A stretch of DNA of 64,000 nt from the NCBI RefSeq assembly GCF_001677475.2, contig NZ_CP015229.1; one strand, written 5' to 3'. How positions within the stretch are numbered: the stretch's first letter is position 1; each line of letters starts with the position of its first letter. Below, piece by piece: positions 1-64,000 of this stretch. Source of the DNA: Escherichia coli. Its GTDB lineage: Bacteria; Pseudomonadota; Gammaproteobacteria; Enterobacterales; Enterobacteriaceae. The notes beneath the pieces were generated by a model. That model searched no databases and was not told the origin of the DNA. It saw only the letters and a list, made by a program, of their open reading frames with translations. A program made the position numbers and the translations under genes.

Positions 1-87
1 TGGTGCGAGGGGGGGGACTTGAACCCCCACGTCCGTAAGGACACTAACACCTGAAGCTAGCGCGTCTACCAATTCCGCCACCTTCGC
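1..87 (-). tRNA. leuQ: tRNA-Leu (anticodon CAG), 87 nt, ends CCA
   Basis: Reverse complement of 1..87 reads GCGAAGGTGGCGGAATTGGTAGACGCGCTAGCTTCAGGTGTTAGTGTCCTTACGGACGTGGGGGTTCAAGTCCCCCCCCTCGCACCA, the E. coli Leu tRNA; adjacency to rsmC suggests leuQ. Window starts at the tRNA 3' end. Confidence 0.85.
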
Positions 88-128
88 ATACCGTCAATTC
101 TTAAAAAGAATTGCTACCACGGAGGCGC

Positions 129-156
129 ATTCTAGTGGTTTTCAGCTTTTCGTCAA
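129..156 (-). promoter_or_regulatory. sigma70 promoter of the leu tRNA operon (-35 TTGACG, 16-nt spacer, -10 TAGAAT, GC-rich discriminator)
   Basis: Read on the minus strand upstream of the tRNA 5' end: TTGACG-N16-TAGAAT followed by GCGCCTCC, typical of stringently controlled stable-RNA promoters. Confidence 0.55.
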
Positions 157-199
157 TAGTTAATTATCGCCGGAGGTGTAATTGCTGGAAAAATGTCCA

Positions 200-387
<188 letters not shown>

Positions 388-1419
388 TTAACCTTTCTTC
401 GCCTGGCGGGTCATAATGGCGCGATACACCTTGAAACGCCCGGTTTGCGCGATAACTTCGTGGAAGCCAAATGTCTCATCCAGCACGTCCGGATAAGGCA
501 GGAAGGCGTTCGCTACAATTCGCAGCTCGCCGCCGCTATTAAGATGACGCACCGCGCCGCGAATCAGCGTTTGCGCGGCATCCAGGCTGGTTTGCATCCC
601 ATCGTGGAACGGCGGGTTGGAGATGATCATATCAAAACGACCTTTCACCTCGGAAAAGACGTTACTGGCAAAGACTTCACCTTCAACACCGTTGGCCGCA
701 AGTGTTGCGCGGCTGGCTTCTACCGCTGGCGCAGAGACATCGCACAGAGTGAGACGAATTTTCGGTGAATGGCGCGCAAAGGCAACCGAAAGCACGCCCG
801 CGCCGCAGCCGACATCCAGCACTTTACCTTTCGTGTGCGGAGTTAACGTCGAGAGCAGCAACTGGCTACCGACATCCAGACCGTCGCGGCTAAACACGCC
901 AGGCAGCGTTTTGACCGTCAGGCCATCGACGCTGTATTCGCCCCAGAATTTATCGGCATCAAACACCGGCTGTTTTTCCAGACGACCAAAATAGAGGCCA
1001 CAGCGACGGGCGCTGTCGACTTTATTCAACGGCGCATAATCTGCCAGCATCTGTTCGGCGCTGCGCACGCCGCTGCGGTTCTCGCCAACGACAAAAATAT
1101 CCGTGCCCACCGGCAGCAGAGAAAGTAAATTCATCAACTGGAACTGGGCTTCCGGTTTGTTCTTCGGCCAGTAGTAAATCAAAGTATCGCAATCTGCGAC
1201 GTCATCCGCCGTGGCGACCAGGCTAAAACGGGCGTTATCCCCCATCTGGCGGCTTAACACCTGCCAATGGTGGAATTGCTGGGTATGAGCACGGCTGGCC
1301 GCGGTATCTAAACGCGCGGGCAGGTCATCCTGTAAGTCTCCGGCAAAAAGAATACGGCTTTGTTCGAAATCATCACTGTGACGCAGCAAGACTTCACTTG
1401 CCGGGGTAAATGCAGACAT
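388..1419 (-). CDS. rsmC: 16S rRNA (guanine1207-N2)-methyltransferase
   Basis: 343-aa ORF with a methyltransferase fold motif ([12 protein letters not shown]) and K-12 synteny next to holD. Confidence 0.9.
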
Positions 1420-1521
1420 GGAATGCTCCTCAATTAATACTGGCGGCGATTATAGCCATATGTTGGCGCGGTATCGACGAATTTGCTATATTTGCGCCCC
1501 TGACAACAGGAGCGATTCGCT

Positions 1522-1935
1522 ATGACATCCCGACGAGACTGGCAGTTACAGCAACTGGGCATTACCCAGTGGTCGCTGCGTCGCCCTGGCGCGTTGCAGG
1601 GGGAGATTGCCATTGCGATCCCGGCACACGTCCGTCTGGTGATGGTGGCAAACGATCTTCCCGCCCTGACTGATCCTTTAGTGAGCGATGTTCTGCGCGC
1701 ATTAACCGTCAGCCCCGATCAAGTGCTGCAACTGACGCCAGAAAAAATCGCGATGCTGCCACAAGGCAGTCGCTGCAACAGCTGGCGGTTGGGTACTGAC
1801 GAACCGCTATCACTGGAAGGCGCTCAGGTGGCATCACCGGCGCTCACCGAATTACGGGCAAACCCAACGGCACGCGCCGCGTTATGGCAACAAATTTGCA
1901 CATATGAACACGATTTCTTCCCTCGAAACGACTGA
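1522..1935 (+). CDS. holD: DNA polymerase III psi subunit
   Basis: 137-aa ORF MTSRRDWQLQQLGITQWSL...; recognised as HolD; overlaps rimI start as in K-12. Confidence 0.9.
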   Translation: MTSRRDWQLQQLGITQWSLRRPGALQGEIAIAIPAHVRLVMVANDLPALTDPLVSDVLRALTVSPDQVLQLTPEKIAMLPQGSRCNSWRLGTDEPLSLEGAQVASPALTELRANPTARAALWQQICTYEHDFFPRND

Positions 1936-2350
1936 TTTACCAGCGGCTTACCACATTGAACAACGCGCCCACGCCTTTCCGTGGAGTGAAAAAACCTTTG
2001 CCAGCAACCAGGGCGAGCGTTATCTCAACTTTCAGTTAACGCAAAACGGCAAAATGGCGGCGTTTGCGATTACGCAAGTGGTGCTAGATGAAGCTACATT
2101 GTTCAATATTGCGGTCGATCCTGACTATCAGCGTCAGGGATTGGGAAGGGCGCTGCTGGAACATCTGATCGACGAACTGGAAAAACGCGGCGTGGCGACG
2201 CTATGGCTGGAAGTCCGTGCTTCAAACGCTGCCGCCATTGCCCTGTACGAAAGTTTAGGCTTTAACGAGGCGACAATTCGCCGCAATTACTACCCCACCA
2301 CGGACGGTCGCGAAGACGCCATCATCATGGCGTTGCCAATCAGTATGTAA
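1904..2350 (+). CDS. rimI: ribosomal protein S18 alanine N-acetyltransferase (GNAT)
   Basis: 148-aa ORF with GNAT motif [13 protein letters not shown]; synteny holD-rimI-yjjG. Confidence 0.9.
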
Positions 2351-2364
2351 GACAAGGTGGAATA

Positions 2365-3042
2365 ATGAAGTGGGACTGGATTTTCTTTGATGCCGATGAA
2401 ACGCTGTTTACCTTTGACTCATTCACCGGCCTGCAGCGGATGTTTCTTGACTACAGCGTCACCTTTACCGCTGAAGATTTTCAGGACTATCAGGCCGTTA
2501 ACAAGCCACTGTGGGTGGATTATCAAAACGGCGCGATCACTTCATTACAGCTTCAGCACGGGCGGTTTGAGAGCTGGGCCGAACGGCTGAACGTCGAGCC
2601 GGGTAAACTCAACGAAGCCTTTATTAATGCGATGGCGGAAATCTGTACGCCGCTGCCGGGCGCGGTTTCTCTGCTTAACGCCATTCGTGGCAACGCCAAA
2701 ATCGGCATCATCACCAACGGCTTTAGTGCCTTGCAACAGGTGCGTCTGGAACGCACGGGCCTGCGTGATTACTTCGATTTGCTGGTGATTTCCGAAGAAG
2801 TTGGCGTTGCCAAACCGAATAAGAAAATTTTCGATTATGCGCTGGAACAGGCGGGCAATCCTGACCGTTCACGCGTGCTGATGGTTGGCGACACTGCCGA
2901 GTCCGATATTCTCGGTGGCATCAACGCCGGGCTTGCGACCTGCTGGCTGAATGCGCACAATCGCGAGCAACCAGAAGGCATCGCGCCCACCTGGACCGTT
3001 TCTTCGTTGCACGAACTGGAGCAGCTCCTGTGTAAACACTGA
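2365..3042 (+). CDS. yjjG: HAD-family pyrimidine 5'-nucleotidase
   Basis: 225-aa ORF starting [15 protein letters not shown] (HAD DxD motif); K-12 synteny. Confidence 0.88.
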
Positions 3043-3132
3043 TTGCCTCCCCCCCGTTGATGGGTAAAATAGCCGCAATTTTTCGTTTTCAACAAGCGCG
3101 GCGCGATGCCGCTTACTCAAGAAGAAAGAATT

Positions 3133-3207
3133 ATGACGTTGTCTCCTTATTTGCAAGAGGTGGCGAAGCGCCGCACTTTTGCCATTATTTCTCACCCCAA
3201 TAATTAA
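3133..3207 (+). pseudogene. prfC: Displaced 5' end of prfC (first ~21 codons) left at attL, running into phage DNA to a stop
   Basis: ATG at 3133 encodes [22 protein letters not shown] then diverges (NN*) after the att core; the full prfC is at 54307. Confidence 0.8.
3184..3197. other. attL core (ATTATTTCTCACCC), left prophage junction
   Basis: Identical 14-bp sequence recurs at 54355..54368 inside the intact prfC 5' end; flanking ~20 bp match with one mismatch. Confidence 0.75.
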
Positions 3208-3361
3208 GCCTAAATTAAAGCTCTTTTACTTTTTCAAAGTCCTTTCAGTTAATTGATGTTTGGTTTTATAAGTCATTTAAATACAGTTAGTTATGTGGCT
3301 TCTTTAATTGAAAATTCTTTCATGTAACTTTAAATCGATCAGGTTGCTTTCATCAAAAATC

Positions 3362-3418
3362 TGTACATATGCTTGTACATAATGTACAAAGCAGCAGAGG
3401 TGTTTTGCGATTTGTACA
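3362..3418. promoter_or_regulatory. Cluster of four TGTACA-containing repeats (TTGTACATA / ATGTACAAA) between attL and int; candidate integrase arm-type sites
   Basis: ctgTACAtatgctTGTACATAATGTACAAAg ... tTGTACAag; the same 9-mers recur near attR (54172..54286). Confidence 0.4.
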
Positions 3419-3427
3419 AGGTGAGTA

Positions 3428-4663
3428 ATGGCGCTGTCTGATGCGTGGTTGCGTTCAGTCGTTGGAAAGGAACGTGATAAGGTTTTGGTTAAATCCGATC
3501 GTGATGGTCTGTCTGTCAGAGTATCACCGAAAGGTCGCGTAGTGTTCCAATATCGTTATCAATGGGCAGGGAAAGGTGAGCGCCTTGATATCGGAACTTA
3601 CCCGGCAACTGGATTAAAAGAGGCCAGAGAAGAAGTTATCCGTCTCCGTGGTGAACTCGAGTCAAACCGCAATCCACGATTAGTCAAGCAGGCTGAAAAA
3701 CGAAAAGCTACTGAAGCCATGACGGTAGAGTCTGTGATCCGTGCCTGGTATGAAGCATATTGTGTAAAAAATAAAAAAGGTTCTGAACAGATACTCCGCT
3801 CGTTTGAGCTGCACCTGTTCTCTAAAATCGGGAATATCCCTCACGATGCAGCTACATTGCATGATTGGTTAGAAGTCCTGGAGCCTCTTAGCACCAAGAC
3901 TCCAGCAATAGTAGACCGATTGCTAATTAACGCAAAGCAGGCTCATGTCTGGGCGTATAAGAGAAAGCTCATTGAAACTCGCCCACTGTCGGATATCACG
4001 GGTAAAGATATGGATATCCGTAAAGGTCAGAAAAAACGGTTTCTGACACATGATGAAATTAACATCCTTTATGCTGCGATCGATGGTTCTCGAATGGTTC
4101 CTAAATACCGAGCCTTCATTAAACTATTGCTGCATTTTGGTTGCCGTAGTTCAGAGCTAATTACTGCTAGGGTGGATGATTTTGATTTCATAAATAAGGT
4201 ATGGACTGTACCACCAGAACGACATAAGACTGGGGACATAACAGGCGAACCGCTAAAGCGGCCCATTATTGAACCGGTTGAAGAGCTTATAAAATACGTT
4301 ATCTCTATGAACAACGGTTCCGATATGCTTTTTACTAAGGAAGGAAGCAGGGAGCCAGTTGGTCGGACATCATTGCAGTCGCTGCCTTACAATTTAATGC
4401 AGTTCGCATGGCGACGTTTGGGGTATCAATTTCCTCATTGGTCTCTTCATGATTTGAGACGAACAGCACGAACAAACTTTTCTGATCTTACTGCTCCTCA
4501 TATTGCTGAAATAATGCTTGGTCATAAACTGCCAGGTGTATGGCAAGTTTATGATAAGAGCGATTATCTAGAAGAACAGCGTAAAGCTTACTGGGCATGG
4601 TGGGAGAGGGTTGAATCGATCGTTACTTGTACTGACTTAATCTCCAACGGACAGTTTGCGTAG
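3428..4663 (+). CDS. int: Tyrosine integrase, P4-type (N-terminal arm-binding domain plus catalytic domain)
   Basis: 411-aa ORF directly inside attL; C-terminal HDLRRTARTN and catalytic Y region typical of tyrosine recombinases; SD AAGGTGAG before ATG. Confidence 0.9.
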   Translation: MALSDAWLRSVVGKERDKVLVKSDRDGLSVRVSPKGRVVFQYRYQWAGKGERLDIGTYPATGLKEAREEVIRLRGELESNRNPRLVKQAEKRKATEAMTVESVIRAWYEAYCVKNKKGSEQILRSFELHLFSKIGNIPHDAATLHDWLEVLEPLSTKTPAIVDRLLINAKQAHVWAYKRKLIETRPLSDITGKDMDIRKGQKKRFLTHDEINILYAAIDGSRMVPKYRAFIKLLLHFGCRSSELITARVDDFDFINKVWTVPPERHKTGDITGEPLKRPIIEPVEELIKYVISMNNGSDMLFTKEGSREPVGRTSLQSLPYNLMQFAWRRLGYQFPHWSLHDLRRTARTNFSDLTAPHIAEIMLGHKLPGVWQVYDKSDYLEEQRKAYWAWWERVESIVTCTDLISNGQFA

Positions 4664-4821
4664 CCAGAGCGTAATCATATCTGCCAGTCCGCTGCGGATA
4701 CCTTGTGTACTGGGTTTTTAGCCAGACTACGTTAACCGGTAGCTTCAGTATTTGGGGTGTCGGCAGGAGTTTGATGGTTTATTGGGTTACTGTGGGACTA
4801 AGGATGTAGGGATGCCAATCG

Positions 4822-5955
4822 ATGAATTATGAAAAATATCATAGCACAAACAGAAGCAAGGGTTTGCGAACCTTCTGCTACTTAATTTATTATGTGCAGG
4901 TGATTTTTAATGTGATGAAGTGTTTTATGACTCGCGGAAACTTTGATTTTATAAACTCTAACGTGGTTTTCTCAGAAGCCGATAAGTCATTGTGGATTGA
5001 TCTCATTAACACCGATTGTATTTGGTATGATATGATAATTAATCCTCCTGATGATATAAGAACAAATAAGATAATAAAGAACTATCTCAGAATTATGGAA
5101 AAATATACGAGGGAAAGCTGTGAAAAGAGATTTATTTATTTCTTAGGTTCAAGAAAAAAAGTGAGGTTTTCAACCAAGAAACAGCCTAGGTATAACCCAT
5201 TCACAAAAAATATAGTATTCACTCTGTTGATTGGCAAAGAAGAGCGAAAGCTTCGGATAAAATATTCCTTTTGCACGTTTACGCAGAATGGGGTAGTGAA
5301 GGTAACTCCAAATGTTAGAGTAACTGAGAAGTTTCTCTACATTGAATATGAAAATGGCAATTTATGTGTGATGTCAGTTCATGATTTCGTAAACGGACAT
5401 TATATTGATTTAGGAATTCATACAGAAGTGCATTACGTAGGATATACACGTCATCCGCATCGGCGCCCTGTTGATTTTATTCACCGTGGCTTATCAAAGA
5501 TGCTGTATAGCGTTTCAAATGACGATAATGATTTTTTTGTTTGTTTTAGTATATTTAATCCAAGGATTATATCTCTGAATAATAAATGTAATGTGGTCTT
5601 TAATATTTCAAATTCTCTACTGGATGAAATTGATGTTGATAATGAGGGGAGAATTATTGAAAACTGCTTAATACGTTACTTTGATCCTAAGCTTCAAGAT
5701 GATGACAAGGAAAGTAAAAGGTCAGATTTAAATAAAATGTTTATGGACCTGGTGGAAAATAAAAAAATTAAAAAAATATACGTTAATTTTCAATATGAAA
5801 GGAATAATGAGTATTTCTGCTTTTACTCTAAAGTTGTTCCGCCGAAATTTCATCATTTCTTTGTGTTGGATTTTTCTGATGGCAAGATAAATATTGATAG
5901 AGACCAGGATATGATGACTCAGATGGCATTGTGCATGGGGTATTATAATTATTAA
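4822..5955 (+). CDS. Hypothetical protein, strongly AT-rich cargo gene between int and xis (function unknown)
   Basis: Single uninterrupted 377-codon ORF with N/K/I/F-rich composition, much lower GC than the flanks; alternative in-frame ATG at ~4915 has a better SD. No motif I can assign. Confidence 0.55.
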   Translation: MNYEKYHSTNRSKGLRTFCYLIYYVQVIFNVMKCFMTRGNFDFINSNVVFSEADKSLWIDLINTDCIWYDMIINPPDDIRTNKIIKNYLRIMEKYTRESCEKRFIYFLGSRKKVRFSTKKQPRYNPFTKNIVFTLLIGKEERKLRIKYSFCTFTQNGVVKVTPNVRVTEKFLYIEYENGNLCVMSVHDFVNGHYIDLGIHTEVHYVGYTRHPHRRPVDFIHRGLSKMLYSVSNDDNDFFVCFSIFNPRIISLNNKCNVVFNISNSLLDEIDVDNEGRIIENCLIRYFDPKLQDDDKESKRSDLNKMFMDLVENKKIKKIYVNFQYERNNEYFCFYSKVVPPKFHHFFVLDFSDGKINIDRDQDMMTQMALCMGYYNY

Positions 5956-6164
5956 TATTTCGCCTGATGCCAACTCAAAATCTTTTTTGTCGCATCCATT
6001 GTGGATTAATATTCAGAGGTAAGGGGTATCTGCGGAATTTATATTTTGCAGGATGAGCATACAATACATGATATAACATCTGTTTTTGGCACAGAGCATA
6101 TAGTCAGATTATGTTTAGTTCTGTGCCATAGATGGATATTATCTCACCTCTTGGCTAACTCTCA

Positions 6165-6359
6165 TTACTCAATAACTCCAGCAAATCTGTATATTTTGCG
6201 TGATGCCCATTTATTTGGGCAGGATTTAATATCAGGATCTGGAAAATCTGGCCTGTATTTCTGGCCTGTCCTCCTGTTTACGCTGTTCCAGCGAAGCACC
6301 GTCGATATTGAAACGCCACAGAATTCGGCGACTTGTTTTGTTGTCATTAAGTTGCTCAT
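6165..6359 (-). CDS. xis: Excisionase / AlpA-family small DNA-binding protein
   Basis: 64-aa ORF MSNLMTTKQVAEFCGVSISTVLRW..., winged-helix pattern of the AlpA/Xis family; SD GGAGGGG upstream; last gene of the leftward operon. Confidence 0.6.
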   Translation of the reverse strand: MSNLMTTKQVAEFCGVSISTVLRWNSVNRRTGQKYRPDFPDPDIKSCPNKWASRKIYRFAGVIE

Positions 6360-6393
6360 TGCTACCCCTCCAGCGGTTGTTCAGTTGAAAGAC

Positions 6394-6930
6394 TCATGCG
6401 CATGTGCGTAACTCCGATAACTCGTTAAAGCGTTCCATAAACATCCCGTAGGCATGGCCTGGCGACAGTGGAATAACTTTGAACATCTCTGTGGCAGAGA
6501 TGCCTTCCAGTACTGGCCAGAAAGAGCCATCATCAAGCCCGAGATCGCGGCGTTCGGTTGCCAGCATGATGAGATCGGCATATTTCACGGGTGTACTCAT
6601 AACCGGGGGTAACCCGTATTTCTCACGGATTACTGTGTCTATTTTTTCTTCCATCCGTTTATAGTCAGGAAGAAAGCGTTTCAGTGGTGCGGGGATGTCC
6701 TGGCAATACGCTTCTGTTGCATCATGCATTAACGCTTCAAAAGCAAATTCCTGCGGTACCAGCTGGCTGCAAAGCACCGCATGTTGGGCGACGCTGTAGA
6801 AGTGTGAAAGATGACCGGCAAAGCGACAGATATTTGAAAGGGAAACCGCGATATCGTTAATATCGATGTCGTCTTTATTTATCCTGTCATAATAAAAATG
6901 CTTCCCGGAAAAAGTTTTAATAAATGACAT
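6394..6930 (-). CDS. HD-domain phosphohydrolase, YfdR-like (5'-deoxynucleotidase family)
   Basis: HD motif (ALMHDATEAY); N-terminus MSFIKTFSGKHFYYD with SD GGAGAA chosen at 6930 rather than the track start 6957. Confidence 0.75.
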   Translation of the reverse strand: MSFIKTFSGKHFYYDRINKDDIDINDIAVSLSNICRFAGHLSHFYSVAQHAVLCSQLVPQEFAFEALMHDATEAYCQDIPAPLKRFLPDYKRMEEKIDTVIREKYGLPPVMSTPVKYADLIMLATERRDLGLDDGSFWPVLEGISATEMFKVIPLSPGHAYGMFMERFNELSELRTCA

Positions 6931-7057
6931 TTTGTTCTCCACGTATATGCGTTGCACCGTGCTGAATTCTGGTAAAAGGAAGCCCTCACCATCTGGCGAT
7001 TATTGGGTAAATTATGTTGACATAAATGCCCCCGCAGGGGCATTTGCAGTAATGAAA

Positions 7058-7882
7058 TCAGGCGGTGAAAGTACCAATAAAGGTTTCTACTTTGCTGTCT
7101 TTGAATTTCTCAACAAGCAGATCACGAAATTCGTTAGCCATTTCTTCCTGCACCGCTTCCAGCTGAATAATGCGCAGAACCAGTACAGGACGATCGCCAG
7201 TGATAATGCTGAGGCGTAATTTAAACGGACGTTCTTTCAGACCTTCAAACGGAACGCATTTAAATTCAAATGCCACTGGCATAATGTCTTTGGTCTTCGC
7301 TTCGACAGACTCCATCAGGGAGCGTTTGCCGCTGAAGTCATTATCTTCAAAATCAGCGGTCTGGTTCGCTTCAATTGTGATTTTACGGATCGCCGCAGCC
7401 GCTTTGGTTGCCTGAATGGCGTCACCATTAGCATCAAAGCCCACAAGGTAGTCGGCCCAGTCTTCAATCCATTCTGCCAGTGACTTCTGGGAGTTACGCT
7501 CGCCGTTAACAGACAACAGGGCAGAGAACGGTGCTGTCTTTTTCAGTTTGAGAGTGGCGGTGTTATCTGCGTGACCTGGTTCATCAATAGTACCCAGGTT
7601 AAGCACACTGACTGCTCGCATATTATCGGCATCGATAAAGCAGCGGGTGCCTTCATCTGCAAGATCTTTAGAATAACGGGTAAAGTCATCGATGCTGGCA
7701 GTGGAAAGCGCACCACGGAAACGGAAGCGATTTAAATTAAATTTTTCCAGATCATGAATGCGGAAATTCTCAGGCAATGCCACAGCATCGGCACCAATCT
7801 TACTGATAATTTCATTAACACCCTGAGCAGAAATAAGGGCATGGATTTGATTAATTGCGGTTGCGTCTAAGTTCTGAGACAT
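7058..7882 (-). CDS. YfdQ-like (DUF2303) prophage protein
   Basis: 274-aa ORF; recalled similarity to KplE1 YfdQ; same operon as the YfdR-like gene. Confidence 0.6.
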
Positions 7883-7947
7883 AATAAGTCCTCACTATAT
7901 AAAGATATTCAGTGATGAGATAAATAATCGGTTAATTAAGAACGATA

Positions 7948-8310
7948 TTAATGACCTGCTGCGCGGAGTTTTCCGTCAGGTTCACCGGCAAGAGTCAGTA
8001 ATTGTCCCTGGTCTTCCTGCAGAATAGTCAGGCGACCACCGCGATTGACATACATCGGCGTTTCGGTGGTGTCTTCTTCGGAAATTTTCCCGCGGTTAGT
8101 CGGGCGAACATATGAGAGTTTGTGTTTGATTTTCACACGGTTCTCATCAAATGGTTCGATTTCCAGGTTGAGTGAGACCTTACCTTTGGTTTTCGTGTTC
8201 ATCACACCTGAAGCGACTTCACTGAGAACTGCGCCGATTTTGGTTTCAAATACGCCGCCGTCCAGCTCCCCGATAAATGCCTGCACATCAGTACTGCGTT
8301 CGCTAGCCAT
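7948..8310 (-). CDS. YfdP-like prophage protein (120 aa)
   Basis: Track ORF trimmed to internal ATG at 8310 (MASERSTDVQ...) preceded by SD GAGGAG; synteny with yfdQ/yfdR-like genes. Confidence 0.5.
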   Translation of the reverse strand: MASERSTDVQAFIGELDGGVFETKIGAVLSEVASGVMNTKTKGKVSLNLEIEPFDENRVKIKHKLSYVRPTNRGKISEEDTTETPMYVNRGGRLTILQEDQGQLLTLAGEPDGKLRAAGH

Positions 8311-8944
8311 TTTGCTGCTCCTCATCATATCGACCCTGCAAGGTCGGTTGGTTTCTCCACAAAACAGAGAAGAACACCTGCGGTGGCAGCCGCCCGGATG
8401 GATTGGGTTATGAGCCCGTCGTCCGGTGATGCTCTTCTCTGTTTTGTAAAAAGAGCGGTACCAGCCGGAAGCAAGTGTACAAACTGGTACCGCCAAAGCA
8501 GTGGCTGTTGTGGTGACCGGTGCTGATCTCCGGCTTGCGGTTATTTCAGACTCTCACGGGTGTTTAATTGCCCCGCCGAACAGCTCTTTTCCGCAATAGC
8601 TGCAATGTCTTTCGCGCATCAGCCTGCGCATTCACCACAACGCTGAGAGCACTTAGCCAGTTACGGCACCACACTTTGTCGCGGTTCCATAAATGCCCTC
8701 ATCGTTGCACCCTGGTCTCTTCCCAGGTGTCAAACCGAACCGCCACGCTGGTTAGGCGTCTTATCAGCATCATCATTGACTTGCACATTCCGGCTACCTG
8801 GTTTGTTTGCCCGAGCAAGGAGTGGATTGTCCCCTTTAACGTCCCCAGACCGCTAACGACGCATGTGCCATACGCCGTGTTACAACCAAATTTTGTTAGT
8901 ACCTTGTTTGTTGGTCTGGAAAGAAAGATAAAATGAAGTTGCGC

Positions 8945-8985
8945 ATTATGCAAGTGTTTTTGTTGCGAGATATGCAATTTGATGG
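8945..8985. promoter_or_regulatory. Putative OL operator/PL promoter region (TTGCG-N5-TGCAA palindromes)
   Basis: TTGCGCATTATGCAA and TTGCGAGATATGCAA immediately downstream of the cI terminator; the same half-site recurs in the cI-cro intergenic region. Confidence 0.4.
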
Positions 8986-8989
8986 GTAA

Positions 8990-9012
8990 TGAAAAGCCAC
9001 CTTCGGGTGGCT
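8990..9012 (-). terminator. Rho-independent terminator downstream of the repressor gene
   Basis: GCCACC-TTCG-GGTGGC stem-loop followed by a U-run on the minus strand. Confidence 0.6.
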
Positions 9013-9032
9013 AATTGATGAGGAGGTAAGGG

Positions 9033-9725
9033 TTAATTGTGTCGCTTAAGGGTTTGTGACTGGCTGATTAAGACCTTTCCAAAGACCATAAACCGGTGTT
9101 CATTTTCGCTGGTAATTCCCCATTCACGGTAAATCTGGTTATCAGAAATCACCAGTAGTTTGTCAGGTATCATTTGCAGTCGTTTGACATAAATTTTATC
9201 ATCAAAACCAAATACATAGATACCATCTCCATCAAACTGATTGATACTGACATCAACGAAGATGAGATCTCCTGGCTCAATGGTTGGACACATACTGTCC
9301 CCACGAACGTTGATTACTTTAATGTGATTTGCTGGCCGTCCGCCAAACATCGATACAGCATTATCAGTTCTGTATTCAATGGCATGAATCACATCAATGA
9401 CATCACCGCCCTGGATAAGGCCATTTCCCGCACTGGCACTGATATCCAGCATTTCAATACGGAATACATCCTTCACCTGCGCAACATCCTCACTAATACT
9501 GTTTTTACATACAGTATTACTTTTGAAGTCTGAGGTAAAGAGATCAGCAATATCAACACCTAAGCTCCTGGCAATATTACTCAGGGCTTGTTCAGTGAAT
9601 TGTTTCTGCTTACCTGTTTCCAGGCGCGAGATATTTGCCGCATCCACTCCTATTGCTTCAGCGAGATCGGCGATTTTCATGTTCTTCGCTTGGCGAAGTT
9701 GTCTGACTCGATTTCCTATGTTCAT
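9033..9725 (-). CDS. CI-like repressor (N-terminal HTH, C-terminal S24/LexA-type autopeptidase)
   Basis: 230-aa ORF; HTH (MKIADLAEAIGVDAANISRLETGK) and S24 peptidase motifs (GDSM ... KRL). Confidence 0.85.
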   Translation of the reverse strand: MNIGNRVRQLRQAKNMKIADLAEAIGVDAANISRLETGKQKQFTEQALSNIARSLGVDIADLFTSDFKSNTVCKNSISEDVAQVKDVFRIEMLDISASAGNGLIQGGDVIDVIHAIEYRTDNAVSMFGGRPANHIKVINVRGDSMCPTIEPGDLIFVDVSINQFDGDGIYVFGFDDKIYVKRLQMIPDKLLVISDNQIYREWGITSENEHRFMVFGKVLISQSQTLKRHN

Positions 9726-9729
9726 GCGT

Positions 9730-9822
9730 TTATTACATTTCTTTATTGCGCGTTAAGCAAATCAACTTGCGCAAAATATTTGCGTGAAATAATATGCTCA
9801 TCACGCAATATGTGGAGGTTAT
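9730..9822. promoter_or_regulatory. Divergent promoter/operator region between cI and cro (OR-like)
   Basis: Repeated TTGCGCAA / TTGCGTGA ... TCACGCAA palindromic half-sites between divergent genes. Confidence 0.5.
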
Positions 9823-10083
9823 ATGCAATCACCATTACGGAATGTGCGTAAAGCGCACGGATTTACTTTGCAGCATGTTGCTGCTGGCGTTCAGGTCAAT
9901 CCAGCGACGCTGAGTCGTATTGAAAGACTGGAACAAATTCCATCTATCGAGCTTGCAGAACGTCTGGCCAATTTTTTTAAGGGTGAAATCAGCGAAATGC
10001 AGATTCTTTATCCGGCACGTTTTCAATCTAGCCAAAACCAGAATGGGTTTAAACCACAGGAACAGGAGATAAGCCGTGGGTAA
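9823..10083 (+). CDS. Cro-like HTH regulator (YdaS-like)
   Basis: 86-aa HTH ORF divergent from cI; SD GGAGG before ATG. Confidence 0.7.
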   Translation: MQSPLRNVRKAHGFTLQHVAAGVQVNPATLSRIERLEQIPSIELAERLANFFKGEISEMQILYPARFQSSQNQNGFKPQEQEISRG

Positions 10084-10627
10084 GCATCACTGGAAAGTGG
10101 AAAAACAGCCTGAGTGGTACGTGAAAGCTGTCAGAAAAACTATCGCGGCGTTGCCGGGGGGTTACGCTGAAGCTGCTGAGTGGCTGGATGTAACAGAGAA
10201 CGCTTTATTCAACCGCCTTCGTGCAGATGGCGATCAGATTTTCCCGCTGGGATGGGCAATGATTTTACAGCGCGCTGCTGGCACTCACTACATTGCGGAT
10301 GCTGTCGCACAGTCTGCTGGTGGGGTGTTTGTATCGCTTCCTGAAATTGAGGAAGTAGAGAACGCCGATATAAACCAGCGCCTGCTGGAAGTCATCGAAC
10401 AAATCGGGAGTTACTCAAAGCAGATTCGTTCGGCAATCGAAGATGGGGTAGTGGAGCCACACGAGCAGACAGCAATTAATGATGAGTTGTATCTGTCGAT
10501 TTCGAAGCTCCAGGAGCATGCGGCACTGGTCTACAAAATTTTCTGCGCTCCAGAAAAGAGTGACGCCCGCGAGTGTGCAGCTCCGGGCGTCGTGGCGTTT
10601 TGTGTCTGTGGAGAAACTAACGCATGA
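10076..10627 (+). CDS. YdaT-like protein (CII-position regulator of Rac-type immunity regions)
   Basis: 183-aa ORF overlapping the cro-like gene; GTG start with SD AGGAG; position and size match racR-ydaS-ydaT arrangement. Confidence 0.55.
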   Translation: MGKHHWKVEKQPEWYVKAVRKTIAALPGGYAEAAEWLDVTENALFNRLRADGDQIFPLGWAMILQRAAGTHYIADAVAQSAGGVFVSLPEIEEVENADINQRLLEVIEQIGSYSKQIRSAIEDGVVEPHEQTAINDELYLSISKLQEHAALVYKIFCAPEKSDARECAAPGVVAFCVCGETNA

Positions 10628-10772
10628 ACAGTTTAACGGCAAATAACCGTTTGTCGCAACAGCTGGTGGTCAGCGTCTCTGAACACCTGTTGTTACGGCA
10701 TGAATGCAGATTACCAAATCACCAGGCTGTAAGTAACCACAGAGAACTTTACCTGACTGTGGGGGGCGAGTT

Positions 10773-10952
10773 GTGCAGGAACTTAACCGCTGGTTTCGTG
10801 ACGGAAGAGGGCTTTATGTTCATGTTATTCGTTGGGAACCAGAAACACAGCGCGTTATCTATCTTCGCAAAGACTACCCGCATGAGTGCTTTAGTCCTTT
10901 GTGGAAATTCAGGCGTGATTTTGTTGAGTGTGACGGACCACCAACACATTGA
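10773..10952 (+). CDS. Hypothetical 59-aa protein (GTG start), upstream of a terminator
   Basis: GTG preceded by GGGGGG; ORF MQELNRWFRDGRGLYVHVIRWEPETQRV...; below the track length cutoff; hand-translated. Confidence 0.3.
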   Translation: MQELNRWFRDGRGLYVHVIRWEPETQRVIYLRKDYPHECFSPLWKFRRDFVECDGPPTH

Positions 10953-11037
10953 TTCTGCCATTCCGGGACGTTACACTGTTCAGGCACCTTATAAAACGGG
11001 TGCCGGGCGTGGAAACCCGGAATTCACCAAAGCGCAC

Positions 11038-11060
11038 AACCGCGCTCTTGCGGTTTTTTT
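11038..11060 (+). terminator. Rho-independent terminator (tR1-like) containing a boxA-like CGCTCTT
   Basis: AACCGC-GCTCTT-GCGGTT stem followed by TTTTTTTG. Confidence 0.5.
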
Positions 11061-11229
11061 GTGTCATGAGCAGCATTACGCCCAAATTATGGTGGGGCGT
11101 GCAGGGCCAACTTCGGTTGGGCCGGGTTCTTTGGTGACCGGTATTTCCACCCCTGTACGTCTCACCACCAATAAGGTCGTGGAAAGCCTTGGTGGTGAGT
11201 TATTAAAAATCACCAAAGAGGCTGCCATC

Positions 11230-11775
11230 ATGGCTACGATCCCAACCCTCACTCAACCTGAAATTGCCATCGTTGATGGTCAGGTTGTTACTTCATCCCT
11301 GGCTGTTGCCAACTTCTTCTCCAAACGTCATGACGATGTACTGAAAAAGATCCGCACGCTTGAATGCTCAGCATCATTCACTGCCCGCAATTTTTCGGTG
11401 AGTGATTACACTGATTGCACAGGTCGCAAACTTCATTGCTACCAAATCACACGCGACGGTTTTGCGTTTCTTGCTATGGGTTTCACGGGTAAACGTGCTG
11501 CCCAGTTCAAAGAGGCATATATCAATGCCTTTAACCAGATGGAGAAACAGCTTTCAAAGCCCGCTGTACCGAGCGACGTTGCACATAACGCCAGCGTTCT
11601 CTGTTCCTACATTTCATCAATTCATCAGGTCTGGCTGCAGCAGCTTTATCCTATGTTGGCAAAAGCCGAATCTCCGCTGGCTGTTAGCTTATATGATTAT
11701 ATTAATGATGCTTCGGCGCTGGCCTGCCTCATAAATTTGTCGCTGAACCCTTCAGAGGTAAGGGGGCGCAAATGA
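11230..11775 (+). CDS. Rha-family phage regulatory protein / antirepressor-like
   Basis: C-terminal part of track ORF 10624..11775; start set at MATIPTLTQPEIAIVDGQVV with SD AAAGAGG; Rha-like N-terminus. Confidence 0.6.
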   Translation: MATIPTLTQPEIAIVDGQVVTSSLAVANFFSKRHDDVLKKIRTLECSASFTARNFSVSDYTDCTGRKLHCYQITRDGFAFLAMGFTGKRAAQFKEAYINAFNQMEKQLSKPAVPSDVAHNASVLCSYISSIHQVWLQQLYPMLAKAESPLAVSLYDYINDASALACLINLSLNPSEVRGRK

Positions 11776-11996
11776 TCCGGAATATTTTCAAACGTTTTAC
11801 CAATCAGACTTTCCGTTGTCCTCGTCCGGGTCAGTGGTACACCACGCCTGCAGGGCATGTTCTACGTGTTAGCCTGGTTGACCGTGAATGTCAGAAGGTG
11901 GTTTGTGAACCGCTGGGCCGTAATTACCGCGTCAGTATGCCGCTTATAGCCTTTTGCTCCGGAAAAAACATGAAGCATCTCGGAGGTGCAGCATGA
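11772..11996 (+). CDS. Hypothetical small phage protein (74 aa)
   Basis: ATGA overlaps with both neighbours, suggesting translational coupling. Confidence 0.4.
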   Translation: MIRNIFKRFTNQTFRCPRPGQWYTTPAGHVLRVSLVDRECQKVVCEPLGRNYRVSMPLIAFCSGKNMKHLGGAA

Positions 11997-12811
11997 GTAT
12001 GGAGCTGATGGTTAAAGCGATGAAAATTCGAGTGGGTAATCCATTGCGAAAACTGGTTCTGATCAAGCTGGCTGATAATGCCAGCGATCAGGGTGAGTGC
12101 TGGCCCAGCTACCAGCATATTGCTGACCAGTGCGAGATTAGCAAACGTTCTGTGATGAATCATATTGCGGCCCTTTGTGATTCCGGGCTGGTAAAAAAAG
12201 TCACCCGGAAAGGTGAAAAAGGTAACTCAAGTAATATCTATCTCCTTCATCTTGATGGTGCAGGAGATTCACTAGGGGGTAGTGCAAATAATTCACTATC
12301 TGGTGCAGCAAATTCACCAGGTAGTGCAGGAGTTGCACCAGGGGGTGGTGCAGGAGATTCACCCAGAACCAGTCACTCTTTTGAACCAGTCAAAGAACCA
12401 GTCAATGAACCAATAGCTGTTGGTGCATCTGCTGATGAGTCTGTGCGAGTTCGTTCAAACCGACCGGAATACTCTCCGGAGTTTGAGCAGGCATGGCTGG
12501 CATACCCCAAACGTGCTGGTGGCAATTCAAAATCTGCAGCCTTCAAAGCCTGGAAAGCCCGTTTGAATGAGGGGGTAAAACCCGAAACCATGCTGGAAGG
12601 TGTGAAACGCTACGCGGGCTGGGTATCTGCGATGGGTAACAGCGGCACACAATTTGTGAAACAGGCTGTCACGTTCTTTGGTCCGGATCGTCATTTCGAA
12701 GAATCCTGGGAAGTTCCTGCGGTATCTGCAGCCAGACGCGAGGACCCGTACTTCAAAGCCAGTTACGACAACGTGGACTACAGCCAGATCCCGGCAGGAT
12801 TCAGGGGGTAA
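11993..12811 (+). CDS. Replication initiator, O-like (N-terminal HTH)
   Basis: Start at MSMELMVKAMK with SD GGAGGTG; N-terminal winged-helix; internal iteron-like DNA repeats. Confidence 0.6.
   Translation: MSMELMVKAMKIRVGNPLRKLVLIKLADNASDQGECWPSYQHIADQCEISKRSVMNHIAALCDSGLVKKVTRKGEKGNSSNIYLLHLDGAGDSLGGSANNSLSGAANSPGSAGVAPGGGAGDSPRTSHSFEPVKEPVNEPIAVGASADESVRVRSNRPEYSPEFEQAWLAYPKRAGGNSKSAAFKAWKARLNEGVKPETMLEGVKRYAGWVSAMGNSGTQFVKQAVTFFGPDRHFEESWEVPAVSAARREDPYFKASYDNVDYSQIPAGFRG
12250..12420. repeat. Iteron-like direct repeats inside the O-like gene (putative ori)
   Basis: About five imperfect ~18-21 bp repeats (GGTGCAGGAGATTCAC-like) followed by three GAACCAGTCA repeats, analogous to lambda ori within O. 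Confidence 0.45.
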
Positions 12812-12813
12812 TC

Positions 12814-13302
12814 ATGAGTCTTTTGAATGAAGTTCAGAAATTCATTGAAGCCCATCCGGGGTGTACTTCCGGAGACATTGCAGATGCTTTTGCAGGTTAC
12901 TCACGGCAGCGCGTTCTGCAGTCAGCAAGCAAGTTACGTCAGAGTGGGCGTGTGGCTCACCGTTGTGAAGGAGATACACGCAGACATTTCCCGCGCCTGA
13001 CTGAGAGAGCGCAGGAGCCGGAACCACAACCAGTTCGTGAAACCAGACCTGTGCGCAATTTCTATGTCGGCACTAACGATCCCCGGGTAATTTTGTGCCT
13101 GACCCGCCAGGCTGAAGAACTGGAGTCCAGGGGCTTATACCGTCGTGCTGCAACCGTGTGGATGGCGGCATTCCGTGAAAGCCACTCCCAGTCAGAACGA
13201 AACAATTTTCTGGCGCGCCGTGAGCGGTGCTTACGGAAAAGCAGCAAGCGCGCTGTATCGGGTGATGAGTGGTATCTGTCAGGGAATTACGTGGGGGCTT
13301 AA
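12814..13302 (+). CDS. PerC-family (Pch-like) transcriptional activator candidate
   Basis: 162-aa ORF with C-terminal LESRGLYRRAATVWMAAF resembling the PerC signature; recalled, not searched. Confidence 0.4.
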   Translation: MSLLNEVQKFIEAHPGCTSGDIADAFAGYSRQRVLQSASKLRQSGRVAHRCEGDTRRHFPRLTERAQEPEPQPVRETRPVRNFYVGTNDPRVILCLTRQAEELESRGLYRRAATVWMAAFRESHSQSERNNFLARRERCLRKSSKRAVSGDEWYLSGNYVGA

Positions 13303-13955
13303 TGAGTAATAAATATTGCCAGGCGCTGGTGGAACTGCGGAACAAACCAGCCCATGAACTGAAGGAAGTGGGCGATCAGTGGCGCACGCCGGACAACATT
13401 TTCTGGGGAATTAACACCCTGTTTGGCCCGTTTGTTCTGGATCTGTTCACCGACGGTGATAACGCCAAATGTGCCGCGTATTACACGGCGGAAGACAATG
13501 CGCTGGCGCATGACTGGTCAGAACGTCTTGCGGAGCTTAAAGGTGCTGCCTTTGGTAATCCCCCATACAGCCGCGCCAGTCAGCATGAGGGGCAATACAT
13601 CACCGGCATGCGTTACATCATGAAGCATGCCAGTGCCATGCGTGATAAGGGCGGACGCTATGTTTTCCTGATCAAAGCTGCCACCAGCGAAGTGTGGTGG
13701 CCGGAAGATGCAGATCATATTGCTTTTATTCGCGGGCGTATTGGTTTTGAAGTGCCTGCCTGGTTTATCCCGAAAGACGAGAAGCAGGTGCCGACAGGCG
13801 CTTTCTTCGCTGGTGCTATTGCTGTTTTCGATAAGACCTGGAAGGGACCGGCAATCAGCTACATCGGGCGCGATGAACTTGAGGCATGTGGTGAGGCGTT
13901 TCTGGCGCAGGTTCGCCAGCAGGCAGAACGGCTGGTCAGGGAGATAGTGGCATGA
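13302..13955 (+). CDS. Phage N6-adenine DNA methyltransferase (Dam-like, orphan)
   Basis: FGNPPYS (NPPY) catalytic motif; ATG at 13302 with SD; no adjacent restriction gene. Confidence 0.75.
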   Translation: MSNKYCQALVELRNKPAHELKEVGDQWRTPDNIFWGINTLFGPFVLDLFTDGDNAKCAAYYTAEDNALAHDWSERLAELKGAAFGNPPYSRASQHEGQYITGMRYIMKHASAMRDKGGRYVFLIKAATSEVWWPEDADHIAFIRGRIGFEVPAWFIPKDEKQVPTGAFFAGAIAVFDKTWKGPAISYIGRDELEACGEAFLAQVRQQAERLVREIVA

Positions 13956-14341
13956 AGCTGATCCTGCCTTTTCCGCCCAGCGTGAACACGTACTGGCGAC
14001 ACCCCAACAAAGGGGCGTTTGCAGGTAAGAGCCTGATAAGCGCGGCGGGGCGCAAATTCCAGAGCGCGGCGTGTGCAGCAATAGTTGAGCAGTTACGTCG
14101 TCTGCCGAAACCAACGTCGGCACCTGCTTCAGTGGAGATCGTGTTGTTTCCTCCGGATAACCGGATCCGCGATCTGGACAACTATAACAAGGCGCTGTTT
14201 GACGCCCTGACCCACGCGGGTGTGTGGGAAGACGACAGTCAGGTGAAAAGAATGCTGGTGGAGTGGGGACCGGTTATCCCGGAAGGGAAGGTCGAGATCA
14301 CTATCAGTAAGTACGAGAAAACGGCGGGTGCAGCCGCCTGA
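13952..14341 (+). CDS. rusA: RusA Holliday-junction resolvase
   Basis: 129-aa ORF MKLILPFPPSVNTYW... with conserved Asp residues typical of RusA. Confidence 0.85.
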   Translation: MKLILPFPPSVNTYWRHPNKGAFAGKSLISAAGRKFQSAACAAIVEQLRRLPKPTSAPASVEIVLFPPDNRIRDLDNYNKALFDALTHAGVWEDDSQVKRMLVEWGPVIPEGKVEITISKYEKTAGAAA

Positions 14342-14360
14342 TCAAGAGGAGAAACGAAGT

Positions 14361-15203
14361 ATGAATAATCTGATGGTCATTGATGGTATTGAAGTTCGTC
14401 GTGATGCTTATGGGCGTTACAGCCTGAACGATCTGCATCGGGCTGCTGTTGCATCTGGTGCAAATGCCAGAACTAAGGAGCCGGGAAAGTTTCTTTCCAG
14501 CCAACAGATTACTGAGCTGGTTCAGGAATTGATCGATACCCAAAATTTGGGTGTCGGTTCATTCAATGAAACTACCCAAAATTTGGGTAGTAAACCAGTA
14601 AGTAAAATAGAAGGGCGGAATGGAGGAACGTATGTCTGCAAGGAACTGGTGTATGCCTATGCAATGTGGATCAGCCCGTCATTCCATCTGAAGGTGATCC
14701 GTACTTTCGATATGGTAACCAGCACACCGGAAAAATTATCCGGGCAGGCTGCTGACAAGATGCAGGCTGGCGTGATCCTGCTGGACTTTATGCGCCGGGA
14801 ATTAAACCTGTCTAACTCATCAGTGCTTGGAGCCTGTCAGAAGCTTCAGGAGGCTGTTGGCTTACCGAATCTGGCACCGCGCTATGCCATTGATGCTCCT
14901 GCTGACGCGCCTGATGGCTCAAGTCGCCCCACGCTGTCGCTGAGTGCACTGCTGAAACAGTATGGTATCCGCCTGACGGCTAATCAGGCATATCACCAGA
15001 TGGTGAAGCTGGGGATCGTTGAACAACGCGAACGATACAGCCGTACCGCGATTAACAACATCAAAAAATTCTGGTCGCTGACGGCGAAAGGCTGCATGTT
15101 CGGCAAGAACATCACCAGTCCTGCAAATCCGCGCGAGACGCAGCCGCATTTCTTCGAATCCCGATTCCCTGAGCTGTTAAAGCTGCTCGATACCGTTCAT
15201 TGA
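14361..15203 (+). CDS. KilA-N domain protein (antirepressor-like)
   Basis: N-terminus MNNLMVIDGIEVRRDAYGRYSLNDLHRA is a KilA-N signature; start trimmed to ATG with SD AGAGGAG. Confidence 0.65.
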   Translation: MNNLMVIDGIEVRRDAYGRYSLNDLHRAAVASGANARTKEPGKFLSSQQITELVQELIDTQNLGVGSFNETTQNLGSKPVSKIEGRNGGTYVCKELVYAYAMWISPSFHLKVIRTFDMVTSTPEKLSGQAADKMQAGVILLDFMRRELNLSNSSVLGACQKLQEAVGLPNLAPRYAIDAPADAPDGSSRPTLSLSALLKQYGIRLTANQAYHQMVKLGIVEQRERYSRTAINNIKKFWSLTAKGCMFGKNITSPANPRETQPHFFESRFPELLKLLDTVH

Positions 15204-15204
15204 G

Positions 15205-16200
15205 GTGACCGTGAGAGCACTACTGACCCCTGAAATTGCCCCGCGTATGGGGATCGTATTGTTCAGGCCAGGTTCAGAGCTGATGCCCCTGTTTATGCAG
15301 GGGCGTGTCCTGCTGGAGCCTGAGCCGGAACGTTATTCATCTTTCGCCAGTGGTGCCGTTCCGGCGGCATCACAACCGCTGGCGGATGATCCTGCCGTTC
15401 GGGCCGTGTTCCGCAATGAGGCAGTGATCCGTCGTGCTGGTGGCGTGGAATGTCTTGAAAGCTGGTTACTTCGTGAAAAGGGCTGTCAGTGGCCTCATTC
15501 CGACTGGCACAGCGAGAACATGACCACAATGCGACACGCGCCGGGCGCAATCCGTCTGTGTTGGCACTGCGATAACCAGTTGCGTGATCAGTTCACGGAA
15601 CGGCTGGAATCAATGGCAACGGATAACTGTGCCCGCTGGGTGTTATCTGTCGTGCGTCGGGATCTCGGTTTTGATGACAGTCACGTAGTGACAATGCCGG
15701 AACTGTGCTGGTGGCTGGTTCGTAATGACCTGGCGGATGCCTTACCGGAAAGTGCAGCCCGTAAGGCACTGAGATTACCGAAGCCTGTTGTGCCGTCTGT
15801 CACCCGGGAAAGTGACCTTGTGCCTTCGGTTCCTGCCACCAGCATCATCCAGGATAAAGCGAAAAAGGTGCTGGCGCTGAAAGTGGATCCGGAGTCGCCG
15901 GAGTCTTTTATGTTACGCCCAAAACGTCGCCGCTGGGTTAATGAAAAGTACACGCGCTGGGTTAAGACACAGCCGTGTGCATGTTGTGGAAAGCCCGCTG
16001 ATGATCCCCACCACCTGATAGGCCACGGTCAGGGTGGAATGGGTACAAAAGCGCATGACCTTTTTGTGTTGCCTTTGTGCAGAAAGCATCACGACGAGCT
16101 GCATGCGAATACCGTGGCATTTGAAGAGAATTATGGCTCCCAGCTGGAGCTGATATTTCGTTTTATCGATCGTGCGCTGGCAATAGGCGTACTGGCGTAA
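15205..16200 (+). CDS. DUF968-type prophage protein (YdfU-like), Cys/His-rich C-terminus
   Basis: 331-aa ORF upstream of Q as in Qin; C-terminal CACCGKPADDPHHLIGHG...CRKHHDELH. Confidence 0.55.
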   Translation: MTVRALLTPEIAPRMGIVLFRPGSELMPLFMQGRVLLEPEPERYSSFASGAVPAASQPLADDPAVRAVFRNEAVIRRAGGVECLESWLLREKGCQWPHSDWHSENMTTMRHAPGAIRLCWHCDNQLRDQFTERLESMATDNCARWVLSVVRRDLGFDDSHVVTMPELCWWLVRNDLADALPESAARKALRLPKPVVPSVTRESDLVPSVPATSIIQDKAKKVLALKVDPESPESFMLRPKRRRWVNEKYTRWVKTQPCACCGKPADDPHHLIGHGQGGMGTKAHDLFVLPLCRKHHDELHANTVAFEENYGSQLELIFRFIDRALAIGVLA

Positions 16201-16213
16201 GTGGAGAACGAGC

Positions 16214-16966
16214 ATGAACCTTGAAGCTTTACCAAAATATTACTCCCCAAAATCGCCAAAATTGAGTGATGACGCACCGGCGACAGGCTCGGGTGGTTTA
16301 ACAATAACAGATGTGATGGCTGCGCAGGGGATGGTGCAGTCGAAAGCTCCGCTTGGTTTTGCCTTATTCCTGGCAAAAGTTGGTGTTCAGGATCCTCAGT
16401 TTGCGATTGAAGGTCTGCTCAATTACGCGATGGCAATGGATAATCCGACATTGAACAAATTGAGTGAAGAAATCCGGTTACAGATCATCCCTTACCTTGT
16501 GAATTTTGCCTTTGCTGATTATTCCAGGTCTGCGGCAAGTAAGGCTCGCTGTGAGTATTGTGCTGGTACTGGATTTCATAATGTATTGCGCGAAGTGGTG
16601 AAACACTCCAGAAGCGGGGAATCTGTTATCAAGGAAGAGTGGGTGAAGGAACTATGTCAGCATTGCCATGGTAAGGGAGAAGTCAGCACAGCGTGCAGAG
16701 GGTGTAAGGGGAAAGGTATTGTCCTGGATGAAAAAAGAACCCGGCTTCATAGCACGCCTGTTTATAAGGTTTGTGGGCGTTGCAATGGAAACCGGTTTAG
16801 TCGTTTACCAACGACACTGGCGCGGTGTCATGTCCAGAAGCTGGTACCAGACCTGACGGATTATCAGTGGTACAAAGGATATGCAGATGTCATTGATAAA
16901 CTGGTTACAAAGTGCTGGCAGGAAGAAGCATATGCTGAGGTGCAATTAAGAAAAGTGACGAGATAA
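16214..16966 (+). CDS. Late-gene antiterminator Q (zinc-binding)
   Basis: 250-aa ORF with multiple CxxC motifs (CEYCAGTG, CQHCHGKG, CRGCKGKG, CGRCNGN); upstream of the lysis cassette. Confidence 0.75.
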   Translation: MNLEALPKYYSPKSPKLSDDAPATGSGGLTITDVMAAQGMVQSKAPLGFALFLAKVGVQDPQFAIEGLLNYAMAMDNPTLNKLSEEIRLQIIPYLVNFAFADYSRSAASKARCEYCAGTGFHNVLREVVKHSRSGESVIKEEWVKELCQHCHGKGEVSTACRGCKGKGIVLDEKRTRLHSTPVYKVCGRCNGNRFSRLPTTLARCHVQKLVPDLTDYQWYKGYADVIDKLVTKCWQEEAYAEVQLRKVTR

Positions 16967-17727
16967 ATGATTTTCACCGAACGATGGCGACATAACGATT
17001 GTATTTTCTAAGGAAACGTGCAAAGAGTTTTCCAATGATGAGCCTTATATGCATACCGGTGGAAAATATCAATAAGCCGCGCAGAGTGGTTTTTTTGTGG
17101 ACATAAACTTTGTGCAGAACGGTAACCATTATGGTTGCCGTGAATGCAGTTTTTTTACATTGCTGGCTTTTTTAGATTTGTGTTAGTTATTGATATTAAC
17201 AAGAAGGGGAAAAGACATGCTAAAACGGCAGGATATGAAGGAAACGGTTATGCGTGAATGTTCCAGTGTGATTAACCATATCATCTGGAGAAGCCATCCT
17301 GATGCAGGGAAGAGGTAACAGTAACGCGCATCAATCAGGCTGCAAATAAATGGCTTACGCCGGAAATCTGGCTATCGATGTATTACCGGTTTGTTACCCA
17401 TGAAGAAAATTAAGGTGATAACGAAACTGATTTTATAGGTGTCTTGTCAGAGTGTTGCGATGAAACTTGTGTTGGCAGTGCAGGGAAAACAGTAGGATGA
17501 AAATTATAAATTGCTTTAAATTAGCTTGATTTTCCTCATGTTATGAGATATTTGTCTTATATTGCTGGTTAATTATGAAAATTTTTGTAAATCTACAGCA
17601 ATAAAATCCATATTAATTAAAGCACTAGATGCGTTTCTGATTTGTGCATGAAACATACATATCATAATGATTAATTGCATCTATAATTACAGATACAGCA
17701 TTGTGCTGTTAAAAAACTGGAGTCCCC

Positions 17728-17835
17728 ATGAATACATTATATGTAAGTGATTCAAATGAAAAATCTCATGACAGGAATAAAAACAATGAGGATAGTAAGG
17801 GTAAGGATAATAAAAAAGACAACCGGAAAGAGTAA
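17728..17835 (+). CDS. Hypothetical 35-aa highly charged small protein
   Basis: ATG with upstream CTGGAG; MNTLYVSDSNEKSHDRNKNNEDSKGKDNKKDNRKE; hand-translated, below track cutoff. Confidence 0.25.
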   Translation: MNTLYVSDSNEKSHDRNKNNEDSKGKDNKKDNRKE

Positions 17836-17870
17836 ATAATCTTTCCTGCATAAAAATACTAGGGTGGAAT

Positions 17871-17990
17871 ATGTCAGAACATCCAGATTTTGATGACCGT
17901 AAGCCTGATGATGAGCCCGTTGAGCGTCCTGATGAGGGGCAACCATTGAACCCTTTTTCACCGGATGATAAAAGAGATCCTATTATTTAG
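17871..17990 (+). CDS. Hypothetical 39-aa acidic small protein
   Basis: ATG preceded by GGGTGG; MSEHPDFDDRKPDDEPVERPDEGQPLNPFSPDDKRDPII; followed by a terminator. Confidence 0.25.
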   Translation: MSEHPDFDDRKPDDEPVERPDEGQPLNPFSPDDKRDPII

Positions 17991-18044
17991 ATATAGCAGA
18001 ATATAGCCGTTTAAAGTAGGTTGTGTTTTGTTGCTATCCTTAAA

Positions 18045-18071
18045 CCACCTCCACAGGAGGTGGTTTTTTAC
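18045..18071 (+). terminator. Rho-independent terminator
   Basis: CCACCTCC-ACAG-GGAGGTGG followed by TTTTTTA. Confidence 0.7.
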
Positions 18072-18126
18072 TAATGGAACATTAATTGGCAGATGTGATT
18101 GTGTACAACTTATGGGAGGCTTAAGA

Positions 18127-18312
18127 TTATTTTCTGCCAATAATAAAACCAAGCGTTAACCCTATGCTTAGAGCAACCACCACGCTAGTCAGTGGATAAT
18201 TTCTAAATTTATCTTTAACGTTTTCTTTGCCTCCCTGCAAAGCATCGTCAGCACATGATGCATATTTTTTGACAGTATTAACTATTTCGTTTTCAGATTG
18301 ATTTGAAGTCAT
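18127..18312 (-). CDS. Small C-terminally membrane-anchored protein, DUF883 (ElaB/YqjD)-like
   Basis: C-terminus DKFRNYPLTSVVVALSIGLTLGFIIGRK resembles ElaB-family anchors; start taken at internal ATG. Confidence 0.35.
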   Translation of the reverse strand: MTSNQSENEIVNTVKKYASCADDALQGGKENVKDKFRNYPLTSVVVALSIGLTLGFIIGRK

Positions 18313-18765
18313 GTTTGAAGTCCTGATGTTAAGTGGCTTTTTAATTATAGCAGATATGCTTTCAATGATAGGGCGGAGAGTTGTTATTGAGGTGATACTA
18401 TGACCACTCAATCAACATTACATAAAATGACGTTTACTCCTGTTTGGCACAGTAGCAGAATTTTGCTTCTGCTACTGAAGTCGCTTTAGCACTAGAATAT
18501 GCAGATGGATAAAGCAGTTCAGCGTATGTACTGCGTCATGCATATCGGTCTTGCAGATATGACGAGAAGGGGAGACAAGGTGTGTGTAATGTAGAAGTCT
18601 TTAAAGTGCTGTCTGGGATAACTCTATACTGAAGTGCAATTGATAAAAGTAACACGATAAAGGTTTTTCAATGAAGATGGTAACGTGATGCTTGCATTTT
18701 TCAAAAAATATGGATAAAATTTTTTCAACGATGGGCTTTGTATACCCGACGTTAAGAAAAAGTAG

Positions 18766-18792
18766 AAAACCCGCTGATGAGCGGGTTTTGTG
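18766..18792. terminator. Bidirectional rho-independent terminator
   Basis: AAACCCGC-TGATGA-GCGGGTTTTG with T/A runs on both sides. Confidence 0.55.
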
Positions 18793-19081
18793 CTTTAAAT
18801 GGGGCAATGGTAATGTTGAATCTCATCCCGGGACTCATGTCTGTTAACTTATTATTTAGCTGGTGACTTGGTTATTTGCCTGATGTTTAAAATGTTTTCT
18901 TCCAGTACAATGTCCCTAAACACAATGAGTCTGCTTATTATATTATTAGCAGAGCTATTACGGCCAAAGTACAGCATAAGCTTTTAAAGCCAGTCAACCA
19001 GTCATCAAGACAGACGGGGTTATTCATAAAAACTCTCCATGTGTGATCCGATGGGGCCTGAAATTAAAGCTTTAATATAGC

Positions 19082-19294
19082 TCATGAAAGGTAAACATTG
19101 GCAGCTGAAGGGCCACGCAGAGCATTTATCCGGCAAAATTCCACGCGTAATCCGGTGGTAATTTCTTCTGCATCGCGGAGATTGAGCGCTGAAACATGAA
19201 GCTGGACATCGATACGACCATCGGATGGGGTGATAAGACCCTTGCCGCTTTTGCCGTCAAAGGTTTTGACAATTCCTGTCATTTTACGGGACAA
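19082..19294 (-). CDS. Cold-shock protein, CspF/CspH-like
   Basis: 70-aa [30 protein letters not shown]...; cold-shock domain; non-ATG start as in K-12 cspH/cspF. Confidence 0.85.
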
Positions 19295-19594
19295 AAAAAT
19301 TCCTTAATACTGATAACTTGGCGCACTATACACACGTTCCTGAAGAAAGCTATAGTTTTTTGATGGGGTTGAAGATGGCTGGATGTCTAAAATAAACATT
19401 GCTTCATATGTTCAACTATGCGTTAATGATTGCGTCGGTTTGAAGAACAGACGATATACGAAGTAGTTTACTAAAGCAGTTCTCATTTCAGGTGTTATTC
19501 ACTTATTCCTTCTTTGAGTCTCTCCAATTAAGTACGAAGTCGTTTCTGTTATACAAGCCATTTATGCCGAAAGGCTCAAGTTAAGGAATGTAGA

Positions 19595-19810
19595 ATGTCA
19601 AATAAAATGACTGGTTTAGTAAAATGGTTTAACGCTGATAAAGGTTTTGGCTTTATTTCTCCTGTTGATGGTAGTAAAGATGTGTTTGTGCATTTTTCTG
19701 CGATTCAGAATGATAATTTTCGAACCTTATTTGAAGGTCAAAAGGTTACCTTCTCTGTAGAGAGTGGTGCTAAAGGTCCTGCAGCAGCAAATGTCATAAT
19801 TACTGATTAA
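19595..19810 (+). CDS. cspB: Cold-shock protein CspB
   Basis: 71-aa [44 protein letters not shown]...; near-identical to recalled CspB; divergent from the cspF-like gene as in Qin. Confidence 0.9.
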
Positions 19811-20092
19811 AATTAATAGTTTGTCTGTATACGATAACGAAGAAGGCTGATGCCTGAGTGGAGATACAGACAGAGTGGTGAATATTGGATCTCTTTAATA
19901 AATAGTAAGGAGATCCAATACATGAAACAATGGCCAGCATATTTGGCAATAACTTAATCAGGAAAAGTATGCTAACCATTGTGGTGAAGTGCAGGTTTGC
20001 TGCATGAATAGTTTTACAGCAGAAGCTAACTGCTAGCATAGCAAAACAAAGTGCGTAAGTGGATGACTCCCACAAAAAGCACCACAATATTA

Positions 20093-20115
20093 AACCCGCT
20101 CAGGCGGGTTTTTTA
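20093..20115 (+). terminator. Rho-independent terminator
   Basis: CCCGC-TCAG-GCGGG followed by TTTTTTATT. Confidence 0.65.
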
Positions 20116-20173
20116 TTATCTGCTTTAAATATGTTATTAAAATATAAAAAATACTTGTTACGAATAAAATCAA

Positions 20174-20344
20174 TCAAGCTACAGCTTTAAGATTTGTCTG
20201 GAATACTTTGTTGCAATGAGGGCAGATCAAAAGAGCACCTTTTTGTACTCTTGAAAAACTGTGTTCTGACTCTTGGGTGCAGTTTGGGCAGGAACATTTA
20301 ACGAGATAATTACGGCGTGATTTTGAGTCTTTACGTTCTGACAT
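20174..20344 (-). CDS. Small zinc-ribbon protein (two CxxC pairs), function unknown
   Basis: MSERKDSKSRRNYLVKCSCPNCTQ...CPHCNKVF; start at internal ATG with SD AGGA; a TGTATA-N8-TATACA palindrome lies just upstream. Confidence 0.45.
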   Translation of the reverse strand: MSERKDSKSRRNYLVKCSCPNCTQESEHSFSRVQKGALLICPHCNKVFQTNLKAVA

Positions 20345-20562
20345 AGGCTTTTCCTGTATAAATGGCCGTATACAGTACACTAAATATGAAAACATATCTC
20401 GTATTATTATTTAATATATGATTTTCTTTTAAAATAATTACCCACATTTTTAATGTGTCTGTTTTTTAGCGCCGTTGAGAACAACGTTTGCTATAAAAAC
20501 TAACCCATAGACTCCGATCTTTTCAAACATATTGCACCATCTGTGTACATCGGGGTGAGGAT

Positions 20563-20778
20563 ATGAAATCAATGGATAAGTTAACAACAGGTATCGCCTA
20601 TGGCACATCGGCTGGTAATGCTGGTTTCTGGGCATTGCAGTTACTCGATAAAGTAACTCCGTCACAGTGGGCTGCAATCGGTGTGCTGGGTAGTCTGGTT
20701 TTTGGCCTGCTGACATATCTGACAAACCTTTATTTCAAGATTAAAGAAGACAGGCGTAAGGTTGCGAGAAGAGAGTAA
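20563..20778 (+). CDS. Holin (phage 21 S / EssD-EssQ class II type)
   Basis: 71-aa ORF with two TM segments and charged C-terminus ([13 protein letters not shown]). Confidence 0.85.
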
Positions 20779-20782
20779 TCCA

Positions 20783-21334
20783 ATGACTCAAGACTATGAA
20801 CTGGTTGTGAAAGGAGTTCGCAATTTTGAGAATAAAGTGGCGGTAACTGTAGCCTTACGGGACAAAAAACACTTTGACGGTGAAATTTTTGACCTGGACA
20901 TCTCGCTGGACCGTGTTGAAGGTGCCGCGCTGGAGTTTTATGAGGCAGCAGCCAGAAGGAGCATCAGACAGGTCTTCCTGGATGTTGCTGCCGGGTTATG
21001 TGAAGGGGATGAGCAGTCGCCGGAAAAGCGCCCCATAATTTTAGAGGCGCAGAATGTGTGGATAACCTACAAAGGAAAGCTACCGGGAAGAATTACTGGT
21101 TCTCTGAAGACGCCACCGACGGCATTGCGGTCAGAAAAAGATGATATTGAATCGCCCATTGAAAAACTGGAGGGCAGCGTCGCTGATCTGAATAAAAAAT
21201 TGTCGGTGCTGATTCCTTCTGAAGATGAAAAAAAACGCCGCGATGAGCAGTTTGCGGCGTTTTACGATTATTGCATTGAAGTTACTCGCAGGAATTTTGT
21301 GAAGATTTTTGAGGAGGGTAAATCTCTTCAGTAA
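20783..21334 (+). CDS. Hypothetical protein between holin and endolysin
   Basis: 184 aa from ATG at 20783 (MTQDYELVVKGV...); no recognised motif; possibly YdfR-position gene. Confidence 0.4.
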   Translation: MTQDYELVVKGVRNFENKVAVTVALRDKKHFDGEIFDLDISLDRVEGAALEFYEAAARRSIRQVFLDVAAGLCEGDEQSPEKRPIILEAQNVWITYKGKLPGRITGSLKTPPTALRSEKDDIESPIEKLEGSVADLNKKLSVLIPSEDEKKRRDEQFAAFYDYCIEVTRRNFVKIFEEGKSLQ

Positions 21335-21542
21335 GCTTATTGGCGGACGCTGCAATTAATTCAGGAAGGTCCGCAAGGTCATCTGTCAGTGGATATGATG
21401 AAAAATCGGCGGCAGTTCTGTTAAGAAGCGCTTTAACTAATTCCTTTTCCTTCTCCGGCAACAAGTTGATTAGAGCTACGACTGCTTGCCTGAGTGCGAT
21501 TAAATCAGCAAAAGTTTGTTTTGGTAGATTTGTGTAATCCAT
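21282..21542 (-). CDS. Hypothetical 86-aa protein, convergent and 3'-overlapping the preceding ORF
   Basis: Minus-strand ATG preceded by SD GAGGCG; non-repetitive protein-like composition. Confidence 0.35.
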   Translation of the reverse strand: MDYTNLPKQTFADLIALRQAVVALINLLPEKEKELVKALLNRTAADFSSYPLTDDLADLPELIAASANKLTEEIYPPQKSSQNSCE

Positions 21543-21655
21543 AGTCGCCTCGGTGTTTATCAGATTGACATCCTCCTCCCGCCAGTGCCCATCACTGGTG
21601 AGGTAAGATTTAACATATCCGGGGATTTGAAGCCGATAAATCCTGATAAATATCC

Positions 21656-22683
<1,028 letters not shown>

Positions 22684-23045
22684 ATTAATATTAAATCGGA
22701 TTATTTTTAGCGCTGAATGTGAAATTTAAATAAAAAGGACTCTTCCATGAGTCAAAATCCTTGAAATCTTAAGGGTAAGATAAAAGGTCATTAGACAGAA
22801 TGACACGTTTTATTAATAAATAAAGCTATTGTTTCATTCGTGTGTTTTTCTTTACAAAAGTAATCCTTGCTATGGTTGGTTAATCATGCGTTAATGGTGT
22901 TCTGGTTTGTTACAAAATTATCTGAAGCAGTCATTGTTATAATTTTATTATTTGTACCTCTTGAGATTTCCTTGTTGGTTTTTCTCTCTGATATTTTTTT
23001 CGGACCATTCTGCCCAAGGGCTAACTTCTTCAAAAGGTAATAATG

Positions 23046-23258
23046 ATGTCTAACAAAATGACTGGTTTAGTGAAATGGTTTAACCCTGAAAAAGGTTTTG
23101 GTTTCATCACGCCGAAAGATGGTAGCAAAGATGTGTTTGTCCATTTCTCAGCTATTCAGAGCAACGATTTCAAAACGTTAACTGAGAATCAGGAAGTCGA
23201 ATTTGGTATTGAGAACGGACCTAAAGGCCCCGCGGCTGTTCATGTTGTGGCACTTTGA
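23046..23258 (+). CDS. cspI: Cold-shock protein CspI
   Basis: [70 protein letters not shown] matches recalled CspI. Confidence 0.9.
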
Positions 23259-23461
23259 GGTAGAAAATATTACAAACCATATTCACTTTAGATGCCCGTG
23301 TTGCCATGGTTCTCAGTATAGAACATCATCTTTTGATGTTTCTGACAGGAATCCTTTCGGGGCAAAATGTATCTTTTGTAAATCAATGATGATTACATTT
23401 GATAATATTTCACAATACTTAAATGTTAGCCGTCTGTCGTTAGATTTAAGAAAGTGAAAAT

Positions 23462-23486
23462 GAAGGCTCCTTCGGGAGCTTTTTTG
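23462..23486 (+). terminator. Rho-independent terminator after cspI
   Basis: GGCTCC-TTCG-GGAGC followed by TTTTTTG. Confidence 0.7.
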
Positions 23487-23490
23487 CTTA

Positions 23491-23760
23491 GTGTCTAGTC
23501 GATGGATACTCACATATTACGGTAACATTATGAAAAAAATAATAGTTTTTTTTAACTCTGAACCAGCAATGGTAGTGCCAGTGATGACCGGAGTTAACAC
23601 CATCATGCGTGAATATCCAAATGGCGAAACAACACACCTCACTGTAATGGCTGCAGGGTTTCCATCTCTGACCGGAGATCATAAAGTCATTTATGTAGCA
23701 GCGGATCGACATGTAACTTCAGAAGAAATTCTGGAAGCAGCAATGAGACTCTTGAATTGA
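23491..23760 (+). CDS. Hypothetical small protein
   Basis: 89-codon ORF; start uncertain; no recognised motif. Confidence 0.3.
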   Translation: MSSRWILTYYGNIMKKIIVFFNSEPAMVVPVMTGVNTIMREYPNGETTHLTVMAAGFPSLTGDHKVIYVAADRHVTSEEILEAAMRLLN

Positions 23761-23932
23761 TTTGATTCTAATGCATTGATAATAAATGATAATCATCTTT
23801 ATCTGTTTGTGTGAAATTTAGACCGTCGTATGTTGATTATTGCGATGTTTCATCTTATCTTTTATACGTTTGCTCCATATAATTGACACTACTGTGTACC
23901 AGGAAAGTCATAACAGACTAAAAGAGGAAATG

Positions 23933-24106
23933 ATGAACATTGAAGAGTTAAAAACAAAAACAGAAGCAGATATTTCTGAATATATAACAAAAAAAATCAT
24001 TGAGCTTAAGAAAAAGACCGGGAAAGAAGTTACCAGTATCCAGTTTACTGCACGGGAAAAAATGACTGGTCTTGAAAGCTATGATATCAAGATTGATTTA
24101 ATCTAG
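23933..24106 (+). CDS. gnsB: GnsA/GnsB-family small protein
   Basis: MNIEELKTKTEADISEYITKKIIELKKKTGKEVTSIQFTAREKMTGLESYDIKIDLI resembles GnsB; SD AGAGGA upstream. Confidence 0.75.
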   Translation: MNIEELKTKTEADISEYITKKIIELKKKTGKEVTSIQFTAREKMTGLESYDIKIDLI

Positions 24107-24401
24107 TCTGTTTATAGTATTAGCATCAATTTCTTGTCAGATGCTATTCAACAATACAATTTACCCATAAACCTCGTTTTTACGGGGTTTTGTTATATTT
24201 AAACATTACCGAATAGATATAAATCTCGATAGTCGGTGGTATTGGTTGTGTGACAATACCTAGTCTTTTCGGTATGCCTGGAGAGAATACAAACGACAGA
24301 TTATGTAAGGGAAACGCGCTGAAACTTTCACACTTTCATGCTGAGTGATTTGACGTTATATTTTTAGCCGCAAGTGAAGAGCAAACGCATGGAGCGACAA
24401 A

Positions 24402-24608
24402 ATGCATAAAGATCAATACACTGATGACTCATCCCTGGATCAGGTCCGTGTAAAAACTATGCTCACTAGCACCATTTCTATGAGTTATCCGGATGTTGTA
24501 ATTGCATGTATAGAACATCAAGTGTCTCTGGAAGCATTCAGGGCAATTGAGGCAGCGTTGGTGAAGCACGATAAGAATTCGAAGGATTATTCCCTGGTGG
24601 TTGACTGA
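24402..24608 (+). CDS. Hypothetical small protein
   Basis: 68-aa ORF, no recognised motif. Confidence 0.3.
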
Positions 24609-24858
24609 TCACCATAACTGCTAACCATTCAAACTATTTCACCTGTGACAGAGTCAATATCGCATTCTGTCACTGTCAGGCTAATACAGAACTACAATTC
24701 AACTACTGCAATGCCTCGTAATTAGGTGAATTTACAATATCGTCCTGTTCGGATGCCAACTGCATTTCTGAGGATAAGGCGTTTATGACTCACATATTTG
24801 TCCCACACGCTCGCCAGTCCTGTGCGGGGTGGGAGGGGAGGTAAAGAAACCGGGATGT

Positions 24859-25053
24859 TCATCCATCATCACTTTGGATTGATGTATATGCTCTCTTTTC
24901 TGACGTTAGTCTCCGACGGCAGGCTTCAATGACCCAGGCTGAGAAATTCCCAGACCCTTTTTGCTCAAGAGCGATGTTAATTTGTTCAATCATTTGGTTA
25001 GGAAAGCGGATGTTGCGGGTTGTTGTTCTGCAGGTTCTGTTCTTCGTTGACAT
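24859..25053 (-). CDS. Small DNA-binding protein (DUF3950-like) upstream of cos
   Basis: 64-aa ORF MSTKNRTCRTTTRNIRFPNQMIEQINIALEQKGSGNFSAWVIEACRRRL, ribbon-helix-helix-like pattern. Confidence 0.5.
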   Translation of the reverse strand: MSTKNRTCRTTTRNIRFPNQMIEQINIALEQKGSGNFSAWVIEACRRRLTSEKRAYTSIQSDDG

Positions 25054-25239
25054 GAGGTTGCCCCGTATTCAGTGTCGCTGATTTGTATTGTCTGAAGTTG
25101 TTTTTACGTTAAGTTGATGCAGATCAATTAATACGATACCTGCGTCATAATTGATTATTTGACGTGGTTTGATGGCGTAGATGCACGTTGTGACATGTAG
25201 ATGATAATTATTATCATTTTGCGGGTCCTTTCCGGCGAT

Positions 25240-25330
25240 CCGACAGGTTACGGGGCGGCGACCTCGCGGTTTTTCGCTATTTATGAGATTTTTTGAGGGG
25301 GTGGTTGTTGTTTAATTGTTTGGTATATCT
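25240..25330. other. cos site; cosN cohesive end GGGCGGCGACCT at about 25253..25264
   Basis: Sequence ACAGGTTACG|GGGCGGCGACCT|CGCGGTTTTTCGCTATTTATGA matches the lambda cos junction from memory. Confidence 0.8.
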
Positions 25331-25480
25331 AATTGATAAGTAAGGTGAAAATAAAATAAATACAACAACCTTACGATGTGCTTTGATGTCATTAATGTGA
25401 AAAAATTAAATGATATCAAATGGTTTTGTAAAAACACATGGTTGTTGTATCGCTTTTTATCGATGACTTATGGAGAGGAG

Positions 25481-25987
25481 ATGGCCTTTTTATTGAATAA
25501 AAGTGATATGGCCTCCTCCATCGGTATCTCTGTTCAGGCATTTGATAAATGGGGCGTTCCTCCTGTCGAGCGTCGGGGGAGGGAAGTTTTTTATGACGTT
25601 AAAACTGTACTGGAGATAGATCGCGAGCGGCGACAACACAATCATAGAACACCTGATGACGGGGGCGATCTGGAGGAAAGGCTGCTTCGGGCCAGAGCTG
25701 AACTGACAGAAGAACAGGCCGTAGCTCAAAAACTTAAAAATCAGGTAACCGAAGGTAAGCTCATCGATTCAGACTTCTGCGTTTTCGCCCTCAGCAAGCT
25801 GGCGATGGCATTGTCCAGTACGCTTGATTCTATTCCGTTATCCATGCAGCGACAGTTCCCGGATTTAACGCCACGTCATCTTGACCATCTGAAAACCCTT
25901 ATTGCGAAGGGCGCAAATCAGTGTGCGCGGGCAGGGGATAAATTACCGGATTTGCTGGATGAATATATCAGAGCAACAACTGAATAA
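25481..25987 (+). CDS. nu1: Terminase small subunit Nu1
   Basis: Lambda Nu1-like; start at ATG with SD GGAGAGGAG in the track frame. Confidence 0.85.
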   Translation: MAFLLNKSDMASSIGISVQAFDKWGVPPVERRGREVFYDVKTVLEIDRERRQHNHRTPDDGGDLEERLLRARAELTEEQAVAQKLKNQVTEGKLIDSDFCVFALSKLAMALSSTLDSIPLSMQRQFPDLTPRHLDHLKTLIAKGANQCARAGDKLPDLLDEYIRATTE

Positions 25988-27887
25988 TCTGATGGCTGCC
26001 GTTTCGGTTGCGCTGCAGCCTCTGGTCAGGGTTGTACCGATGACGGCAGTTGAATGGGCTGACCAGTATTATTATCTGCCGAAAGAATCCTCATACGGTG
26101 ACGGCGAATGGAAAACGCTGCCGTTCCAGATCGCCATCATGAACAGTATGGGGAATGATCAGATCCGCACTGTTAATCTGATTAAATCTGCCCGTGTTGG
26201 CTATACAAAGATGTTGCTGGGGGTGGTCGGGTATTTTATTGAGCATAAATCCCGAAACAGTCTGCTTTTTCAGCCCACGGATTCTGCCGCTGAAGATTTT
26301 ATGAAGTCTCACGTGGAGACGACGATTAGGGACGTGCCATGCCTGAAAGACCTTTCCCCATGGCTGGGTCGTAAACATCGTGATAATACCCTCACGCTGA
26401 AACGCTTTTCATCGGGCGTCGGTTTCTGGTGCCTGGGCGGCGCTGCCGCCAAAAACTACCGTGAAAAATCCGTGGATGTGGTCTGCTATGACGAACTTTC
26501 CTCGTTCGAACCGGATGTTGAAAAAGAGGGTTCGCCAACCCTGCTGGGGGATAAACGTATTGAGGGCTCTGTATGGCCAAAATCCATTCGCGGCTCGACG
26601 CCTAAAATCAAAGGCTCCTGCCAGATCGAAAAAGCCGCTAACGAGTCGGCACATTTCATGCGTTTTTATGTGCCCTGTCCGCACTGTGGGGGGGAGCAGT
26701 ATCTGAAATTTGGCGATGATGCCTCGCCTTTCGGTCTTAAGTGGGAGAAGAATAAGCCAGAAAGTGTTTTCTACCTTTGTGAGCATCATGGCTGTGTGAT
26801 CCATCAGTCTGAGCTTGACCAGAGTAACGGGCGGTGGATCTGTGAAAACACGGGCATGTGGACCCGTGACGGCCTGATGTTTTTCAGCGCCCGGGGTGAT
26901 GAAATTCCGCCGCCGCGCTCCATCACTTTCCATATCTGGACGGCGTACAGTCCGTTCACCACCTGGGTACAGATTGTCTATGACTGGCTGGATGCACTGA
27001 AAGATCCCAACGGCCTGAAAACCTTTGTGAACACCACGCTGGGCGAGACCTACGAAGAGGCCGTGGGCGAAAAACTCGATCACCAGGTACTGATGGATAA
27101 GGTTGTGCGTTACACGGCGGCGGTGCCTGCCCGGGTGGTTTATCTGACGGCCGGCATTGACTCGCAGCGAAACCGTTTTGAGATGTATGTCTGGGGATGG
27201 GCTCCGGGAGAGGAAGCCTTTCTGGTGGATAAAATCATCATTATGGGGCGTCCCGATGAGGAAGAGACGCTGTTACGTGTGGATGCGGCGATCAACAAAA
27301 AATACCGCCATGCAGACGGAACCGAAATGACCATTTCCCGTGTCTGCTGGGACATCGGGGGGATCGATGGCGAAATCGTTTATCAGAGGTCAAAAAAACA
27401 CGGTGTTTTCCGGGTGCTGCCGGTAAAAGGCGCATCTGTCTATGGCAAGCCGGTGATCACCATGCCAAAAACCCGCAATCAGCGGGGCGTGTATCTGTGT
27501 GAAGTGGGGACGGACACCGCAAAAGAAATTCTCTATGCCCGTATGAGAGCCGATCCCACGCCTGCGGATGAAGCCACGTCGTATGCCATCCGTTTTCCTG
27601 ATGATCCGGAGATTTTTTCGCAGACAGAGGCGCAGCAACTGGTGGCGGAAGAGCTTGTGGAGAAGTGGGAAAAAGGAAAGATGCGTCTGCTGTGGGATAA
27701 CAAAAAGCGGCGTAACGAAGCGCTGGACTGCCTGGTGTATGCCTACGCGGCATTACGTGTGTCCGTGCAACGTTGGCAGCTTGATCTGGCTGTACTGGCA
27801 AAATCCCGGGAAGAAGAGACGACCCGGCCAACCCTTAAAGAACTGGCAGCGAAGCTGTCCGGAGGAGTGAATGGTTACAGTCGCTGA
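25959..27887 (+). CDS. A: Terminase large subunit A
   Basis: MNISEQQLNNL... with strong recalled similarity to lambda gpA (Walker A and endonuclease regions). Confidence 0.92.
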   Translation: MNISEQQLNNLMAAVSVALQPLVRVVPMTAVEWADQYYYLPKESSYGDGEWKTLPFQIAIMNSMGNDQIRTVNLIKSARVGYTKMLLGVVGYFIEHKSRNSLLFQPTDSAAEDFMKSHVETTIRDVPCLKDLSPWLGRKHRDNTLTLKRFSSGVGFWCLGGAAAKNYREKSVDVVCYDELSSFEPDVEKEGSPTLLGDKRIEGSVWPKSIRGSTPKIKGSCQIEKAANESAHFMRFYVPCPHCGGEQYLKFGDDASPFGLKWEKNKPESVFYLCEHHGCVIHQSELDQSNGRWICENTGMWTRDGLMFFSARGDEIPPPRSITFHIWTAYSPFTTWVQIVYDWLDALKDPNGLKTFVNTTLGETYEEAVGEKLDHQVLMDKVVRYTAAVPARVVYLTAGIDSQRNRFEMYVWGWAPGEEAFLVDKIIIMGRPDEEETLLRVDAAINKKYRHADGTEMTISRVCWDIGGIDGEIVYQRSKKHGVFRVLPVKGASVYGKPVITMPKTRNQRGVYLCEVGTDTAKEILYARMRADPTPADEATSYAIRFPDDPEIFSQTEAQQLVAEELVEKWEKGKMRLLWDNKKRRNEALDCLVYAYAALRVSVQRWQLDLAVLAKSREEETTRPTLKELAAKLSGGVNGYSR

Positions 27888-28077
27888 ACTGCAGGCGCTG
27901 CGTCAGGCGCGCCTTGATTTATTAACCGGTAAACGGGTGGTGTCTGTCCAGAAAGATGGTCGCAGAATTGAATATACGGCGGCTTCTCTGGATGAGCTTA
28001 ACCGGGCGATCAATGATGCGGAGTCGGTACTGGGGACAACCCGACGTCGCCGTCGTCCGCTGGGAGTGAGGTTATGA
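27871..28077 (+). CDS. W: Head-tail joining protein W
   Basis: 68-aa lambda W-like (TGKRVVSVQKDGRRIEYTA). Confidence 0.85.
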   Translation: MVTVAELQALRQARLDLLTGKRVVSVQKDGRRIEYTAASLDELNRAINDAESVLGTTRRRRRPLGVRL

Positions 28078-29666
28078 AACGAACGCCTGTCCTGATTGAT
28101 GTGAACGGTGTTCCGCTTCGTGAGAGTCTCAGCTACAACGGGGGCGGCGCAGGATTTGGCGGGCAAATGGCGGAGTGGTTGCCACCGGCGCAGAGTGCCG
28201 ATGCGGCCCTGCTGCCCGCGTTGCGTCTGGGGAATGCCCGGGCAGATGATCTGGTGCGCAATAACGGAATAGCGGCTAATGCGGTTGCCCTGCATAAGGA
28301 TCACATTGTCGGGCATATGTTTCTGATCAGCTACCGTCCGAACTGGCGCTGGCTGGGGATGCGGGAGACCGCAGCAAAAAGCTTTGTCGATGAGGTGGAG
28401 GCGTCCTGGTCGGAATACGCCGAAGGGATGTTTGGCGAGATCGACGTGGAAGGAAAACGCACGTTCACGGAATTTATCCGTGAAGGTGTGGGCGTTCATG
28501 CGTTTAACGGCGAAATCTTTGTGCAGCCGGTCTGGGATACGGAAACCACGCAGTTATTCCGTACGCGTTTTAAAGCTGTGAGTCCGAAACGGGTGGACAC
28601 GCCTGGACACGGTATGGGGAACCGTTTTCTGCGGGCCGGTGTGGAGGTCGATCGATATGGCCGTGCCGTCGCGTACCATATCTGTGAGGATGATTTTCCG
28701 TTCTCTGGTAGTGGACGATGGGAACGGATCCCGCGTGAACTTCCCACCGGGCGTCCGGCCATGCTGCATATTTTCGAGCCGGTGGAGGACGGGCAGACCC
28801 GTGGGGCTAATCAGTTTTACAGCGTCATGGAACGGCTGAAGATGCTCGATTCCCTGCAGGCAACACAGCTTCAGTCGGCCATAGTGAAGGCGATGTATGC
28901 AGCGACGATTGAAAGTGAACTTGATACCGAAAAGGCCTTTGAATATATCGCCGGCGCGCCACAGGAGCAGAAGGATAATCCGCTTATTAATATTCTGGAG
29001 AAGTTCTCCAGCTGGTATGACACGAATAACGTGACACTGGGCGGAGTCAAAATTCCGCACCTTTTCCCTGGTGATGATCTGAAACTACAGACTGCGCAGG
29101 ATTCAGACAATGGATTTTCTGCACTTGAACAGGCGCTGCTGCGGTATATCGCCGCCGGTCTTGGCGTTTCCTACGAACAGTTGTCCCGTGATTACTCGAA
29201 GGTCAGTTACTCAAGTGCCCGCGCCTCCGCCAATGAGTCGTGGCGCTATTTTATGGGGCGGCGAAAATTTATTGCGGCCCGGCTGGCCACGCAGATGTTT
29301 TCCTGCTGGCTGGAAGAGGCACTTCTTCGGGGGATTATTCGTCCGCCACGGGCACGTTTTGATTTTTATCAGGCGCGATCAGCCTGGTCACGGGCAGAGT
29401 GGATTGGTGCCGGAAGAATGGCCATTGACGGGCTCAAGGAAGTCCAGGAATCAGTGATGCGCATTGAGGCCGGACTGAGCACGTATGAGAAAGAGCTGGC
29501 GCTAATGGGCGAGGATTATCAGGACATTTTCCGCCAGCAGGTCAGGGAATCTGCAGAGCGGCAAAAAGCCGGACTCTCACGTCCGGTGTGGATATCGCAG
29601 GCGTATCAGCAGCAGATAGCGGAGAGTCGCAGGCCGGAAGAGGAGACAACACCACGTGAGACGTAA
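28074..29666 (+). CDS. B: Portal protein B
   Basis: 530-aa lambda gpB-like; packaging gene order. Confidence 0.9.
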   Translation: MKRTPVLIDVNGVPLRESLSYNGGGAGFGGQMAEWLPPAQSADAALLPALRLGNARADDLVRNNGIAANAVALHKDHIVGHMFLISYRPNWRWLGMRETAAKSFVDEVEASWSEYAEGMFGEIDVEGKRTFTEFIREGVGVHAFNGEIFVQPVWDTETTQLFRTRFKAVSPKRVDTPGHGMGNRFLRAGVEVDRYGRAVAYHICEDDFPFSGSGRWERIPRELPTGRPAMLHIFEPVEDGQTRGANQFYSVMERLKMLDSLQATQLQSAIVKAMYAATIESELDTEKAFEYIAGAPQEQKDNPLINILEKFSSWYDTNNVTLGGVKIPHLFPGDDLKLQTAQDSDNGFSALEQALLRYIAAGLGVSYEQLSRDYSKVSYSSARASANESWRYFMGRRKFIAARLATQMFSCWLEEALLRGIIRPPRARFDFYQARSAWSRAEWIGAGRMAIDGLKEVQESVMRIEAGLSTYEKELALMGEDYQDIFRQQVRESAERQKAGLSRPVWISQAYQQQIAESRRPEEETTPRET

Positions 29667-31161
29667 TCTTTCACACATTATTGCCGCAGCATTCAATGAA
29701 CCGCTGCTTCTGGAGCCCGCCTATGCGCGGGTTTTCTTTTGCGCGCTCGGGCGCGAGATGGGGGCAGCAAGTCTTTCGGTACCACAACAACAGGTACAGC
29801 TTGATGCTCCCGGAATGCTGGCTGAAACGGACGAGTATATGGCCGGAGGTAAACGACCGGCCCGTGTTTACCGGGTGGTGAACGGTATTGCTGTACTGCC
29901 GGTGACCGGCACGCTGGTGCACCGGCTGGGTGGTATGCGGCCATTTTCCGGAATGACAGGCTATGACGGCATTGTCGCCTGTCTTCAGCAGGCAATGGCG
30001 GATAGCCAGGTGCGGGGCGTACTGCTGGACATTGACAGTCCGGGCGGGCAGGCCGCCGGCGCGTTTGACTGCGCTGACATGATTTACCGCCTCCGTCAGC
30101 AGAAGCCGGTCTGGGCACTGTGCAATGACACGGCCTGTTCTGCAGCCATGCTGCTGGCGTCGGCCTGCTCCCGACGGCTGGTTACCCAGACATCCCGTAT
30201 CGGCTCCATTGGCGTGATGATGAGCCATGTCAGCTATGCCGGTCATCTGGCGCAGGCCGGTGTGGATATCACGCTGATTTACTCAGGGGCGCACAAGGTG
30301 GATGGCAATCAGTTTGAAGCGTTGCCGGCAGAGGTTCGCCAGGACATGCAGCAGCGGATTGATGCGGCGCGCCGGATGTTTGCCGAAAAAGTGGCGATGT
30401 ATACCGGTCTGTCTGTTGATGCCATCACGGGAACAGAGGCTGCCGTTTTTGAAGGTCAGTCCGGCATTGAGGCCGGGCTGGCGGATGAATTAATCAATGC
30501 GTCGGATGCCATCAGTGTGATGGCCACGGCGCTGAACAGTAATGTCAGAGGAGGCACTATGCCGCAATTAACTGCAACGGAAGCCGCCGCGCAGGAGAAC
30601 CAGCGAGTGATGGGGAGCCTGACATGCCAGGAAGCGAAAGGACGTGAACAGCTTGCCACGATGCTGGCAGGACAACAGGGCATGAGCGTTGAACAGGCCC
30701 GGGCGATTCTGGCCGCGGCGGCACCGCAGCAGCCGGTGGCATCCACGCAGAGTGAAGCCGATCGCATTATGGCGTGTGAAGAAGCGAACGGTCGTGAACA
30801 ACTGGCGGCAACGCTGGCGGCGATGCCGGAGATGACGGTGGAAAAAGCCCGCCCGATCCTGGCTGCTTCACCGCAGGCGGATGCCGGACCATCACTCCGT
30901 GATCAGATCATGGCACTGGATGAGGCAAAAGGGGCTGAGGCGCAGGCTGAACAGCTGGCTGCCTGCCCGGGAATGACAGTGGAGAGCGCCCGGGCTGTGC
31001 TGGCTGCGGGATCAGGTAAGGCAGAACCGGTCTCTGCATCCACAACCGCCATGTTTGAACATTTCATGGCGAACCATTCACCGGCAGCGGTACAGGGTGG
31101 CGTGGCACAGACGTCAGCAGACGGTGATGCGGACGTGAAAATGCTCATGGCCATGCCATGA
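29656..31161 (+). CDS. C: Head maturation protease C (S49 family) with nested scaffold Nu3-like C-terminal region
   Basis: 501-aa ORF; C-terminal three tandem ~35-aa repeats. Confidence 0.85.
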   Translation: MRRNLSHIIAAAFNEPLLLEPAYARVFFCALGREMGAASLSVPQQQVQLDAPGMLAETDEYMAGGKRPARVYRVVNGIAVLPVTGTLVHRLGGMRPFSGMTGYDGIVACLQQAMADSQVRGVLLDIDSPGGQAAGAFDCADMIYRLRQQKPVWALCNDTACSAAMLLASACSRRLVTQTSRIGSIGVMMSHVSYAGHLAQAGVDITLIYSGAHKVDGNQFEALPAEVRQDMQQRIDAARRMFAEKVAMYTGLSVDAITGTEAAVFEGQSGIEAGLADELINASDAISVMATALNSNVRGGTMPQLTATEAAAQENQRVMGSLTCQEAKGREQLATMLAGQQGMSVEQARAILAAAAPQQPVASTQSEADRIMACEEANGREQLAATLAAMPEMTVEKARPILAASPQADAGPSLRDQIMALDEAKGAEAQAEQLAACPGMTVESARAVLAAGSGKAEPVSASTTAMFEHFMANHSPAAVQGGVAQTSADGDADVKMLMAMP

Positions 31162-31197
31162 AGTCAGTGCTGACCATCAATAGGAGGTTTTTACAAT

Positions 31198-31545
31198 ATG
31201 GTGACGAAAACCATCACTGAACAGCGTGCGGAAGTACGTATTTTTGCCGGTAATGATCCGGCTCATACCGCCACAGGCAGCAGCGGGATTTCTCAGGCAA
31301 CACCGGCACTGACGCCCCTGATGCTGGATGAGTCTACCGGGAAACTGGTGGTCTGGGACGGACAGAAAGCCGGTAGTGCGGCTGGCATACTGGTACTGCC
31401 GCTTGAAGGCACAGAGACGGTGCTGACGTATTACAAGTCGGGAACCTTTGCGACGGAGGCAATCCACTGGCCTGAAAGTGTGGATGAACACAAAAAGGCC
31501 AACGCCTTTGCCGGCAGTGCCCTGAGTCACGCGGCGCTGCCGTAA
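31198..31545 (+). CDS. D: Head decoration protein D
   Basis: Lambda gpD-like (NDPAHTATG...PLMLD...KSGTFA). Confidence 0.88.
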   Translation: MVTKTITEQRAEVRIFAGNDPAHTATGSSGISQATPALTPLMLDESTGKLVVWDGQKAGSAAGILVLPLEGTETVLTYYKSGTFATEAIHWPESVDEHKKANAFAGSALSHAALP

Positions 31546-31602
31546 CACGTTATCAGGCCACCGCGGTGGCCTGACTGATTTCTGAATGAAAGGAACTGAT
31601 TT

Positions 31603-32631
31603 ATGGGATTGTTTACGACCCGCCAGTTGCTCGGTTATACCGAACAAAAAGTGAAATATCGTGCGCTGTTTCTGGAGCTGTTTTTCCGCCGTACGGTGAA
31701 TTTCCATACCGAAGAGGTGATGCTGGACAAAATTACCGGAAAAACGCCGGTGGCGGCCTATGTCTCCCCGGTTGTTGAAGGAAAAGTGCTGCGTCATCGT
31801 GGTGGTGAAACCCGCGTGTTGCGTCCGGGCTACGTCAAGCCGAAACACGAATTTAATTACCAGCAGGCGGTTGAGCGCCTTCCTGGTGAAGATCCATCTC
31901 AACTGAACGATCCGGCTTACCGCCGTCTGCGTATCATTACCGATAACCTCAAACAGGAAGAGCACGCGATTGTCCAGGTGGAAGAAATGCAGGCGGTAAA
32001 TGCTGTGTTGTATGGCAAATACACCATGGAAGGAGACCAGTTCGAGAAAATTGAGGTCGATTTTGGCAGGTCGACGAAGAATAACATCACACAGGGTAGC
32101 GGTAAGGAATGGTCAAAACAGGATCGTGACACGTTCGATCCTACACATGATATTGATCTTTACTGCGACCAGGCCAGCGGTCTTGTGAATATTGCCATCA
32201 TGGACGGTACCGTTTGGCGTCTGCTGAATGGTTTTAAGCTGTTTCGCGAAAAACTGGATACCCGTCGCGGTTCAAATTCACAACTCGAAACGGCAGTGAA
32301 AGATCTGGGCGCAGTGGTGTCCTTCAAGGGGTATTACGGCGATCTGGCTATTGTTGTGGCGAAAACGTCTTATATAGCAGAAGACGGTATCGAAAAACGT
32401 TATCTTCCAGATGGCATGCTGGTCCTGGGGAATACTGCTGCAGATGGGATCCGTTGTTACGGAGCCATTCAGGATGCGCAGGCGTTGTCCGAAGGTGTGG
32501 TGGCTTCTTCCCGTTATCCGAAACACTGGCTGACGGTGGGGGATCCTGCCCGTGAATTTACCATGACGCAGTCCGCACCGCTGATGGTGTTGCCGGACCC
32601 GGATGAGTTTGTGGTGGTACAGGTGAAATAA
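31603..32631 (+). CDS. E: Major capsid protein E
   Basis: 342-aa lambda gpE-like (PGYVKPKHE, DPAREFTM, LPDPDEFV). Confidence 0.92.
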   Translation: MGLFTTRQLLGYTEQKVKYRALFLELFFRRTVNFHTEEVMLDKITGKTPVAAYVSPVVEGKVLRHRGGETRVLRPGYVKPKHEFNYQQAVERLPGEDPSQLNDPAYRRLRIITDNLKQEEHAIVQVEEMQAVNAVLYGKYTMEGDQFEKIEVDFGRSTKNNITQGSGKEWSKQDRDTFDPTHDIDLYCDQASGLVNIAIMDGTVWRLLNGFKLFREKLDTRRGSNSQLETAVKDLGAVVSFKGYYGDLAIVVAKTSYIAEDGIEKRYLPDGMLVLGNTAADGIRCYGAIQDAQALSEGVVASSRYPKHWLTVGDPAREFTMTQSAPLMVLPDPDEFVVVQVK

Positions 32632-32640
32632 TCCGTGAGC

Positions 32641-32668
32641 GGGGGCGAAATGCCCCCGTGTCTTTTTT
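32641..32668 (+). terminator. Terminator-like hairpin between E and FI (possible attenuator)
   Basis: GGGGGC-GAAAT-GCCCCC followed by GTGTCTTTTTTC. Confidence 0.35.
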
Positions 32669-32682
32669 CACAGGGGGCTGAT

Positions 32683-33057
32683 ATGGCAACGAAAGAGCAA
32701 AATCTGAAACGGCTTGATGAACTGGCCCTGATTCTGGGGCGTGAGCCGGATATATCCGGGAGTGCCGCAGAGATAGCGCAGCGGGTGGCGGAATGGGAAG
32801 AGGAAATGCAGTCATCCGGCGATGATGTACAGGTTATGAATATGGATATCCGGGAGCAGGAAACCGCGGCTCATGATGTTCGTGAGGAAACATCCGGCGC
32901 GTTAACGCGCATCAGAGTTCTGACCTGCCTCCATCTCTGTGGCATTGATGGTGAAACGGGGGAATCCGTTGAGCTTGCGGATGTTGGTCGGGTGATTCTG
33001 ATTATGTCCTCAGATGCAAAAACACACGTTGATGGCGGAATGGCTGTTTATGCGTGA
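32683..33057 (+). CDS. FI: DNA packaging protein FI
   Basis: Start at MATKEQN with SD GGGGG; position between E and FII. Confidence 0.7.
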   Translation: MATKEQNLKRLDELALILGREPDISGSAAEIAQRVAEWEEEMQSSGDDVQVMNMDIREQETAAHDVREETSGALTRIRVLTCLHLCGIDGETGESVELADVGRVILIMSSDAKTHVDGGMAVYA

Positions 33058-33403
33058 TTTTCAGAATGCCTTTGATGCCGCCCTTGCCGGGGTGGACAGT
33101 ACGATTGTTGAAGTGATGGGCATCAGTGCGCAGTTCACCTCCGGTGCACAGCGTGGCGGCGAGGTTCATGGCGTTTTTGACGATCCGGAGTCGCTGGGTT
33201 TTGCCAGTAGTGGGATCCGTATTGAAGGAAGCAACCCGTCATTATTTGTGCTTACGGATACGGTTTGTGCTGTACGGCGTGGTGACACGCTGACCATTAA
33301 CGGCGAGATATTCTGGGTGGATCGTGTTTCTCCGGATGACGGAGGGAGTTGTTATCTCTGGCTCAACCGGGGGCAACCACCTGCCGTTAACCGTCGCCGC
33401 TGA
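33050..33403 (+). CDS. FII: Head-tail connector FII
   Basis: 117 aa from MRDFQNAF; C-terminus VDRVSPDDGGSC.LWL.RG.PPAVNRRR as in lambda FII. Confidence 0.85.
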   Translation: MRDFQNAFDAALAGVDSTIVEVMGISAQFTSGAQRGGEVHGVFDDPESLGFASSGIRIEGSNPSLFVLTDTVCAVRRGDTLTINGEIFWVDRVSPDDGGSCYLWLNRGQPPAVNRRR

Positions 33404-33414
33404 AAGGGGGATGT

Positions 33415-33993
33415 ATGGCCATAAAAGGTCTTGAGCAGGCCGTTGAAAACCTCAGCCGTATCAGCAAAACGGCGGTGCCTGGTGCCGCCGCAATGGCCAT
33501 TAACCGCGTTGCTTCATCCGCGATATCGCAGTCGGCGTCACAGGTTGCCCGTGAGACAAAGGTACGCCGGAAACTGGTAAAGGAAAGGGCCAGGCTGAAA
33601 AGGGCCACGGTCAAAAATCCGCAGGCCAGAATCAAGGTTAACCGGGGGGATTTGCCCGTAATCAAGCTGGGTAACGCGCGGATTGTCCTGCCCCGACGCA
33701 GGCGTCGTAAAAAGGGGCAGCGTTCAGCCCTGAAAGGTGGCGGCAGCGTGCTTGTGGTGGGAAACCGTCGTATTCCCGGCGCGTTTATTCAGCAACTGAA
33801 AAATGGCCGCTGGCATGTTATGCAGCGTGTGGCCGGGAAAAACCGTTACCCCATTGATGTAGTGAAAATCCCGATGGCGGTGCCGCTGACCACGGCGTTT
33901 AAACAAAATATTGAGCGGATACGGCGTGAACGTCTTCCGAAAGAGCTGGGCTATGCGCTGCAGCATCAACTGAGGATGGTAATAAAGCGATGA
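33415..33993 (+). CDS. Z: Tail completion protein Z
   Basis: 192-aa lambda gpZ-like. Confidence 0.85.
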   Translation: MAIKGLEQAVENLSRISKTAVPGAAAMAINRVASSAISQSASQVARETKVRRKLVKERARLKRATVKNPQARIKVNRGDLPVIKLGNARIVLPRRRRRKKGQRSALKGGGSVLVVGNRRIPGAFIQQLKNGRWHVMQRVAGKNRYPIDVVKIPMAVPLTTAFKQNIERIRRERLPKELGYALQHQLRMVIKR

Positions 33994-34385
33994 AACATAC
34001 TGAACTCCGTGCAGCCGTACTGGATGCACTGGAGAAGCATGACACCGGGGCGACGTTTTTTGATGGTCGCCCCGCTGTTTTTGATGAGGCGGATTTTCCG
34101 GCAGTTGCCGTTTATCTCACCGGCGCTGAATACACGGGCGAAGAGCTGGACAGCGATACCTGGCAGGCGGAGCTGCATATCGAAGTTTTCCTGCCTGCTC
34201 AGGTGCCGGATTCAGAGCTGGATGCGTGGATGGAGTCCCGGATTTATCCGGTGATGAGTGATATCCCGGCACTGTCAGATTTGATCACCAGTATGGTGGC
34301 CAGCGGCTATGACTACCGGCGCGACGATGATGTGGGCCTGTGGAGTTCAGCCGATCTGACTTATGTCATTACCTATGAAATGTGA
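33990..34385 (+). CDS. U: Tail terminator protein U
   Basis: 131 aa; matches recalled lambda gpU almost residue for residue. Confidence 0.95.
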
Positions 34386-34392
34386 GGACGCT

Positions 34393-35133
34393 ATGCCTGT
34401 ACCAAATCCTACAATGCCGGTGAAAGGTGCCGGGACCACCCTGTGGGTTTATAAGGGGAGCGGTGACCCTTATGCGAATCCGCTTTCAGACGTTGACTGG
34501 TCGCGTCTGGCAAAAGTTAAAGACCTGACGCCCGGCGAACTGACCGCTGAGTCCTATGACGACAGCTATCTCGATGATGAAGATGCAGACTGGACTGCGA
34601 CCGGGCAGGGGCAGAAATCCGCCGGAGATACCAGCTTCACGCTGGCGTGGATGCCCGGAGAGCAGGGGCAGCAGGCGCTGCTGGCGTGGTTTAATGAAGG
34701 TGATACCCGTGCCTATAAAATCCGCTTCCCGAACGGCACGGTCGATGTGTTCCGTGGCTGGGTGAGCAGTATCGGTAAGGCGGTGACGGCGAAGGAAGTG
34801 ATCCCCCGTACGGTGAAGGTCACCAATGTGGGCCGTCCGTCAATGGCAGAAGATCGCAGTACGGTAACAGCGGCAACCGGTATGACTGTGACGCCTGCCA
34901 GCTCCTCGGTGGTGAAAGGGCAGAGCACCACGCTGACCGTGGCATTCCAGCCGGAGGGCGCAACTGACAAGAGCTTCCGTGCGGTGTCAGCGGATAAAAC
35001 AAAAGCCACCGTGTCGGTCAGTGGTATGACCATCACCGTGAAAGGCGTTGCTGCAGGCAAGGTCAACATTCCGGTTGTATCCGGTAATGGTGAACTTGCT
35101 GCGGTTGCAGAAATCACTGTCACCGACAGTTAA
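34393..35133 (+). CDS. V: Major tail protein V
   Basis: [31 protein letters not shown]...; near-identical to recalled lambda gpV including the C-terminal Ig-like domain. Confidence 0.95.
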
Positions 35134-35148
35134 TCCGGAGAGTCAGCG

Positions 35149-35571
35149 ATGTTCCTGAAAACCGAATCATTTGAACATAACGGCGTGACCGTCACGCTTT
35201 CTGAACTGTCAGCCCTGCAGCGTATTGAGCATCTCGCCCTGATGAAACGGCAGGCAGAACAGGCGGAGTCAGACAGCAACCGGCAGGTTACTGTGGAAGA
35301 CGTCATCAGAACCGGTGCTTGTGTGGTGGCGATGTCCCTGTGGCATAACCATCCGAAGAAGACGCAGATGCCGTCCATGAATGAAGCCGTTAAACAGATT
35401 GAGCAGGAAGTGCTTACCACCTGGCCCACAGAGGCAATTTCTCATGCTGAAAACGTGGTGTACCGGCTGTCCGGAATGTATGAGTTTGTGGTGAATGATG
35501 CCCCTGACCAGGCAGAGGACGCCGGGCCTGCAGAGCCTGTTTCTGCGGGAAAGTGTTCGACGGTGAGCTGA
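35149..35571 (+). CDS. G: Tail assembly chaperone G
   Basis: 140-aa lambda gpG-like; ends just past the slippery site. Confidence 0.9.
   Translation: MFLKTESFEHNGVTVTLSELSALQRIEHLALMKRQAEQAESDSNRQVTVEDVIRTGACVVAMSLWHNHPKKTQMPSMNEAVKQIEQEVLTTWPTEAISHAENVVYRLSGMYEFVVNDAPDQAEDAGPAEPVSAGKCSTVS
35547..35553 (+). other. Programmed -1 ribosomal frameshift slippery heptamer GGGAAAG (G to G-T fusion)
   Basis: G GGA AAG in the G frame, followed by the T ORF in the -1 frame. Confidence 0.85.
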
Positions 35572-35987
35572 GTTTTGCCCTGAAACTGGCGCGCGAGATG
35601 GGGCGACCCGACTGGCGTGCCATGCTTGCCGGGATGTCATCCACGGAGTATGCCGACTGGCACCGCTTTTACAGTACCCATTATTTTCATGATGTTCTGC
35701 TGGATATGCACTTTTCCGGGCTGACGTACACCGTACTCAGCCTGTTTTTCAGCGATCCGGATATGCATCCGCTGGATTTCAGTCTGCTGAACCGGCGCGA
35801 GGCTGACGAAGAGCCTGAAGATGATGTGCTGATGCAGAAAGCGGCAGGGCTTGCCGGAGGTGTCCGCTTTGGCCCGGACGGGAATGAAGTTATCCCTACT
35901 TCCCCGGATGTGGCGGACATGACGGAGGATGACGTAATGCTGATGACAGTATCAGAAGGGATCGCAGGAGGAGTCCGGTATGGCTGA
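35553..35987 (+). CDS. T: Tail assembly protein T (expressed as G-T frameshift fusion)
   Basis: -1 frame ORF downstream of the slippery site; lambda gpT-like. Confidence 0.85.
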   Translation: MFDGELSFALKLAREMGRPDWRAMLAGMSSTEYADWHRFYSTHYFHDVLLDMHFSGLTYTVLSLFFSDPDMHPLDFSLLNRREADEEPEDDVLMQKAAGLAGGVRFGPDGNEVIPTSPDVADMTEDDVMLMTVSEGIAGGVRYG

Positions 35988-38541
35988 ACCGGTAGGCGAT
36001 CTGGTCGTTGATTTGAGTCTGGATGCGGCCAGATTTGACGAGCAGATGGCCAGAGTCAGGCGTCATTTTTCCGGTACGGAAAGTGATGCGAAAAAAACAG
36101 CGGCAGTCGTTGAACAGTCGCTGAGCCGACAGGTGCTGGCTGCACAGAAAGCGGGGATTTCCGTCGGGCAGTATAAAGCCGCCATGCGTATGCTGCCTGC
36201 ACAGTTCACCGACGTGGCCACGCAGCTTGCAGGCGGGCAAAGTCCGTGGCTGATCCTGCTGCAACAGGGGGGGCAGGTGAAGGACTCCTTCGGCGGGATG
36301 ATCCCCATGTTCAGGGGGCTTGCCGGTGCGATCACTCTGCCGATGGTCGGGGCCACCTCGCTGGCGGTGGCGACCGGTGCGCTGGCGTATGCCTGGTATC
36401 AGGGCAACTCAACCCTGTCCGATTTCAACAAAACGCTGGTCCTTTCCGGCAATCAGGCGGGACTGACGGCAGATCGTATGCTGGTCCTGTCCAGAGCCGG
36501 GCAGGCGGCAGGGCTGACGTTTAACCAGACCAGCGAGTCACTCAGCGCACTGGTTAAGGCGGGGGTAAGCGGTGAGGCTCAGATTGCGTCCATCAGCCAG
36601 AGTGTGGCGCGTTTCTCCTCTGCATCCGGCGTGGAGGTGGACAAGGTCGCTGAAGCCTTCGGGAAGCTGACCACAGACCCGACGTCGGGGCTGACGGCGA
36701 TGGCACGCCAGTTCCATAACGTGACGGCGGAGCAGATTGCGTATGTTGCTCAGTTGCAGCGTTCCGGCGATGAAGCCGGGGCATTGCAGGCGGCGAACGA
36801 GGCCGCAACGAAAGGGTTTGATGACCAGACCCGCCGCCTGAAAGAGAACATGGGCACGCTGGAGACCTGGGCAGACAGGACTGCGCGGGCATTCAAATCC
36901 ATGTGGGATGCGGTGCTGGATATTGGTCGTCCTGATACCGCGCAGGAGATGCTGATTAAGGCAGAGGCTGCGTTTAAGAAAGCAGACGACATCTGGAATC
37001 TGCGCAAGGATGATTATTTTGTTAACGATGAAGCGCGGGCGCGTTACTGGGATGATCGTGAAAAGGCCCGTCTTGCGCTTGAAGCCGCCCGAAAGAAGGC
37101 TGAGCAGCAGACTCAACAGGACAAAAATGCGCAGCAGCAGAGCGATACCGAAGCGTCACGGCTGAAATATACCGAAGAGGCGCAGAAGGCTTACGAACGG
37201 CTGCAGACGCCGCTGGAGAAATATACCGCCCGTCAGGAAGAACTGAACAAGGCACTGAAAGACGGGAAAATCCTGCAGGCGGATTACAACACGCTGATGG
37301 CGGCGGCGAAAAAGGATTATGAAGCGACGCTGAAAAAGCCGAAACAGTCCGGCGTGAAGGTGTCTGCGGGCGATCGTCAGGAAGACAGTGCTCATGCTGC
37401 CCTGCTGACGCTTCAGGCAGAACTCCGGACGCTGGAGAAGCATGCCGGAGCGAATGAGAAAATCAGCCAGCAGCGCCGGGATTTGTGGAAGGCAGAAAGT
37501 CAGTTCGCGGTACTGGAGGAGGCGGCACAACGTCGCCAGCTGTCCGCACAGGAGAAATCCCTGCTGGCGCATAAAGATGAGACGCTGGAGTACAAACGCC
37601 AGCTGGCTGCACTTGGCGACAAGGTTACGTATCAGGAGCGCCTGAACGCGCTGGCGCAGCAGGCGGATAAATTCGCACAGCAGCAACGGGCAAAACGGGC
37701 CGCCATTGATGCGAAAAGCCGGGGGCTGACTGACCGGCAGGCAGAACGGGAAGCCACGGAACAGCGCCTGAAGGAACAGTATGGCGATAATCCGCTGGCG
37801 CTGAATAACGTCATGTCAGAGCAGAAAAAGACCTGGGCGGCTGAAGACCAGCTTCGCGGGAGCTGGATGGCAGGCCTGAAGTCCGGCTGGAGTGAGTGGG
37901 AAGAGAGCGCCACGGACAGTATGTCGCAGGTAAAAAGTGCAGCCACGCAGACCTTTGATGGTATTGCACAGAATATGGCGGCGATGCTGACCGGCAGTGA
38001 GCAGAACTGGCGCAGCTTCACCCGTTCCGTGCTGTCCATGATGACAGAAATTCTGCTTAAGCAGGCAATGGTGGGGATTGTCGGGAGTATCGGCAGCGCC
38101 ATTGGCGGGGCTGTTGGTGGCGGCGCATCCGCGTCAGGCGGTACAGCCATTCAGGCCGCTGCGGCGAAATTCCATTTTGCAACCGGAGGATTTACGGGAA
38201 CCGGCGGCAAATATGAGCCAGCGGGGATTGTTCACCGTGGTGAGTTTGTCTTCACGAAGGAGGCAACCAGCCGGATTGGCGTGGGGAATCTTTACCGGCT
38301 GATGCGCGGCTATGCCACCGGCGGTTATGTCGGTACACCGGGCAGCATGGCAGACAGCCGGTCGCAGGCGTCCGGGACGTTTGAGCAGAATAACCATGTG
38401 GTGATTAACAACGACGGCACGAACGGGCAGATAGGTCCGGCTGCTCTGAAGACGGTGTATGACATGGCCCGCAAGGGTGCCCGTGATGAAATTCAGACAC
38501 AGATGCGTGATGGTGGCCTGTTCTCCGGAGGTGGACGATGA
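35980..38541 (+). CDS. H: Tape measure protein H
   Basis: 853-aa ORF, near-identical to recalled lambda gpH. Confidence 0.95.
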   Translation: MAEPVGDLVVDLSLDAARFDEQMARVRRHFSGTESDAKKTAAVVEQSLSRQVLAAQKAGISVGQYKAAMRMLPAQFTDVATQLAGGQSPWLILLQQGGQVKDSFGGMIPMFRGLAGAITLPMVGATSLAVATGALAYAWYQGNSTLSDFNKTLVLSGNQAGLTADRMLVLSRAGQAAGLTFNQTSESLSALVKAGVSGEAQIASISQSVARFSSASGVEVDKVAEAFGKLTTDPTSGLTAMARQFHNVTAEQIAYVAQLQRSGDEAGALQAANEAATKGFDDQTRRLKENMGTLETWADRTARAFKSMWDAVLDIGRPDTAQEMLIKAEAAFKKADDIWNLRKDDYFVNDEARARYWDDREKARLALEAARKKAEQQTQQDKNAQQQSDTEASRLKYTEEAQKAYERLQTPLEKYTARQEELNKALKDGKILQADYNTLMAAAKKDYEATLKKPKQSGVKVSAGDRQEDSAHAALLTLQAELRTLEKHAGANEKISQQRRDLWKAESQFAVLEEAAQRRQLSAQEKSLLAHKDETLEYKRQLAALGDKVTYQERLNALAQQADKFAQQQRAKRAAIDAKSRGLTDRQAEREATEQRLKEQYGDNPLALNNVMSEQKKTWAAEDQLRGSWMAGLKSGWSEWEESATDSMSQVKSAATQTFDGIAQNMAAMLTGSEQNWRSFTRSVLSMMTEILLKQAMVGIVGSIGSAIGGAVGGGASASGGTAIQAAAAKFHFATGGFTGTGGKYEPAGIVHRGEFVFTKEATSRIGVGNLYRLMRGYATGGYVGTPGSMADSRSQASGTFEQNNHVVINNDGTNGQIGPAALKTVYDMARKGARDEIQTQMRDGGLFSGGGR

Positions 38542-38867
38542 AGACCTTCCGCTGGAAAGTGAAACCCGGTATGGATGTGGCTTCGGTCCCTTCTGTAAGA
38601 AAGGTGCGCTTTGGTGATGGCTATTCCCAGCGAGCGCCTGCCGGGCTGAATGCCAACCTGAAAACGTACAGCGTGACGCTTTCTGTCCCCCGTGAGGAGG
38701 CCACGGTACTGGAGTCGTTTCTGGAAGAGCACGGGGGCTGGAAATCCTTTCTGTGGACGCCGCCTTATGAGTGGCGGCAGATAAAGGTGACCTGCGCAAA
38801 ATGGTCGTCGCGGGTCAGTATGCTGCGTGTTGAGTTCAGCGCAGAGTTTGAACAGGTGGTGAACTGA
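38538..38867 (+). CDS. M: Minor tail protein M
   Basis: 109-aa lambda gpM-like. Confidence 0.92.
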   Translation: MKTFRWKVKPGMDVASVPSVRKVRFGDGYSQRAPAGLNANLKTYSVTLSVPREEATVLESFLEEHGGWKSFLWTPPYEWRQIKVTCAKWSSRVSMLRVEFSAEFEQVVN

Positions 38868-39565
38868 TGCAGGATATCCGGCAGGAAACACTGAATGAAT
38901 GCACCCGTGCGGAGCAGTCGGCCAGCGTGGTGCTCTGGGAAATCGACCTGACAGAGGTCGGTGGAGAACGTTATTTTTTCTGTAATGAGCAGAACGAAAA
39001 AGGTGAGCCGGTCACCTGGCAGGGGCGACAGTATCAGCCGTATCCCATTCAGGGGAGCGGTTTTGAACTGAATGGCAAAGGCACCAGTACGCGCCCCACG
39101 CTGACGGTTTCTAACCTGTACGGTATGGTCACCGGGATGGCGGAAGATCTGCAGAGTCTGGTCGGCGGAACGGTGGTCCGGCGTAAGGTTTACGCCCGTT
39201 TTCTGGATGCGGTGAACTTCGTCAACGGAAACAGTGACGCCGATCCGGAGCAGGAGGTGATCAGCCGCTGGCGCATCGAGCAGTGCAGCGAACTGAGCGC
39301 GGTGAGTGCCTCCTTTGTACTGTCCACGCCGACGGAAACGGATGGCGCTGTTTTTCCGGGACGTATCATGCTGGCCAACACCTGCACCTGGACCTATCGC
39401 GGTGACGAGTGCGGTTATAGCGGTCCGGCTGTCGCGGATGAATATGACCAGCCAACGTCCGATATCACGAAGGATAAATGCAGCAAATGCCTGAGCGGTT
39501 GTAAGTTCCGCAATAACGTCGGCAACTTTGGCGGCTTCCTTTCCATTAACAAACTTTCGCAGTAA
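38867..39565 (+). CDS. L: Minor tail protein L
   Basis: 232-aa lambda gpL-like with C-terminal Cys cluster. Confidence 0.92.
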   Translation: MQDIRQETLNECTRAEQSASVVLWEIDLTEVGGERYFFCNEQNEKGEPVTWQGRQYQPYPIQGSGFELNGKGTSTRPTLTVSNLYGMVTGMAEDLQSLVGGTVVRRKVYARFLDAVNFVNGNSDADPEQEVISRWRIEQCSELSAVSASFVLSTPTETDGAVFPGRIMLANTCTWTYRGDECGYSGPAVADEYDQPTSDITKDKCSKCLSGCKFRNNVGNFGGFLSINKLSQ

Positions 39566-39570
39566 ATCCC

Positions 39571-40314
39571 ATGACACAGACAGAATCAGCGATTCTGGCG
39601 CACGCCCGGCGATGTGCGCCAGCGGAGTCGTGCGGCTTCGTGGTGAGAACGCCGGAGGGGGAAAGATATTTTCCCTGCGTGAATATTTCCGGTGAGCCGG
39701 AGGCGTATTTCCGTATGTCGCCGGAAGACTGGCTGCAGGCAGAAATGCAGGGTGAGATTGTGGCGCTGGTCCACAGCCACCCCGGTGGTCTGCCCTGGCT
39801 GAGTGAGGCCGACCGGCGGCTGCAGGTGCAGAGTGATTTGCCGTGGTGGCTGGTCTGCCGGGGGACGATTCATAAGTTCCGCTGTGTGCCGCATCTCACC
39901 GGGCGGCGCTTTGAGCACGGTGTGACGGACTGTTACACACTGTTCCGGGATGCTTATCATCTGGCGGGGATTGAGATGCCGGATTTTCATCGCGAGGATG
40001 ACTGGTGGCGTAACGGCCAGAATCTCTATCTGGATAATCTGGAGGCGACGGGGCTGTATCAGGTGCCGTTGTCAGCGGCACAGCCGGGCGATGTGCTGCT
40101 GTGCTGTTTTGGTTCATCGGTGCCGAATCACGCCGCAATTTACTGCGGCGACGGCGAGCTGCTGCACCATATTCCTGAACAACTGAGCAAACGAGAGAGG
40201 TACACCGACAAATGGCAGCGACGCACACACTCCCTCTGGCGTCACCGGGCATGGCGCGCATCTGCCTTTACGGGGATTTACAACGATTTGGTCGCCGCAT
40301 CGACCTTCGTGTGA
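39571..40314 (+). CDS. K: Tail assembly protein K (MPN/JAB plus NlpC/P60-like)
   Basis: 247-aa lambda gpK-like (HSHP motif). Confidence 0.9.
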   Translation: MTQTESAILAHARRCAPAESCGFVVRTPEGERYFPCVNISGEPEAYFRMSPEDWLQAEMQGEIVALVHSHPGGLPWLSEADRRLQVQSDLPWWLVCRGTIHKFRCVPHLTGRRFEHGVTDCYTLFRDAYHLAGIEMPDFHREDDWWRNGQNLYLDNLEATGLYQVPLSAAQPGDVLLCCFGSSVPNHAAIYCGDGELLHHIPEQLSKRERYTDKWQRRTHSLWRHRAWRASAFTGIYNDLVAASTFV

Positions 40315-40883
40315 AAACGGGGGCTGAAGCCATCCGGGCACTGGCCACACAGCTCCCGGCGTTTCGTCAGAAACTGAGCGACGGCTGGTATCAGGTACGG
40401 ATTGCCGGGCGGGACGTCAGCACGTCCGGGTTAACGGCGCAGTTACATGAGACTCTGCCTGATGGCGCTGTGATTCATATTGTTCCCAGAGTCGCCGGGG
40501 CCAAGTCAGGTGGCGTATTCCAGATTGTCCTGGGGGCTGCCGCCATTGCCGGATCATTCTTTACCGCCGGAGCCACCCTTGCAGCATGGGGGGCAGCCAT
40601 TGGGGCCGGTGGTATGACCGGCATCCTGTTTTCTCTCGGTGCCAGTATGGTGCTCGGTGGTGTGGCGCAGATGCTGGCACCGAAAGCCAGAACTCCCCGT
40701 ACACAGACAACGGATAACGGTAAGCAGAACACCTATTTCTCCTCACTGGATAACATGGTTGCCCAGGGCAATGTTCTGCCTGTTCTGTACGGGGAAATGC
40801 GCGTGGGGTCACGCGTGGTTTCTCAGGAGATCAGCACGGCAGACGAAGGGGACGGTGGTCAGGTTGTGGTGATTGGTCGCTGA
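40212..40883 (+). CDS. I: Tail assembly protein I
   Basis: 223-aa ORF matching recalled lambda gpI; overlaps K 3' end. Confidence 0.9.
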   Translation: MAATHTLPLASPGMARICLYGDLQRFGRRIDLRVKTGAEAIRALATQLPAFRQKLSDGWYQVRIAGRDVSTSGLTAQLHETLPDGAVIHIVPRVAGAKSGGVFQIVLGAAAIAGSFFTAGATLAAWGAAIGAGGMTGILFSLGASMVLGGVAQMLAPKARTPRTQTTDNGKQNTYFSSLDNMVAQGNVLPVLYGEMRVGSRVVSQEISTADEGDGGQVVVIGR

Positions 40884-40943
40884 TGCAAAATGTTTTATGT
40901 GAAACCGCCTGCGGGCGGTTTTGTCATTTATGGAGCGTGAGGA

Positions 40944-42370
40944 ATGGGTAAAGGAAGCAGTAAGGGGCATACCCCGCGCGAAGCGAAGGACAACCTGAAG
41001 TCCACGCAGTTGCTGAGTGTGATCGATGCCATCAGCGAAGGGCCGGTTGAAGGTCCGGTGGATGGATTAAAAAGCGTGCTGCTGAACAGTACGCCGGTGC
41101 TGGACACTGAGGGGAATACCAACATCTCCGGTATCACGGTGGTGTTCCGTGCCGGTGAGCAGGAGCAGACACCGCCGGAGGGGTTTGAATCCTCCGGCTC
41201 CGAGACGGTGCTGGGTACGGAAGTGAAATATGACACGCCGATCACCCGCACCATTACGTCTGCAAACATCGACCGTCTGCGCTTTACCTTCGGTGTACAG
41301 GCACTGGTGGAAACCACCTCAAAGGGTGACAGGAATCCGTCGGAAGTCCGTCTGCTGGTTCAGATACAACGTAACGGTGGCTGGGTGACGGAAAAAGACA
41401 TCACCATTAAGGGCAAAACCACCTCGCAGTATCTGGCCTCGGTGGTGGTGGATAACCTGCCGCCGCGCCCGTTTAATATCCGGATGCGCAGGATGACGCC
41501 GGACAGCACCACAGACCAGCTGCAGAACAAAACGCTCTGGTCGTCATACACCGAAATTATCGATGTGAAACAGGGCTACCCGAACACGGCACTGGTCGGC
41601 GTGCAGGTGGACTCGGAGCAGTTCGGCAGCCAGCAGGTGAGCCGTAATTATCATCTGCGCGGGCGTATTCTGCAGGTGCCGTCGAATTATAACCCGCAGA
41701 CGCGGCAATACAGCGGTATCTGGGACGGAACGTTTAAACCGGCATACAGCAACAACATGGCCTGGTGTCTGTGGGATATGCTGACCCATCCGCGCTACGG
41801 CATGGGGAAACGTCTTGGTGCGGCGGATGTGGACAAATGGGCGCTGTATGTCATCGGCCAGTACTGCGACCAGTCAGTACCGGACGGCTTTGGCGGCACG
41901 GAGCCGCGCATCACCTGTAATGCATACCTGACCACACAGCGCAAGGCGTGGGATGTGCTCAGTGATTTCTGCTCGGCGATGCGCTGTATGCCGGTATGGA
42001 ACGGGCAGACGCTGACGTTCGTGCAGGACCGACCATCAGATAAGGTGTGGACCTATAACCGCAGTAATGTGGTGATGCCGGATGATGGCGCGCCGTTCCG
42101 CTACAGCTTCAGCGCCCTGAAGGACCGCCATAATGCCGTTGAGGTGAACTGGATTGACCCGAACAACGGCTGGGAGACGGCGACAGAGCTTGTTGAAGAT
42201 ACGCAGGCCATTGCCCGTTACGGTCGTAATGTCACGAAGATGGATGCCTTTGGCTGTACCAGCCGGGGGCAGGCACACCGCGCCGGGCTGTGGCTGATTA
42301 AAACGGAACTGCTGGAGACGCAGACCGTGGATTTCAGCGTGGGTGCTGAAGGGCTTCGCCATGTACCGGG
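40944..42370 (+). pseudogene. J: Tail tip/host-specificity protein J, 5' fragment (~476 codons) truncated by IS insertion
   Basis: Lambda J-like N-terminus ending ...GLRHVPG at the IS junction; track ORF runs a few codons into the IS to a stop. Confidence 0.9.
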
Positions 42371-42463
42371 TATGAGACGACAATAACTCAGTCCGCCTGG
42401 CGCCGATTATTCTGGCCGGTTTTGTAACCTGAGTGTCATTTACATGATCCAACAGGAAATGGC

Positions 42464-43963
42464 GTGACGCTCAATACTTCTCAGGTCAGTTACTATATGA
42501 CTCAGCGTAAGAAAGGTATAACTCAGCATATCTCGGCCATGAAGGCTGGTATCTCAGTCCGTTCTGGTCGTCGGATCGAAAAAGGAGAGTGGGCAAAAAA
42601 CAGTGTTCGGCACTGGCGCACACGCAAAGATCCTCTGGAAGCTGTGTGGGACAGCATGCTTGTTCCTCTGTTGAAAGAGAGGCCGGCTCTGACACCAACA
42701 ACTCTACTGGAGATGCTACAGGATAAATATCCCGGCCAGTACCCCAACAGCCTTCGAAGAACAATGCAACGGCGGGTTCGCGAATGGAAACTACAGTATG
42801 GTACAGAGCAGGAGGTCATGTTCCGCCAGCAACATCAGCCCGGCCTGCGAGGCCTGTCGGACTTTACTGAACTGAAAGGTGTAGTTGTCACCATCGCCGG
42901 TAAGTTGTTGGCGCATAAGTTGTATCACTTCCGTCTGGAATGGAGCCACTGGAGCTGGATGCGGGTTGTTCTGGGTGGTGAGAGCTTCTCTGCTCTGGCT
43001 GAAGGCCTGCAGGAAGCCCTCGGACAACTGGGCGGAGTGCCGGTAGAACATAAAACGGACAGCCTGAGGGCAGCATGGAAACAACAGGGCGAAGATGGAC
43101 GCCGCGAGCTGACTGAGCGTTATGCTACTCTCTGTCAGCACTACGGAATGCAGGGCGTACACAATAATGCCGGTCGGGGCCACGAAAATGGCTCGGTTGA
43201 AAGTGCCCACGGACATCTGAAAAGGCGTATCTGTCAGGCGCTGATACTGCGGGGCAGTAACGACTTCAGCACCATAGAAGAATATCAGGCCTTCATCACT
43301 CAGCAGGTTATGCGGCACAACCGTAACAATCAGGATCTGGTCAAGGAAGAACGTCTTCATCTGAAACCGCTGCCGCTTCGTCGCAGTGCTGACTATGATG
43401 AGCTGACTGTGAGGGTTAGTCGCAGCAGTACCATCAATGTGAAGCACGTCGTCTACAGCGTACCTTCCCGGCTTGTAGGTCAACTGTTACGGGTCAGGTT
43501 ATGGGACGATCGTCTGAGCTGTTACGTTGGCAGCAGCGAGGTCATGAGCTGCCCTCGCGTCAGACCAGAAAAAGGGAAGACGCGGGCCCGTCGTATCGAC
43601 TTCCGACATGTGATCGACAGTCTGGCAAAAAAGCCCGGTGCGTTCTGCCATGCAACGCTGAGAAATGACATCCTGCCGGACGATGAATGGCGGAGGCTGT
43701 GGCGTCGCTTATGTAATCATCTGGAGCCCGATATGGCAGGAAGGCTGATGGTACATGCCCTGAAACTGGCTGCAGGATACGACGATATCTCAGTCGTGGC
43801 AAAAGGTATGGAGCAGATGCTGAATACCCCGGGAAACGTGGATCTGCACCGGCTGATGCGCTTCCTGGGTATAAAAGAAAAGGCGTTGCCGGTAGTCAAT
43901 GTGATACAGCATAACCTGAGCAGTTATGAGCAACTACTGCGTGGCAAGGGAGGTTCGCAGTGA
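42464..43963 (+). CDS. istA: IS21-family transposase IstA
   Basis: 499-aa ORF with N-terminal HTH and DDE-type core; followed by overlapping IstB. Confidence 0.8.
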   Translation: MTLNTSQVSYYMTQRKKGITQHISAMKAGISVRSGRRIEKGEWAKNSVRHWRTRKDPLEAVWDSMLVPLLKERPALTPTTLLEMLQDKYPGQYPNSLRRTMQRRVREWKLQYGTEQEVMFRQQHQPGLRGLSDFTELKGVVVTIAGKLLAHKLYHFRLEWSHWSWMRVVLGGESFSALAEGLQEALGQLGGVPVEHKTDSLRAAWKQQGEDGRRELTERYATLCQHYGMQGVHNNAGRGHENGSVESAHGHLKRRICQALILRGSNDFSTIEEYQAFITQQVMRHNRNNQDLVKEERLHLKPLPLRRSADYDELTVRVSRSSTINVKHVVYSVPSRLVGQLLRVRLWDDRLSCYVGSSEVMSCPRVRPEKGKTRARRIDFRHVIDSLAKKPGAFCHATLRNDILPDDEWRRLWRRLCNHLEPDMAGRLMVHALKLAAGYDDISVVAKGMEQMLNTPGNVDLHRLMRFLGIKEKALPVVNVIQHNLSSYEQLLRGKGGSQ

Positions 43964-44715
43964 GCAATATCCATCACCTTGAACATAGCCTGCGTAAACT
44001 ACGCCTGACACGAGTTGGAGCTGAATGGCACGCTCTGGAAAAACGAGCGCTGGCAGAAGGCTGGACACCATCGCGCTATCTTCTGACGCTATGCAATGAA
44101 GAACTCCTGTGGCGCGAGAGTGAAAAACTGCGTCGTTATAAAAAGGAGGCCCGGTTGCCAGTTGCCAAAACGCTGAGCGAATACGACTTCAGTCAGGTGC
44201 CGGAACTGAATGGAGCTCAGTTCCGGCAACTCTGTGAAACGACAGACTGGGTTGATGCAGGAGAAAACGTTCTGCTGTTCGGAGCCAGCGGGTTGGGGAA
44301 AAGCCATCTGGCGGCAGCGATCGTGGATGGCGTAGTAGGTCAGGGCTACCGGGCCCGGTTCTACAGCGCAGGAGAGCTGTTGCAGGAACTACGTAAAGCC
44401 AGAGCTCAGTTGAAACTGAATGAGCTGCTACTGAAACTGGATCGCTACCGGGTGATAGTGGTGGATGATCTTGGCTATGTCAAACGCGATAGTGCCGAAA
44501 CGGGTGTGCTGTTCGAGTTAATAGCGCATCGCTATGAACGTGGGAGCCTGGTGATAACCAGTAACCATCCGTTCAGCATGTGGGGCAGCATCTTCGTGGA
44601 TGAGACTATGGCGGTGGCTGCGGCAGACAGGCTGATCCATCACGGATATATGTTCGAACTGAAAGGGGAAAGCTACAGGAAAAAGACAGCGAAGGCAGTA
44701 ACAAGCGCGACTTGA
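43960..44715 (+). CDS. istB: IS21-family ATP-binding helper IstB
   Basis: Walker A (LLFGASGLGKSHLA), Walker B (VVDDLGYV) and C-terminal DRLIHHG motif. Confidence 0.88.
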   Translation: MSNIHHLEHSLRKLRLTRVGAEWHALEKRALAEGWTPSRYLLTLCNEELLWRESEKLRRYKKEARLPVAKTLSEYDFSQVPELNGAQFRQLCETTDWVDAGENVLLFGASGLGKSHLAAAIVDGVVGQGYRARFYSAGELLQELRKARAQLKLNELLLKLDRYRVIVVDDLGYVKRDSAETGVLFELIAHRYERGSLVITSNHPFSMWGSIFVDETMAVAAADRLIHHGYMFELKGESYRKKTAKAVTSAT

Positions 44716-44781
44716 TGTCGCCCTGAAGGGTGCGGCCAGTATAGTTGGCGCGAGTCGGCAAAACTAGTTGACGTCTAATAA

Positions 44782-46773
44782 CCGGGCGATGTCATTGAAA
44801 TCTGCGATGATGACTATGCCGGTATCAGCACCGGTGGTCGCGTGCTGGCGGTGAACAGCCAGACCCGGACGCTGACGCTCGACCGTGAAATCACGCTGCC
44901 ATCCTCCGGTACCACGCTGATAAGCCTGGTTGACGGAAGTGGTAATCCGGTCAGCGTGGAGGTTCAGTCCGTCACCGACGGACTTAAGGTGAAAGTGAAC
45001 CGGGTTCCTGACGGCGTTGCAGAATACAGCGTGTGGGGGCTGAAGCTGCCGACGCTGCGCCAGCGCCTGTTCCGCTGCGTGAGTATCCGTGAGAACGACG
45101 ACGGCACGTATGCCATCACTGCCGTGCAGCATGTACCGGAAAAAGAAGCCATCGTGGATAACGGGGCGCACTTTGACGGCGACCAGAGCGGCACGGTGAA
45201 TGGTGTCACGCCGCCAGCGGTGCAGCACCTGACCGCCGAAGTCACCGCAGACAGCGGGGAATATCAGGTGCTGGCGCGCTGGGACACGCCGAAGGTGGTG
45301 AAGGGCGTGAGCTTCCTGCTCCGTCTGACCGTAACAGCGGATGACGGCAGTGAGCGGCTGGTCAGCACGGCCCGGACGACGGAAACCACATACCGCTTCA
45401 CGCAACTGGCGCTGGGGAACTACAGGCTGACAGTCCGGGCGGTAAATGCGTGGGGGCAGCAGGGCGATCCGGCGTCGGTATCGTTCCGGATTGCCGCACC
45501 GGCAGCACCGTCGAGGATTGAGCTGACGCCGGGCTATTTTCAGATAACCGCCACGCCGCATCTTGCCGTTTATGACCCGACGGTACAGTTTGAGTTCTGG
45601 TTCTCGGAAAAGCGGATTACCGATATCAGGCAGGTTGAAACCACAGCCCGCTATCTTGGTACGGCGCTGTACTGGATAGCCGCCAGTATCAATATCAAAC
45701 CGGGCCATGATTATTACTTTTATATCCGCAGTGTGAACACCGTTGGCAAATCGGCATTCGTGGAGGGCGTCGGTCGGGCGAGCGATGATGCGGAAGGTTA
45801 CCTGGATTTTTTCAAAGGCAAGATAACCGAATCCCATCTCGGTAAAGAGCTGCTGGAAAAAGTTGATTTGACGGAGGATAACGCCAGCAGACTGGATGAG
45901 TTTTCGAAAGAGTGGAAGGACGCTAACGATAAATGGAATGCCATGTGGGGCGTCAAAATTGAGCAGACCAAAGACGGCAAACATTATGTCGCGGGTATTG
46001 GCCTCAGCATGGAGGACACGGAGGAAGGCAAGCTGAGCCAGTTTCTGGTTGCCGCTAACCGTATCGCGTTTATTGACCCGGCAAACGGGAATGAAACGCC
46101 GATGTTTGTGGCGCAGGGCAACCAGATATTCATGAACGACGTGTTCCTGAAGCGCCTGACAGCCCCCACCATTACCAGCGGTGGCAGTCCTCCGGTATTT
46201 TCCCTGACATCAGACGGAAAGCTGACCGCTAAAAATGCGGATATCAGTGGTAGTGTGAATGCGAACTCAGGAACGCTCAACAATGTCACGATTAACCAGA
46301 ACTGTACGATTAAGGGCATGCTGGAGGCGACTCAGGTCAGAGGTGACTTCGTTAAAGCTGTATCCAAATCATTTCCGAAACAGGCTGGTACGTGGGGTAA
46401 CACGGAAACACCAAACGGGACGGTTACAGTCACCATCAGCGATGATCATAACTTTGACCGTCAAATCATTATTCCGCCCATTATCTTTAACGGAATAGCG
46501 TATAGCGATCCGGGAAGTGGTAATAACCCGGGAGGTACAAGATACACGGGTTATGGTTTTGAAGTTCGCAAAAACGGTGTATTAATCGCATCCAGAGAAA
46601 CTAAAGGGGCCATTCCCGGTAGCTACAGTGCGGTTATTGATATGCCGAGTGGCAGGGGAAGCGTCACTCTGGAGTTTAAGGTTTTCCATAAAGGCAATCA
46701 GTGGGCAGGTAATATCACCGACTGTACGGTGATTGTGACCAAAAAAGCCGCTTCCGGCATCAGTATTCGTTGA
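44782..46773 (+). pseudogene. J: Tail tip/host-specificity protein J, 3' fragment
   Basis: Resumes in frame ([29 protein letters not shown]...) exactly as lambda J continues after ...HVPG. Confidence 0.9.
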
Positions 46774-46794
46774 AATTGTTATAACCCATATAAG

Positions 46795-46820
46795 GGCACC
46801 AGAAATGGTGCCTTTTTTAT
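46795..46820 (+). terminator. Rho-independent terminator after J
   Basis: GGCACC-AGAAAT-GGTGCC followed by TTTTTTATT. Confidence 0.7.
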
Positions 46821-46842
46821 TGCAGAAAAGCGAGAGGTAATT

Positions 46843-47442
46843 ATGCGTAAACTTTATGCCGCCATTTTGTCCGCAGCCATTTGTCTGGCCGTATCCGGTG
46901 CGCTTGCATGGGCATCTGAACATCAGTCCACGCTGAGCGCGGGGTATCTTCATGCCCGGACCAACGTTCCCGGCAGTGATGATCTGAACGGGATTAACGT
47001 GAAATACCGTTATGAGTTTACGGATACGCTGGGGCTGGTGACGTCATTCAGCTATGCAGGAGACAAGAATCGCCAGCTGACCCGTTACAGCGATACCCGC
47101 TGGCATGAAGATTCCGTGCGTAACCGCTGGTTCAGCGTGATGGCGGGGCCGTCTGTGCGCGTGAATGAATGGTTCAGCGCGTATGCGATGGCGGGTATGG
47201 CTTACAGCCGTGTTTCGACTTTTTCCGGGGATTACCTTCGCGTAACTGACAACAAGGGGAAAACGCACGATGTGCTGACCGGAAGTGATGACGGTCGCCA
47301 CAGCAACACGTCTCTGGCGTGGGGGGCTGGCGTGCAGTTTAACCCGACCGAATCCGTGGCCATTGATATTGCTTATGAAGGTTCTGGCAGTGGTGACTGG
47401 CGCACTGACGGTTTCATCGTGGGTGTCGGTTATAAATTCTGA
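46843..47442 (+). CDS. lom: Lom-like outer-membrane beta-barrel protein (Ail/Lom family)
   Basis: 199-aa ORF with signal peptide and C-terminal ...GVGYKF; position J-lom-stf as in lambda. Confidence 0.85.
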   Translation: MRKLYAAILSAAICLAVSGALAWASEHQSTLSAGYLHARTNVPGSDDLNGINVKYRYEFTDTLGLVTSFSYAGDKNRQLTRYSDTRWHEDSVRNRWFSVMAGPSVRVNEWFSAYAMAGMAYSRVSTFSGDYLRVTDNKGKTHDVLTGSDDGRHSNTSLAWGAGVQFNPTESVAIDIAYEGSGSGDWRTDGFIVGVGYKF

Positions 47443-47467
47443 TTAGCCAGGTAACACAGTGTTATGA

Positions 47468-47496
47468 CAGCCCGCCGGTTCAGGTGGGCTTTTTTG
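47468..47496 (+). terminator. Terminator-like hairpin after lom
   Basis: AGCCCGCC...GGTGGGCT followed by TTTTTTG. Confidence 0.45.
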
Positions 47497-47506
47497 TGGG
47501 GGGAAT

Positions 47507-50446
47507 ATGGCAGTAAAGATTTCAGGTGTACTGAAAGACGGCACAGGAAAACCGGTACAGAACTGCACAATCCAGCTGAAAGCAAAACGTAACAGCACCA
47601 CGGTGGTGGTGAACACGCTGGCCTCAGAAAATCCGGATGAAGCCGGGCGTTATAGCATGGACGTTGAGTACGGTCAGTACAGCGTTATTCTGTTGGTGGA
47701 AGGATGCCCGCCGTCACATGCCGGGACCATCACCGTGTATGAAGATTCCCGACCCGGTACGCTGAATGATTTTCTCGGTGCCATGACGGAGGATGATGCC
47801 CGTCCGGAGGCTCTGCGCCGTTTTGAACTGATGGTGGAAGAGGTGGCGCGTAACGCGTCCGCGGTGGCACAGAACACGGCAGCCGCGAAGAAGTCAGCCG
47901 GCGATGCCGGCACATCTGCCCGTGAGGCGGCAACCCATGCGACTGATGCTGCAGATTCAGCACGTGCAGCCAGCACGTCAGCCGGACAGGCCGCGACGTC
48001 AGCTCAGGAGGCTTTTTCCTGCGCAGGAACGGCATCAGCAAAAGCCTCTGAGGCATCAAAAAGTGCTGCCGCTGCAGAGTCCTCAAAAAGCGCGGCGGCC
48101 ACCAGTGCCGGTGCCGCGAAAACGTCTGAAACGAATGCTGCAGCGTCACAACAATCAGCAGCCACTTCTGCATCCACCGCGACCACGAAAGCGTCAGAAG
48201 CTGCCACCTCAGCCCGGGATGCGTCGGCTTCAAAAGAGGCGGCAAAATCATCAGAAACGAGCGCAGCCTCGAGCGCAAGTAGTTCCGCTTCCTCGGCAAC
48301 AGCGGCAGCAAATTCTGCGAAGGCGGCAAAAACGTCCGAGACGAACGCCAGGTCTTCTGAAACGGCAGCGGAACAGAGCGCCTCAGCTGCGGCAGGTTCA
48401 GAAACTACCGCTGCATCATCAGCCCGTGAGGCGTCAGTCAAAGCGGAGGAGGCTGCAGCCAGTGCCACTGCCGCCGGAAAATCGGCAGAAAGCGCCGCAT
48501 CATCCGCTTCAACAGCCACAACGAAGGCTGGCGAAGCCACTGAACAGGCCAGCGCAGCAGCGAGGTCAGCTTCCGCAGCGAAGACATCCGAAACGAACGC
48601 GAAAGCGTCGGAAACCAGCGCAGAATCCTCAAAAACGGCTGCCGCATCGTCCGCCAGTTCGGCGGCGTCATCGGCCTCATCGGCGTCTGCTTCAAAAGAT
48701 GAGGCGACCAGACAAGCGTCAGCAGCGAAGGGCAGCGCCACGACGGCATCCACGAAGGCAACAGAGGCTGCTGGCAGTGCGACGGCGGCAGCACAGAGCA
48801 AAAGTACGGCGGAATCCGCGGCAACGCGCGCCGAGACAGCGGCAAAACGGGCAGAGGATATTGCATCCGCCGTGGCGCTTGAGGATGCGAGCACGACGAA
48901 AAAGGGGATAGTACAGCTCAGCAGTGCGACCAACAGCACTTCCGAGTCACAGGCGGCAACGCCAAAGGCAGTAAAAGCAGCCAATGACAATGCTGAGAAA
49001 CGTCTGCAGAAAGATCAGAACGGTGCGGATATCCCTGGCAAAGACACCTTTACGAAAAATATTGGTGCCTGCCGTGCCTTCGGTGGGTCAGTAAGCACAA
49101 CAACAGGAAACTGGACGACTGCACAGTTTATCGAGTGGCTGGATTCTCAGGGAGCATTTAACCATCCATACTGGATGTGCAAGGGTTCCTGGTCTTATGG
49201 CAATAATAAAATCATTACTGATACTGGCTGCGGTAATATTCATCTCGCCGGAGCTGTCATTGAAGTAATGGGGATAAAGTCAGCGATGACGATCCGCATT
49301 ACCACTCCGACTACATCCAGCGGTGGCGGAACAACCAACGCCCAGTTTACCTATATTAATCACGGAACAGATTATTCACCTGGCTGGCGAAGGGACTATA
49401 ACTCCAGAAATAAGCCAACGGCATCAGAGATCGGGGCGCTACCGTCAGGTGGAACAGCAGTATCATCAGTTAATCTGGCTTCAAAAGGTCGGGTAGCCGC
49501 GCTGACAGACAATACGCAGGGGGCAGCAGGTCTTGAGTTATACGAGGTGTATAACAACGGATATCCAACAGCGTATGGAAATATCATTCACCTGAAAGGG
49601 ATGACAGCCGTTGGCGAAGGTGAGTTACTCATCGGCTGGAGTGGTACAAGCGGTGCTCATGCTCCGGCATTTATTCGTTCACGACGGGATACGACCGACG
49701 CAAACTGGTCGCCGTGGGCGCAGCTTTACACCTCGGCTCATCCTCCTGCAGAGTTTTATCCAGTCGGTGCACCAATCCCGTGGCCATCAGATACCGTTCC
49801 GTCTGGCTATGCCCTGATGCAGGGGCAGACTTTTGACAAATCTGCATACCCGAAACTTGCAGCGGCTTATCCGTCAGGCGTTATTCCTGATATGCGTGGC
49901 TGGACGATTAAGGGCAAGCCCGCCAGTGGTCGTGCCGTATTGTCTCAGGAACAGGACGGCATTAAATCGCACACCCACAGCGCCAGCGCATCCAGTACGG
50001 ATTTGGGGACGAAAACCACATCGTCGTTTGATTACGGCACTAAATCCACGAATAACACCGGTGCGCATACCCATAGTTTAAGTGGCAGCACGAATGCGGC
50101 TGGTAATCACAGCCATAGAGATGGCCGTCGATTTAACCCCAGTGTTTTTAAAGATACTTATCAATATGGTTATACAAGCTCAGGTCAAAATACCTGGGGG
50201 GTACAAGGCTCAGTAGGTATGTCTACGGGGTGGTTAGCTAATACCAGTACAGATGGTAATCATAGCCACTCACTGTCCGGTACAGCAGTATCTGCAGGTG
50301 CACACGCGCATACTGTCGGTATTGGTGCTCATACGCACTCCGTTGCGATAGGGTCACATGGACACACCATCACCGTTAACGCTGCTGGTAACGCGGAAAA
50401 CACCGTCAAAAACATCGCATTTAACTATATTGTGAGGCTTGCATGA
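47507..50446 (+). CDS. stf: Side tail fibre protein Stf (Ala/Ser-rich repeats; C-terminal HxH repeats)
   Basis: 979-aa ORF; long low-complexity central region; C-terminus [18 protein letters not shown]...[15 protein letters not shown] typical of lambda-type Stf. Confidence 0.85.
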
Positions 50447-51345
50447 TTACGCTCATTCTTTCTGCACCAGTAACAGAAATGGCTGAAGCATTTAAGCGGG
50501 TATTCGCAAATGCAGATAATGTGAATATTGTCGGAAAGCCATTTGAAACAATCAGGGAATTTGACTGCATGGTAAGTGCGGCAAACAGTTTCGGCCTGAT
50601 GGATGGCGGTGTTGATGCCGCCATTACCGCATTCTTCGGTACTCAGTTACAGTCCCGCGTTCAGAATCATATTCTTCGTGAATATCTCGGCGAGCAGCCT
50701 GTAGGTTCTGCATTTGTTATTGAAACGGGGCATAATCATCATCCCTGGCTGGTACATGCGCCAACAATGCGTGTTCCGCTGACAATTGACGGAACAGACG
50801 CTGTATATAACGCAACCTGGGCCGCTCTGCTTGCCATCTTTCAGCACAATAAACACGCAACGACAGACAGGAAAATAAAAACGGTGGTATTCCCTGCAAT
50901 GGGAGCCGGATGTGGTCAGGTGCCGTTTGAAAGTGTTGCCCGGCAGATGAAGCAGGCATGGGATAACTTTAATAAAAAAACAGAATCAATTAACTGGGAA
51001 TACGCACAATCCCGCCAGTCGGCAGTATTTGGCACATATGCATACTGTCCGGGTAATTCTGTTTGCCGTTATGCGGATACTAAATATATTGGATGCGGCG
51101 ATTATCGGACGTATTGCTCACGTTCCGGGCAGGTCTGTATTAACCCTGAACATCAGGCTGATGATGTACTGATACAACATCAGGCTAATAACCGGTTTCG
51201 CCCTGGTTCGCATATACACCGGATTAATCCAGAAAATCCCGTAGGTAATGTCATCTCTGGCGCACATAGCCACGGAAGTAGCATCGTTATTGGTGCTCAC
51301 ACCCATACGCTCAATAAACAATATTCTGTCTCTGATATTAAGTAG
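50443..51345 (+). CDS. Macro-domain (ADP-ribose binding/hydrolase-like) protein with tail-fibre-like His-repeat C-terminus, inserted between stf and tfa
   Basis: ATGA overlap with stf stop; macro motifs [18 protein letters not shown] and [14 protein letters not shown]; C-terminal [18 protein letters not shown] echoes the Stf C-terminus; stop 8 nt before tfa ATG. Confidence 0.6.
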
Positions 51346-51353
51346 AGGTGAAC

Positions 51354-51929
51354 ATGGATTTCAGAATGAGTGAACAACCACGGACCATAACAATTTATAA
51401 TCTGCTGGCCGGAACTAATGAATTTATTGGTGAAGGTGATGCATATATTCCGCCTCATACAGGTCTGCCAGCAAACAGTACCGATATTGCACCGCCAGAT
51501 ATTCCGGCTGGCTTTGTGGCTGTTTTCAACAGTGATGAGGCATCGTGGCATCTCGTTGAAGACCATCGGGGTAAAACCGTCTATGACGTGGCTTCCGGCG
51601 ACGCGTTATTTATTTCTGAACTTGGCCCATTACCGGAAAATGTCACTTGGTTATCCCCGGAAGGGGAGTTTCAGAAGTGGAACGGCACAGCCTGGGTGAA
51701 GGATACGGAAGCAGAAAAACTGTTCCGGATCCGGGAGGCGGAAGAAACAAAAAACAACCTGATGCAGGTAGCCAGTGAGCATATTGCGCCGCTTCAGGAT
51801 GCTGCAGATCTGGAAATTGCAACGGAGGAAGAAATCTCGTTGCTGGAAGCATGGAAAAAGTATCGGGTATTGCTGAACCGTGTTGATACGTCAACTGCAC
51901 AGGATATTGAATGGCCAGCACTGCCGTAG
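51354..51929 (+). CDS. tfa: Tail fibre assembly protein Tfa
   Basis: [41 protein letters not shown]... matches recalled lambda Tfa; SD GAGGTG upstream. Confidence 0.9.
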
Positions 51930-52026
51930 GGTAAAACATATAAATTCTATAATTAGATGTATCTTTCCATTTACGGCAAGGAAGGGGGCTTGGAAGACGT
52001 AAAGCATCTCACACCGAGATTATTTT

Positions 52027-52617
52027 TTATATGTCAGGTGTCTGAAGTTTTGCTTTGGCTCTTAAAATGGTTTGCCGCGAGGTTTTGAATTCCCGGGCAA
52101 TGGCACTTATACTTACACCTGACTTAATTCGTTCGAATACCACCTGTTTCTGTTCTTCATTTAACACAGGTGGTCGACCAAAACGTTTCCCTGCGCCCCG
52201 GGCTCTTACTATCCCGGAATGAGTGCGTTCAAGTAAAAGGTCTCGTTCAAATTCAGCGACTGCTGAAATTACTTGCATCATCATTTTTCCTGTTGGACTG
52301 GTCAGGTCAATGCCCCCCAATGCTAAGCAATGCACTCTGATACCTGTTTCGGTCAGTTGTTCCACTGTTTTCCTGATATCCATTGCATTACAACCAAGGC
52401 GATCCAGTTTTGTCACAATCAATTGATCACCACATTTCAGGCGAGCAAGCAACCGGTTAAAACCAGGACGCTCACTGGTTGCTGCTGAGCCGCTAATGTG
52501 TTCTTCGATTATTTGCTGAGGTTTGATTTTAAAACCTGCACTTTCGATTTCCCGGCGTTGATTTTCGGGGGTCTGATCCAGCGTTGATATCCGACAGTAA
52601 GCAAAAATTCGAGACAT
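52027..52617 (-). CDS. pin: Serine recombinase / DNA invertase (Pin/Hin/Gin family)
   Basis: 196-aa [18 protein letters not shown]... with catalytic Ser motif and C-terminal HTH; adjacent to tfa as in e14/Rac/Qin. Confidence 0.88.
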
Positions 52618-52996
52618 AGTGAGACTCTATACGAAATTGGTGTACATATCATAATGCATATCCAAAAATTATTTCGCTTATTATTGTACATATTTGTATG
52701 TATACGTTCGAAAATAAACGAATTCGGATGCAGTCCCGTAATTTTGGTGTAACCAAAAATCGATTTTTTGAAAAATGGCTTTAACTCGGTTTGTTTTTCG
52801 AACTCCGGGCGGACTCGAGGAAGACGAATAATAGTGTTGTATGTTATTTTAACCAGATTTTAAGTTGTTTGGTCGTGGAAAAGTGGAGCAAAATGTTGTT
52901 AAAGTGGAAAAATGGTAAAAAAAGTAGGTTGTTGCGGAATAACGTAGTTGTTGATATTTTTTTAATGCATTGAAAAATTATTTTTCAGGGGGGGTA

Positions 52997-53230
52997 TTAC
53001 ACTTTACCATTTAAATTTTGGTTGTCTTTAAGAACTGATATCGCTGTTTGTAATAATTCTTTGTTATCCAGCCATGACTTTTTCTTTATGTTTCCTTCAA
53101 TGTAATCAAGCAATGTTCTGGTATTGATAGGTCTTCCCTGTTTTGCTACTTCCACGACAGCATCTCCCAGGATAATTCTGACTTCAGGAAGCTGCGCAGG
53201 GAACCACTTTAGGGTGTCTTTTGATTTCAT
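52997..53230 (-). CDS. YdfK/YnaE-like cold-shock-induced prophage protein
   Basis: MKSKDTLKWFPAQLPEVRIILGDAVVEVAKQGRPINTRTLLDYIEGNIKK...; matches recalled YdfK; start trimmed to internal Met. Confidence 0.75.
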   Translation of the reverse strand: MKSKDTLKWFPAQLPEVRIILGDAVVEVAKQGRPINTRTLLDYIEGNIKKKSWLDNKELLQTAISVLKDNQNLNGKV

Positions 53231-53298
53231 GAAGATATTCCTTAAAATATTATTGGTTTTCATTGCAATATTGTATGTCTGATTCAGGATATGTTGAC

Positions 53299-53412
53299 TT
53301 ATACATCGGTTTTGTCCGGGTTATTGGATATGCCAATCCCTAATTTTATTAGAGCATGACCAAAAATGCTGAATATGATAAGTAGTGAAGTGATTATCAG
53401 TATGCTGTTCAT
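53299..53412 (-). CDS. Hypothetical 37-aa hydrophobic membrane peptide (type I toxin-like)
   Basis: Hand-translated [37 protein letters not shown]; SD GAGG 4 nt upstream; TTGTCA/TATATA promoter-like elements upstream. Confidence 0.3.
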
Positions 53413-53838
53413 ATAGCCTCGAATTAGTATGGTGTTATATATAATATAGTTGACAATTTTTATCCTGGGTGTTCTTAAAGTTCGTAGATGAACCCTGTAG
53501 TTTCAGGTATACAGGAATGCTTACAGATAGCGGCAAAAGTCAGGAGGTTAATGGCGCAAACTGAAGGGGTAGCTGCGAACTAACTTAGGTAGAGACTCTA
53601 CACGGATTCGGTTTAAAAGTATACATAGATAACAATTTTTATCTGAAGAAGAAAAATATTAAGGTGATATGGTCATATATACTTTAATGCGGAAGAATGA
53701 ATGTGATGAGAGTGCTGTATCTGAATGGTTGAAAAACCGCAGACACGTCGTATGCAAGAACGTGCTGCGGTTGGCTGGTGAACTTCCGATAGTGCGAGTA
53801 TTGAATGATTTCCAGCCGTTACCGATTTTACGTGTTAA

Positions 53839-54087
53839 TTAGTGAACAAACCACTCGTCAGCAGACTCCCAGGTATCTTTCAGAGTTTCCTGAACAAAAG
53901 TTTTAGCTGAATCTTTATCGGCGGTGCGCGTAACAGAAAGGCCATCGTTGCTGGTGGCTTTTACGATCACCTCTACATCGTCATAACGCTTACTGATGCG
54001 TCGAGTTAATTCTTCCTTTAACGCATCCACAGCACCGTTTGGCATTTTAGTCATTTTCTCTTTGGCTATGCAGATCTCAATACGCAT
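53839..54087 (-). CDS. dinI: DinI-family damage-inducible protein
   Basis: 82-aa [13 protein letters not shown]...[11 protein letters not shown] matching the DinI family; two LexA boxes upstream. Confidence 0.85.
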
Positions 54088-54102
54088 AAAAATCCCTCTA
54101 CA

Positions 54103-54146
54103 CTGTGTTTGTATACAGTGTTATTTTTAACTGTATGAATAAACAG
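54103..54146. promoter_or_regulatory. Two tandem LexA boxes (CTGT-N8-ACAG) in the dinI-like promoter
   Basis: CACTGTGTTTGTATACAGTG at 54101..54120 and AACTGTATGAATAAACAGTG at 54129..54148. Confidence 0.75.
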
Positions 54147-54171
54147 TGTCAATAGAACAAAGATTGCTGCA

Positions 54172-54286
54172 TGTACAAATGTTCTTTGGCTACAAATACA
54201 CCTACTGATCATGTTCTGCTATGCTCTGATACCTCCAAAATGTACAATCAGCGGCATGAATTTTTCTTTGTACATATGATTGTACA
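54172..54286. promoter_or_regulatory. TGTACA-containing repeats near attR (ATGTACAAA, TTGTACATA x2); candidate arm-type sites overlapping the phage-borne prfC promoter region
   Basis: Same 9-mers as at 3362..3418 near attL. Confidence 0.4.
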
Positions 54287-54306
54287 TAATCAAAGAGACA
54301 ACAATT

Positions 54307-55893
54307 ATGACAAGCCTTTTGGCCGCAGAGGTAGCGAAAAGAAGAACCTTTGCAATTATTTCTCACCCGGACGCCGGTAAAACAACCATCACCGAGAAGG
54401 TGCTGCTGTTCGGACAGGCCATTCAGACCGCCGGTACAGTAAAAGGCCGTGGCTCTAACCAGCACGCTAAGTCGGACTGGATGGAGATGGAAAAGCAGCG
54501 TGGGATCTCCATTACCACGTCTGTGATGCAGTTTCCGTATCACGACTGCCTGGTTAACCTGCTCGACACCCCGGGGCACGAAGACTTCTCGGAAGATACC
54601 TATCGTACTCTGACGGCGGTGGACTGCTGCCTGATGGTTATCGACGCTGCAAAAGGTGTTGAAGATCGTACCCGCAAGCTGATGGAAGTTACCCGTCTGC
54701 GCGACACGCCGATCCTCACCTTTATGAACAAACTTGACCGTGATATCCGCGACCCGATGGAGCTGCTCGATGAAGTTGAGAACGAGCTGAAAATCGGCTG
54801 TGCACCGATCACCTGGCCGATTGGCTGCGGCAAGCTGTTTAAAGGCGTTTACCACCTTTATAAAGATGAAACCTATCTTTATCAGAGCGGTAAAGGCCAC
54901 ACCATTCAGGAAGTCCGCATTGTTAAAGGGCTGAATAACCCGGATCTCGATGCTGCGGTTGGTGAAGATCTGGCGCAGCAGCTGCGTGACGAACTGGAAC
55001 TGGTGAAAGGCGCGTCTAACGAGTTCGACAAAGAGCTGTTCCTTGCGGGCGAAATCACTCCGGTATTCTTCGGTACTGCGCTGGGTAACTTCGGCGTTGA
55101 TCATATGCTGGATGGCCTGGTGGAGTGGGCCCCTGCGCCGATGCCGCGTCAGACTGATACCCGTACCGTAGAGGCGAGCGAAGACAAATTTACCGGCTTC
55201 GTATTTAAAATTCAGGCCAACATGGACCCGAAACACCGCGACCGCGTGGCGTTTATGCGTGTGGTGTCCGGTAAATATGAAAAAGGCATGAAGCTGCGCC
55301 AGGTGCGTACTGCGAAAGATGTGGTGATCTCCGACGCGCTGACCTTTATGGCGGGTGACCGTTCGCACGTTGAAGAAGCGTATCCTGGCGATATCCTCGG
55401 CCTGCACAACCACGGCACCATTCAGATCGGCGACACCTTTACCCAGGGTGAGATGATGAAGTTCACCGGTATTCCGAACTTCGCGCCAGAACTGTTCCGT
55501 CGTATCCGCCTGAAAGATCCGCTGAAGCAAAAACAGCTGCTTAAAGGGCTGGTACAGCTTTCCGAAGAGGGCGCGGTGCAGGTGTTCCGTCCGATCTCCA
55601 ACAACGATCTGATCGTTGGTGCGGTTGGTGTGCTGCAGTTTGATGTGGTGGTAGCGCGTCTGAAGAGCGAATACAACGTTGAAGCAGTGTATGAGTCAGT
55701 CAACGTTGCCACTGCCCGCTGGGTAGAATGTGCGGACGCGAAGAAATTCGAAGAGTTCAAGCGTAAGAACGAAAGCCAACTGGCGCTTGATGGCGGCGAT
55801 AACCTCGCTTACATCGCTACCAGCATGGTCAATCTGCGCCTGGCGCAGGAACGTTATCCGGACGTTCAGTTCCACCAGACCCGCGAGCATTAA
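54307..55893 (+). CDS. prfC: Peptide chain release factor 3 (RF3), reconstituted with a phage-derived 5' end
   Basis: [27 protein letters not shown]... with GTPase motifs; first ~16 codons come from the prophage side of attR. Confidence 0.92.
54355..54368. other. attR core (ATTATTTCTCACCC) within prfC codons 17-21
   Basis: Exact copy of the 14-bp sequence at 3184..3197. Confidence 0.75.
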
Positions 55894-56285
55894 TTCTTGC
55901 CTCCAGGGCGCGGTAGCCGCTGCGCCCTGTCAATTTCCCTTCCTTATTAGCCGCTTACGGAATGTTCTTAAAACATTCACTTTTGCTTATGTTTTCGCTG
56001 ATATCCCGAGCGGTTTCAAAATTGTGATCTATATTTAACAAAGTAATGACATTTCTGACGGCGTTAAATACCGTTCAATGCGTAGATATCAGTATCTAAA
56101 GCCGTCGATTGTCATTCTACCGATATTAATAACTGATTCAGAGGCTGTAATGGTCGTTATTCATCACCCATCGCTTTTGTGATGGCGACCATTGACTTCT
56201 GTAGAGGGTGAAGTCTCTCCCTATTCAGCAATGCAACCTCGTGTTGCCAGGCTCAAATTACGAGCAAACATACAGGAATAAATCG

Positions 56286-56891
56286 ATGACTATGACAAGA
56301 CTGAAGATTTCGAAAACTCTGCTGGCTGTAATGTTGACCTCTGCCGTCGCGACCGGCTCTGCCTACGCGGAAAACAACGCACAGACTACCAATGAAAGCG
56401 CAGGGCAAAAAGTCGATAGCTCTATGAATAAAGTCGGTAATTTCATGGATGACAGCGCCATCACCGCGAAAGTGAAGGCGGCGCTGGTGGATCATGACAA
56501 CATCAAGAGCACCGATATCTCTGTCAAAACCGATCAAAAAGTCGTGACCCTGAGCGGTTTCGTTGAAAGCCAGGCTCAGGCCGAAGAGGCAGTGAAAGTG
56601 GCGAAAGGCGTTGAAGGGGTGACCTCTGTCAGCGACAAACTGCACGTTCGCGACGCTAAAGAAGGCTCTGTGAAGGGCTACGCGGGTGACACCGCCACCA
56701 CCAGTGAAATCAAAGCCAAACTGCTGGCGGACGATATCGTCCCTTCCCGTCATGTGAAAGTTGAAACCACCGACGGCGTGGTTCAGCTCTCCGGTACCGT
56801 CGATTCCCAGGCACAGAGCGACCGTGCTGAAAGTATCGCCAAAGCGGTAGATGGTGTGAAAAGCGTTAAAAATGATCTGAAAACTAAGTAA
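56286..56891 (+). CDS. osmY: Periplasmic osmotically inducible protein OsmY (two BON domains)
   Basis: [28 protein letters not shown] signal peptide then BON repeats; track start 56208 is upstream of the recognised start. Confidence 0.9.
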
Positions 56892-57017
56892 TTCGTCGTA
56901 ATTCGTCCTCCCGAACTTTGTCGGGAGGCGCGATGTGCACCACACTAAAAATATCGCATTGAGTGATTTTCACGCTCATATCAAGCGGTGACATTAACTA
57001 TGGTAAAGGAGACGCTT

Positions 57018-57179
57018 ATGTTTCGTTGGGGCATCATATTTCTGGTTATCGCGTTAATCGCCGCCGCACTTGGGTTTGGTGGTCTGGCCGGTACCGCTGC
57101 AGGCGCAGCTAAAATTGTCTTTGTCGTCGGGATTATTCTGTTCCTGGTGAGTTTGTTCATGGGCCGAAAACGACCCTAG
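57018..57179 (+). CDS. ytjA: Small membrane protein YtjA (DUF1328)
   Basis: 53 aa [22 protein letters not shown]... with SD AAGGAG. Confidence 0.8.
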
Positions 57180-57210
57180 ATTTCAGACCATTAAGAAAAT
57201 TTTATCCAAA

Positions 57211-57240
57211 GCCAGTCCAGCGGACTGGCTTTTGCGGTTT
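57211..57240 (+). terminator. Rho-independent terminator after ytjA
   Basis: GCCAGTCC-AGCG-GACTGGC followed by TTTTGCGGTTTT. Confidence 0.7.
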
Positions 57241-57300
57241 TAGCGAATAATAAATTGCGTTACTTTGTCATTCTTTCACAACAAAAACAGGAAGGCAGAG

Positions 57301-58370
57301 GTGGGGCAGCGAATACCTGTAACGCTTGGTAATATTGCGCCGTTGTCGCTAAGGCCGTTCCAGCCTGGACGAATAGCTCTGGTGTGCGAAGGCGGCGGAC
57401 AGCGTGGAATTTTCACGGCTGGCGTGCTGGATGAGTTTATGCGCGCGCAGTTTAATCCTTTCGATCTTTATCTCGGCACATCTGCCGGGGCGCAGAACCT
57501 CTCGGCGTATATCTGCAATCAGCCCGGTTACGCGCGCAAAGTCATCATGCGCTATACCACAAAACGCGAATTTTTCGATCCATTGCGCTTTGTCCGTGGA
57601 GGAAATCTTATCGATCTCGACTGGCTGGTGGAGGCCACCGCAAGCCAGATGCCGTTGCAAATGGATACCGCAGCGCGGTTATTTGACAGCGGCAAATCGT
57701 TTTATATGTGCGCCTGTCGTCAGGATGACTATGCGCCGAATTACTTTTTGCCAACTAAACAAAACTGGCTGGATGTGATTCGCTCCTCCAGTGCGATACC
57801 TGGCTTTTATCGTAGCGGAGTGTCGCTGGAAGGTATTAACTACCTGGATGGTGGGATCAGTGATGCGATCCCGGTTAAAGAGGCGGCAAGGCAGGGCGCT
57901 AAAACGTTAGTCGTCATCCGCACTGTGCCGTCACAAATGTACTACACGCCGCAGTGGTTCAAACGCATGGAACGCTGGCTGGGTGACAGTAGCCTGCAGC
58001 CGCTGGTCAATCTGGTGCAGCATCATGAAACCAGCTATCGTGACATTCAGCAATTTATTGAGAAACCACCGGGCAAGCTGCGGATATTCGAAATTTATCC
58101 GCCGAAGCCATTACATAGTATCGCGCTTGGCAGTCGGATTCCGGCGCTGCGTGAAGACTATAAACTTGGGCGTTTATGCGGTCGTTATTTCCTCGCCACG
58201 GTCGGTAAATTATTGACTGAAAAAGCGCCGCTTACCCGCCATCTGGTGCCAGTGGTGACGCCGGAATCGATCGTTATTCCGCCTGCGCCAGTCGCCAACG
58301 ATACGCTGGTTGCCGAAGTGAGCGATGCTCCGCAGGCGAACGACCCGACATTTAACAATGAGGATCTGGC

Positions 58371-58374
<4 letters not shown>
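57301..58374 (+). CDS. yjjU: Patatin-like phospholipase YjjU
   Basis: GxGxxG (CEGGGQRG) and GTSAG serine motif; GTG start with SD AGGAAGG preferred over the track start. Confidence 0.8.
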
Positions 58375-59350
<976 letters not shown>

Positions 59351-59352
59351 TG

Positions 59353-60216
59353 TTACAAATACAGCGCCGGGAATATTAAGCGGCTCACCCCGCGCACCTT
59401 TAATGCATCAGCCAACGGCTCAACGTCTTCCGGCGTGGCGCTCGCCCAGCTTTGCGCTTCGCCATACACGCCGTGGGCATGAAACGCGTTCAGGCGTACC
59501 GGAACATCGCCGACTCCCTTGATAAACGCCGCCAGTTCTTCGATGTGTTGCAAATAATCCACCTGGCCAGGGATTACCAGCAAACGCAGTTCCGCCAGCT
59601 TACCGCGCTCTGCCAGCAAACAGATGCTGCGCTTAATCTGCTGATTATCGCGTCCGGTTAATTGCTGATGACATTCGCTCCCCCACGCTTTGAGATCGAG
59701 CATTGCGCCGTCGCACACCGGAAGCAATTTTTCCCAGCCGGTTTCGCTCAACATGCCATTACTGTCCACCAGACAGGTGAGGTGGCGCAGTTGCGGATCA
59801 TTTTTGATAGCAGTAAACAGCGCCACCACAAACGGTAGCTGGGTCGTGGCTTCGCCGCCGCTTACCGTTATCCCTTCGATAAACAGCACTGCTTTGCGGA
59901 TATGGCTAAGCACCTCATCCACGCTCATGGACTGCGCCATTGGCGTGGCATGTTGCGGACACATCTTCAGGCAGGTATCACATTGCTCGCAGACCACAGC
60001 GTTCCACACCACTTTGCCGTCAACAATCTGCAACGCCTGATGCGGACACTGTGGCACGCACTCCCCACAGTCATTGCAGCGTCCCATCGTCCACGGATTG
60101 TGACAGTTTTTACAGCGCAGATTGCAGCCCTGCAAAAACAGAGCCAGACGACTGCCTGGCCCGTCAACGCAGGAGAAGGGGATAATCTTACTGACTAAAG
60201 CGCATCTGCTGTTCAT
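59353..60216 (-). CDS. yjjW: Glycyl-radical enzyme activating protein YjjW (radical SAM)
   Basis: CxxxCxxC radical-SAM and ferredoxin-like Cys clusters. Confidence 0.85.
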
Positions 60217-61738
60217 GGCTTATCACGCGCGGCTGGCGTTCCAGAATACGAGTGTTGCGTGCTGCTTCTTCGCCTAGCCAGGTGGTGTTGGTGCGTGAAC
60301 CTTCGGCGCGATATTTTTCTAAATCCGACAAACGCACCATATAACCGGTAACGCGAACCAGATCGTTACCGCTGACATTGGCGGTAAATTCACGCATTCC
60401 GGCTTTAAAGGCTCCGAGGCAAAGCTGTACCAGCGCCTGCGGATTACGTTTGATGGTTTCGTCGAGCGTCAGAATATCGCTGATACCGGAATAATAATAA
60501 GCATGATGCGGGGCGACAGTTTGCAGATGGGTGATCGGATCTGGCTCATCGCCATACGGCAAACGCGCGCCCGGCGTGGTGCCGATATCGGAACTGATCC
60601 CCGACTGTGCGTGTAACATGGCGCGTTTTTGCCAGCCATATTTCACGGGGGTATTGGCGACAAACTCCGCCAGTTGCGCGCTGATGCGATAACCCACTTC
60701 ATTTGCAGCAGCTTCTTTACCGTAACGTGCGACAATTCCTTCTTTCTCACACAGTAAGTTAACTGCTTCCGCCAGTCCGTACATGCCAAACATTGGCACA
60801 AAACGTTCAGGGTTAATCAGCCCTTCTTTCACCAGGAAGCTATTCTCAAAGAAGTGTGATTGTTGATAGAGGAATTCACACCGCGCATCGATGATGGCGA
60901 TCTGCTGCTGGCAGTAGTGCGGTAGAGTGCGCGTAAAGAAGTCTTCCAGCGATTCACTGCGCTCGGCAATGGCTTTCAGGTTAAGGCGTACCAGCGTGCT
61001 GCCACCACCCGCCAGCGGCAGTGAGTTGTAACAGCTCACAATCCCGTAGCCCCCTTTTGTGAAAATTTTATCATGCACCGGACCGTTGGCGATGTGCGGT
61101 TTGCTACATTCACAGATGTTTTTCGCCACTTCCAGCAGCAGGTCATCAGGGGTGATTTCAGGATCGTAGATAAAGGTCAGGTTCGGTGAAACCTGCTTCA
61201 ACTCTGCGTCTGCACGTAAAATCGCACGGGTAATGGGCGAATCAGATGGGCCGATATTGGCATGCATAAAGGCGTCTGGCAGGGTTCTGTCGAGGTAACG
61301 CCAGAAACGTTTTATTCGAATATCGATCTCGTCTTGTGTTAGAATTCTAACATACGGTTGCAACAACGCATCCAGTTGCCCCAGGTAGACCGGCATCGAT
61401 GTGACCGACGGTACGTGGTGGTAAAGAATGGTCAGCAGAGAGAGTGCGTCATCAAGATCTTTCGCGCCTTCCAGCTCCAGCCATTCGGAACCGTTCGCCA
61501 GAAAACGGGCGTAATCGGGTAAGACATAGCGCGGTTTGTACGGCGCATGACCTTCAAACATATCGCAGATTACACCCTCATCCAGCGCGCGGCGGGCTTC
61601 GGCAGGAAGCTGCGGATAAGGCAGATTGTTTTCTGCTTCCAGTGCCAGAAAATGGCGCTTCTGCTCCGGGCTAAGCACTGGGCTGGTGACAATTTGCTGG
61701 CAACGTTGTTGCAGTGCATTTTCATGAGAAGTGGGCAT
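60188..61738 (-). CDS. yjjI: YjjI, putative glycine-radical enzyme
   Basis: 516-aa ORF, K-12 synteny, overlaps yjjW start. Confidence 0.85.
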
Positions 61739-61995
61739 CTTCTTTTCCTTTTATGCCGAAGGTGATGCGCCATTGTAAGAAGTTTCGTGATGTTCACTTT
61801 GATCCTGATGCGTTTGCCACCACTGACGCATTCATTTGAAAGTGAATTATTTGAACCAGATCGCATTACAGTGATGCAAACTTGTAAGTAGATTTCCTTA
61901 ATTGTGATGTATATCGAAGTGTGTTGCGGAGTAGATGTTAGAATACTAACAAACTCGCAAGGTGAATTTTATTGGCGACAAGCCAGGAGAATGAA

Positions 61996-62775
61996 ATGAC
62001 TGATCTGAAAGCAAGCAGCCTGCGTGCACTGAAATTGATGGACCTGACCACCCTGAATGACGACGACACCGACGAGAAAGTAATCGCTCTGTGTCATCAG
62101 GCCAAAACTCCGGTTGGCAATACCGCCGCTATCTGTATCTATCCTCGCTTTATCCCAATTGCTCGCAAAACGCTGAAAGAGCAGGGTACCCCGGAAATCC
62201 GTATCGCTACGGTAACCAACTTCCCACACGGTAACGACGACATCGAAATCGCGCTGGCAGAAACCCGTGCGGCAATCGCCTACGGTGCTGATGAAGTTGA
62301 CGTTGTGTTCCCGTACCGCGCGCTGATGGCGGGTAACGAGCAGGTTGGTTTTGACCTGGTGAAAGCCTGTAAAGAGGCTTGCGCGGCAGCGAATGTACTG
62401 CTGAAAGTGATCATCGAAACCGGCGAACTAAAAGACGAAGCGCTGATCCGTAAAGCGTCTGAAATCTCCATCAAAGCGGGTGCTGACTTCATCAAAACCT
62501 CTACCGGTAAAGTGGCAGTGAACGCGACGCCGGAAAGCGCACGCATCATGATGGAAGTGATCCGTGATATGGGCGTAGAAAAAACCGTTGGTTTCAAACC
62601 GGCGGGCGGCGTGCGTACTGCGGAAGATGCGCAGAAATATCTCGCCATCGCAGATGAACTGTTCGGTGCTGACTGGGCCGATGCGCGTCACTACCGCTTT
62701 GGCGCTTCCAGCCTGCTGGCAAGCCTGCTGAAGGCTCTGGGCCACGGCGACGGTAAGAGCGCCAGCAGCTACTAA
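61996..62775 (+). CDS. deoC: Deoxyribose-phosphate aldolase
   Basis: [29 protein letters not shown]... with SD AGGAGAATGAA; track start is 8 codons upstream. Confidence 0.92.
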
Positions 62776-62852
62776 GGCTTGATTTGCCGGATGACGCAGC
62801 GATGCTCATCCGGTTCCCCGATTACCTCGTCTCTTTTCCACGGGAGGTTACC

Positions 62853-64000
62853 TTGTTTCTCGCACAAGAAATTATTCGTAAAAAACGTGATGGTCATGCG
62901 CTGAGCGATGAAGAAATTCGTTTCTTTATCAACGGTATTCGCGACAACACTATCTCCGAAGGGCAGATTGCCGCCCTCGCGATGACCATTTTCTTCCACG
63001 ATATGACAATGCCTGAGCGTGTCTCGCTGACCATGGCGATGCGAGATTCAGGAACCGTTCTCGACTGGAAAAGCCTGCATCTGAATGGCCCGATTGTTGA
63101 TAAACACTCGACCGGCGGCGTCGGCGATGTGACTTCGCTGATGTTGGGGCCGATGGTCGCAGCCTGCGGCGGCTATATTCCGATGATCTCCGGTCGCGGC
63201 CTCGGTCATACTGGCGGTACGCTCGACAAACTGGAATCCATCCCTGGCTTCGACATTTTCCCGGATGACAACCGTTTCCGCGAAATTATTAAAGACGTCG
63301 GCGTGGCGATTATCGGCCAGACCAGCTCACTGGCTCCGGCGGATAAACGTTTCTACGCGACCCGTGATATTACCGCAACCGTGGACTCCATCCCGCTGAT
63401 CACTGCCTCGATCCTGGCGAAGAAACTGGCGGAAGGTCTGGATGCGTTGGTGATGGACGTGAAAGTAGGTAGTGGTGCATTTATGCCGACCTACGAACTC
63501 TCTGAAGCCCTTGCCGAAGCGATTGTTGGCGTAGCTAACGGCGCGGGCGTGCGCACCACCGCGCTGCTCACCGATATGAATCAGGTACTGGCCTCCAGTG
63601 CAGGTAACGCGGTTGAGGTTCGTGAAGCAGTGCAGTTCCTGACGGGAGAATATCGTAACCCGCGTCTGTTTGATGTCACGATGGCGCTGTGCGTTGAGAT
63701 GCTTATCTCCGGCAAACTGGCGAAAGATGACGCCGAAGCGCGCGCGAAATTGCAGGCGGTGCTGGACAACGGTAAAGCGGCAGAAGTCTTTGGTCGTATG
63801 GTAGCGGCACAAAAAGGCCCGACTGACTTCGTTGAGAACTACGCGAAGTATCTACCGACAGCGATGCTGACGAAAGCAGTCTATGCTGATACCGAAGGTT
63901 TTGTCAGTGAAATGGATACCCGTGCGCTGGGGATGGCAGTGGTTGCAATGGGCGGCGGACGCCGTCAGGCATCTGACACCATCGATTACAGCGTCGGCTT
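62853..64000 (+). CDS. deoA: Thymidine phosphorylase, 3'-truncated by window end
   Basis: TTG start; [29 protein letters not shown]...; runs off the window. Confidence 0.9.

Follow-up and report, generated by a model that had tools for sequence, protein, structure and literature searches.

A predicted solitary N6-adenine methyltransferase of the SfV Dam type in the early operon of an Escherichia coli lambdoid prophage

The window, by which we mean the whole 64,000-nucleotide stretch of DNA analysed here, is a piece of E. coli chromosome in which a lambdoid prophage is inserted between yjjG and prfC. Over positions 346–52387 it matches strain M114 at 99.7% identity, one insertion excepted. The prophage has suffered damage: its gpJ tail gene is split by an element of the IS21 family, and the annotation includes a YdfR pseudogene. 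Its early-right operon (9823–16966, plus strand), recognized by gene order, shared orientation and overlaps, encodes in turn a cro-like helix-turn-helix (HTH) protein, YmfL, Rha/Ash, a small ORF, an HTH_36/DnaD-like replication protein, a PerC/YfdN protein, the methyltransferase studied here, RusA, a KilA-N protein, a DUF968/HNH protein and the Q antiterminator, and the same operon map is found in phages SfV and mEp460. A divergent XRE/cI-like repressor gene (9033–9725, minus strand), located from the RefSeq annotation of an identical segment, faces the operon.

The methyltransferase gene lies on the plus strand at 13302–13955, with an ATG at 13302 and a TGA ending at 13955, and has 217 codons plus the stop; an earlier, sequence-only reading of this DNA had placed it at exactly these limits. 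The encoded protein is 100% identical to RefSeq WP_001557928.1. A longer ORF alternative exists, beginning at a GTG upstream (13269), and was rejected because the RefSeq call starts at the ATG and homologues share the same M-x-N-x-Y N-terminus. The upstream gene encodes a PerC-family regulator, a YfdN homologue (12814–13302, plus strand), and the downstream gene encodes the Holliday-junction resolvase RusA (13952–14341, plus strand). Direct reading of the plus strand at 13294–13304 revealed a GGGGG Shine-Dalgarno-like run (13294–13298) and a TAATG overlap (13300–13304), in which the TAA stop of the PerC/yfdN gene and the methyltransferase ATG have one base in common. At the other end, read in the same way, an ATGA (13952–13955, plus strand) contains the start codon of rusA overlapping the stop codon of the methyltransferase gene, suggesting that translation of the two genes is coupled.

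When promoter-like and terminator-like sites were scanned for on the plus strand from about 11.5 to 15.9 kb, none was found; the promoter scan did not detect the early-right promoter itself either. The depositors of the SfV record placed a promoter specific for dam within the upstream gene. We rejected this candidate because both hexamers (TTGCGC and TACGGA) are weak, the −35 hexamer is degraded further to TGGCGC in the window, and the scan found no site there.

Profile searches identified the protein with scores well above what chance could give. It matched Pfam PF05869, "DNA N-6-adenine-methyltransferase (Dam)", with an E value of 9.7e-46 and 156 bits over profile positions 3–167 of 169 (curated cut-off, 28.1 bits), and NCBIfam TIGR01712, "phage N-6-adenine-methyltransferase", with 254.8 bits over positions 1–165 of 165 (an equivalog-level model with a cutoff of 97.05 bits). 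It was also matched by PHROG 111 (DNA methyltransferase), by the PADLOC MTase_II model for type II methyltransferases over 217 of 217 positions, and by two PADLOC "orphan methyltransferase" models. From these matches we assign the protein to the phage N6-adenine methyltransferase family PF05869/TIGR01712, in agreement with the family claimed in the sequence-only reading.

An alignment of 28 diverse family members revealed ten invariant residues (D25, W27, T29, D47, N54, P87, P88, Y89, S90 and R146), with P30 and N86 nearly invariant. Catalytic motif IV, N86-P87-P88-Y89, is encoded at 13557–13568 on the plus strand and is followed by S90; all five residues are invariant in comparison with the VT2, HP1 and T1 Dam proteins. 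The conserved N-terminal DxWxTP family motif is present as D25-Q-W27-R-T29-P30 (codons at 13374–13391, plus strand). Residues 44–54 (FVLDLFTDGDN; codons at 13431–13463, plus strand) contain the invariant D47 and N54 and correspond to the first Rossmann strand and its loop, the strand spanning residues 44–50 in the AlphaFold model with pLDDT >90; we infer that they form the AdoMet-binding, motif I-like region. The model as a whole (pLDDT 95.1, pTM 0.90) consists of a single domain and predicts a small enzyme of Rossmann fold that lacks a separate target-recognition domain. No relative of solved structure was matched by phmmer or by the 28-sequence profile. The NPPY motif noticed in the sequence-only reading, which had proposed a motif and profile check and had named an inactive catalytic motif as grounds for refutation, lies at residues 86–89, intact and conserved in the family, so that this objection falls away.

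We then compared the protein with the Dam enzyme of the host. PF02086, the alpha-class family of E. coli Dam, T4 Dam and DpnM, gave no match up to an E value of 0.01, and host Dam and T4 Dam were only 8–9% identical to the window protein over about 106–109 aligned residues. By this comparison the protein falls outside the classical Dam family, which is marked by the alpha-class motif order and an inserted target-recognition domain, and its likeness to host Dam is likely to reflect convergence on a target, not orthology. The name "Dam" is functional rather than phylogenetic. Hence the earlier description "Dam-like" holds for function and family name, but not as a relation to host Dam (PF02086), the Rossmann methyltransferase core apart.

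Several other phage adenine methyltransferases had to be distinguished from the window enzyme. M.EcoGI/GII, phiP27 L24, OS31_p25 and Hia5/Hin1523 are orphan and prophage-borne, as it is, and the non-specific enzymes are thought to act only in the lytic cycle, protecting phage DNA from restriction (PMC5778455; PMC3299994; PMC7556043). We found no sequence relationship between the non-specific phage methyltransferases and the window protein, and their genes lie downstream of Q or replace mom, unlike the window gene. Enzymes of the M.EcoGII type are beta-class proteins of about 350 aa with an N-terminal DPPY, a central target-recognition domain and a C-terminal FxGxG, encoded downstream of Q, whereas the window protein has 217 aa, its NPPY follows the AdoMet-loop region, and its gene lies upstream of Q; in SfV, mEp460 and phiP27 the EcoGII-type enzyme is encoded by an ORF of its own. 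M.EcoGI/GII, phiP27 L24 and Serratia OS31_p25 were rejected as homologues on account of their beta class, their length of about 350 aa and their position downstream of Q. Hia5/Hin1523 were rejected as alpha-class DPPY enzymes, and M.EcoGIX because it is plasmid-encoded and acts specifically on single-stranded DNA.

The closest known setting for the gene is that of phage SfV. SfV Dam (orf41) is identical to the window gene product at 98.2% of protein positions and to the gene at 97.1% of DNA positions; both proteins have 217 aa, and the window protein differs by four conservative substitutions (V151L, A153V, R210K and I215M). In SfV and mEp460 the methyltransferase gene follows the PerC/orf40 gene and precedes rusA, the same place in the operon as in the window. 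Both phages carry an additional LexA-like gene between dam and rusA and a second, EcoGII-like methyltransferase downstream of Q, and the window prophage has neither. We conclude from identity and gene order that the window gene is the E. coli prophage orthologue of SfV dam. The dN/dS ratio between the two genes was 0.083, and the sequence comparison indicates that the window gene is intact and that purifying selection acts on it.

Relatives of the gene are widespread. In 1724 of 5426 complete E. coli genomes it was found over 80% or more of its length, DNA of at least 95% identity occurred in 2101 of the 5426, and 10 complete genomes contained 100% identical copies; roughly one complete E. coli genome in three carries the methyltransferase gene. 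DNA of 97% identity is present in phages SfV (as gene "dam"), SfII and 1720a-02 and in many Stx2a/Stx2c phages. The literature on ECOR13 phages carrying the gene held nothing relevant. In K-12, the product of yfdM in the cryptic prophage CPS-53 is 100% identical to the window protein over its first 89 residues. YfdM is a 91-aa remnant that stops at the NPPY motif, whereas the window copy is complete; yfdM likewise has yfdN as its upstream neighbour.

The sequence-only reading had also described the enzyme as having no restriction partner, and this was supported. In the prophage that is 99.7% identical, the RefSeq annotation has neither a restriction endonuclease nor a specificity subunit or any further restriction-modification component, and none was revealed when the poorly annotated or unannotated ORFs (4822–5955, the macro-domain protein, YfdQ, YfdR, the invertase, KilA-N and DUF968) were scanned with Pfam and PADLOC. 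These results support a solitary (orphan) status for the predicted methyltransferase. Besides RusA, the only nuclease-like neighbour is the DUF968/HNH protein (15211–16200), encoded two genes downstream. One could imagine that the methyltransferase is no orphan and forms with this nuclease an unconventional restriction-modification or self/non-self pair: the DUF968 protein has an HNH nuclease motif (Pfam HNHc_6, PHROG 96), its gene accompanies the methyltransferase in SfV, mEp460, ST64B and Stx2c phages, and in Vibrio phage 1.232.O a short DUF968 gene directly adjoins a PF05869 methyltransferase. However, phage PPompW_132418 has a DUF968 (ydfU) homologue by rusA and Q and no methyltransferase of any kind, and VT2-Sakai has a member of the methyltransferase family with no DUF968 among the annotated genes of its first 30 kb, so DUF968 is not an obligate partner. 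The DUF968 protein had no PADLOC defence-system match. Moreover, with a GATC target the host DNA would be equally methylated, making discrimination between self and non-self impossible. We rejected DUF968/HNH as the restriction partner on the evidence of PPompW_132418, where it occurs without a methyltransferase, and consider such a pairing barely credible.

The probable target of the enzyme was approached through its relatives. T1 Dam, a PF05869 member 23–24% identical to the window protein, methylates GATC. M.EcoGV, reportedly a GATC-methylating "Dam homolog" of O104:H4 prophages, was considered as a candidate identity for the window gene. For M.EcoVT2Dam of phage VT2-Sakai a GATC target has been reported (PMC6602927); orf32 of that phage belongs to PF05869 by profile and is 31% identical to the window protein. 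HP1 Dam, also PF05869 and 26% identical, is cited among Dam-like phage enzymes (PMC7556043). For the lactococcal enzyme M.Phi93DAM, in which NPPY is the only motif, specificity for GATC was demonstrated with SMRT sequencing, DpnI/DpnII digests and the cloned gene (PMC4190342), and the gene at the M.Phi93DAM position in phage Phi91127 encodes a PF05869 protein 32% identical to ours over residues 25–149. At only 23–32% identity, the VT2, HP1, T1 and Phi93 enzymes, for which a GATC target is taken as experimentally established, share with the window protein the DxWxTP motif, D47, N54, NPPYS and R146. Like it, they are orphan and phage-borne, occupy an early or nin-like position and lack a separate target-recognition domain; their lengths range from 140 to 237 aa. 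Because such divergent PF05869 members have the same target, GATC is the best guess for the window enzyme, and by this analogy we think it probable that the adenine of GATC is what it methylates.

An active enzyme with another target, either a different short motif or a relaxed specificity giving broad protection against adenine-sensitive restriction, was also considered. The low identity to the GATC-specific members leaves room for it, and the window protein has insertions after NPPYS and around residues 155–165 and a C-terminal helix (190–216) that are absent from the VT2, HP1, T1 and Phi93 enzymes and peculiar to its subfamily; these could alter target recognition. Relatives of about 70% identity can be found fused to C5-cytosine methyltransferases, an arrangement typical of multi-target protective enzymes, and relaxed-specificity prophage methyltransferases are known in E. 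coli phages, namely M.EcoGII (PMC5778455) and OS31_p25 and phiP27 L24 (PMC7556043). The non-specific enzymes nevertheless belong to other families (beta class of about 350 aa downstream of Q, or alpha class in the case of Hia5) and speak neither for nor against a GATC target here, every PF05869 member that we found with a reported specificity recognizes GATC, and TIGR01712, whose cutoff the window protein far exceeds, is an equivalog-level model. A different target is therefore unlikely in our estimation. Searchable papers yielded no biochemical characterization of the 217-aa SfV-type subfamily, and papers on oomycete DAMT and on DIRS in which PF05869 is mentioned were uninformative on specificity. 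GATC counts were rejected as a clue: the prophage has 157 sites against 193 expected, with flanks near expectation, and mobile elements typically show a slight shortfall of this kind (PMC4659465), which is uninformative. A broader speculation, to which we give a slim chance, is that the SfV-type subfamily may target something other than plain GATC, or may pair with DUF968/HNH as a methylation-aware nuclease/methyltransferase system; if true, roughly one complete E. coli genome in three would carry such a pair.

Our preferred reading, to which we give a probability of roughly 0.7, is that the gene encodes an active, stand-alone AdoMet-dependent N6-adenine methyltransferase that is expressed after induction or infection and methylates replicating phage DNA, most probably at GATC. 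The cI-like repressor would keep the operon off in the lysogen, and the enzyme would be made only upon induction or infection. After induction the early-right operon would be transcribed, with the methyltransferase translationally coupled to both of its neighbours. Newly replicated phage DNA could then be methylated before packaging, outpacing a host Dam that would be limiting in the burst of phage replication. Packaged genomes would be fully methylated and would resist DpnII/MboI-type cutting of unmethylated GATC in the next host, and a phage-encoded copy would free methylation from the dam status of the host. We infer the catalytic activity, GATC specificity, expression timing and protective benefit of the enzyme; an anti-restriction role is reasonable to propose.

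The proposed benefit was weighed against two alternatives. Where the host is dam+, as E. coli is, a GATC enzyme would seem superfluous, and to our knowledge methylation-sensitive GATC-cutting restriction systems are not common in enterobacteria. The methylation might be real but serve mainly another purpose: full GATC methylation of phage DNA during replication and recombination could spare it from breakage by MutH-directed mismatch repair, or methylation could regulate phage promoters, or the choice between lysis and lysogeny, epigenetically. With host Dam already present, protection from restriction would add little within E. coli, and the gene always lies among replication and recombination genes, by RusA here and in SfV and mEp460, and, for the family member of VT2-Sakai, between NinB and NinE. 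Position within a mosaic nin-like region is weak evidence, however, and we identified no methylation-sensitive regulatory site in the window. Furthermore, methylation by M.Phi93DAM has been demonstrated to protect DNA directly from DpnII (PMC4190342), and anti-restriction and DNA-transaction roles are not mutually exclusive. We consider it unlikely that anti-restriction is not the main purpose. It is very improbable, on the other hand, that a defective prophage is carrying the gene along as a non-functional passenger in decay. The damage to gpJ and YdfR and the truncation of yfdM in K-12 at the NPPY motif would fit such decay, but the window ORF is complete and spans the entire family profile, its invariant residues are all intact, identical copies occur in 10 other genomes, and the low dN/dS was obtained against a functional phage, SfV.

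Expression of the predicted enzyme in the lysogen bears on how it might be observed. Other prophage methyltransferases are unexpressed in lysogens (PMC5778455; PMC4659465), and the operon containing this one faces a cI-like repressor gene; on both grounds the methyltransferase is probably silent in the lysogen. The sequence-only reading had suggested methylome sequencing of the lysogen. Such an experiment would probably be uninformative and miss the methyltransferase, because the gene lies in a repressor-controlled early operon and host Dam would mask any GATC activity. Roughly one complete E. coli genome in three would carry an extra, probably silent adenine methyltransferase of the SfV-type subfamily. 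The gene itself is already known: its family is familiar, its place is the usual one, and the standard NCBI pipeline names it correctly in thousands of genomes. In GenBank the SfV orthologue is labelled "dam: DNA adenine methylase" (U82619). Several RefSeq phage records give the gene the wrong label "phosphoadenosine phosphosulfate reductase".

The orthologue of the 217-aa N6-adenine methyltransferase is named 'phosphoadenosine phosphosulfate reductase' in RefSeq phage records, including those of phage SfV (NC_003444, 5001-5654) and mEp460 (2808-3461), and the SfII and Kati records likewise carry it under this name. We found that PHROG 33262 is a family of PAPS-reductase and Dam fusion proteins, and that the methyltransferase aligns only to the Dam portion at the C-terminus of that family (positions 283-492 of 495); the PAPS domain is absent from the 217-aa protein. 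The name seems to have been transferred from PHROG 33262. Fusion proteins also exist among the relatives of the methyltransferase, at 57-74% identity. Three of them (P0008, P0011 and P0015) combine C5 DNA_methylase with Dam, the C5-cytosine DNA methyltransferase forming the N-terminal part, and two others (P0010 and P0025) combine PAPS_reduct with Dam, with the PAPS-reductase-like domain on either side of Dam.

The gene neighbourhood of the methyltransferase was also analysed. On the + strand at 11038-11055, a strong terminator-like hairpin with a T-run after it (AACCGCGCTCTTGCGGTTTTTTTTG) falls within a 383-aa Ash and Rha ORF (10624-11775), and the replication and methyltransferase genes are downstream of it; this hairpin might be a tR1-like site requiring antitermination. 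Two genes downstream of the methyltransferase is a DUF968/HNH nuclease gene (15211-16200, + strand). A PF05869 methyltransferase is likewise paired with a short DUF968 gene in the distant Vibrio phage 1.232.O (3465-4372), where the final base of the former is the start of the latter. Because the PPompW phage has DUF968 but no methyltransferase, the pairing is not obligate, yet it recurs. Furthermore, downstream of Q both SfV (9549-10601) and mEp460 (8046-9098) encode an additional methyltransferase, about 350 aa long, whereas the prophage in the window has none there (16966-19000). Judged on size and position, this second enzyme resembles an M.EcoGII-type methyltransferase and is a candidate for that type. 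SfV also differs in having a LexA-like gene between dam and rusA, which the window prophage lacks.

The prophage junctions were located at ~3142-3210 (left) and ~54307-54370, with yjjG on one flank and the 5′ end of prfC on the other. The left junction contains a 69-bp gene fragment in the RefSeq annotation, and comparison of the two ends revealed an exact repeat of only 14 bp (3184 and 54355). Directly downstream of the integrase (3428-4663) is a 377-aa ORF (4822-5955, + strand) that had no match in Pfam or PADLOC and whose sole match was PHROG 7779, of 'unknown function'. The segment ~4634-6388, which contains this ORF, is not the same as in the prophage that strain A32 carries at this site, indicating a variable cargo slot; the ORF is possibly a moron or a defence gene.

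At the tail end, the gpJ tail-tip gene is split into two pieces (40944-42386 and 44842-46773) by a 2.4 kb IS21-family element (42371-44780) encoding IstA (42464-43963) and IstB (43960-44715). The prophage of strain M114, which is 99.7% identical elsewhere, lacks this element. The window prophage is probably incapable of forming infective particles. The 3′ end of the tail-fibre gene (47507-50446, 979 aa) is overlapped by the start of a macro-domain gene (50443-51345, + strand; Pfam Macro, E 8e-19), the product of which matches PHROG 2613 (unknown) and PHROG 14717 ('tail'). A tail-fibre assembly gene follows, adjoined by a Pin/Gin-like serine invertase gene (52027-52617, − strand; Resolvase and HTH_7), which suggests a host-range segment that can invert.

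Follow-up and report, generated by a model that had tools for sequence, protein, structure and literature searches.

The region downstream of the Q antiterminator gene in this Qin-like lambdoid prophage is best read, with a probability of roughly 60%, as a recombination mosaic that carries a small self-contained cargo cassette ("moron"). The cassette would consist of a two-cistron unit for two disordered microproteins, a basic one of 35 amino acids (ORF1) and an acidic one of 39 (ORF2), and of an opposite unit for a 61-aa C-tail-anchored protein. All positions refer to the window, i.e., the whole stretch of 64,000 nucleotides of Escherichia coli DNA that was analyzed; the region in question spans 16967–19080. 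As judged from sequence comparisons, the locus is a patchwork of apparently dead gene fragments around the small mobile cassette, and the cassette core (approximately 17681–18352) is a real three-gene module with two predicted convergent transcription units and one common terminator. The original prediction had described accessory, toxin-free cargo between Q and the lysis genes, which holds; about half of the 2 kb is recombination debris, not cargo (remnants of ren, rha, and the 3′ end of Q).

The GC content is 0.29–0.43 over 16950–19050, compared with 0.45–0.59 in Q and the upstream genes, and 0.29–0.38 in the cassette core, compared with 0.45–0.59 in the adjoining phage genes, a deviant composition of the kind by which morons are recognized. 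The longest open reading frame of the 2-kb region has 94 codons if read from a TTG and 61 if read from the ATG chosen by PGAP, in agreement with the earlier description of an AT-rich segment of about 2 kb with no long ORF. The absence of tRNA genes, also claimed there, is confirmed: ARAGORN finds none in 16967–19080, the sole tRNA of the window being at 1–87, and an Rfam scan (cmscan, E ≤ 1) of the same interval yields nothing credible, with a single chance snoRNA match at E 0.71. Searches of PHROGs, NCBIfam, Pfam, and PADLOC reveal no toxin and no known domain in the small ORFs, the exceptions being the 61-aa protein (phrog_11629) and the intact orf47 of SfV (phrog_331). The features of the locus are listed in Table 1.

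Table 1. Features of the locus downstream of Q, in window coordinates (a dot marks features given for no strand)
Feature	Position	Strand	Basis or remark
Q antiterminator, ydfT/quuQ type, 250 aa	16214..16966	+	PGAP (strain A22, identical locus); left anchor
Degenerate late promoter pR′, copy 1	16999..17042	+	alignment with the other copies
Weakened tR′-like hairpin of copy 1	17074..17099	+	terminator scan
33-codon ORF, 5′ stump of an SfV orf47/phrog_331-type gene	17217..17318	+	sequence comparison
ren pseudogene fragment, in-frame stop and deletion	17324..17479	+	blastn, tblastn
Unique AT-rich spacer (~29% GC), 5′ of the microprotein operon	17480..17680	.	no homologue found
Predicted promoter and 5′ leader of the microprotein operon	17681..17727	+	78% nucleotide identity between lineages
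ORF1, 35 aa, very hydrophilic, slightly basic (MNTLYVSDSNEKSHDRNKNNEDSKGKDNKKDNRKE)	17728..17835	+	homologues, pN/pS
ORF2, 39 aa, acidic (pI 4.1), proline-rich (MSEHPDFDDRKPDDEPVERPDEGQPLNPFSPDDKRDPII)	17871..17990	+	homologues, pN/pS
Terminator shared by the convergent genes, 11-bp perfect stem	18042..18069	.	folding
61-aa predicted tail-anchored membrane protein, phrog_11629	18127..18312	-	PGAP CDS WP_000203370.1
Predicted promoter and Shine–Dalgarno sequence of the 61-aa gene	18320..18352	-	read from sequence
rha (antirepressor) 5′ pseudogene fragment, 61 codons, two in-frame stops	18400..18582	+	blastn, tblastn
3′-end stump of a Qin-type Q gene, stop codon 18658–18660	18631..18660	+	K-12 Qin homology resumes here
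Canonical late promoter pR′, copy 2	18692..18735	+	alignment with K-12 Qin, SfV, 720R4, and PhiR47_1
tR′ terminator of copy 2	18766..18798	+	fold -23.9 kcal/mol, z -9.0
YnfS homologue, 29 aa, hydrophobic	18938..19027	-	PGAP CDS

Compared with Qin of K-12, the locus contains approximately 1.66 kb of extra DNA (16967–18630), an insertion that separates Q from the canonical late promoter. Among 5426 complete E. coli genomes, 39 carry the full extra region, as do two isolated phages, PhiR63_1 and HannyBb. For K-12 and some 1250 further genomes, the match starts only at query position 1665 (window 18631), where it overlaps the end of ydfT; in them Q is joined directly to the pR′-ynfS-cspF segment, so that presence and absence of the insert, again as in a moron, are seen between the same neighbors. 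The edges of the insert are formed by debris, namely the decayed copy of pR′ and tR′, the orf47-type stump, the ren and rha fragments, and the 3′ stump of Q; fragments of the insert match the post-Q region of SfV, ren, and rha. The ren fragment is about 74% identical to annotated "protein ren" genes (blastn) and is recovered by tblastn at E 2e-6 with a stop codon within the match; no ORF of at least 25 aa is found at 17324..17479. The rha fragment, about 79% identical to Rha/P22AR genes (blastn), is recovered at E 3e-8, again with stops within the match. A small ORF had been predicted at 17217..17318 with the Shine–Dalgarno sequence AAGGGGAA; the ORF exists on the plus strand, but it is not a gene, its homology being limited to the first ten codons (MLKRQDMKET) of an SfV orf47-type gene and breaking at about 17247, after which unrelated sequence follows. 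The AT-rich spacer ahead of the microprotein operon shows only 41% identity to the Enterobacter-type module described below, which is the background level.

The late-promoter region is duplicated, and the two copies lie on either side of the cassette. The Q protein of the window is 93% identical to QuuQ of K-12 and 97% identical to Q of SfV, and because of this similarity one Q specificity class is expected. The pR′ consensus, TTGCAT-N17-TAAGAT/TAAAAT followed by CAACGATGGG, is near-invariant in SfV, 720R4, PhiR47_1, Qin of K-12, and copy 2 of the window, with copy 1 as the sole outlier. Copy 2 (-35 TTGCAT, 18692–18697; -10 TAAAAT, 18715–18720; AACGATGGG, 18727–18735) equals Qin of K-12 at every aligned position and is near-identical to SfV, 720R4, and PhiR47_1; we take AACGATGGG to be a sigma70 pause element of the lambda pR′ type. 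Copy 1 has -35 TTGTAT (16999–17004), AAAGAG in place of the -10 element (17022–17027), and AATGATGAG instead of AACGATGGG, and thus lacks both the conserved T residues of the -10 element and the GGG of the pause element. Its hairpin folds at -8.5 kcal/mol with z -0.68, no better than shuffled sequence; its SfV counterpart is an annotated terminator. The tR′ hairpin of copy 2 is listed by the terminator scan on the minus strand.

The two tandem tiny charged ORFs at 17728..17835 and 17871..17990 are exactly as had been predicted, each with an ATG start and a Shine–Dalgarno sequence. Sequence evidence identifies their products as conserved unannotated microproteins that constitute two new small-protein families, and the ORFs themselves as real genes under purifying selection. 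Homologues of ORF1 occur at the equivalent position in other prophage loci (L013 and L025–L032) at 35–42% identity (E 1e-4 to 3e-6), and those of ORF2 are 55% identical over 42 aa (E 7e-12 to 2e-11). The ATG codons and Shine–Dalgarno sequences align between the lineages, and the indels are in frame (6 nt in ORF1 of L032, 18 nt in ORF2 between lineages). In the coding test, which is one pairwise lineage comparison of very short genes, pN/pS in frame 0 is 0.40 for ORF1 and 0.38 for ORF2, with no stops; most other frames give about 1 or contain stops, and, for each ORF, one antisense frame likewise falls at approximately 0.46–0.49. The products are strongly hydrophilic (GRAVY -2.5 for ORF1 and -1.7 for ORF2), with pI of 8–10 and 4, respectively. 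ORF2 is predicted by gene callers in Logan assemblies and in two phage records; PGAP calls neither ORF. The strong terminator proposed 3′ of the tiny ORFs is likewise found, with a stem at 18042–18066, a U6 tract on the plus strand and only U3 on the minus strand, and energies of -18.2 kcal/mol (plus) and -17.8 kcal/mol (minus), z about -3.1.

The opposite-strand ORF, taken earlier for a DUF883-like membrane-anchored protein, is a real gene, and the likeness is correct as a remote homology. The protein matches phrog_11629 at E 5e-47, and its homologues are 34–57% identical. By itself it matches Pfam DUF883_C (PF19029) at E 0.2, below every curated threshold; for the family as a whole, seven of ten members score at E ≤ 0.1, one of them at 5e-6. 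This latter value belongs to a 90-aa relative, which also matches CsbD (2e-10) and the NCBIfam ElaB model (1.5e-7). The family profile aligned with that of ElaB and YqjD (hhalign) yields a probability of 91% and E 1e-6; the 48 aligned columns cover the anchor and correspond to ElaB residues 50–101. An N-terminal DUF883 domain has no Pfam or NCBIfam match in the 61-aa protein, hence the full-length architecture of about 100 aa is absent, and the AF2 model consists of two helices (residues 4–38 and 40–60). Profile comparison thus makes the protein a half-size remote relative of ElaB/YqjD, equivalent to their C-terminal half. The N-terminal half of ElaB/YqjD, absent here, is the part reported to bind ribosomes. 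Solved structures provide no credible match for the family, and a literature search yielded no paper connecting DUF883 proteins with prophage cargo. Upstream of the gene, an extended -10 element, TGCTATAAT, is seen at 18352→18344 and the Shine–Dalgarno sequence AGGAC at 18324→18320; in the Enterobacter lineage, TGCTATGATTAA occupies the corresponding position relative to the start codon of the 61-aa homologue.

The whole module recurs elsewhere. Enterobacter-type prophages carry all three genes, the 61-aa gene again convergent with ORF1 and ORF2, with order and orientation unchanged but in another slot, from Rz to the terminase; protein identities between the lineages are 34–55%. These loci were retrieved via the 61-aa homologue alone, and the ORF1 and ORF2 homologues were then found downstream of it, convergent and in the same order. 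In one of them (L026) the module lies between the Rz spanin gene and that of the small terminase subunit, with its polarity relative to the late genes unchanged. A lack of conservation of the small ORFs in homologous prophages had been named as grounds for refuting the prediction; the two tandem ORFs are conserved, since distant prophages from another genus keep them together with the opposite-strand membrane gene. The 61-aa gene has a third lineage (53–57% identity; L012 and L019–L024) with neither ORF1 nor ORF2, and therefore the association is not obligatory. Chromosomal, non-phage relatives of the 61-aa gene adjoin UspA-like and YmgE-like genes, and relatives also encode an acidic protein with the motif NEWEDEGG. 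Only two lineages of the ORF1–ORF2 pair are present in all the collections searched. Scanning viral contigs with peptide patterns reveals no third one; scans of viral contigs and metagenomes with the conserved leader pattern also add none, most of the 65 metagenome matches belonging to an unrelated gut gene family. Word-indexed protein searches with the 61-aa protein, ORF2, and the Enterobacter ORF2 retrieve near-identical copies only, and tblastn of ORF2 against plasmids gives chance matches only.

Several other explanations were considered. The whole 2 kb might be inert recombination debris, with the tiny ORFs as chance frames in A-rich DNA and the 61-aa gene alone functional, if anything. 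About half of the region is indeed demonstrably made of pseudogene fragments; ORFs of 35–39 codons are common here (97 ORFs of at least 25 aa within 6.5 kb); the charged composition follows from the A-rich strand (AT skew +0.2); and, in addition to both ORFs being missed by PGAP, two sampled copies are frameshifted, one by a 2-nt deletion in ORF1 (1 of 21) and another by a 1-nt deletion in ORF2. We nevertheless regard this as very unlikely, given that start codon, Shine–Dalgarno sequence, frame, order, and spacing of ORF1 and ORF2 are kept in another genus at 35–55% protein identity, while the spacer between the ORFs has diverged to 40% nucleotide identity, with in-frame indels and pN/pS of about 0.4 in the ORFs. 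It is still less probable that the plus-strand unit is mainly a regulatory RNA (an sRNA or a dual-function RNA), translation being of lesser importance. Between the E. coli and Enterobacter lineages, conservation is highest in the 57-nt promoter/leader (78% identity, compared with approximately 40% in the flanks), which contains C at -13 (17681), the -10 element TATAAT (17682–17687), the palindrome ACAGCA-TTG-TGCTGT with 6-bp arms (17695–17709), and the Shine–Dalgarno sequence GGAG (17719–17722), and the predicted transcript is short, about 375 nt, ending at the strong terminator. However, Rfam has no match; the leader hairpin folds in both lineages but, with z -1.15, is no more stable than shuffled sequence, and its stem offers no covariation; and ORF2 is nearly as conserved (72% of nucleotides), with the codon-position pattern typical of coding sequence.

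Position suggests another possibility, late cargo of the stx type, transcribed on induction in a Q-dependent manner from the promoter directly after Q. The cassette is indeed located between Q and the holin, its two microprotein ORFs point the same way as the late genes, and in the Enterobacter phage the module is inside the late operon; yet the promoter after Q has lost conserved residues of its -10 and pause elements, the canonical copy is downstream of the cassette, and the 61-aa gene is antisense to late transcription, which makes this explanation highly improbable. The earlier analogy with the stx site hence stands for the position between Q and the lysis genes and fails for a stx-like place in the Q-antiterminated late transcript. 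Finally, the cassette could serve superinfection exclusion or another anti-phage function, the tail-anchored inner-membrane protein, expressed by the lysogen, blocking entry of incoming phage DNA like the HK97 gp15-type morons, and the microproteins being modulators or unrelated passengers. A small single-pass inner-membrane protein with its own promoter antisense to the late genes is the typical layout of a prophage exclusion gene, and the 61-aa gene, with its own predicted promoter, has this layout; moreover, its family is a phage-borne PHROG that recurs as prophage cargo in two slots. In contrast, no PADLOC model is matched at E ≤ 1 by either microprotein, by the 61-aa protein, or by their Enterobacter homologues, the 61-aa protein is homologous to the chromosomal stress proteins ElaB and YqjD, and its homologues are also found in chromosomal non-phage contexts beside stress-type genes. 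We consider exclusion unlikely.

For the cargo-cassette reading, the sequence features suggest that the function is probably lysogen-expressed, membrane-associated, and of the stress type. The cassette genes would be expressed from their own promoters in the lysogen and not as Q-dependent late genes, since the live pR′ is located downstream of the cassette, each unit is equipped with a conserved -10 element of its own, and one of the units runs antisense to phage transcription; the plus-strand operon may also be read by early rightward transcription through Q during induction. The cassette would most likely serve the lysogen under stress or in stationary phase through an action at the inner membrane, as suggested by the sigma-S-like promoter sequences (CTATAAT and TGCTATrATTAA), the kinship with ElaB, and the UspA-like and YmgE-like neighbors of the chromosomal relatives. 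The predicted -10 elements are at a fixed distance from the start codons in both lineages, the TGCTATrATTAA region of the 61-aa gene being conserved in both; the sites are not listed by a generic promoter scan, and matches to the sigma-S-like consensus in the window are not above chance (6 versus 4.7 expected). LexA- and Fur-type operators, sought by eye around the ORF1 promoter, give no convincing match; there is a partial Fur-like stretch, which the Enterobacter lineage does not preserve. The microproteins would probably act with, or on, the anchored protein. A more far-reaching and rather doubtful version sees here a hitherto unrecognized mobile small-protein system, shuttled by lambdoid phages between genera, in which a half-size ElaB-like anchor and a pair of oppositely charged disordered microproteins provide lysogenic conversion for stationary-phase or stress physiology, possibly by recruiting or sequestering at the membrane a cytoplasmic target such as ribosomes.

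Two further classes were considered and rejected. Hydrophilins (LEA-like proteins) are defined by a hydrophilicity index above 1 and a glycine content above 6%; the microproteins are sufficiently hydrophilic, but contain only 2.9% (ORF1) and 2.6% (ORF2) glycine. A type I toxin–antitoxin pair does not fit convergent units that overlap at most in the shared terminator hairpin, with 136 nt between the stop codons, nor the ElaB-family homology of the membrane protein.

Among known systems, ElaB, YqjD, and YgaM have a C-terminal transmembrane anchor of the glycine-zipper type, with a helix before it and basic residues at its end, and the 61-aa protein is predicted to have the same arrangement; it differs in lacking the N-terminal half, in being phage-borne, and in having two paired microprotein genes, which the genes of these proteins do not have. 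The cassette resembles lambdoid morons (cspB/cspF/cspI, ynfQ, and gnsB of Qin; bor and lom of lambda) in its deviant composition, promoter-like and terminator elements, presence or absence between the same backbone genes, and use of the recognized slots Q-to-holin and Rz-to-terminase. Its content is new, comprising two unannotated microprotein families and phrog_11629, and, unlike those morons, it precedes the functional late promoter, a consequence of the duplication of the promoter region and the decay of one copy. With the stx and tRNA cargo of Stx phages it shares the position between Q and the lysis cassette; here, however, there is no toxin, tRNA, or Rfam match, and no Q-dependent expression is to be expected of a cassette that precedes the live pR′. 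YnfS, YnfU, YnfQ, and YnfR of K-12 Qin are also very small proteins from the late region of the same prophage family; these are validated and hydrophobic or zinc-binding, whereas ORF1 and ORF2 do not resemble them in sequence, do not occur in K-12, and are predicted to be hydrophilic and disordered.

ORF1 and ORF2 are missing from the RefSeq annotation of every carrier E. coli genome, including the STEC O121:H19 lineage, and the comparative evidence makes these genes of 35 and 39 codons concrete targets for small-protein validation. The DUF883/CsbD stress-protein family is poorly understood, and a miniature ElaB-like protein that moves with microproteins between phages of different genera would be a compact, genetically tractable handle on it. 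A duplicated late-promoter region with one decayed copy provides a route for cargo out of the Q-dependent transcript; hence, caution is needed when induction-coupled expression is deduced from a position downstream of Q alone. Current views of lambdoid mosaicism are not overturned, the cassette being an ordinary kind of phage add-on.

Several features of the locus were absent from the original prediction: the YnfS homologue, the stumps of ren, rha, and the 3′ end of Q, and the two copies of the late-promoter region. The YnfS homologue belongs to the Qin backbone, outside the cassette, and is 96.6% identical to the product of K-12 ynfS (b4750). K-12 YnfS has been seen by tagging, with ribosome peaks at its start codon (bioRxiv 10.1101/511675).

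The 2.1 kb of DNA at 16967–19080 of this Qin-like lambdoid prophage of E. coli (100% identical in strain A22) contains a mobile three-gene cassette, two tandem microprotein genes (ORF1 and ORF2) and a convergent 61-aa membrane gene, under purifying selection and embedded in recombination debris. All features listed in the original prediction are present: the locus is AT-rich (GC down to 0.29–0.43), its longest ORF has 94 codons (61 aa counted from its ATG), the tRNA search is negative there, and the tandem ORFs, the terminator (a hairpin whose 11-bp stem is perfect, plus a U tract; about -18 kcal/mol, z -3.1), and the opposite-strand membrane-anchored ORF are all in place.

Features of the prophage region and NEWEDEGG genes of the comparison loci
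Feature	Coordinates	Strand	Remark
tRNA-Leu(CAG)	1-87	-	extreme edge of window
Q	end at 16966		ydfT/quuQ type
Late-promoter copy 1	16999-17042		directly after Q
Third small ORF	17217..17318
ren fragment	17324-17479		internal stop
C-TATAAT	17681-17687		upstream of ORF1
Palindrome ACAGCA-N3-TGCTGT	17695-17709		6 bp, ORF1 leader
GGAG	17719-17722		ahead of ORF1
ORF1	17728..17835	+	35 aa
ORF2	17871..17990	+	39 aa
Terminator	18042-18069
61-aa membrane gene	18127..18312	-	WP_000203370.1
TGCTATAATTAA	18352->18341		upstream of 61-aa gene, with AGGAC
rha antirepressor fragment	18400-18582		first 61 codons, two stops
Late-promoter copy 2	18692-18735
YnfS homologue	18938-19027	-	29 aa, hydrophobic
cspF	19082..19294	-	backbone, after Q
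cspA thermoregulator match	19434-19873	+	cspB 5' leader and gene
cspB	19595..19810	+	backbone
ynfU			backbone, between cspB and essQ
Holin essQ	20563..20778		backbone
ORF after holin	20762-21334	+
NEWEDEGG gene	L026 4871-5068	-
NEWEDEGG gene	L021 3587-3793	-
NEWEDEGG gene	L010 307-495	-
NEWEDEGG gene	L013 1325-1522	-

Of 5426 complete E. coli genomes, only 39 carry the whole 2.1 kb; it is also present in two isolated temperate phages, PhiR63_1 and HannyBb. In K-12 Qin and about 1250 further genomes, the match is confined to 18631–19080, hence 16967–18630 is extra DNA; since in these genomes the match starts within the 3' end of ydfT, 18631–18660 is a stump from the 3' end of a second Q. Positions 16967–17247 show about 75% identity to the DNA that follows Q in SfV, mEp460, Stx2c phages, and others, and are followed by remnants of ren and, farther on, rha. 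The third small ORF of the original prediction exists, with its SD, but is a gene stump: only the SD and ten N-terminal codons (MLKRQDMKET) are shared with the 64-aa orf47 of SfV (phrog_331), and the sequence beyond is unrelated. For the core, about 17480–18390, searches of E. coli genomes, phages, and plasmids give no DNA relative beyond a 47-nt match at 18026–18072, which spans the terminator hairpin with its flanks. A 91.5% match to this segment lies in the ECOR29 chromosome, immediately 3' of a gene for an N-6 DNA methylase in an apparent integrative element, and the segment is also matched in the Salmonella conjugative plasmid NZ_MH579767.1; it may be a shared mobile terminator or hint at the cassette origin.

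Comparison loci were retrieved via homologues of the 61-aa protein; the tiny ORFs played no part in their choice. In an Enterobacter-type lineage (Enterobacter wuhouensis L013 and viral contigs L025–L032), where the 61-aa homologue has only 34–36% identity, both tiny ORFs are conserved 3' of it, convergent, and in the same order. ORF2 shows 55% identity over 42 aa (E about 1e-11), and ORF1 35–42% (E 1e-4 to 3e-6). In the DNA alignment, ATG starts and SD sequences of both ORFs line up, and indels are in frame (18 nt in ORF2; 6 nt in ORF1 of contig L032). Across the two lineages, the DNA is 78% identical in the promoter and leader, 72% in ORF2, 55% in ORF1, 41% far upstream, and 40% in the inter-ORF spacer. 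The pN/pS ratios (Nei–Gojobori counts) are 0.40 for ORF1, 0.38 for ORF2, and about 0.55 for the 61-aa gene, all with zero stops in frame; most other frames have stops or values close to 1, but an antisense frame of each tiny ORF is likewise at 0.46–0.49. Among 21 E. coli-type copies, one (L058, complete genome of strain 04-00955) has a 2-nt deletion in ORF1 at the equivalent of 17738–17739, a frameshift at codon 4, and one (Logan contig L007) a 1-nt deletion close to the ORF2 end, at the equivalent of 17970; either may be genuine or an assembly artefact at a short repeat. The collections searched yield no third lineage of the ORF1–ORF2 pair, so the coding case, though good, rests on two lineages; we take the tiny ORFs to be real genes. 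Both peptides are extremely hydrophilic (GRAVY -2.5 and -1.7), that of ORF1 neutral to basic and that of ORF2 acidic (pI 4.1) with 20% proline. Inert debris, which does surround the cassette, is an improbable account of the locus as a whole.

The late strand of viral contig L026 carries, in order, Q, holin, endolysin, Rz spanin, a 65-aa "NEWEDEGG" gene, the cassette, and the small and large terminase subunits; the cassette consists of ORF1, ORF2, and their terminator, opposed by the 61-aa homologue on the other strand. Hence, the same unit, with the same polarity to phage transcription, sits at another cargo site in a phage of a different genus; the Qin counterpart of this Rz-to-terminase slot holds cspI-ynfQ-ynfR-ynfN-gnsB. 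The window has no NEWEDEGG gene. In a further lineage (loci L010 and L021–L024) this gene accompanies the 61-aa homologue without ORF1 and ORF2. The two families co-occur in two different lineages and two different relative orientations. NEWEDEGG proteins are acidic, 62–68 aa long, share the invariant motif NEWEDEGG(A/S), and have no Pfam, PHROG, NCBIfam, or PADLOC match.

The 61-aa protein, annotated by PGAP as hypothetical, matches phrog_11629 end to end (E 5e-47). An exhaustive HMMER scan yields relatives at 36–50% identity, and scans of GTDB genomes and IMG/VR yield loci with homologues at 34–57%. The "DUF883-like" label is fair as a remote relationship to ElaB, but full family membership fails on architecture. 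By itself the protein reaches only E 0.2 with Pfam DUF883_C; the family profile aligns with residues 50–101 of ElaB/YqjD (probability 91%, E 1e-6), the C-terminal part. A 90-aa relative on the Enterobacter sp. MGH 24 chromosome (L014 3884–4156) matches CsbD (2e-10), DUF883_C (5e-6), and the NCBIfam ElaB model (E 1.5e-7), and bridges phrog_11629 to ElaB. An AF2 model (mean pLDDT 65) has helices at 4–38 and 40–60 with a break at Pro40. In our reading, the 61-aa protein is remotely related to ElaB, tail-anchored, and half its size. The MGH 24 protein has both a CsbD-like domain and a DUF883_C tail anchor, and its gene adjoins a 282-aa ORF that looks like an EAL-type c-di-GMP phosphodiesterase by eye. 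Near the chromosomal or prophage relatives in L012 (Silvania hatchlandensis) and L021, ORFs at L012 2431–2679 and 1121–2161 and L021 4562–4996 have the look of a YmgE/GlsB-type membrane stress protein, a GGDEF protein, and a UspA-like universal stress protein, labels given by eye from translations.

Alignment of late promoters of SfV, 720R4, PhiR47_1, K-12 Qin, and the two window copies reveals a near-invariant element, GATGCTTGCAT-N17-TAAGAT/TAAAAT-TTTTTC-AACGATGGG, followed by a strong hairpin. We take AACGATGGG at the transcript start to be the sigma70-dependent pause element of lambda pR', and hence read the element as a Q-loading late promoter. Copy 1 is the sole outlier (TTGTAT-N17-AAAGAG, AATGATGAG), with a one-base insertion upstream and a hairpin of only -8.5 kcal/mol (z -0.7), versus -23.9 kcal/mol (z -9.0) for copy 2. 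Between the window, K-12, and SfV, Q proteins are 93–97% identical, so one common target is expected, and copy 2 is probably the working pR'. The cassette would then lie between Q and pR', outside the Q-antiterminated transcript that contains stx in Stx phages. An stx-like, Q-dependent cargo is very unlikely.

In the lysogen, the cassette would be driven by promoters of its own, probably in stationary phase or under stress; its products would be an ElaB-like helix anchored in the inner membrane and two disordered microproteins acting with it. A stress role fits the YmgE/GlsB-like, UspA-like, and c-di-GMP neighbors of chromosomal relatives. The sigma-S -10 consensus is KCTAYRCTTAA, which the putative -10 elements of ORF1 and of the 61-aa gene (for the latter, TGCTATGATTAA is at the equivalent place in the Enterobacter lineage) resemble; across the window, matches to this consensus show no enrichment over chance, so the likeness is suggestive only. 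Superinfection exclusion by the cassette is possible but doubtful, and the PADLOC search gives no match. The loop of the ORF1 leader palindrome varies between lineages. A regulatory RNA is, at best, a slight possibility, and the Rfam search of the locus yields no credible match. The locus is of an ordinary class, a prophage moron within a recombination scar; it contains two conserved microprotein families, new and unannotated, along with a miniature relative of ElaB.

A eukaryotic C/D-box snoRNA match in the AT-rich spacer (17600–17676, minus strand; 24 bits, E 0.71, gathering score 50) is judged to be chance. A mobile element may have integrated at the tRNA-Leu(CAG). Annotations of the ORF after the holin conflict: A22 has it as an incomplete YdfR-family pseudogene, PhiR63_1 as a 183-aa YdfR-family protein. 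The match to the Rfam cspA thermoregulator (159 bits, E 1.6e-42) is as expected for Qin cold-shock genes. Also within the locus, and unmentioned in the original prediction, is a homologue of K-12 YnfS, whose translation in K-12 has been demonstrated.

Follow-up and report, generated by a model that had tools for sequence, protein, structure and literature searches.

The cold-shock genes of the prophage described here very probably belong to the standard late-region accessory set of a Qin-type lambdoid phage, carried on a lambda-like prophage that is nearly complete; the csp genes would serve the lysogen as extra CspA/CspG. The window, i.e., the whole stretch of 64,000 nucleotides that was analyzed, is a piece of Escherichia coli chromosome, and its prophage is an ordinary E. 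coli lambda-like prophage with Qin-type late cargo. For K-12, these genes are textbook material, as are the order in which they occur and their location on a prophage, and GenBank phage records already contain the full arrangement. The prophage shows the ancestor type of the defective Qin prophage, and its “cold” cargo exceeds the four genes cspF, cspB, cspI and ydfK, as it also includes the string cspI-ynfQ-ynfR-ynfN-gnsB and the pair ynfT-ydfK.

The lambdoid prophage is ~51 kb long and is inserted at the 5′ end of prfC. The leuQPV tRNA genes, rsmC, holD, rimI and yjjG are found on its left flank, and prfC, osmY, yjjI and deoCAB on its right flank (PGAP annotation). Strain M114, which is 100% identical to the window across positions 18500–24500, was used as the annotation reference, with its PGAP coordinates converted. 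A 42-nt imperfect direct repeat is located at the two limits of the prophage (3156–3197 and 54327–54368). The left attachment site attL (3133..3197, + strand; a partial ORF in the M114 PGAP annotation) is the displaced native 5′ end of prfC, and attR (54307..54368, + strand; PGAP start of prfC) is the substitute 5′ end supplied by the phage. Both sites close with the same 14-bp core, ATTATTTCTCACCC, and the attR copy preserves the prfC reading frame. PhiR63_1, an isolated phage, has termini that align with positions 3196 (left) and 54370 (right) of the window, which confirms the prophage limits. The integration point is within the first 22 codons of prfC, and the phage brings a diverged N-terminus along with upstream DNA, thus release factor 3 of the lysogen is a chimera made from upstream sequence carried by the phage. 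A tyrosine integrase gene (3428..4663, + strand) was identified by its PGAP name in M114, where the locus is 99.7% identical, and an adjoining 377-aa ORF (4822–5955) belongs to PHROG 7779 but to none of the NCBIfam families. At the other end, a DinI-like gene (53839..54087, − strand; Pfam DinI, E = 1.2×10−19) is the final prophage gene ahead of attR.

Whole-prophage alignment against Qin and lambda had been proposed as the check on the original prediction, and blastn comparison gave collinear matches to both, with 91–97% identity to the Qin late blocks and 98.4% identity to the lambda tail region. The late genes resemble those of Qin, a cryptic prophage of K-12 (b1544–b1579), at 84–100% protein identity and 91–97% DNA identity. 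In tblastn, 23 of the 23 Qin proteins tested (YdfU through YnfT) match the window in collinear order, and the shared order is ydfU/ydfT, cspF, cspB, ynfU, essQ, ydfR, rrrQ, rzpQ/rzoQ, cspI, ynfQ, ynfR, ynfN, gnsB, ynfO, stfQ, tfaQ, pinQ, ydfK and ynfT. The matching DNA consists of blocks from ynfS to essQ (18603–20988, 96% identity), from rrrQ to gnsB (21646–24243, 91%), in cos-proximal DNA (24891–25293, 95%), in stfQ (49494–50447, 91–97%) and from tfaQ to ynfT (51354–53855, 93%).

Within this order, the late antiterminator gene Q (ydfT/quuQ-like; 16214..16966, + strand; PGAP “antitermination protein”) has 92.8% amino acid identity to K-12 YdfT. A ynfS-like small ORF (18938..19027, − strand; 96.6% identity to K-12 YnfS and a PGAP CDS in M114) is downstream of cspF, and ynfU, encoding a small zinc-ribbon protein (20174..20344, − strand; Pfam YnfU, E = 2.5×10−31; 98.2% to K-12 YnfU), precedes the lysis cassette (20563..22683, + strand), which consists of the essQ holin, an extended ydfR-like ORF, the rrrQ lysozyme and the rzpQ/rzoQ spanins (84–96% amino acid identity to Qin; PGAP). 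Beyond cspI, four small genes on the + strand have Qin identities within 91–95%: a ynfQ/ymcF-like gene (23269–23457; Pfam YmcF-like, E = 6.3×10−33) and, as annotated by PGAP, ynfR (23460–23525), ynfN (23530–23760) and gnsB (23933–24106). A terminator-like hairpin followed by a T run (24169..24190, + strand), found by pattern scan after gnsB, is likely the end of a cspI-gnsB unit. Toward the right end, a pinQ-like DNA invertase gene (52027..52617, − strand) is 98.5% identical to K-12 PinQ. YnfR is cold-induced in K-12 (PMC6001520).

The prophage differs from Qin in several respects. Qin is located at ydfJ, whereas the window prophage is at prfC. The early region of Qin carries dicA/dicB/dicF, relBE and hokD, to which the early region of the window prophage is unrelated. 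Qin has lost its virion module completely: nohA, a stump of the terminase gene Nu1, abuts stfQ there, whereas the window prophage has ~24 kb of virion genes at this place. Judging from this junction, Qin appears to be a phage of this type from which the virion genes have been deleted. In the window, moreover, Q and cspF are 1.55 kb farther apart and the 3′ part of ydfR is altered.

Both of the latter differences have features of their own. The ydfR-like ORF is lengthened to 190 aa (20762–21646), and Qin has nothing that corresponds to 20988–21646; the opposite strand contains an 86-aa ORF (21282–21542), and ydfR is flagged as partial by PGAP in M114. The 1.55-kb segment is absent from Qin and from phage 2H10 and present in M114 and PhiR63_1, and it encodes a small tail-anchored membrane ORF (18127–18312/18411; PHROG 11629). 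It is flanked by a 143-bp diverged direct repeat (71% identity; 16909–17050 and 18603–18743) that corresponds to the 3′ end of Q and the DNA downstream, thus a duplication may have affected the DNA immediately after Q, in which the late promoter is expected.

The original prediction placed three cold-shock genes and a YdfK/YnaE-like gene on one prophage. The ORF lists and PGAP agree with this placement, since M114 PGAP names cspF, cspB, cspI and ydfK at converted coordinates equal to those of the window ORFs. The cspF gene (19082..19294, − strand) encodes 70 aa (Pfam CSD, PF00313, E = 2.8×10−21; NCBIfam CspF), and cspB (19595..19810, + strand) encodes 71 aa (Pfam CSD, E = 8.4×10−32). These two genes are divergent, as had been predicted, with a 300-bp spacer between them. 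The cspI gene (23046..23258, + strand; start at 23043/23046 in the ORF list; Pfam CSD, E = 1.6×10−31) does follow the lysis genes, beginning 363 bp past the end of rzpQ (22683), and ydfK is indeed close to the right end, with ~1.1 kb separating it from attR. When the K-12 Qin proteins were used as tblastn queries, full-length matches were obtained with 100% identity for CspI, 97.2% for CspB, 97.1% for CspF and 98.7% for YdfK, a near-identity to known genes that chance could not produce. A single cold-shock domain spans each of the three Csp products (PF00313 model positions 1–65 of 66).

The three products are not equivalent. CspB and CspI are predicted CspA-type RNA chaperones: the cspB product matches the NCBIfam CspA subfamily with 141.6 bits (cut-off 130), and the motifs RNP1 (KGFGFI) and RNP2 (VFVHF) are preserved in both proteins in the alignment. 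CspF lacks the RNP motifs and has SGKGLI and VQLHV instead, the same as K-12 CspF and CspH, with the substitutions W11T, F18K, F20L, F31Q and F34V relative to CspA. The label “cspF/H-like” of the original prediction can be kept in its first half only, as the cspF product scores 157.1 bits against NCBIfam CspF (NF012007; cut-off 111) and 126.4 bits against the CspH equivalog (NF012008), short of the cut-off of 141. We rejected the idea that the Csp proteins take part in defence or anti-defence, as the weak matches to the retron Se72 effector and to TOTE S1/CSD models are far under the curated cut-offs.

The leaders of the csp genes were searched with the cspA thermoregulator covariance model (Rfam RF01766; gathering score 78, model positions 1–428). 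Full-model matches were obtained for the mRNAs of cspB (19434..19873, + strand; 159.4 bits, E = 1.2×10−41), with a 161-nt leader at 19434–19594, and of cspI (22889..23304, + strand; 111.1 bits, E = 1.4×10−27), with a leader of ~157 nt. These scores reflect diverged leaders of the cspA thermosensor type, and both are predicted thermosensors. The starts of the matches place the transcript starts ~161 and ~157 nt 5′ of the cspB and cspI start codons, respectively. The DNA upstream of cspF and ydfK gave no RF01766 match, and permissive Rfam scans of the same DNA gave best E values of 0.02–0.7 to unrelated families. Only 139 nt lie between cspF and the cspB transcript start. The lack of a long leader and of the aromatic nucleic-acid-binding residues makes it unlikely that CspF works as a cold-induced RNA chaperone. 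Thus, in the “Qin-like cold-responsive set” that had been predicted, the identity and collinearity with Qin hold, but the membership of cspF is doubtful, as it has neither the thermoregulator leader nor the aromatic RNA-binding residues.

The likely promoter of cspB is TTGCTT (19399–19404) with TTAATG (19423–19428). The pattern TTGCT(T/A) ... ATGCGTTAATG is common to the DNA just upstream of the cspB and cspI transcript starts and, read from the sequence, would be the promoter of both genes. A simple sigma-70 scan around cspF/cspB, cspI and ydfK found promoter-like sites no more commonly than in shuffled sequence, therefore the promoter and terminator scans of these regions were not counted as evidence and the cspB and cspI promoters rest on reading by eye.

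In K-12, cspA, cspB and cspI are induced by cold, the cspA-type leader folds in a temperature-dependent manner, and CspB and CspI act as cold-induced RNA chaperones adding to CspA and CspG. By analogy with these near-identical genes, we infer the same cold induction and chaperone activity for cspB and cspI of the window. Under such circumstances, cspB and cspI-ynfQ-ynfR-ynfN-gnsB would be self-contained insertions in the late operon (“morons”), one between Q and the holin gene and the other after the spanins, and cspB and cspI would each have their own promoter and a ~160-nt leader behaving like the cspA mRNA thermosensor. At 37 °C the leader would be poorly stable and poorly translated, and at low temperature it would be refolded, stabilized and translated. 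The resulting OB-fold proteins of ~70 aa would bind single-stranded RNA or DNA through KGFGFI and VFVHF and melt RNA structure stabilized by cold, so that CspB and CspI would be redundant extra copies of CspA/CspG for the lysogen, which is the benefit we propose. In long-term stationary phase of K-12, the expression of cspB, cspF, cspI, ynfN, ydfK and ynaE rises together (PMC7406224).

Alternatively, the csp genes could serve the phage, with Q-dependent antitermination allowing read-through from the late promoter and thereby supplying CspB and CspI in lytic growth, where they would aid late transcription or translation as RNA chaperones or antiterminators, especially in the cold. CspA-family proteins are known as transcription antiterminators, and the NCBIfam names reflect such activity. 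Both genes are on the strand of the late operon, between Q (16214–16966) and the holin gene for cspB and right after the spanins for cspI, and due to this orientation they would also be transcribed in lytic growth. The cassette has moreover been retained in the plaque-forming phages 2H10 and PhiR63_1 (propagated on ECOR13). On the other hand, the full-length cspA-type leader is retained by cspB and by cspI, cspF is oriented against the late operon, no csp gene is present in lambda, and the csp genes of K-12 are expressed from the defective Qin without induction (PMC7406224). We consider a phage-side role unlikely, and service to the lysogen remains the preferred reading.

The fourth gene, ydfK (52997..53230, − strand), encodes a protein of 77 aa in the YdfK/YnaE family (98.7% to K-12 YdfK; PHROG 2718, E = 2.8×10−47), predicted to be helical, and a longer ORF extends to 53263 (88 aa). 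A small ORF of the YnaM/YnfT family, ynfT (53302..53415, − strand; NCBIfam NF041477, 59.8 bits with a cut-off of 35; 97.3% to K-12 YnfT), is upstream of it. Relatives of YdfK bear the precomputed label PF27475 “YnaE,” and searches with the YdfK sequence gave no match in the PDB or in our copies of NCBIfam and Pfam, for the latter with E values of up to 10 allowed. In phmmer, 27 matches at E ≤ 1×10−3 were found among 1.84 billion cluster representatives. Four long proteins among the matches (551–4429 aa, with several short matching stretches) were set aside as spurious; the 551-aa protein, the only one of the four that was read, is an obvious tandem-repeat protein.

Two AlphaFold2 (AF2) models of YdfK were obtained, one from the single sequence (pLDDT 77.7) and one from six sequences (pLDDT 75.9). 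YmgB/AriR (PDB 2OXL) is the one outstanding structural match of both models (Foldseek probability 1.00, TM-score 0.81), and the predicted models have the three-helix fold of YmgB. At the sequence level the link is weak: the two proteins are 15% identical, BLASTP is not significant (E = 0.28), and YdfK has no Pfam match to the YmgB/AriR family (PF10798) at E ≤ 10. Comparison of small YdfK and YmgB alignments by hhalign gave P = 5.9×10−4 and a probability of 29% over 28 columns, including LG.AV...G..(I/V)N. YmgB is a small connector that targets the Rcs phosphorelay as well as SpoT, which it contacts through residue R74 (PMC10704370). In our alignment, R74 is paired with Q in YdfK.

A 42%-identical YnaE/YdfK-family gene was observed in a nonphage chromosomal cluster of another enterobacterium (GCA_022358715.1, JAESVW010000026.1; 3038–5231 of the fetched locus). 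There it and a cspA-type gene that has an RF01766 leader (170 bits) are transcribed divergently, and the cspA-type gene is in turn next to an lpxP equivalog (596 bits). LpxP is a cold-induced lipid A acyltransferase, and the cluster of lpxP, the cspA-type gene and ynaE looks like a small cold-acclimation island. The YmgB-like fold and the cold-type neighbors of the YnaE-family gene together favor, with low to moderate confidence, YdfK as a cold-linked small protein-binding regulator. On this basis ydfK, preceded by ynfT and next to the right attachment site, would encode a small helical protein that is most likely a protein-binding regulator of the YmgB/AriR kind. A more specific proposal is that YdfK/YnaE is distantly related to the YmgB/AriR-YcgZ-YmgA connectors and binds an Rcs- or SpoT-type signalling protein of the host in the cold, so that Qin-type phages would deliver RNA chaperones together with a small regulator rewiring host stress signalling; we regard this as speculative and rather improbable as a whole. 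Our literature search found no paper connecting YdfK/YnaE with the YmgB family. The resemblance of the predicted fold to YmgB appears to be the only mildly new item of this analysis, and it provides a testable idea for a cold-induced protein lacking an assigned function.

The predicted lambda-like structural module is present on the same prophage, in lambda gene order. It extends from terminase to tail-fibre assembly (25376..51929, + strand; blastn against NC_001416 and PGAP names in M114), with the order Nu1-A-W-B-C-D-E-FI-FII-Z-U-V-G-T-H-M-L-K-I-J-lom-stf-tfa between gnsB/ynfO and stf. The tail half is 98.4% identical to lambda DNA from FII to J (33275–42370) and 95.2% identical at 44781–46327, and the head genes for terminase, portal, protease and capsid are about 66–68% identical. 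The head genes (25376–33275, terminase to FI), which include a 501-aa S49 protease, are an allele unlike those of PhiR63_1, 2H10 and lambda, and look like a module swap at the cos and FII boundaries. A 300-aa ORF with a macro domain of the ADP-ribose-binding type (50443–51345; PHROG 2613), a possible counter-defence moron, is located between the side tail fibre and tail fibre assembly genes, and a full-length Rfam IS009 match (220.9 bits; 51697–51895) is inside the tail fibre assembly gene.

The tail-tip gene J is interrupted by a 2410-bp element of the IS21 family (42371..44780, + strand; alignment break at 42370/44781; NCBIfam IS21 transposase 226 bits, IstB 267 bits). The element encodes IstA (42464–43963, 499 aa) and IstB (43960–44715, 251 aa), ends in inverted repeats that are imperfect, shows a duplication of ACCGGG, and is absent from J in M114, lambda, 2H10 and PhiR63_1. 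Because J is split, infectious tails are probably not made, and the prophage in the window is likely to be defective; the att sites and the integrase gene are present, but the interruption of J means that the prophage does not qualify as intact and inducible. The early region contains yfdR/Q/P, an XRE-type repressor gene, ymfL, Rha, yfdN, a methyltransferase gene, RusA and KilA-N (PGAP). An Rfam isrK match (67.9 bits) beside a C4 antisense RNA (83.6 bits) was observed within the Rha-family ORF (10984–11172), which suggests an antisense RNA immunity element of the P1/P7 or Gifsy type in the early region.

The csp and ydfK genes might be inert passengers with no selected function. This could be argued from the decay of the window prophage itself by the IS21 insertion in J, from the absence of aromatic nucleic-acid-binding residues in CspF, and from the redundancy of single csp genes in K-12. 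Such passengers would not be expected to show what we observed, i.e., intact ORFs that are 97–100% identical across strains and free phages and a conserved leader structure, nor the finding that K-12 mutants of cspB and cspI are outcompeted in long-term stationary phase (PMC7406224). The passenger reading is accordingly very unlikely.

The same cargo is found on isolated phages. The temperate isolates 2H10 (NC_049950, genus Glaedevirus) and PhiR63_1 (PV340573) have three CSD genes, a ydfK/ynaE gene, pin, dinI, an integrase gene and virion genes in lambda order. Both are 99.2–99.9% identical to the window across 18900–23500, and in PhiR63_1 all early and late regulatory DNA is 99.5–99.9% identical. 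In contrast to the window and M114, which share the diverged head allele, 2H10 and PhiR63_1 have heads of the lambda allele; they also have no IS in J and differ from the window in the side tail fibre regions, and 2H10 lacks the 1.55-kb segment after Q. The RefSeq record of 2H10 lists three “cold shock protein” genes, GnsB, a DNA invertase and DinI, with the ydfK homolog as a hypothetical protein, and the PhiR63_1 record has a “YnaE family” gene alongside three genes of the CSP family. Free phages that combine csp/ydfK with lambda-like virion genes had thus been recorded before. Among the phage collection, PhiR63_1 and 2H10 are 99.2–99.9% identical over the cspF-to-gnsB segment, and HannyBb, PhiR42_1 and Tritos are 81–86% covered.

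That the prophage is a new or unusual mosaic, with Qin cargo joined to a foreign lambda structural module, is a reading that might draw on its non-Qin-like early region (yfdR/Q/P, ymfL, Rha and yfdN vs. dicA/dicB/relBE) and on a head allele different from lambda, 2H10 and PhiR63_1, but it is largely refuted and extremely improbable, given that Qin retains nohA, cos-proximal DNA (95% to 24891–25293), stfQ and tfaQ in order, which means that the virion module belongs between nohA and stfQ, that 2H10, PhiR63_1 and M114 have the same join from gnsB/ynfO to the virion genes, and that module exchange is the norm in lambdoid phages.

The cargo is widespread in E. coli. Of 5426 complete genomes, 1376 contain the 6-kb cspF-to-gnsB segment (18500–24500) over 80% or more of its length, and about 1600 records have the cspF-cspB pair at ≥90% identity (729-bp search). 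Most of the remaining genomes match cspF-cspB only through the paralogous cspH-cspG pair. The cspF/cspB pair is thus accessory, being found in about 30% of complete genomes, whereas cspH/cspG is core. The chromosomal cluster cspH-cspG-ymcF-ymcE-gnsA has the same composition, with a divergent pair of CspF/H-type and CspA-type genes followed by small genes of the ymcF and gns types, and is ~77% identical in DNA to 85% of 19082–19810, intergenic DNA included. This core locus is found in nearly all genomes, and its two halves are adjacent there, whereas on the phage they are separated by the lysis genes.

What the first reader, a model, noticed from the sequence alone, without database searches (positions are those of the whole stretch)
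20174..20395. Small zinc-ribbon protein with a palindromic site in its promoter
A ~56-aa protein with two CxxC pairs is encoded opposite the holin; just upstream is TGTATA-CGGCCATT-TATACA, a dyad that could be an operator (not a canonical LexA box).
Basis: seen in the sequence. Interest (0 to 1): 0.3.

Follow-up and report, generated by a model that had tools for sequence, protein, structure and literature searches.

The report
Known small gene ynfU; palindrome incidental
The small two-CxxC protein is the already described E. coli prophage gene ynfU. The palindrome in front of it is real, but it occurs only in Escherichia and is no better than chance, so it is probably not a regulatory site.

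Summary
The coding sequence is window 20174-20344 (- strand) and encodes a 56-aa protein with two CPxC knuckles, divergent from the holin gene essQ. A perfect dyad, CTGTATA-N8-TATACAG, lies at 20354-20375 and ends 10 nt before the ATG.

The gene is ynfU (K-12 b4776; Pfam PF23499, NCBIfam NF038384). Its translation was shown by ribosome profiling plus tagging, and again by PIRT-seq. Its function is unknown. It occurs in 1652 of 5426 complete E. coli genomes and in at least 16 enterobacterial genera.

The dyad is not supported as an operator:
- A 7-bp dyad appears in 25% of shuffles of this AT-rich spacer.
- In a 58-sequence alignment of ynfU upstream regions, only 37.7% of its positions pair, below the shuffle and slide controls.
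- No consensus RNA structure is predicted for the alignment.
- Real CTGT-N8-ACAG SOS-type boxes occur elsewhere in the same prophage, whereas this dyad has N14.

What is conserved is a TAnnnT hexamer 33-36 nt before the ATG in all 66 distinct sequences (TACTGT at 20372-20377). This is most likely the -10 element. It is followed by a short leader of about 20 nt with an AGGA ribosome-binding site.

One unplanned finding: in 44 of 61 species ynfU lies within 1 kb of a cold-shock-domain gene, across 30 different flank contexts. Only 5 of the 61 loci contain lysis genes. This points to a cold-shock role.

The parts
20174..20344 (-). ynfU coding sequence (56 aa plus stop): C4 zinc ribbon with two CPxC knuckles and a basic N-terminal tail
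   Evidence: RefSeq CDS on identical DNA. PF23499 at 107.7 bits (cut-off 27) and NF038384 at 79.8 bits (cut-off 36). Translation shown in K-12. AF2 model with mean pLDDT 73 and beta-hairpins.
20352..20355 (-). Ribosome-binding site AGGA, 7 nt before the ATG
   Evidence: Read from the sequence. CAGGA is conserved in the 58-sequence alignment.
20354..20375 (.). It is specific to Escherichia and probably incidental.
   Evidence: Identical in K-12. Variants with N7 spacing or a C-to-A change in the outermost arm position exist.
20372..20377 (-). Predicted -10 hexamer TACTGT (family pattern TAnnnT, mostly within TGTAnnGT)
   Evidence: GTA..GT is invariant in 58 sequences. TAnnnT starts at -33 to -36 in 66 of 66 distinct upstream regions, including distant relatives; no other offset exceeds 13 of 66. 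Its function as a -10 element is inferred, not measured.
20363..20367 (-). Predicted transcription start, about 7 nt after the hexamer, giving a leader of about 20 nt
   Evidence: Inferred from usual sigma-70 geometry. No TSS data could be retrieved.
20394..20401 (-). Conserved block CGAGATAT (family cgaGc.at), 17 nt upstream of the hexamer at the -35 position. It is a poor match to TTGACA.
20403..20411 (-). A/T-rich conserved block AATAATAAT (family aaAAT.Aa), possibly an UP-like element or an alternative -10. Homology between genera ends just upstream of it.
   Evidence: The promoter scan picked TTTAAA-16-AATAAT here.
20092..20111 (+). GC-rich hairpin with a T run, lying between the convergent cspB and ynfU genes. 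It is the likely shared terminator.
   Evidence: Terminator scan: 8-bp stem, 5 G-C pairs. On the - strand the same hairpin follows ynfU.
19434..19873 (+). cspB with its cspA-type thermoregulator leader (CDS 19595-19810). It is the convergent neighbour with which ynfU usually travels.
   Evidence: Rfam RF01766 at 159 bits; CSD Pfam match; linkage statistics.
20563..20778 (+). essQ class II holin, divergent neighbour. This context is typical only of Escherichia-type prophages.
   Evidence: Only 5 of 61 species loci contain EssQ/RrrQ-like genes.

Best explanation
The locus is ynfU, an independently transcribed 'moron' gene of a Qin-like lambdoid prophage. It has four parts:
- a compact promoter whose only strictly conserved element is a TAnnnT hexamer (TACTGT, 20372-20377);
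- a leader of about 20 nt with an AGGA ribosome-binding site;
- a 56-codon ORF;
- a hairpin terminator shared with the convergent cspB gene.

The product is a basic (net charge about +6) four-cysteine zinc ribbon. Its function is unknown.

The palindrome CTGTATA-N8-TATACAG is a by-product of the Escherichia lineage. Its left arm is built on the conserved TGTAnnGT promoter block and its right arm on the AT-rich run just before the ribosome-binding site. It is most likely not a binding site.

YnfU is carried next to cold-shock-domain genes in most species. The likeliest role (inferred, probability about 0.3) is as a nucleic-acid-binding or ribosome-binding accessory of the cold-shock response. 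A role in lysis or SOS is less likely.

Shown: gene identity, translation, conservation, non-conservation of the dyad, and linkage to csp genes. Inferred: the -10 assignment, the transcription start, zinc binding, and the cold-shock role.
For: Identity:
- 100% identical DNA is annotated ynfU/essQ in RefSeq, and 1652 of 5426 E. coli genomes carry it.
- Family models score far above their cut-offs.

Translation:
- Ribosome profiling plus SPA tagging; YnfU had the highest level among the newly found small proteins.
- Independent PIRT-seq detection.

Conservation:
- 61 species-level loci in at least 16 genera, with 18 invariant residues including the CPxC pairs.

Start codon:
- In-frame stops lie just upstream of the ATG in many species.

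Promoter:
- GTA..GT is invariant.
- TAnnnT lies at -33 to -36 in 66 of 66 sequences, and distant relatives keep only T, A and T.

Dyad not functional:
- Chance level.
- 37.7% of cells paired against 40.7% in shuffles, and no better than slid controls.
- RNAalifold predicts 0 pairs.
- The hairpin is -6.4 kcal/mol with z = -1.15.
- Mean best inverted-repeat arm is 4.1 nt against 3.84 nt in shuffles across 51 homologous regions.
- There is no second copy in the window.
- Canonical CTGT-N8-ACAG boxes exist elsewhere in this prophage, beside a DinI-like gene and in the repressor gene.

Linkage to cold-shock genes:
- A CSD gene lies within 1 kb in 44 of 61 loci; 30 of these are convergent and directly downstream.
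- A ymcF-like gene lies upstream in 14 loci.
- The loci fall into 30 different flank contexts.
- The same holds in Lelliottia, Klebsiella and a distant relative.
- cspB and cspI here carry cspA thermoregulators.
Against: - The dyad is perfect and lies exactly across the predicted -10 to about +12, where repressors act.
- Its local p value is 0.03-0.04.
- It is invariant in nearly all E. coli copies, although the whole spacer is 93% conserved, so this says little.
- Each half resembles a LexA half-site: TACTGTATAC matches 9 of 10 and TTATACAGGA matches 8 of 10 of the consensus as I recall it.
- A 2024 study reports Qin cold-shock genes (cspF, cspI, ynfQ, ynfN) as LexA-cleavage-dependent genes without a LexA box.
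- No transcription-start data were obtained. The -35 region is poor and there is no TGn extension, so the promoter assignment is unproven. An alternative -10 (AATAAT, 20406-20411) would place the whole dyad in the RNA leader.
- The cold-shock role rests on gene neighbourhood only. YnfU is well expressed at 37 C.
Confidence: 0.7

Rival explanations
1. The dyad is an Escherichia-specific DNA operator. A dimeric repressor (host-encoded, prophage-encoded, or YnfU itself) binds CTGTATA-N8-TATACAG across the -10 hexamer and the start site and shuts off ynfU.
For: - A perfect 7+7 dyad.
- It overlaps the invariant hexamer and the first ~12 nt of the predicted transcript.
- Local p = 0.03-0.04.
- Identical in K-12 and in most E. 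coli copies.
Against: - Absent from all other genera that carry the same promoter module.
- No enrichment of dyads at this place in 51 homologous regions.
- 25% of shuffles of the spacer contain an equal dyad.
- The arm centres are about 15 bp apart, which places the half-sites on opposite faces of the helix (inference).
- No other copy in the 64-kb window.
- Natural variants with N7 spacing or a mutated outer base exist.
Confidence: 0.1
2. The dyad is a split SOS box. Two near-consensus LexA half-sites are separated by 6 extra base pairs, which makes ynfU weakly or cooperatively LexA-controlled. This would fit the reported LexA-dependent 'no-box' induction of Qin cold-shock genes.
For: - The sequence reads TACTGTATAC...TTATACAGGA.
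- Neighbouring Qin genes cspF, cspI, ynfQ and ynfN are AZT-induced in a LexA-cleavage-dependent way without a LexA box.
Against: - The defining CTGT-N8-ACAG spacing is not met; it is N14.
- SOS-type boxes with canonical CTGT-N8-ACAG spacing in the same prophage.
- ynfU is not named among the induced genes in the main text.
- The half-sites are absent in other genera, including phage PHB10, which carries umuDC.
- No LexA binding at altered spacing is known to me (own knowledge).
Confidence: 0.04
3. The dyad forms an RNA hairpin in a longer 5' leader, with transcription starting near 20399 from the AATAAT -10. The hairpin would modulate ribosome access to the adjacent ribosome-binding site, possibly in a temperature-dependent way.
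For: - A TTTAAA-16-AATAAT promoter-like site lies upstream.
- The hairpin folds at -6.4 kcal/mol, with its 3' arm touching the AGGA.
- Its neighbours are RNA thermoregulated genes.
Against: - The z-score is only -1.15.
- RNAalifold finds no conserved pair in 58 sequences, and there is no covariation.
- There is no Rfam match.
- The invariant TAnnnT inside the would-be leader is better explained as the -10. In that case the left arm is not transcribed.
Confidence: 0.06
4. YnfU belongs functionally to the phage lysis or late-gene module, for example as a regulator of holin or late transcription, because it sits head-to-head with the holin and antisense to late transcription.
For: - Divergent from essQ here, in K-12 and in isolated phages.
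- A Klebsiella phage has the same head-to-head layout with an unrelated holin.
Against: - Only 5 of 61 species loci contain EssQ/RrrQ-like genes within 2.5 kb.
- Most copies are in non-phage chromosomal contexts next to csp genes.
Confidence: 0.08

Closest known systems
YnfU of E. coli K-12 (b4776, Qin prophage; Pfam PF23499, NCBIfam NF038384)
   Same: 96% identical protein (a D6N difference). The upstream region is identical, including the dyad. The neighbours essQ and cspB are the same.
   Different: Nothing essential. Here the prophage is a fuller lambdoid element that lies next to prfC.
PhnA/YjdM N-terminal zinc ribbon (PF08274; PA0128, PDB 2akl)
   Same: A CxxC...CPxC zinc ribbon of similar length. 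This is the best sub-threshold relative, matching 37 of 38 family members with a best E-value of 4e-5; the PDB profile E-value is 0.023. It is also the match noted by the discoverers.
   Different: The score is below the Pfam cut-off (22.4 against 30.8 bits). YnfU has no PhnA C-terminal domain, and it has its own invariant SEHS-x2-R-x2-KG motif.
Lambdoid 'morons' (for example lambda bor and lom; own knowledge)
   Same: A small, lower-GC gene with its own promoter and terminator, inserted between Q and the lysis genes and expressed from the prophage.
   Different: It is oriented against late transcription, and most family members are not in prophages at all.
LexA (SOS) box CTGT-N8-ACAG
   Same: The outer bases CTGT...ACAG and AT-rich inner flanks; each half is close to a consensus half-site.
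   Different: 14 rather than 8 bases lie between CTGT and ACAG. The site is not conserved, and canonical boxes occur elsewhere in the window.
YmcF/YnfQ cold-shock small proteins (PF23641)
   Same: About 60 aa, four cysteines, encoded next to csp genes. One copy lies in this window at 23203-23457.
   Different: No detectable homology to YnfU (hhalign probability 1.2%).

Membership tests
YnfU family (PF23499 / NF038384) | Sequence score above the curated cut-offs | tested here: met
   107.7 bits against 27 (Pfam); 79.8 bits against 36 (NCBIfam).
YnfU family (PF23499 / NF038384) | Two CPxC zinc knuckles in a protein of about 56 aa | tested here: met
   C19-P-x-C22 and C41-P-x-C44 are invariant in 38 sequences. 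The discoverers describe the same motif.
YnfU family (PF23499 / NF038384) | The ORF is actually translated | not testable with these tools
   Taken from the literature for the K-12 gene: ribosome profiling plus SPA tag and PIRT-seq.
Zinc-ribbon fold | Two beta-hairpin knuckles that bring four Cys together | tested here: met
Zinc-ribbon fold | Bound zinc | not testable with these tools
   Requires metal analysis of purified protein.
LexA/SOS box | CTGT-N8-ACAG 16-bp palindrome | tested here: not met
   The spacing is N14. The exact pattern is found at 5 other places in the window but not here.
LexA/SOS box | LexA binding and SOS induction | not testable with these tools
   ynfU is not mentioned among the AZT-induced genes in the main text of PMC11228462, and no supplement is held.
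Transcription-factor operator (generic dyad) | Dyad symmetry kept in orthologous promoters | tested here: not met
   37.7% of cells paired against 40.7% in shuffles. Only 1 of 51 regions has a dyad with p below 0.05.
Sigma-70 promoter | -10 hexamer with T-12, A-11 and T-7 | tested here: met
   TAnnnT at a fixed offset in 66 of 66 sequences.
Sigma-70 promoter | -35 hexamer near TTGACA at 16-18 bp, or a TGn extension | tested here: not met
   The conserved block at the -35 position reads GAGATA or GAGCTA/AAGCAA, and TG directly abuts the hexamer without the spacer base. The consensus scan did not call this promoter.
Sigma-70 promoter | Mapped transcription start | not testable with these tools
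   Four supplement searches found nothing.
cspA-type RNA thermoregulator (RF01766) | Covariance-model match in the leader | tested here: not met
   Matches occur only at cspB and cspI. Nothing matches at ynfU even at E up to 1.
DNL zinc finger (PF05180; Tim15/Hep1) | Score above the Pfam cut-off | tested here: not met
   13.4 bits against 27. Only 13 of 38 members match, at E up to 1. The PDB profile hit to Tim15 has E = 0.006.

The most novel reading that the evidence does not exclude
YnfU is a so far unrecognised member of the enterobacterial cold-shock gene set. It would be a basic zinc-ribbon protein that travels with cspB/cspF-type and ymcF-type genes through many genomic contexts and acts on RNA or ribosomes at low temperature. 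In Escherichia it would additionally have acquired a private operator (the dyad) over its core promoter.
Probability: 0.25. Interest if true: 0.4.

Novelty: already known. Interest (0 to 1): 0.15.

Why it matters
The gene has been catalogued in E. coli K-12 since 2019, so the finding itself adds nothing new. It also removes a tempting but unsupported 'operator'.

Two by-products may help anyone who studies YnfU, whose function is still unknown:
- A positionally invariant TAnnnT promoter element with a very short leader. This says where to build reporter fusions.
- A strong and, as far as I could find, unreported linkage to cold-shock-domain genes (44 of 61 species). This gives a concrete condition, cold shift, under which to look for a phenotype.

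Tried and rejected
- Longer 73-aa protein. The upstream 17 codons looked conserved in frame (V-Y-x-x-R-P-F). I rejected this because many species have in-frame stops 4-6 codons before the ATG, and the similarity is at the nucleotide level, in the promoter block.
- Conserved RNA structure in the leader. RNAalifold gives 0 pairs.
- An older ATGG-N7-CCAT dyad seen in many genera. 74.6% of cells pair, but this equals the shuffle value and shows no covariation, so it reflects column conservation only.
- Lineage-specific turnover of dyads at the same spot (for example TGAACGTTCA in Citrobacter). There is no enrichment over shuffles.
- A shared motif with the csp promoters in the window. None was found.
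- Other copies of the dyad in the window. None was found.
- Transcription-start data for K-12. Searches of four paper supplements found nothing. No supplement is held for the AZT study.
- Homology to the DNL zinc finger (Tim15, E = 0.006), which would have suggested an Hsp70-escort role. It is sub-threshold and not family-wide.
- Homology to the neighbouring YmcF-like protein. None was found.
- Structure searches. Only generic zinc ribbons came back. The AFDB library was unavailable.
- An exhaustive profile search of 1.84 billion representatives. It returned only 44 hits, so this is a small family and, among the members whose source is named, enterobacterial. No informative distant relatives were found.

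Full report
**What is in the sequence**

The window carries a 73-codon ATG ORF at 20174-20395 on the - strand. It reads MSERKDSKSRRNYLVKCSCPNCTQESEHSFSRVQKGALLICPHCNKVFQTNLKAVA. On the - strand the region just upstream reads GTGTACTGTATACGGCCATTTATACAGGAAAAGCCT-ATG.

The repeat finder gives a perfect inverted repeat, CTGTATA/TATACAG, at 20354-20360 and 20369-20375 with 8 nt between the arms. The right arm abuts an AGGA ribosome-binding site 7 nt before the ATG. The class II holin gene essQ starts 218 nt away on the other strand.

**Identity of the gene**

The 471 bases around the gene are 100% identical to several complete E. coli chromosomes. There the 171-nt CDS is annotated 'ynfU: putative zinc-binding protein YnfU', next to essQ. 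In all, 1652 of 5426 complete E. coli genomes carry it. The protein matches Pfam PF23499 (YnfU) at 107.7 bits against a cut-off of 27, and NCBIfam NF038384 at 79.8 bits against 36. In K-12 MG1655 the gene is b4776 in the Qin prophage, between essQ and cspB, with the same upstream sequence including the dyad.

Weaver et al. discovered YnfU by ribosome profiling of stalled initiation complexes and confirmed it by SPA tagging. They found it to be the most abundant of their new small proteins. [quoted passage not shown] PIRT-seq detected it independently (PMC12350097). No function or regulation has been reported in the 15 papers that mention it.

**Conservation**

That test fails:
- A protein search found 49 cluster representatives.
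- A scan of one genome per species found 61 loci in at least 16 genera of Enterobacteriaceae.
- Eight phage records carry the gene.
- An exhaustive profile search of 1.84 billion representatives found only 44 hits, so this is a small family and, among the members whose source is named, enterobacterial.

Eighteen residues are invariant in 38 distinct sequences. They include C19, P20, C22, C41, P42 and C44, and an SEHS...R..KG motif between the two knuckles.

The 17 codons upstream of the annotated ATG are not coding. They looked conserved in frame, but many species have in-frame stops 4-6 codons before the ATG.

**The protein**

Sequence profiles give sub-threshold matches to many zinc-ribbon families. 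The most consistent is the PhnA/YjdM ribbon, with 37 of 38 members matching. A Tim15 (DNL finger) match at E = 0.006 is not family-wide. By my count the protein carries 10 Lys/Arg against 4 Asp/Glu. This suits nucleic-acid binding, but that is an inference.

**Is the dyad more than chance?**

- The spacer is 33% G+C.
- The 64-kb window contains 134 perfect inverted repeats with arms of at least 7 nt and a spacer of 0-12 nt.
- 25% of dinucleotide shuffles of the 218-nt spacer contain at least one such repeat, and 4% contain one within 45 nt of the ATG.
- As RNA the hairpin has -6.4 kcal/mol, with z = -1.15 against shuffles.
- No other copy of the motif occurs in the window.

**Is the dyad conserved?**

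Within E. coli it is nearly invariant, but so is the whole spacer (93% mean identity). One strain has a 7-nt spacer, and Escherichia sp. E1V33 has lost the outermost base pair.

In an alignment of 58 distinct upstream regions from other genera:
- The dyad columns pair in only 37.7% of cells. This is below the shuffle mean (40.7%) and no better than slid controls.
- RNAalifold predicts no pair at all.
- Over 51 distinct regions from -42 to -7, the best inverted-repeat arm averages 4.1 nt against 3.84 nt in shuffles. The E. coli sequence is the only one with p below 0.05, where about 2.5 are expected by chance.
- A shorter ATGG-N7-CCAT symmetry is seen in many genera, but it is fully explained by column conservation.

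Rfam has nothing at this position.

**LexA**

The site reads CTGT-N14-ACAG, so the defining spacing is not met. The exact CTGT-N8-ACAG pattern occurs five times elsewhere in the window (0.77 expected). Two copies lie 28 nt apart beside a DinI-like gene next to prfC, and one near-consensus copy, TACTGTTTTTACATACAGTA, lies in the repressor gene. The SOS-type boxes found elsewhere in this element keep the canonical CTGT-N8-ACAG spacing.

A residual lead remains. Each half of the ynfU dyad is close to a LexA half-site. In addition, a 2024 study lists the Qin cold-shock genes cspF, cspI, ynfQ and ynfN as LexA-cleavage-dependent genes without a LexA box (PMC11228462). ynfU is not named there, and no supplement was available.

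**What is conserved upstream**

Homology between genera extends only about 70 nt upstream of the ATG. It has this form: aaAAT.Aa..cgaGc.at, then about 14 nt, then cgTGTAtgGT.gcagtCCaTT.AatCAGGA, then about 7 nt, then ATG. G-T-A-n-n-G-T is invariant in 58 sequences. When distant relatives are added, what remains is TAnnnT, starting 33-36 nt before the ATG in 66 of 66 distinct sequences. No other offset exceeds 13 of 66.

T, A and the final T are the three key positions of a sigma-70 -10 hexamer (established knowledge). I therefore read TACTGT (20372-20377) as the -10 element. This puts the transcription start near 20365 and gives a leader of about 20 nt.

The block at the -35 position is conserved but unlike TTGACA, and there is no TGn extension. 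The consensus scan instead picked TTTAAA-16-AATAAT further upstream. No experimental start site could be retrieved, so the promoter assignment remains an inference.

Under this model the left arm of the dyad overlaps the last four bases of the -10 hexamer and the right arm lies at about +6 to +12. This is a good place for an operator, but it rules out an RNA hairpin.

**Context**

In this window, ynfU lies between the antiterminator gene and the lysis genes of a Qin-like lambdoid prophage, in a low-GC stretch (32-42% against 46-49% for the late genes). It converges with cspB on a shared hairpin terminator at 20092-20111. cspB and cspI carry cspA-type thermoregulator leaders.

Across the 61 species loci:
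- Only 5 contain EssQ/RrrQ-like lysis genes.
- 44 have a cold-shock-domain gene within 1 kb. In 38 it lies within 600 nt downstream, and 30 of those are convergent, as here.
- 14 have a ymcF-like gene just upstream.
- The loci fall into 30 different flank contexts.

Gene-level views agree:
- Lelliottia has YnaE-YnfU-CSD.
- Klebsiella has YnfU-CSD.
- A distant relative has YmcF-CSD divergent from YnfU.
- Enterobacter cloacae-type copies have no csp neighbour.

With roughly nine csp genes per 5-Mb genome (own knowledge), chance adjacency would be well under 1%. Shared ancestry explains part of the linkage, but the pair has been kept through many relocations.

**Verdict**

The finding is a correct reading of a gene that is already known. 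The proposed operator is not supported. It is a chance-level, Escherichia-only palindrome built on a conserved promoter block.

The most useful new points are the invariant TAnnnT element and the linkage of ynfU to cold-shock genes. The linkage makes a cold-shift experiment the obvious next test.

Noticed in passing
window 9497-9516: TACTGTTTTTACATACAGTA is a near-consensus LexA-type box and part of a 24-bp near-palindrome. It lies inside the 230-aa cI-like (XRE family) repressor ORF at 9033-9725 (-), not in an intergenic operator region.
   Followed up: partly
window 54103-54118 and 54131-54146: Two canonical CTGT-N8-ACAG boxes lie 28 nt apart beside a DinI-like gene at the prophage end next to prfC. 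This looks like a genuine tandem SOS operator.
   Followed up: partly
window 23203-23457 (+): A second small four-cysteine protein, YmcF-like/ynfQ (PF23641, 1.5e-32), lies directly after cspI. It is not homologous to YnfU (hhalign probability 1.2%). ymcF-like genes also sit just upstream of ynfU in 14 of 61 species.
   Followed up: partly
window 19850-19957 (+): The cspB-ynfU spacer holds a 35-codon ORF. Its last 11 codons (ATG at 19922) are preceded by a strong TAAGGAG site. Phage PHB10 has an annotated 41-aa CDS at the equivalent position between ynfU and its csp gene.
   Followed up: no
window 20762-21542: The DUF1327/ydfR-like ORF is 190 aa here, and RefSeq flags it as truncated. It is followed by an 86-aa ORF on the opposite strand (21282-21542; phrog_2572, 4e-53). 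This looks like an insertion inside the lysis cassette.
   Followed up: no
window 17000-20500 and 22500-25500: Two low-GC islands (32-42%) hold the csp, ynfU, ynfQ, ynfN and gnsB genes and flank the 46-49% GC lysis genes. This fits acquired 'moron' cargo.
   Followed up: no
L086 (phage HannyBb) 4085-6846: About 20 consecutive 'hypothetical' CDSs of 90-170 nt are annotated between the Q-like gene and ynfU. ARAGORN finds no tRNA there, so this is probably over-annotation of non-coding DNA.
   Followed up: partly
L005 about 2480-2500 and L062 (Citrobacter ynfU upstream): Citrobacter copies carry different short palindromes (TGAACGTTCA, TGAAGTTCA) at the place where E. coli has its dyad. Taken over all lineages there is no enrichment over shuffles.
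   Followed up: yes

Follow-up and report, generated by a model that had tools for sequence, protein, structure and literature searches.

Two Opposed Reading Frames in a Lysis Cassette

In the lysis region of an Escherichia coli prophage, two open reading frames on opposite strands run towards each other and overlap between the genes for the holin and the endolysin. What is a minus-strand gene doing inside a late operon, and is it connected with the plus-strand frame whose end it shares? The window in which the pair lies, that is, the whole stretch of DNA that was analyzed, is 64,000 nucleotides long. The original prediction, made from the sequence alone, was that neither frame has a recognizable motif and that antisense pairing between them might regulate the timing of lysis.

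Several RefSeq chromosomes contain the 2.2 kb between 20500 and 22700 with 100% identity, and their records give the genes as essQ (class II holin), YdfR family protein, rrrQ (lysozyme), and rzpQ. E. coli B, HS, and ECOR13, the last as host of PhiR63_1, have a cassette identical to that of the window. The locus is the lysis cassette of a Qin-like lambdoid E. coli prophage. Both frames lie where they had been placed, between a class II holin and a lysozyme, and their products are 100% identical to proteins of phage PhiR63_1. The overlap, first given as about 50 bp, is exactly 53 nt; the plus-strand frame, for which the coordinates were right, encodes 183 residues plus a stop codon rather than 184 residues. 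The minus-strand frame, here called gene B, has the 86 residues and the good Shine–Dalgarno (SD) sequence ascribed to it. From its hydrophobic N-terminus, the lysozyme is read as a probable SAR (signal-anchor-release) type. The features of the locus are as follows.

20563–20778, plus strand: class II (phage-21-type) holin, essQ homologue, from the open reading frame and the identical RefSeq annotation; upstream neighbour in the late operon
20783–21334, plus strand: YdfR/DUF1327–module A fusion, 183 aa, from ATG at 20783 to TAA at 21332–21334
20783–21118, plus strand: DUF1327/YdfR part of this frame, common to phages without the cassette
21119–21628: inserted cassette of 510 nt, comprising module A, gene B, and the region upstream of B, delimited by blastn against PhiR55_1
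21131–21334, plus strand: module A, the last 67 aa of the fusion (SEKDD...KSLQ, then stop); a stand-alone gene elsewhere
21228–21263, minus strand: hairpin, candidate intrinsic terminator of B, 18 nt past the B stop and within codons of A
21282–21334: convergent coding overlap of 53 nt, the last 17 codons and stop of A against those of B
21282–21542, minus strand: gene B, 86 aa, from ATG at 21542–21540 to TAA at 21284–21282
21340–21537, plus strand: 65-aa open reading frame opposite B, with a TTG start and no SD, judged a shadow frame
21548–21551, minus strand: SD of B, GAGG, 5 nt before the ATG
21612–21640, minus strand: candidate sigma-70-type promoter of B, −35 TTTATC at 21640–21635, 17-nt spacer, −10 TATGTT at 21617–21612
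21635–21653, minus strand: 19-nt motif ATATTTATCAGGATTTATC, which on the plus strand is GATAAAT-CCT-GATAAAT directly before the lysozyme ATG
21656–22189, plus strand: lysozyme, rrrQ homologue, downstream neighbour in the late operon
22186–22683, plus strand: Rz-type i-spanin (DUF2514), rzpQ homologue, from the open reading frame and the RefSeq annotation

The Plus-Strand Frame Is a YdfR Fusion

The view that neither frame has a recognizable motif does not survive for the plus-strand frame. Its N-terminal 112 residues match the full DUF1327/YdfR domain (Pfam PF07041, E 4.9e-42, model positions 1–92 of 93), and the whole protein matches phrog_2091 over its full length (1–183 of 183, E 8e-112). 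Because the domain is complete, and because residues 1–72 are 84% identical to K-12 YdfR, the frame is a known YdfR-like gene, an identification that had been named in advance as counting against the proposal. At least 1000 contigs encode exactly this 183-aa protein, under the name ‘YdfR family protein’. PGAP labels the frame a pseudogene missing its C-terminus, although the reading frame is intact.

Residues 1–72 of K-12 YdfR bind the catalytic N-terminal half of RNase E, and RNA co-purifies with YdfR (2026 paper, PMC13232886). By homology, RNase E binding would be the sole functional lead for the plus-strand protein. YdfR of K-12 Qin has the same position, between essQ and rrrQ. It differs in being 103 aa long, in overlapping the start of rrrQ, and in its C-terminal helix, which is replaced in the window, where the protein is extended to 183 aa by module A and is followed by a minus-strand gene.

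A 510-nt Insertion in the Late Operon

Where the replacement begins depends on the relative chosen. Against K-12 Qin, in which the 103-aa ydfR abuts rrrQ, the homologous stretch of the window stops at 20988, and the next one begins at 21646. Phage PhiR55_1 encodes a 116-aa YdfR with the lysozyme 63 nt later, and in a blastn comparison its homology to the window ends at 21118 and is back at 21629. It follows from the latter breakpoints that 21119–21628 is an insertion of 510 nt. Related phage operons thus differ by the presence or absence of this cassette, with clean breakpoints against both K-12 Qin and PhiR55_1. Most relatives, these two among them, are without it: most of the cassette is found in 293 of 5426 complete E. 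coli genomes, as against 5155 that match the surrounding lysis region.

Gene B as a Probable Protein-Coding Gene

A word-indexed search for B returned only E. coli relatives of at least 84% identity and partial sequences, one of them from Salmonella. An exhaustive phmmer scan of 1.84 billion representatives added two real distant relatives, P0019 (93 aa) and P0021 (89 aa). Two further matches from among the candidates, the TPR-repeat protein P0020 and the odd sequence P0022, proved on reading the sequences to be compositional and were set aside. A profile search added proteins of Salmonella enterica; a scan of one genome per species contained no B relative. The homologues P0019, P0021, P0053, and P0055 are 38–55% identical to B, and the sequences fall into three families, B1, B2, and B3, which are 38–55% identical to one another and have in common their length, an N-terminal motif, and 29 invariant positions. 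In all of them, an SD stands 5–9 nt before an ATG or GTG start; in B2 and B3, AAGGA occupies the position equivalent to that of the B SD. B2-type DNA was not found in complete E. coli genomes, and B3 is present in only eight of them. The minus-strand frame therefore deserved the attention that was called to it: it is conserved together with its start codon, SD, and length, and a lack of conservation, which would have told against it, is not what the homologues at 38–55% identity display.

Whether conservation of this DNA means conservation of a B protein is a separate matter, since B might be a shadow frame, kept open by constraints on the other strand or on the RNA or DNA, with the late-strand products being those that matter. 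The opposite-strand frame is indeed nearly stop-free in all three families, the 65-aa frame at 21340–21537 being open in each of them, and the B family is narrow, being confined to Escherichia and Salmonella. Among three E. coli alleles, the dN/dS of B is 0.35–0.7 and that of the opposite frame is equally low, a comparison that cannot separate the two because their third codon positions coincide. Between-family BLOSUM62 and codon-usage comparisons were used in its place. The BLOSUM62 scores are clearly higher in the B frame (152, 142, and 211, against 109, 49, and 133 in the opposite frame), and changes in B fall mainly at third codon positions. The codon-usage score is highest in the B frame for B2 and B3, whereas in B1 it hardly separates the two frames. 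Moreover, B retains its ATG or GTG, its SD, its length, and its helical pattern at 38–55% identity, whereas the late-strand frame starts with TTG, lacks an SD, and is out of frame with A. PGAP, PHROGs, and the gene calls of the sequence collections give B; the 65-aa frame is absent from every annotation and gene call examined. We therefore consider it very probable that B is a protein-coding gene, and the shadow-frame explanation very improbable.

B is an acidic protein with a pI of 4.6. An AlphaFold2 (AF2) model of moderate confidence (pLDDT 67, pTM 0.38) predicts helices at residues 8–26, 30–48, and 56–74, which form a three-helix core with pLDDT 70–82, and a disordered tail at residues 75–86. 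This predicted tail is essentially the part of B that the overlap encodes; the 53-nt overlap arises in that the tail is encoded opposite the last 17 codons of A.

Module A and the Conserved Pairing

Paired loci were drawn from phage records, E. coli genomes, 57 IMG/VR contigs, metagenomic contigs, and Salmonella assemblies. Wherever an intact B has its 3′ region on the contig, it converges on an A-type frame, with 53 nt of overlap throughout the B1-type loci and 59 nt in those of the B2 and B3 types. The last 37–40 residues or so of the A-type partners are homologous across the families; by BLASTP, a stand-alone 73-aa frame matches residues 149–183 of the window protein with 43% identity (E 3e-5). 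Module A takes four forms.

Fused behind a window-type or Stx-phage-type YdfR: 169–211 aa
Fused behind a K-12-type YdfR: 174–243 aa (L069–L073)
Stand-alone gene directly after the holin, with no DUF1327: 67 aa (L061 and L064; 393 contigs)
Stand-alone gene after Rz: 73 aa (metagenomic and IMG/VR contigs and Salmonella enterica prophages)

The stand-alone 73-aa frame is that of loci L014–L016, L065–L068, L074, and L077. The Salmonella enterica prophages that carry the pair after Rz have a GH19 endolysin and unrelated holins. Since the pair recurs in prophages of both Escherichia and Salmonella, it is real. Judged from these sequences, the convergent arrangement is beyond chance, as it recurs in three families, with B at 38–55% identity, and in different contexts; the comparisons show the pair as a conserved feature of a mobile two-gene cassette.

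A is also found without B, and there its helix runs into other C-terminal domains, as in Stx2_95 (329 aa) and the PPompW phage (213 aa). These B-less A sequences diverge exactly at the position of the B stop codon. Part of the co-occurrence of A and B is forced, because the 3′ end of B is the complement of the A tail.

Candidate Promoter and Terminator of B

Between B and the lysozyme ATG lie 113 nt, which contain TTTATC and TATGTT separated by a 17-nt spacer. This candidate promoter is weak, agreeing with the consensus at only 7 of 12 positions, and was not reported by the promoter scan. Its hexamers and their spacing are constant in B1, B2 (where the −10 is TATTGT), and B3, with the sequence of the spacer varying, and they stand also before two unrelated minus-strand frames of the same slot, in L006 and L007. 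The −10 is absent where there is no minus-strand gene (PhiR55_1; L009). A hairpin in the 5′-UTR of B is not above shuffled sequences in stability (z = −1.0).

At the other end of the gene, 18 nt past the B stop, is a hairpin of the form AAAACGCCGC-12 nt-GCGGCGUUUU followed by further U's. With its 10-bp GC-rich stem and eight U's in all, it has the features of a terminator belonging to B; the terminator scan missed it because of a loop limit of 8 nt. Its predicted stability is −14.6 kcal/mol (z = −4.3 against shuffles), and it lies inside the A codons K-K-R-R-D-E-Q-F-A-A-F. B2 and B3 have a hairpin at the corresponding position, with z = −3.3 and −6.0, respectively. The B3 stem, AACGCCACC/GGUGGCGUU, represents a compensatory change, with the peptide KRRDEQFAAF becoming QRHHENGVAF. 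Such maintenance of the stem while the residues change speaks for selection acting on the structure.

Full pairing on the B strand is kept in nine of ten B-bearing variants and in none of the three B-less ones, each of which has a mismatch on that strand; as the variants are not independent, no formal probability is given. Loci L061 and L064 keep B-strand pairing by means of a G–U pair, where the late strand would have a C–A mismatch, and the B-bearing L055 keeps pairing on the A strand only. The hairpin folds on the late strand too, at −18.7 kcal/mol. The run of U's that follows it is convincing only in B1 and poor in B2 and B3, in which the hairpin may serve in RNA stability or processing and not in termination.

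Searches for Function

Homology and structure searches had a divided outcome. The plus-strand frame was identified as DUF1327/YdfR, and B was left with no relative of known function. B matches phrog_2572 over its full length (E 4e-53), and PHROGs gave only families of unknown function; Pfam, NCBIfam, and PADLOC contain no match to B. The PADLOC defence models match neither frame at E values up to 1, and neither protein matched a defence, anti-defence, toxin, or lysis family. A Foldseek search of the B model against the PDB returned nothing better than E 6. A profile search against PDB sequences brought up the anti-CRISPR AcrIIC4 at an E value of only 0.14–0.17; the fold search was unsupportive, and this candidate was rejected.

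Both A and B are acidic and soluble (pI 4.6 for B and 4.8–5.2 for A). The highest 19-residue Kyte–Doolittle hydropathy in B is 1.62, in a stretch that holds conserved D, R, and Q residues. With no convincing transmembrane stretch and no lipobox in either protein, neither can be placed among holins, antiholins, or spanins. A type I toxin–antitoxin or cis-antisense RNA system was also considered and dropped, there being no small hydrophobic toxin; Rfam contains no family matching the locus. An AF2 co-fold of A and B joined by a Gly/Ser linker gave pLDDT 47 and pTM 0.24 from a shallow alignment of eight sequences and is uninformative; in it, module A is modelled, with low confidence, as two helices.

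A Proposed Antisense-Oriented Moron and Its Rivals

A moron is a gene, usually expressed independently, that appears inserted in an operon when relatives are compared, and there is precedent for a moron affecting a downstream late gene (PMC2629481). We give a probability of about one half to the proposal that the locus is a small mobile accessory cassette and that B is an antisense-oriented moron with a conserved late-strand partner. On this view, the segment 21119–21628 entered the late lysis operon as an insertion, the host prophage being lambdoid and Qin-like, with module A, a predicted helical segment of about 67 aa, fused in frame to the C-terminus of YdfR/DUF1327 in the case of the window. 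B would form its own transcription unit opposite the late strand, made up of a weak sigma-70-type promoter, SD and ATG, and the hairpin with its U-run. Its transcription would be independent of the Q-dependent late operon and would probably take place from the prophage, A would be made only late, and late read-through would oppose B expression by collision and by RNA duplex formation. Activity of the promoter, the timing of expression, and any effect on lysis we infer from this arrangement. An inserted accessory cassette fits the comparative data better than does a core regulator of lysis. Two features are more than a plain moron would have, namely, the obligate late-strand partner and the terminator hairpin inside that partner's coding sequence, and the strict co-occurrence of A and B, which exceeds a plain moron's needs, hints at a functional link.

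How, then, do other explanations of the pair fare? If B were a cis-antisense regulator of lysis, as the original prediction suggested, its transcription would lower or delay endolysin and spanin relative to holin, or would separate the fates of their mRNAs; the proposed route is collision and an RNA duplex across 21230–21605, with the B protein secondary. The candidate B promoter lies 15–44 nt from the lysozyme ATG, and so close a position means that RNA polymerase there would probably cover the lysozyme start. The lysozyme itself has no SD, every part of a B transcript would have its complement in the late mRNA between A and R, and the overlap is held at 53 or 59 nt across deep divergence. 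Yet the B2-type pair lies after Rz in metagenomic and IMG/VR contigs and in Salmonella, downstream of all the lysis genes, where it cannot part holin from endolysin, which weakens the idea of lysis timing. The idea is further weakened in that most relatives are without the pair and lyse all the same. In addition, the conservation of the B protein exceeds what an antisense RNA would need, and Q-antiterminated late transcription would be expected to far outweigh a promoter with 7 of 12 consensus positions. We consider a lysis regulator unlikely.

The strict co-occurrence has a different meaning if A and B are a two-protein module, with B a prophage effector and A its late neutralizer or the protein that it neutralizes, as in a toxin–antidote or self-immunity pair; the convergent overlap is then proposed to enforce reciprocal expression and co-inheritance. 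The pairing, overlap included, is kept in three families, at two insertion sites, and in two genera; it holds even for stand-alone A with no other domain, and the only A sequences not paired with B are those whose helix runs on into a further C-terminal domain. Against this, the physical overlap alone forces co-inheritance, so that the co-occurrence is weaker evidence than it appears. No toxin, antitoxin, or defence family matches either protein, the two are soluble and acidic, and the AF2 model of A joined to B contains no confident complex, a result that, with eight aligned sequences, is uninformative rather than negative. A protein-level relationship would be attractive, and the models leave it unsupported. 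We regard such a module as unlikely. A more elaborate version, which we likewise hold to be unlikely, is a self-contained mobile two-gene switch of a kind undescribed in phage lysis regions. B would be a prophage-expressed effector, acting in exclusion, in defence, or by modulation of the host or of RNA decay, and A would be its late antagonist or partner, tethered in the window to the RNase E-binding YdfR domain. The 53–59-nt overlap and the terminator in the A codons would enforce reciprocal expression, and the onset of Q-dependent late transcription would flip the cell from a B state to an A state.

Comparison with Known Systems

The closest parallel to the antisense-oriented moron that we favour is bor of phage λ, a moron in antisense orientation located between Rz and the terminase genes. 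As with bor, close relatives do not have the cassette at this site, and B, with a candidate promoter and terminator of its own, lies on the strand opposite the late operon, within the lysis cassette or immediately behind it; in Salmonella, the pair even has the same position as bor, between Rz and the terminase genes. B differs from bor in having no signal peptide or lipobox, in overlapping a late-strand coding sequence, and in always being accompanied by a specific late-strand partner, in whose codons its candidate terminator lies.

Convergent prophage units with 3′ ends that are complementary over tens of nucleotides are also found in λ cII–OOP and in txpA/RatA, and to this extent the window pair is like them. 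In these systems, however, one partner is a small non-coding RNA and, in the type I case, the other is a short hydrophobic toxin, whereas the partners in the window are both soluble, acidic, conserved proteins with no Rfam match.

The immI region of P22, with its ‘ant moron’ and sar antisense RNA, resembles the present locus in being an accessory late-operon region with opposed transcription, which is believed to influence the amount of late transcription arriving at the gene downstream (PMC2629481). The two are unrelated in sequence; no repressors or antirepressor are found here, and in the window both strands encode conserved proteins.

The Holin–Endolysin Interval as a Site of Exchange

Database entries for both proteins exist already, under ‘hypothetical’ or ‘YdfR family’, and the PHROG families that contain them have no known function. 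As far as full-text searches show, the conserved pair is not described in the literature, and its mobility between unrelated lysis cassettes, the terminator in the A codons, and the shared leader for antisense cargo appear undescribed likewise. Annotations of the interval between holin and endolysin in Qin-like and Stx-type prophages usually read ‘YdfR family’ or ‘hypothetical’; in the present case there is even a pseudogene label. The sequences present the interval instead as a hot spot, in which a DUF1327 late protein is shuffled with C-terminal modules that can replace one another and one common leader precedes minus-strand cargo genes of at least three unrelated kinds. B, for its part, is always found tail-to-tail with a late-strand partner, across Escherichia, Salmonella, and unrelated lysis cassettes. 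Should the two genes prove to be a functional unit, they would form a compact case of opposite-strand gene coupling in a phage late operon and could bring to light a new function encoded by STEC and Salmonella prophages of clinical relevance. If B is simply a moron, the annotation is still corrected, and the coordinates of the candidate promoter and terminator are precise and testable.

The shared leader is seen in loci L006 and L007, where the leader found upstream of B precedes two minus-strand frames that occupy the same slot and are unrelated to B. One is a 104-aa phrog_1853 frame of the PPompW phage, for which hhalign against the B family gave no relationship. The other is an unannotated frame of about 210 aa in Stx1_699, with a hairpin and a run of seven T's after its stop.

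Next to the candidate promoter is the 19-nt motif, which occurs once in the window against 0.03 expected. The 19-mer, ATATTTATCAGGMTTTATC, accompanies the cassette even when the latter lies after Rz. The motif was considered as a B-specific operator and rejected, since it also stands before the lysozyme ATG in phages without B; it is present in 66 of 75 loci, the B-less L006, L007, and L009 included. It is best read as a module junction or as the lysozyme leader.

Antisense genes in the position of B

The minus-strand position of B, the 86-aa gene of the cassette inserted between the holin and lysozyme genes, is occupied by other genes in two Stx phages, as follows.

3121–3435, minus strand, Stx2a phage Stx2_12E129_PPompW: 104-aa ORF, phrog_1853
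3041–3742, minus strand, Stx1a phage Stx1_699 (LC567827): unannotated ORF of 210–233 aa

The 104-aa ORF lies in B's slot behind B's leader, the region next to the lysozyme start that carries the candidate promoter, yet it is a different gene, with no relationship to B detected by BLASTP or hhalign. Since an unrelated ORF stands behind the same leader, antisense cargo genes appear to have a hot spot in this slot.

The Stx1_699 ORF also has the same leader upstream as B. It converges with an annotated plus-strand ORF of 263 aa, overlapping it by about 250 nt, and is followed on its 3′ side by a hairpin and a T7 run. Identical copies are found in eight Stx phages; searches of Pfam, PHROG and PADLOC gave no match. 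On these grounds, the C-terminal third of the 263-aa ORF may be a shadow of the minus-strand gene.

A further ORF faces B itself.

21340–21537, plus strand, window: 65-aa late-strand ORF opposite B

We judge it to be a shadow ORF, as it has a TTG start, no Shine-Dalgarno sequence and lower BLOSUM conservation. Across the three B families, stop codons are nearly absent from its frame, and this persistence is notable despite the shadow reading.

Disruption and annotation of B

Some STEC prophages carry a copy of B disrupted by insertion sequences. Transposase genes lie within the cassette, breaking B, in E. coli 2013C-3277 (L010, 1245–2458; IS3 family) and in an IMG/VR locus (L062, 2802–4168). 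Such cassettes show that B is dispensable to resident prophages at least, though these may be defective.

PGAP labels the intact 183-aa ORF convergent with B a YdfR pseudogene “missing C-terminus” (annotated span in RefSeq, window 20783–21118; e.g., L001, 6284–6619), and some RefSeq records (strains A22, A32) list no feature for B. Both look like annotation artefacts arising from the mosaic C-terminus.

The late protein and its surroundings

The K-12-type fusion of YdfR with the helical module A comes in two sizes, 174 aa (L072, 869–1393) and 243 aa (L071, 4224–4955), which differ by a 69-aa internal, phrog_11851-like insertion. This insertion, too, points to a late protein assembled from interchangeable modules.

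Around the lysis cassette are the following.

cspF (minus), cspB, cspI and a ymcF-like gene (all plus): cold-shock genes
Just upstream of holin, minus strand: ynfU, zinc-binding
19082–19810, 20174–20395 and 23043–23458, window: intervals holding these genes

The cold-shock genes and ynfU seem to add to the accessory genes carried by the Qin-type late region.

In the segment 21630–21658 of the window, no Shine-Dalgarno sequence precedes the lysozyme gene; directly 5′ of its ATG, this segment carries the direct repeat GATAAAT-CCT-GATAAAT. In K-12, translation of the lysozyme gene is coupled to ydfR; here it is not. The repeat is kept in many phages, whether the cassette is present or absent.
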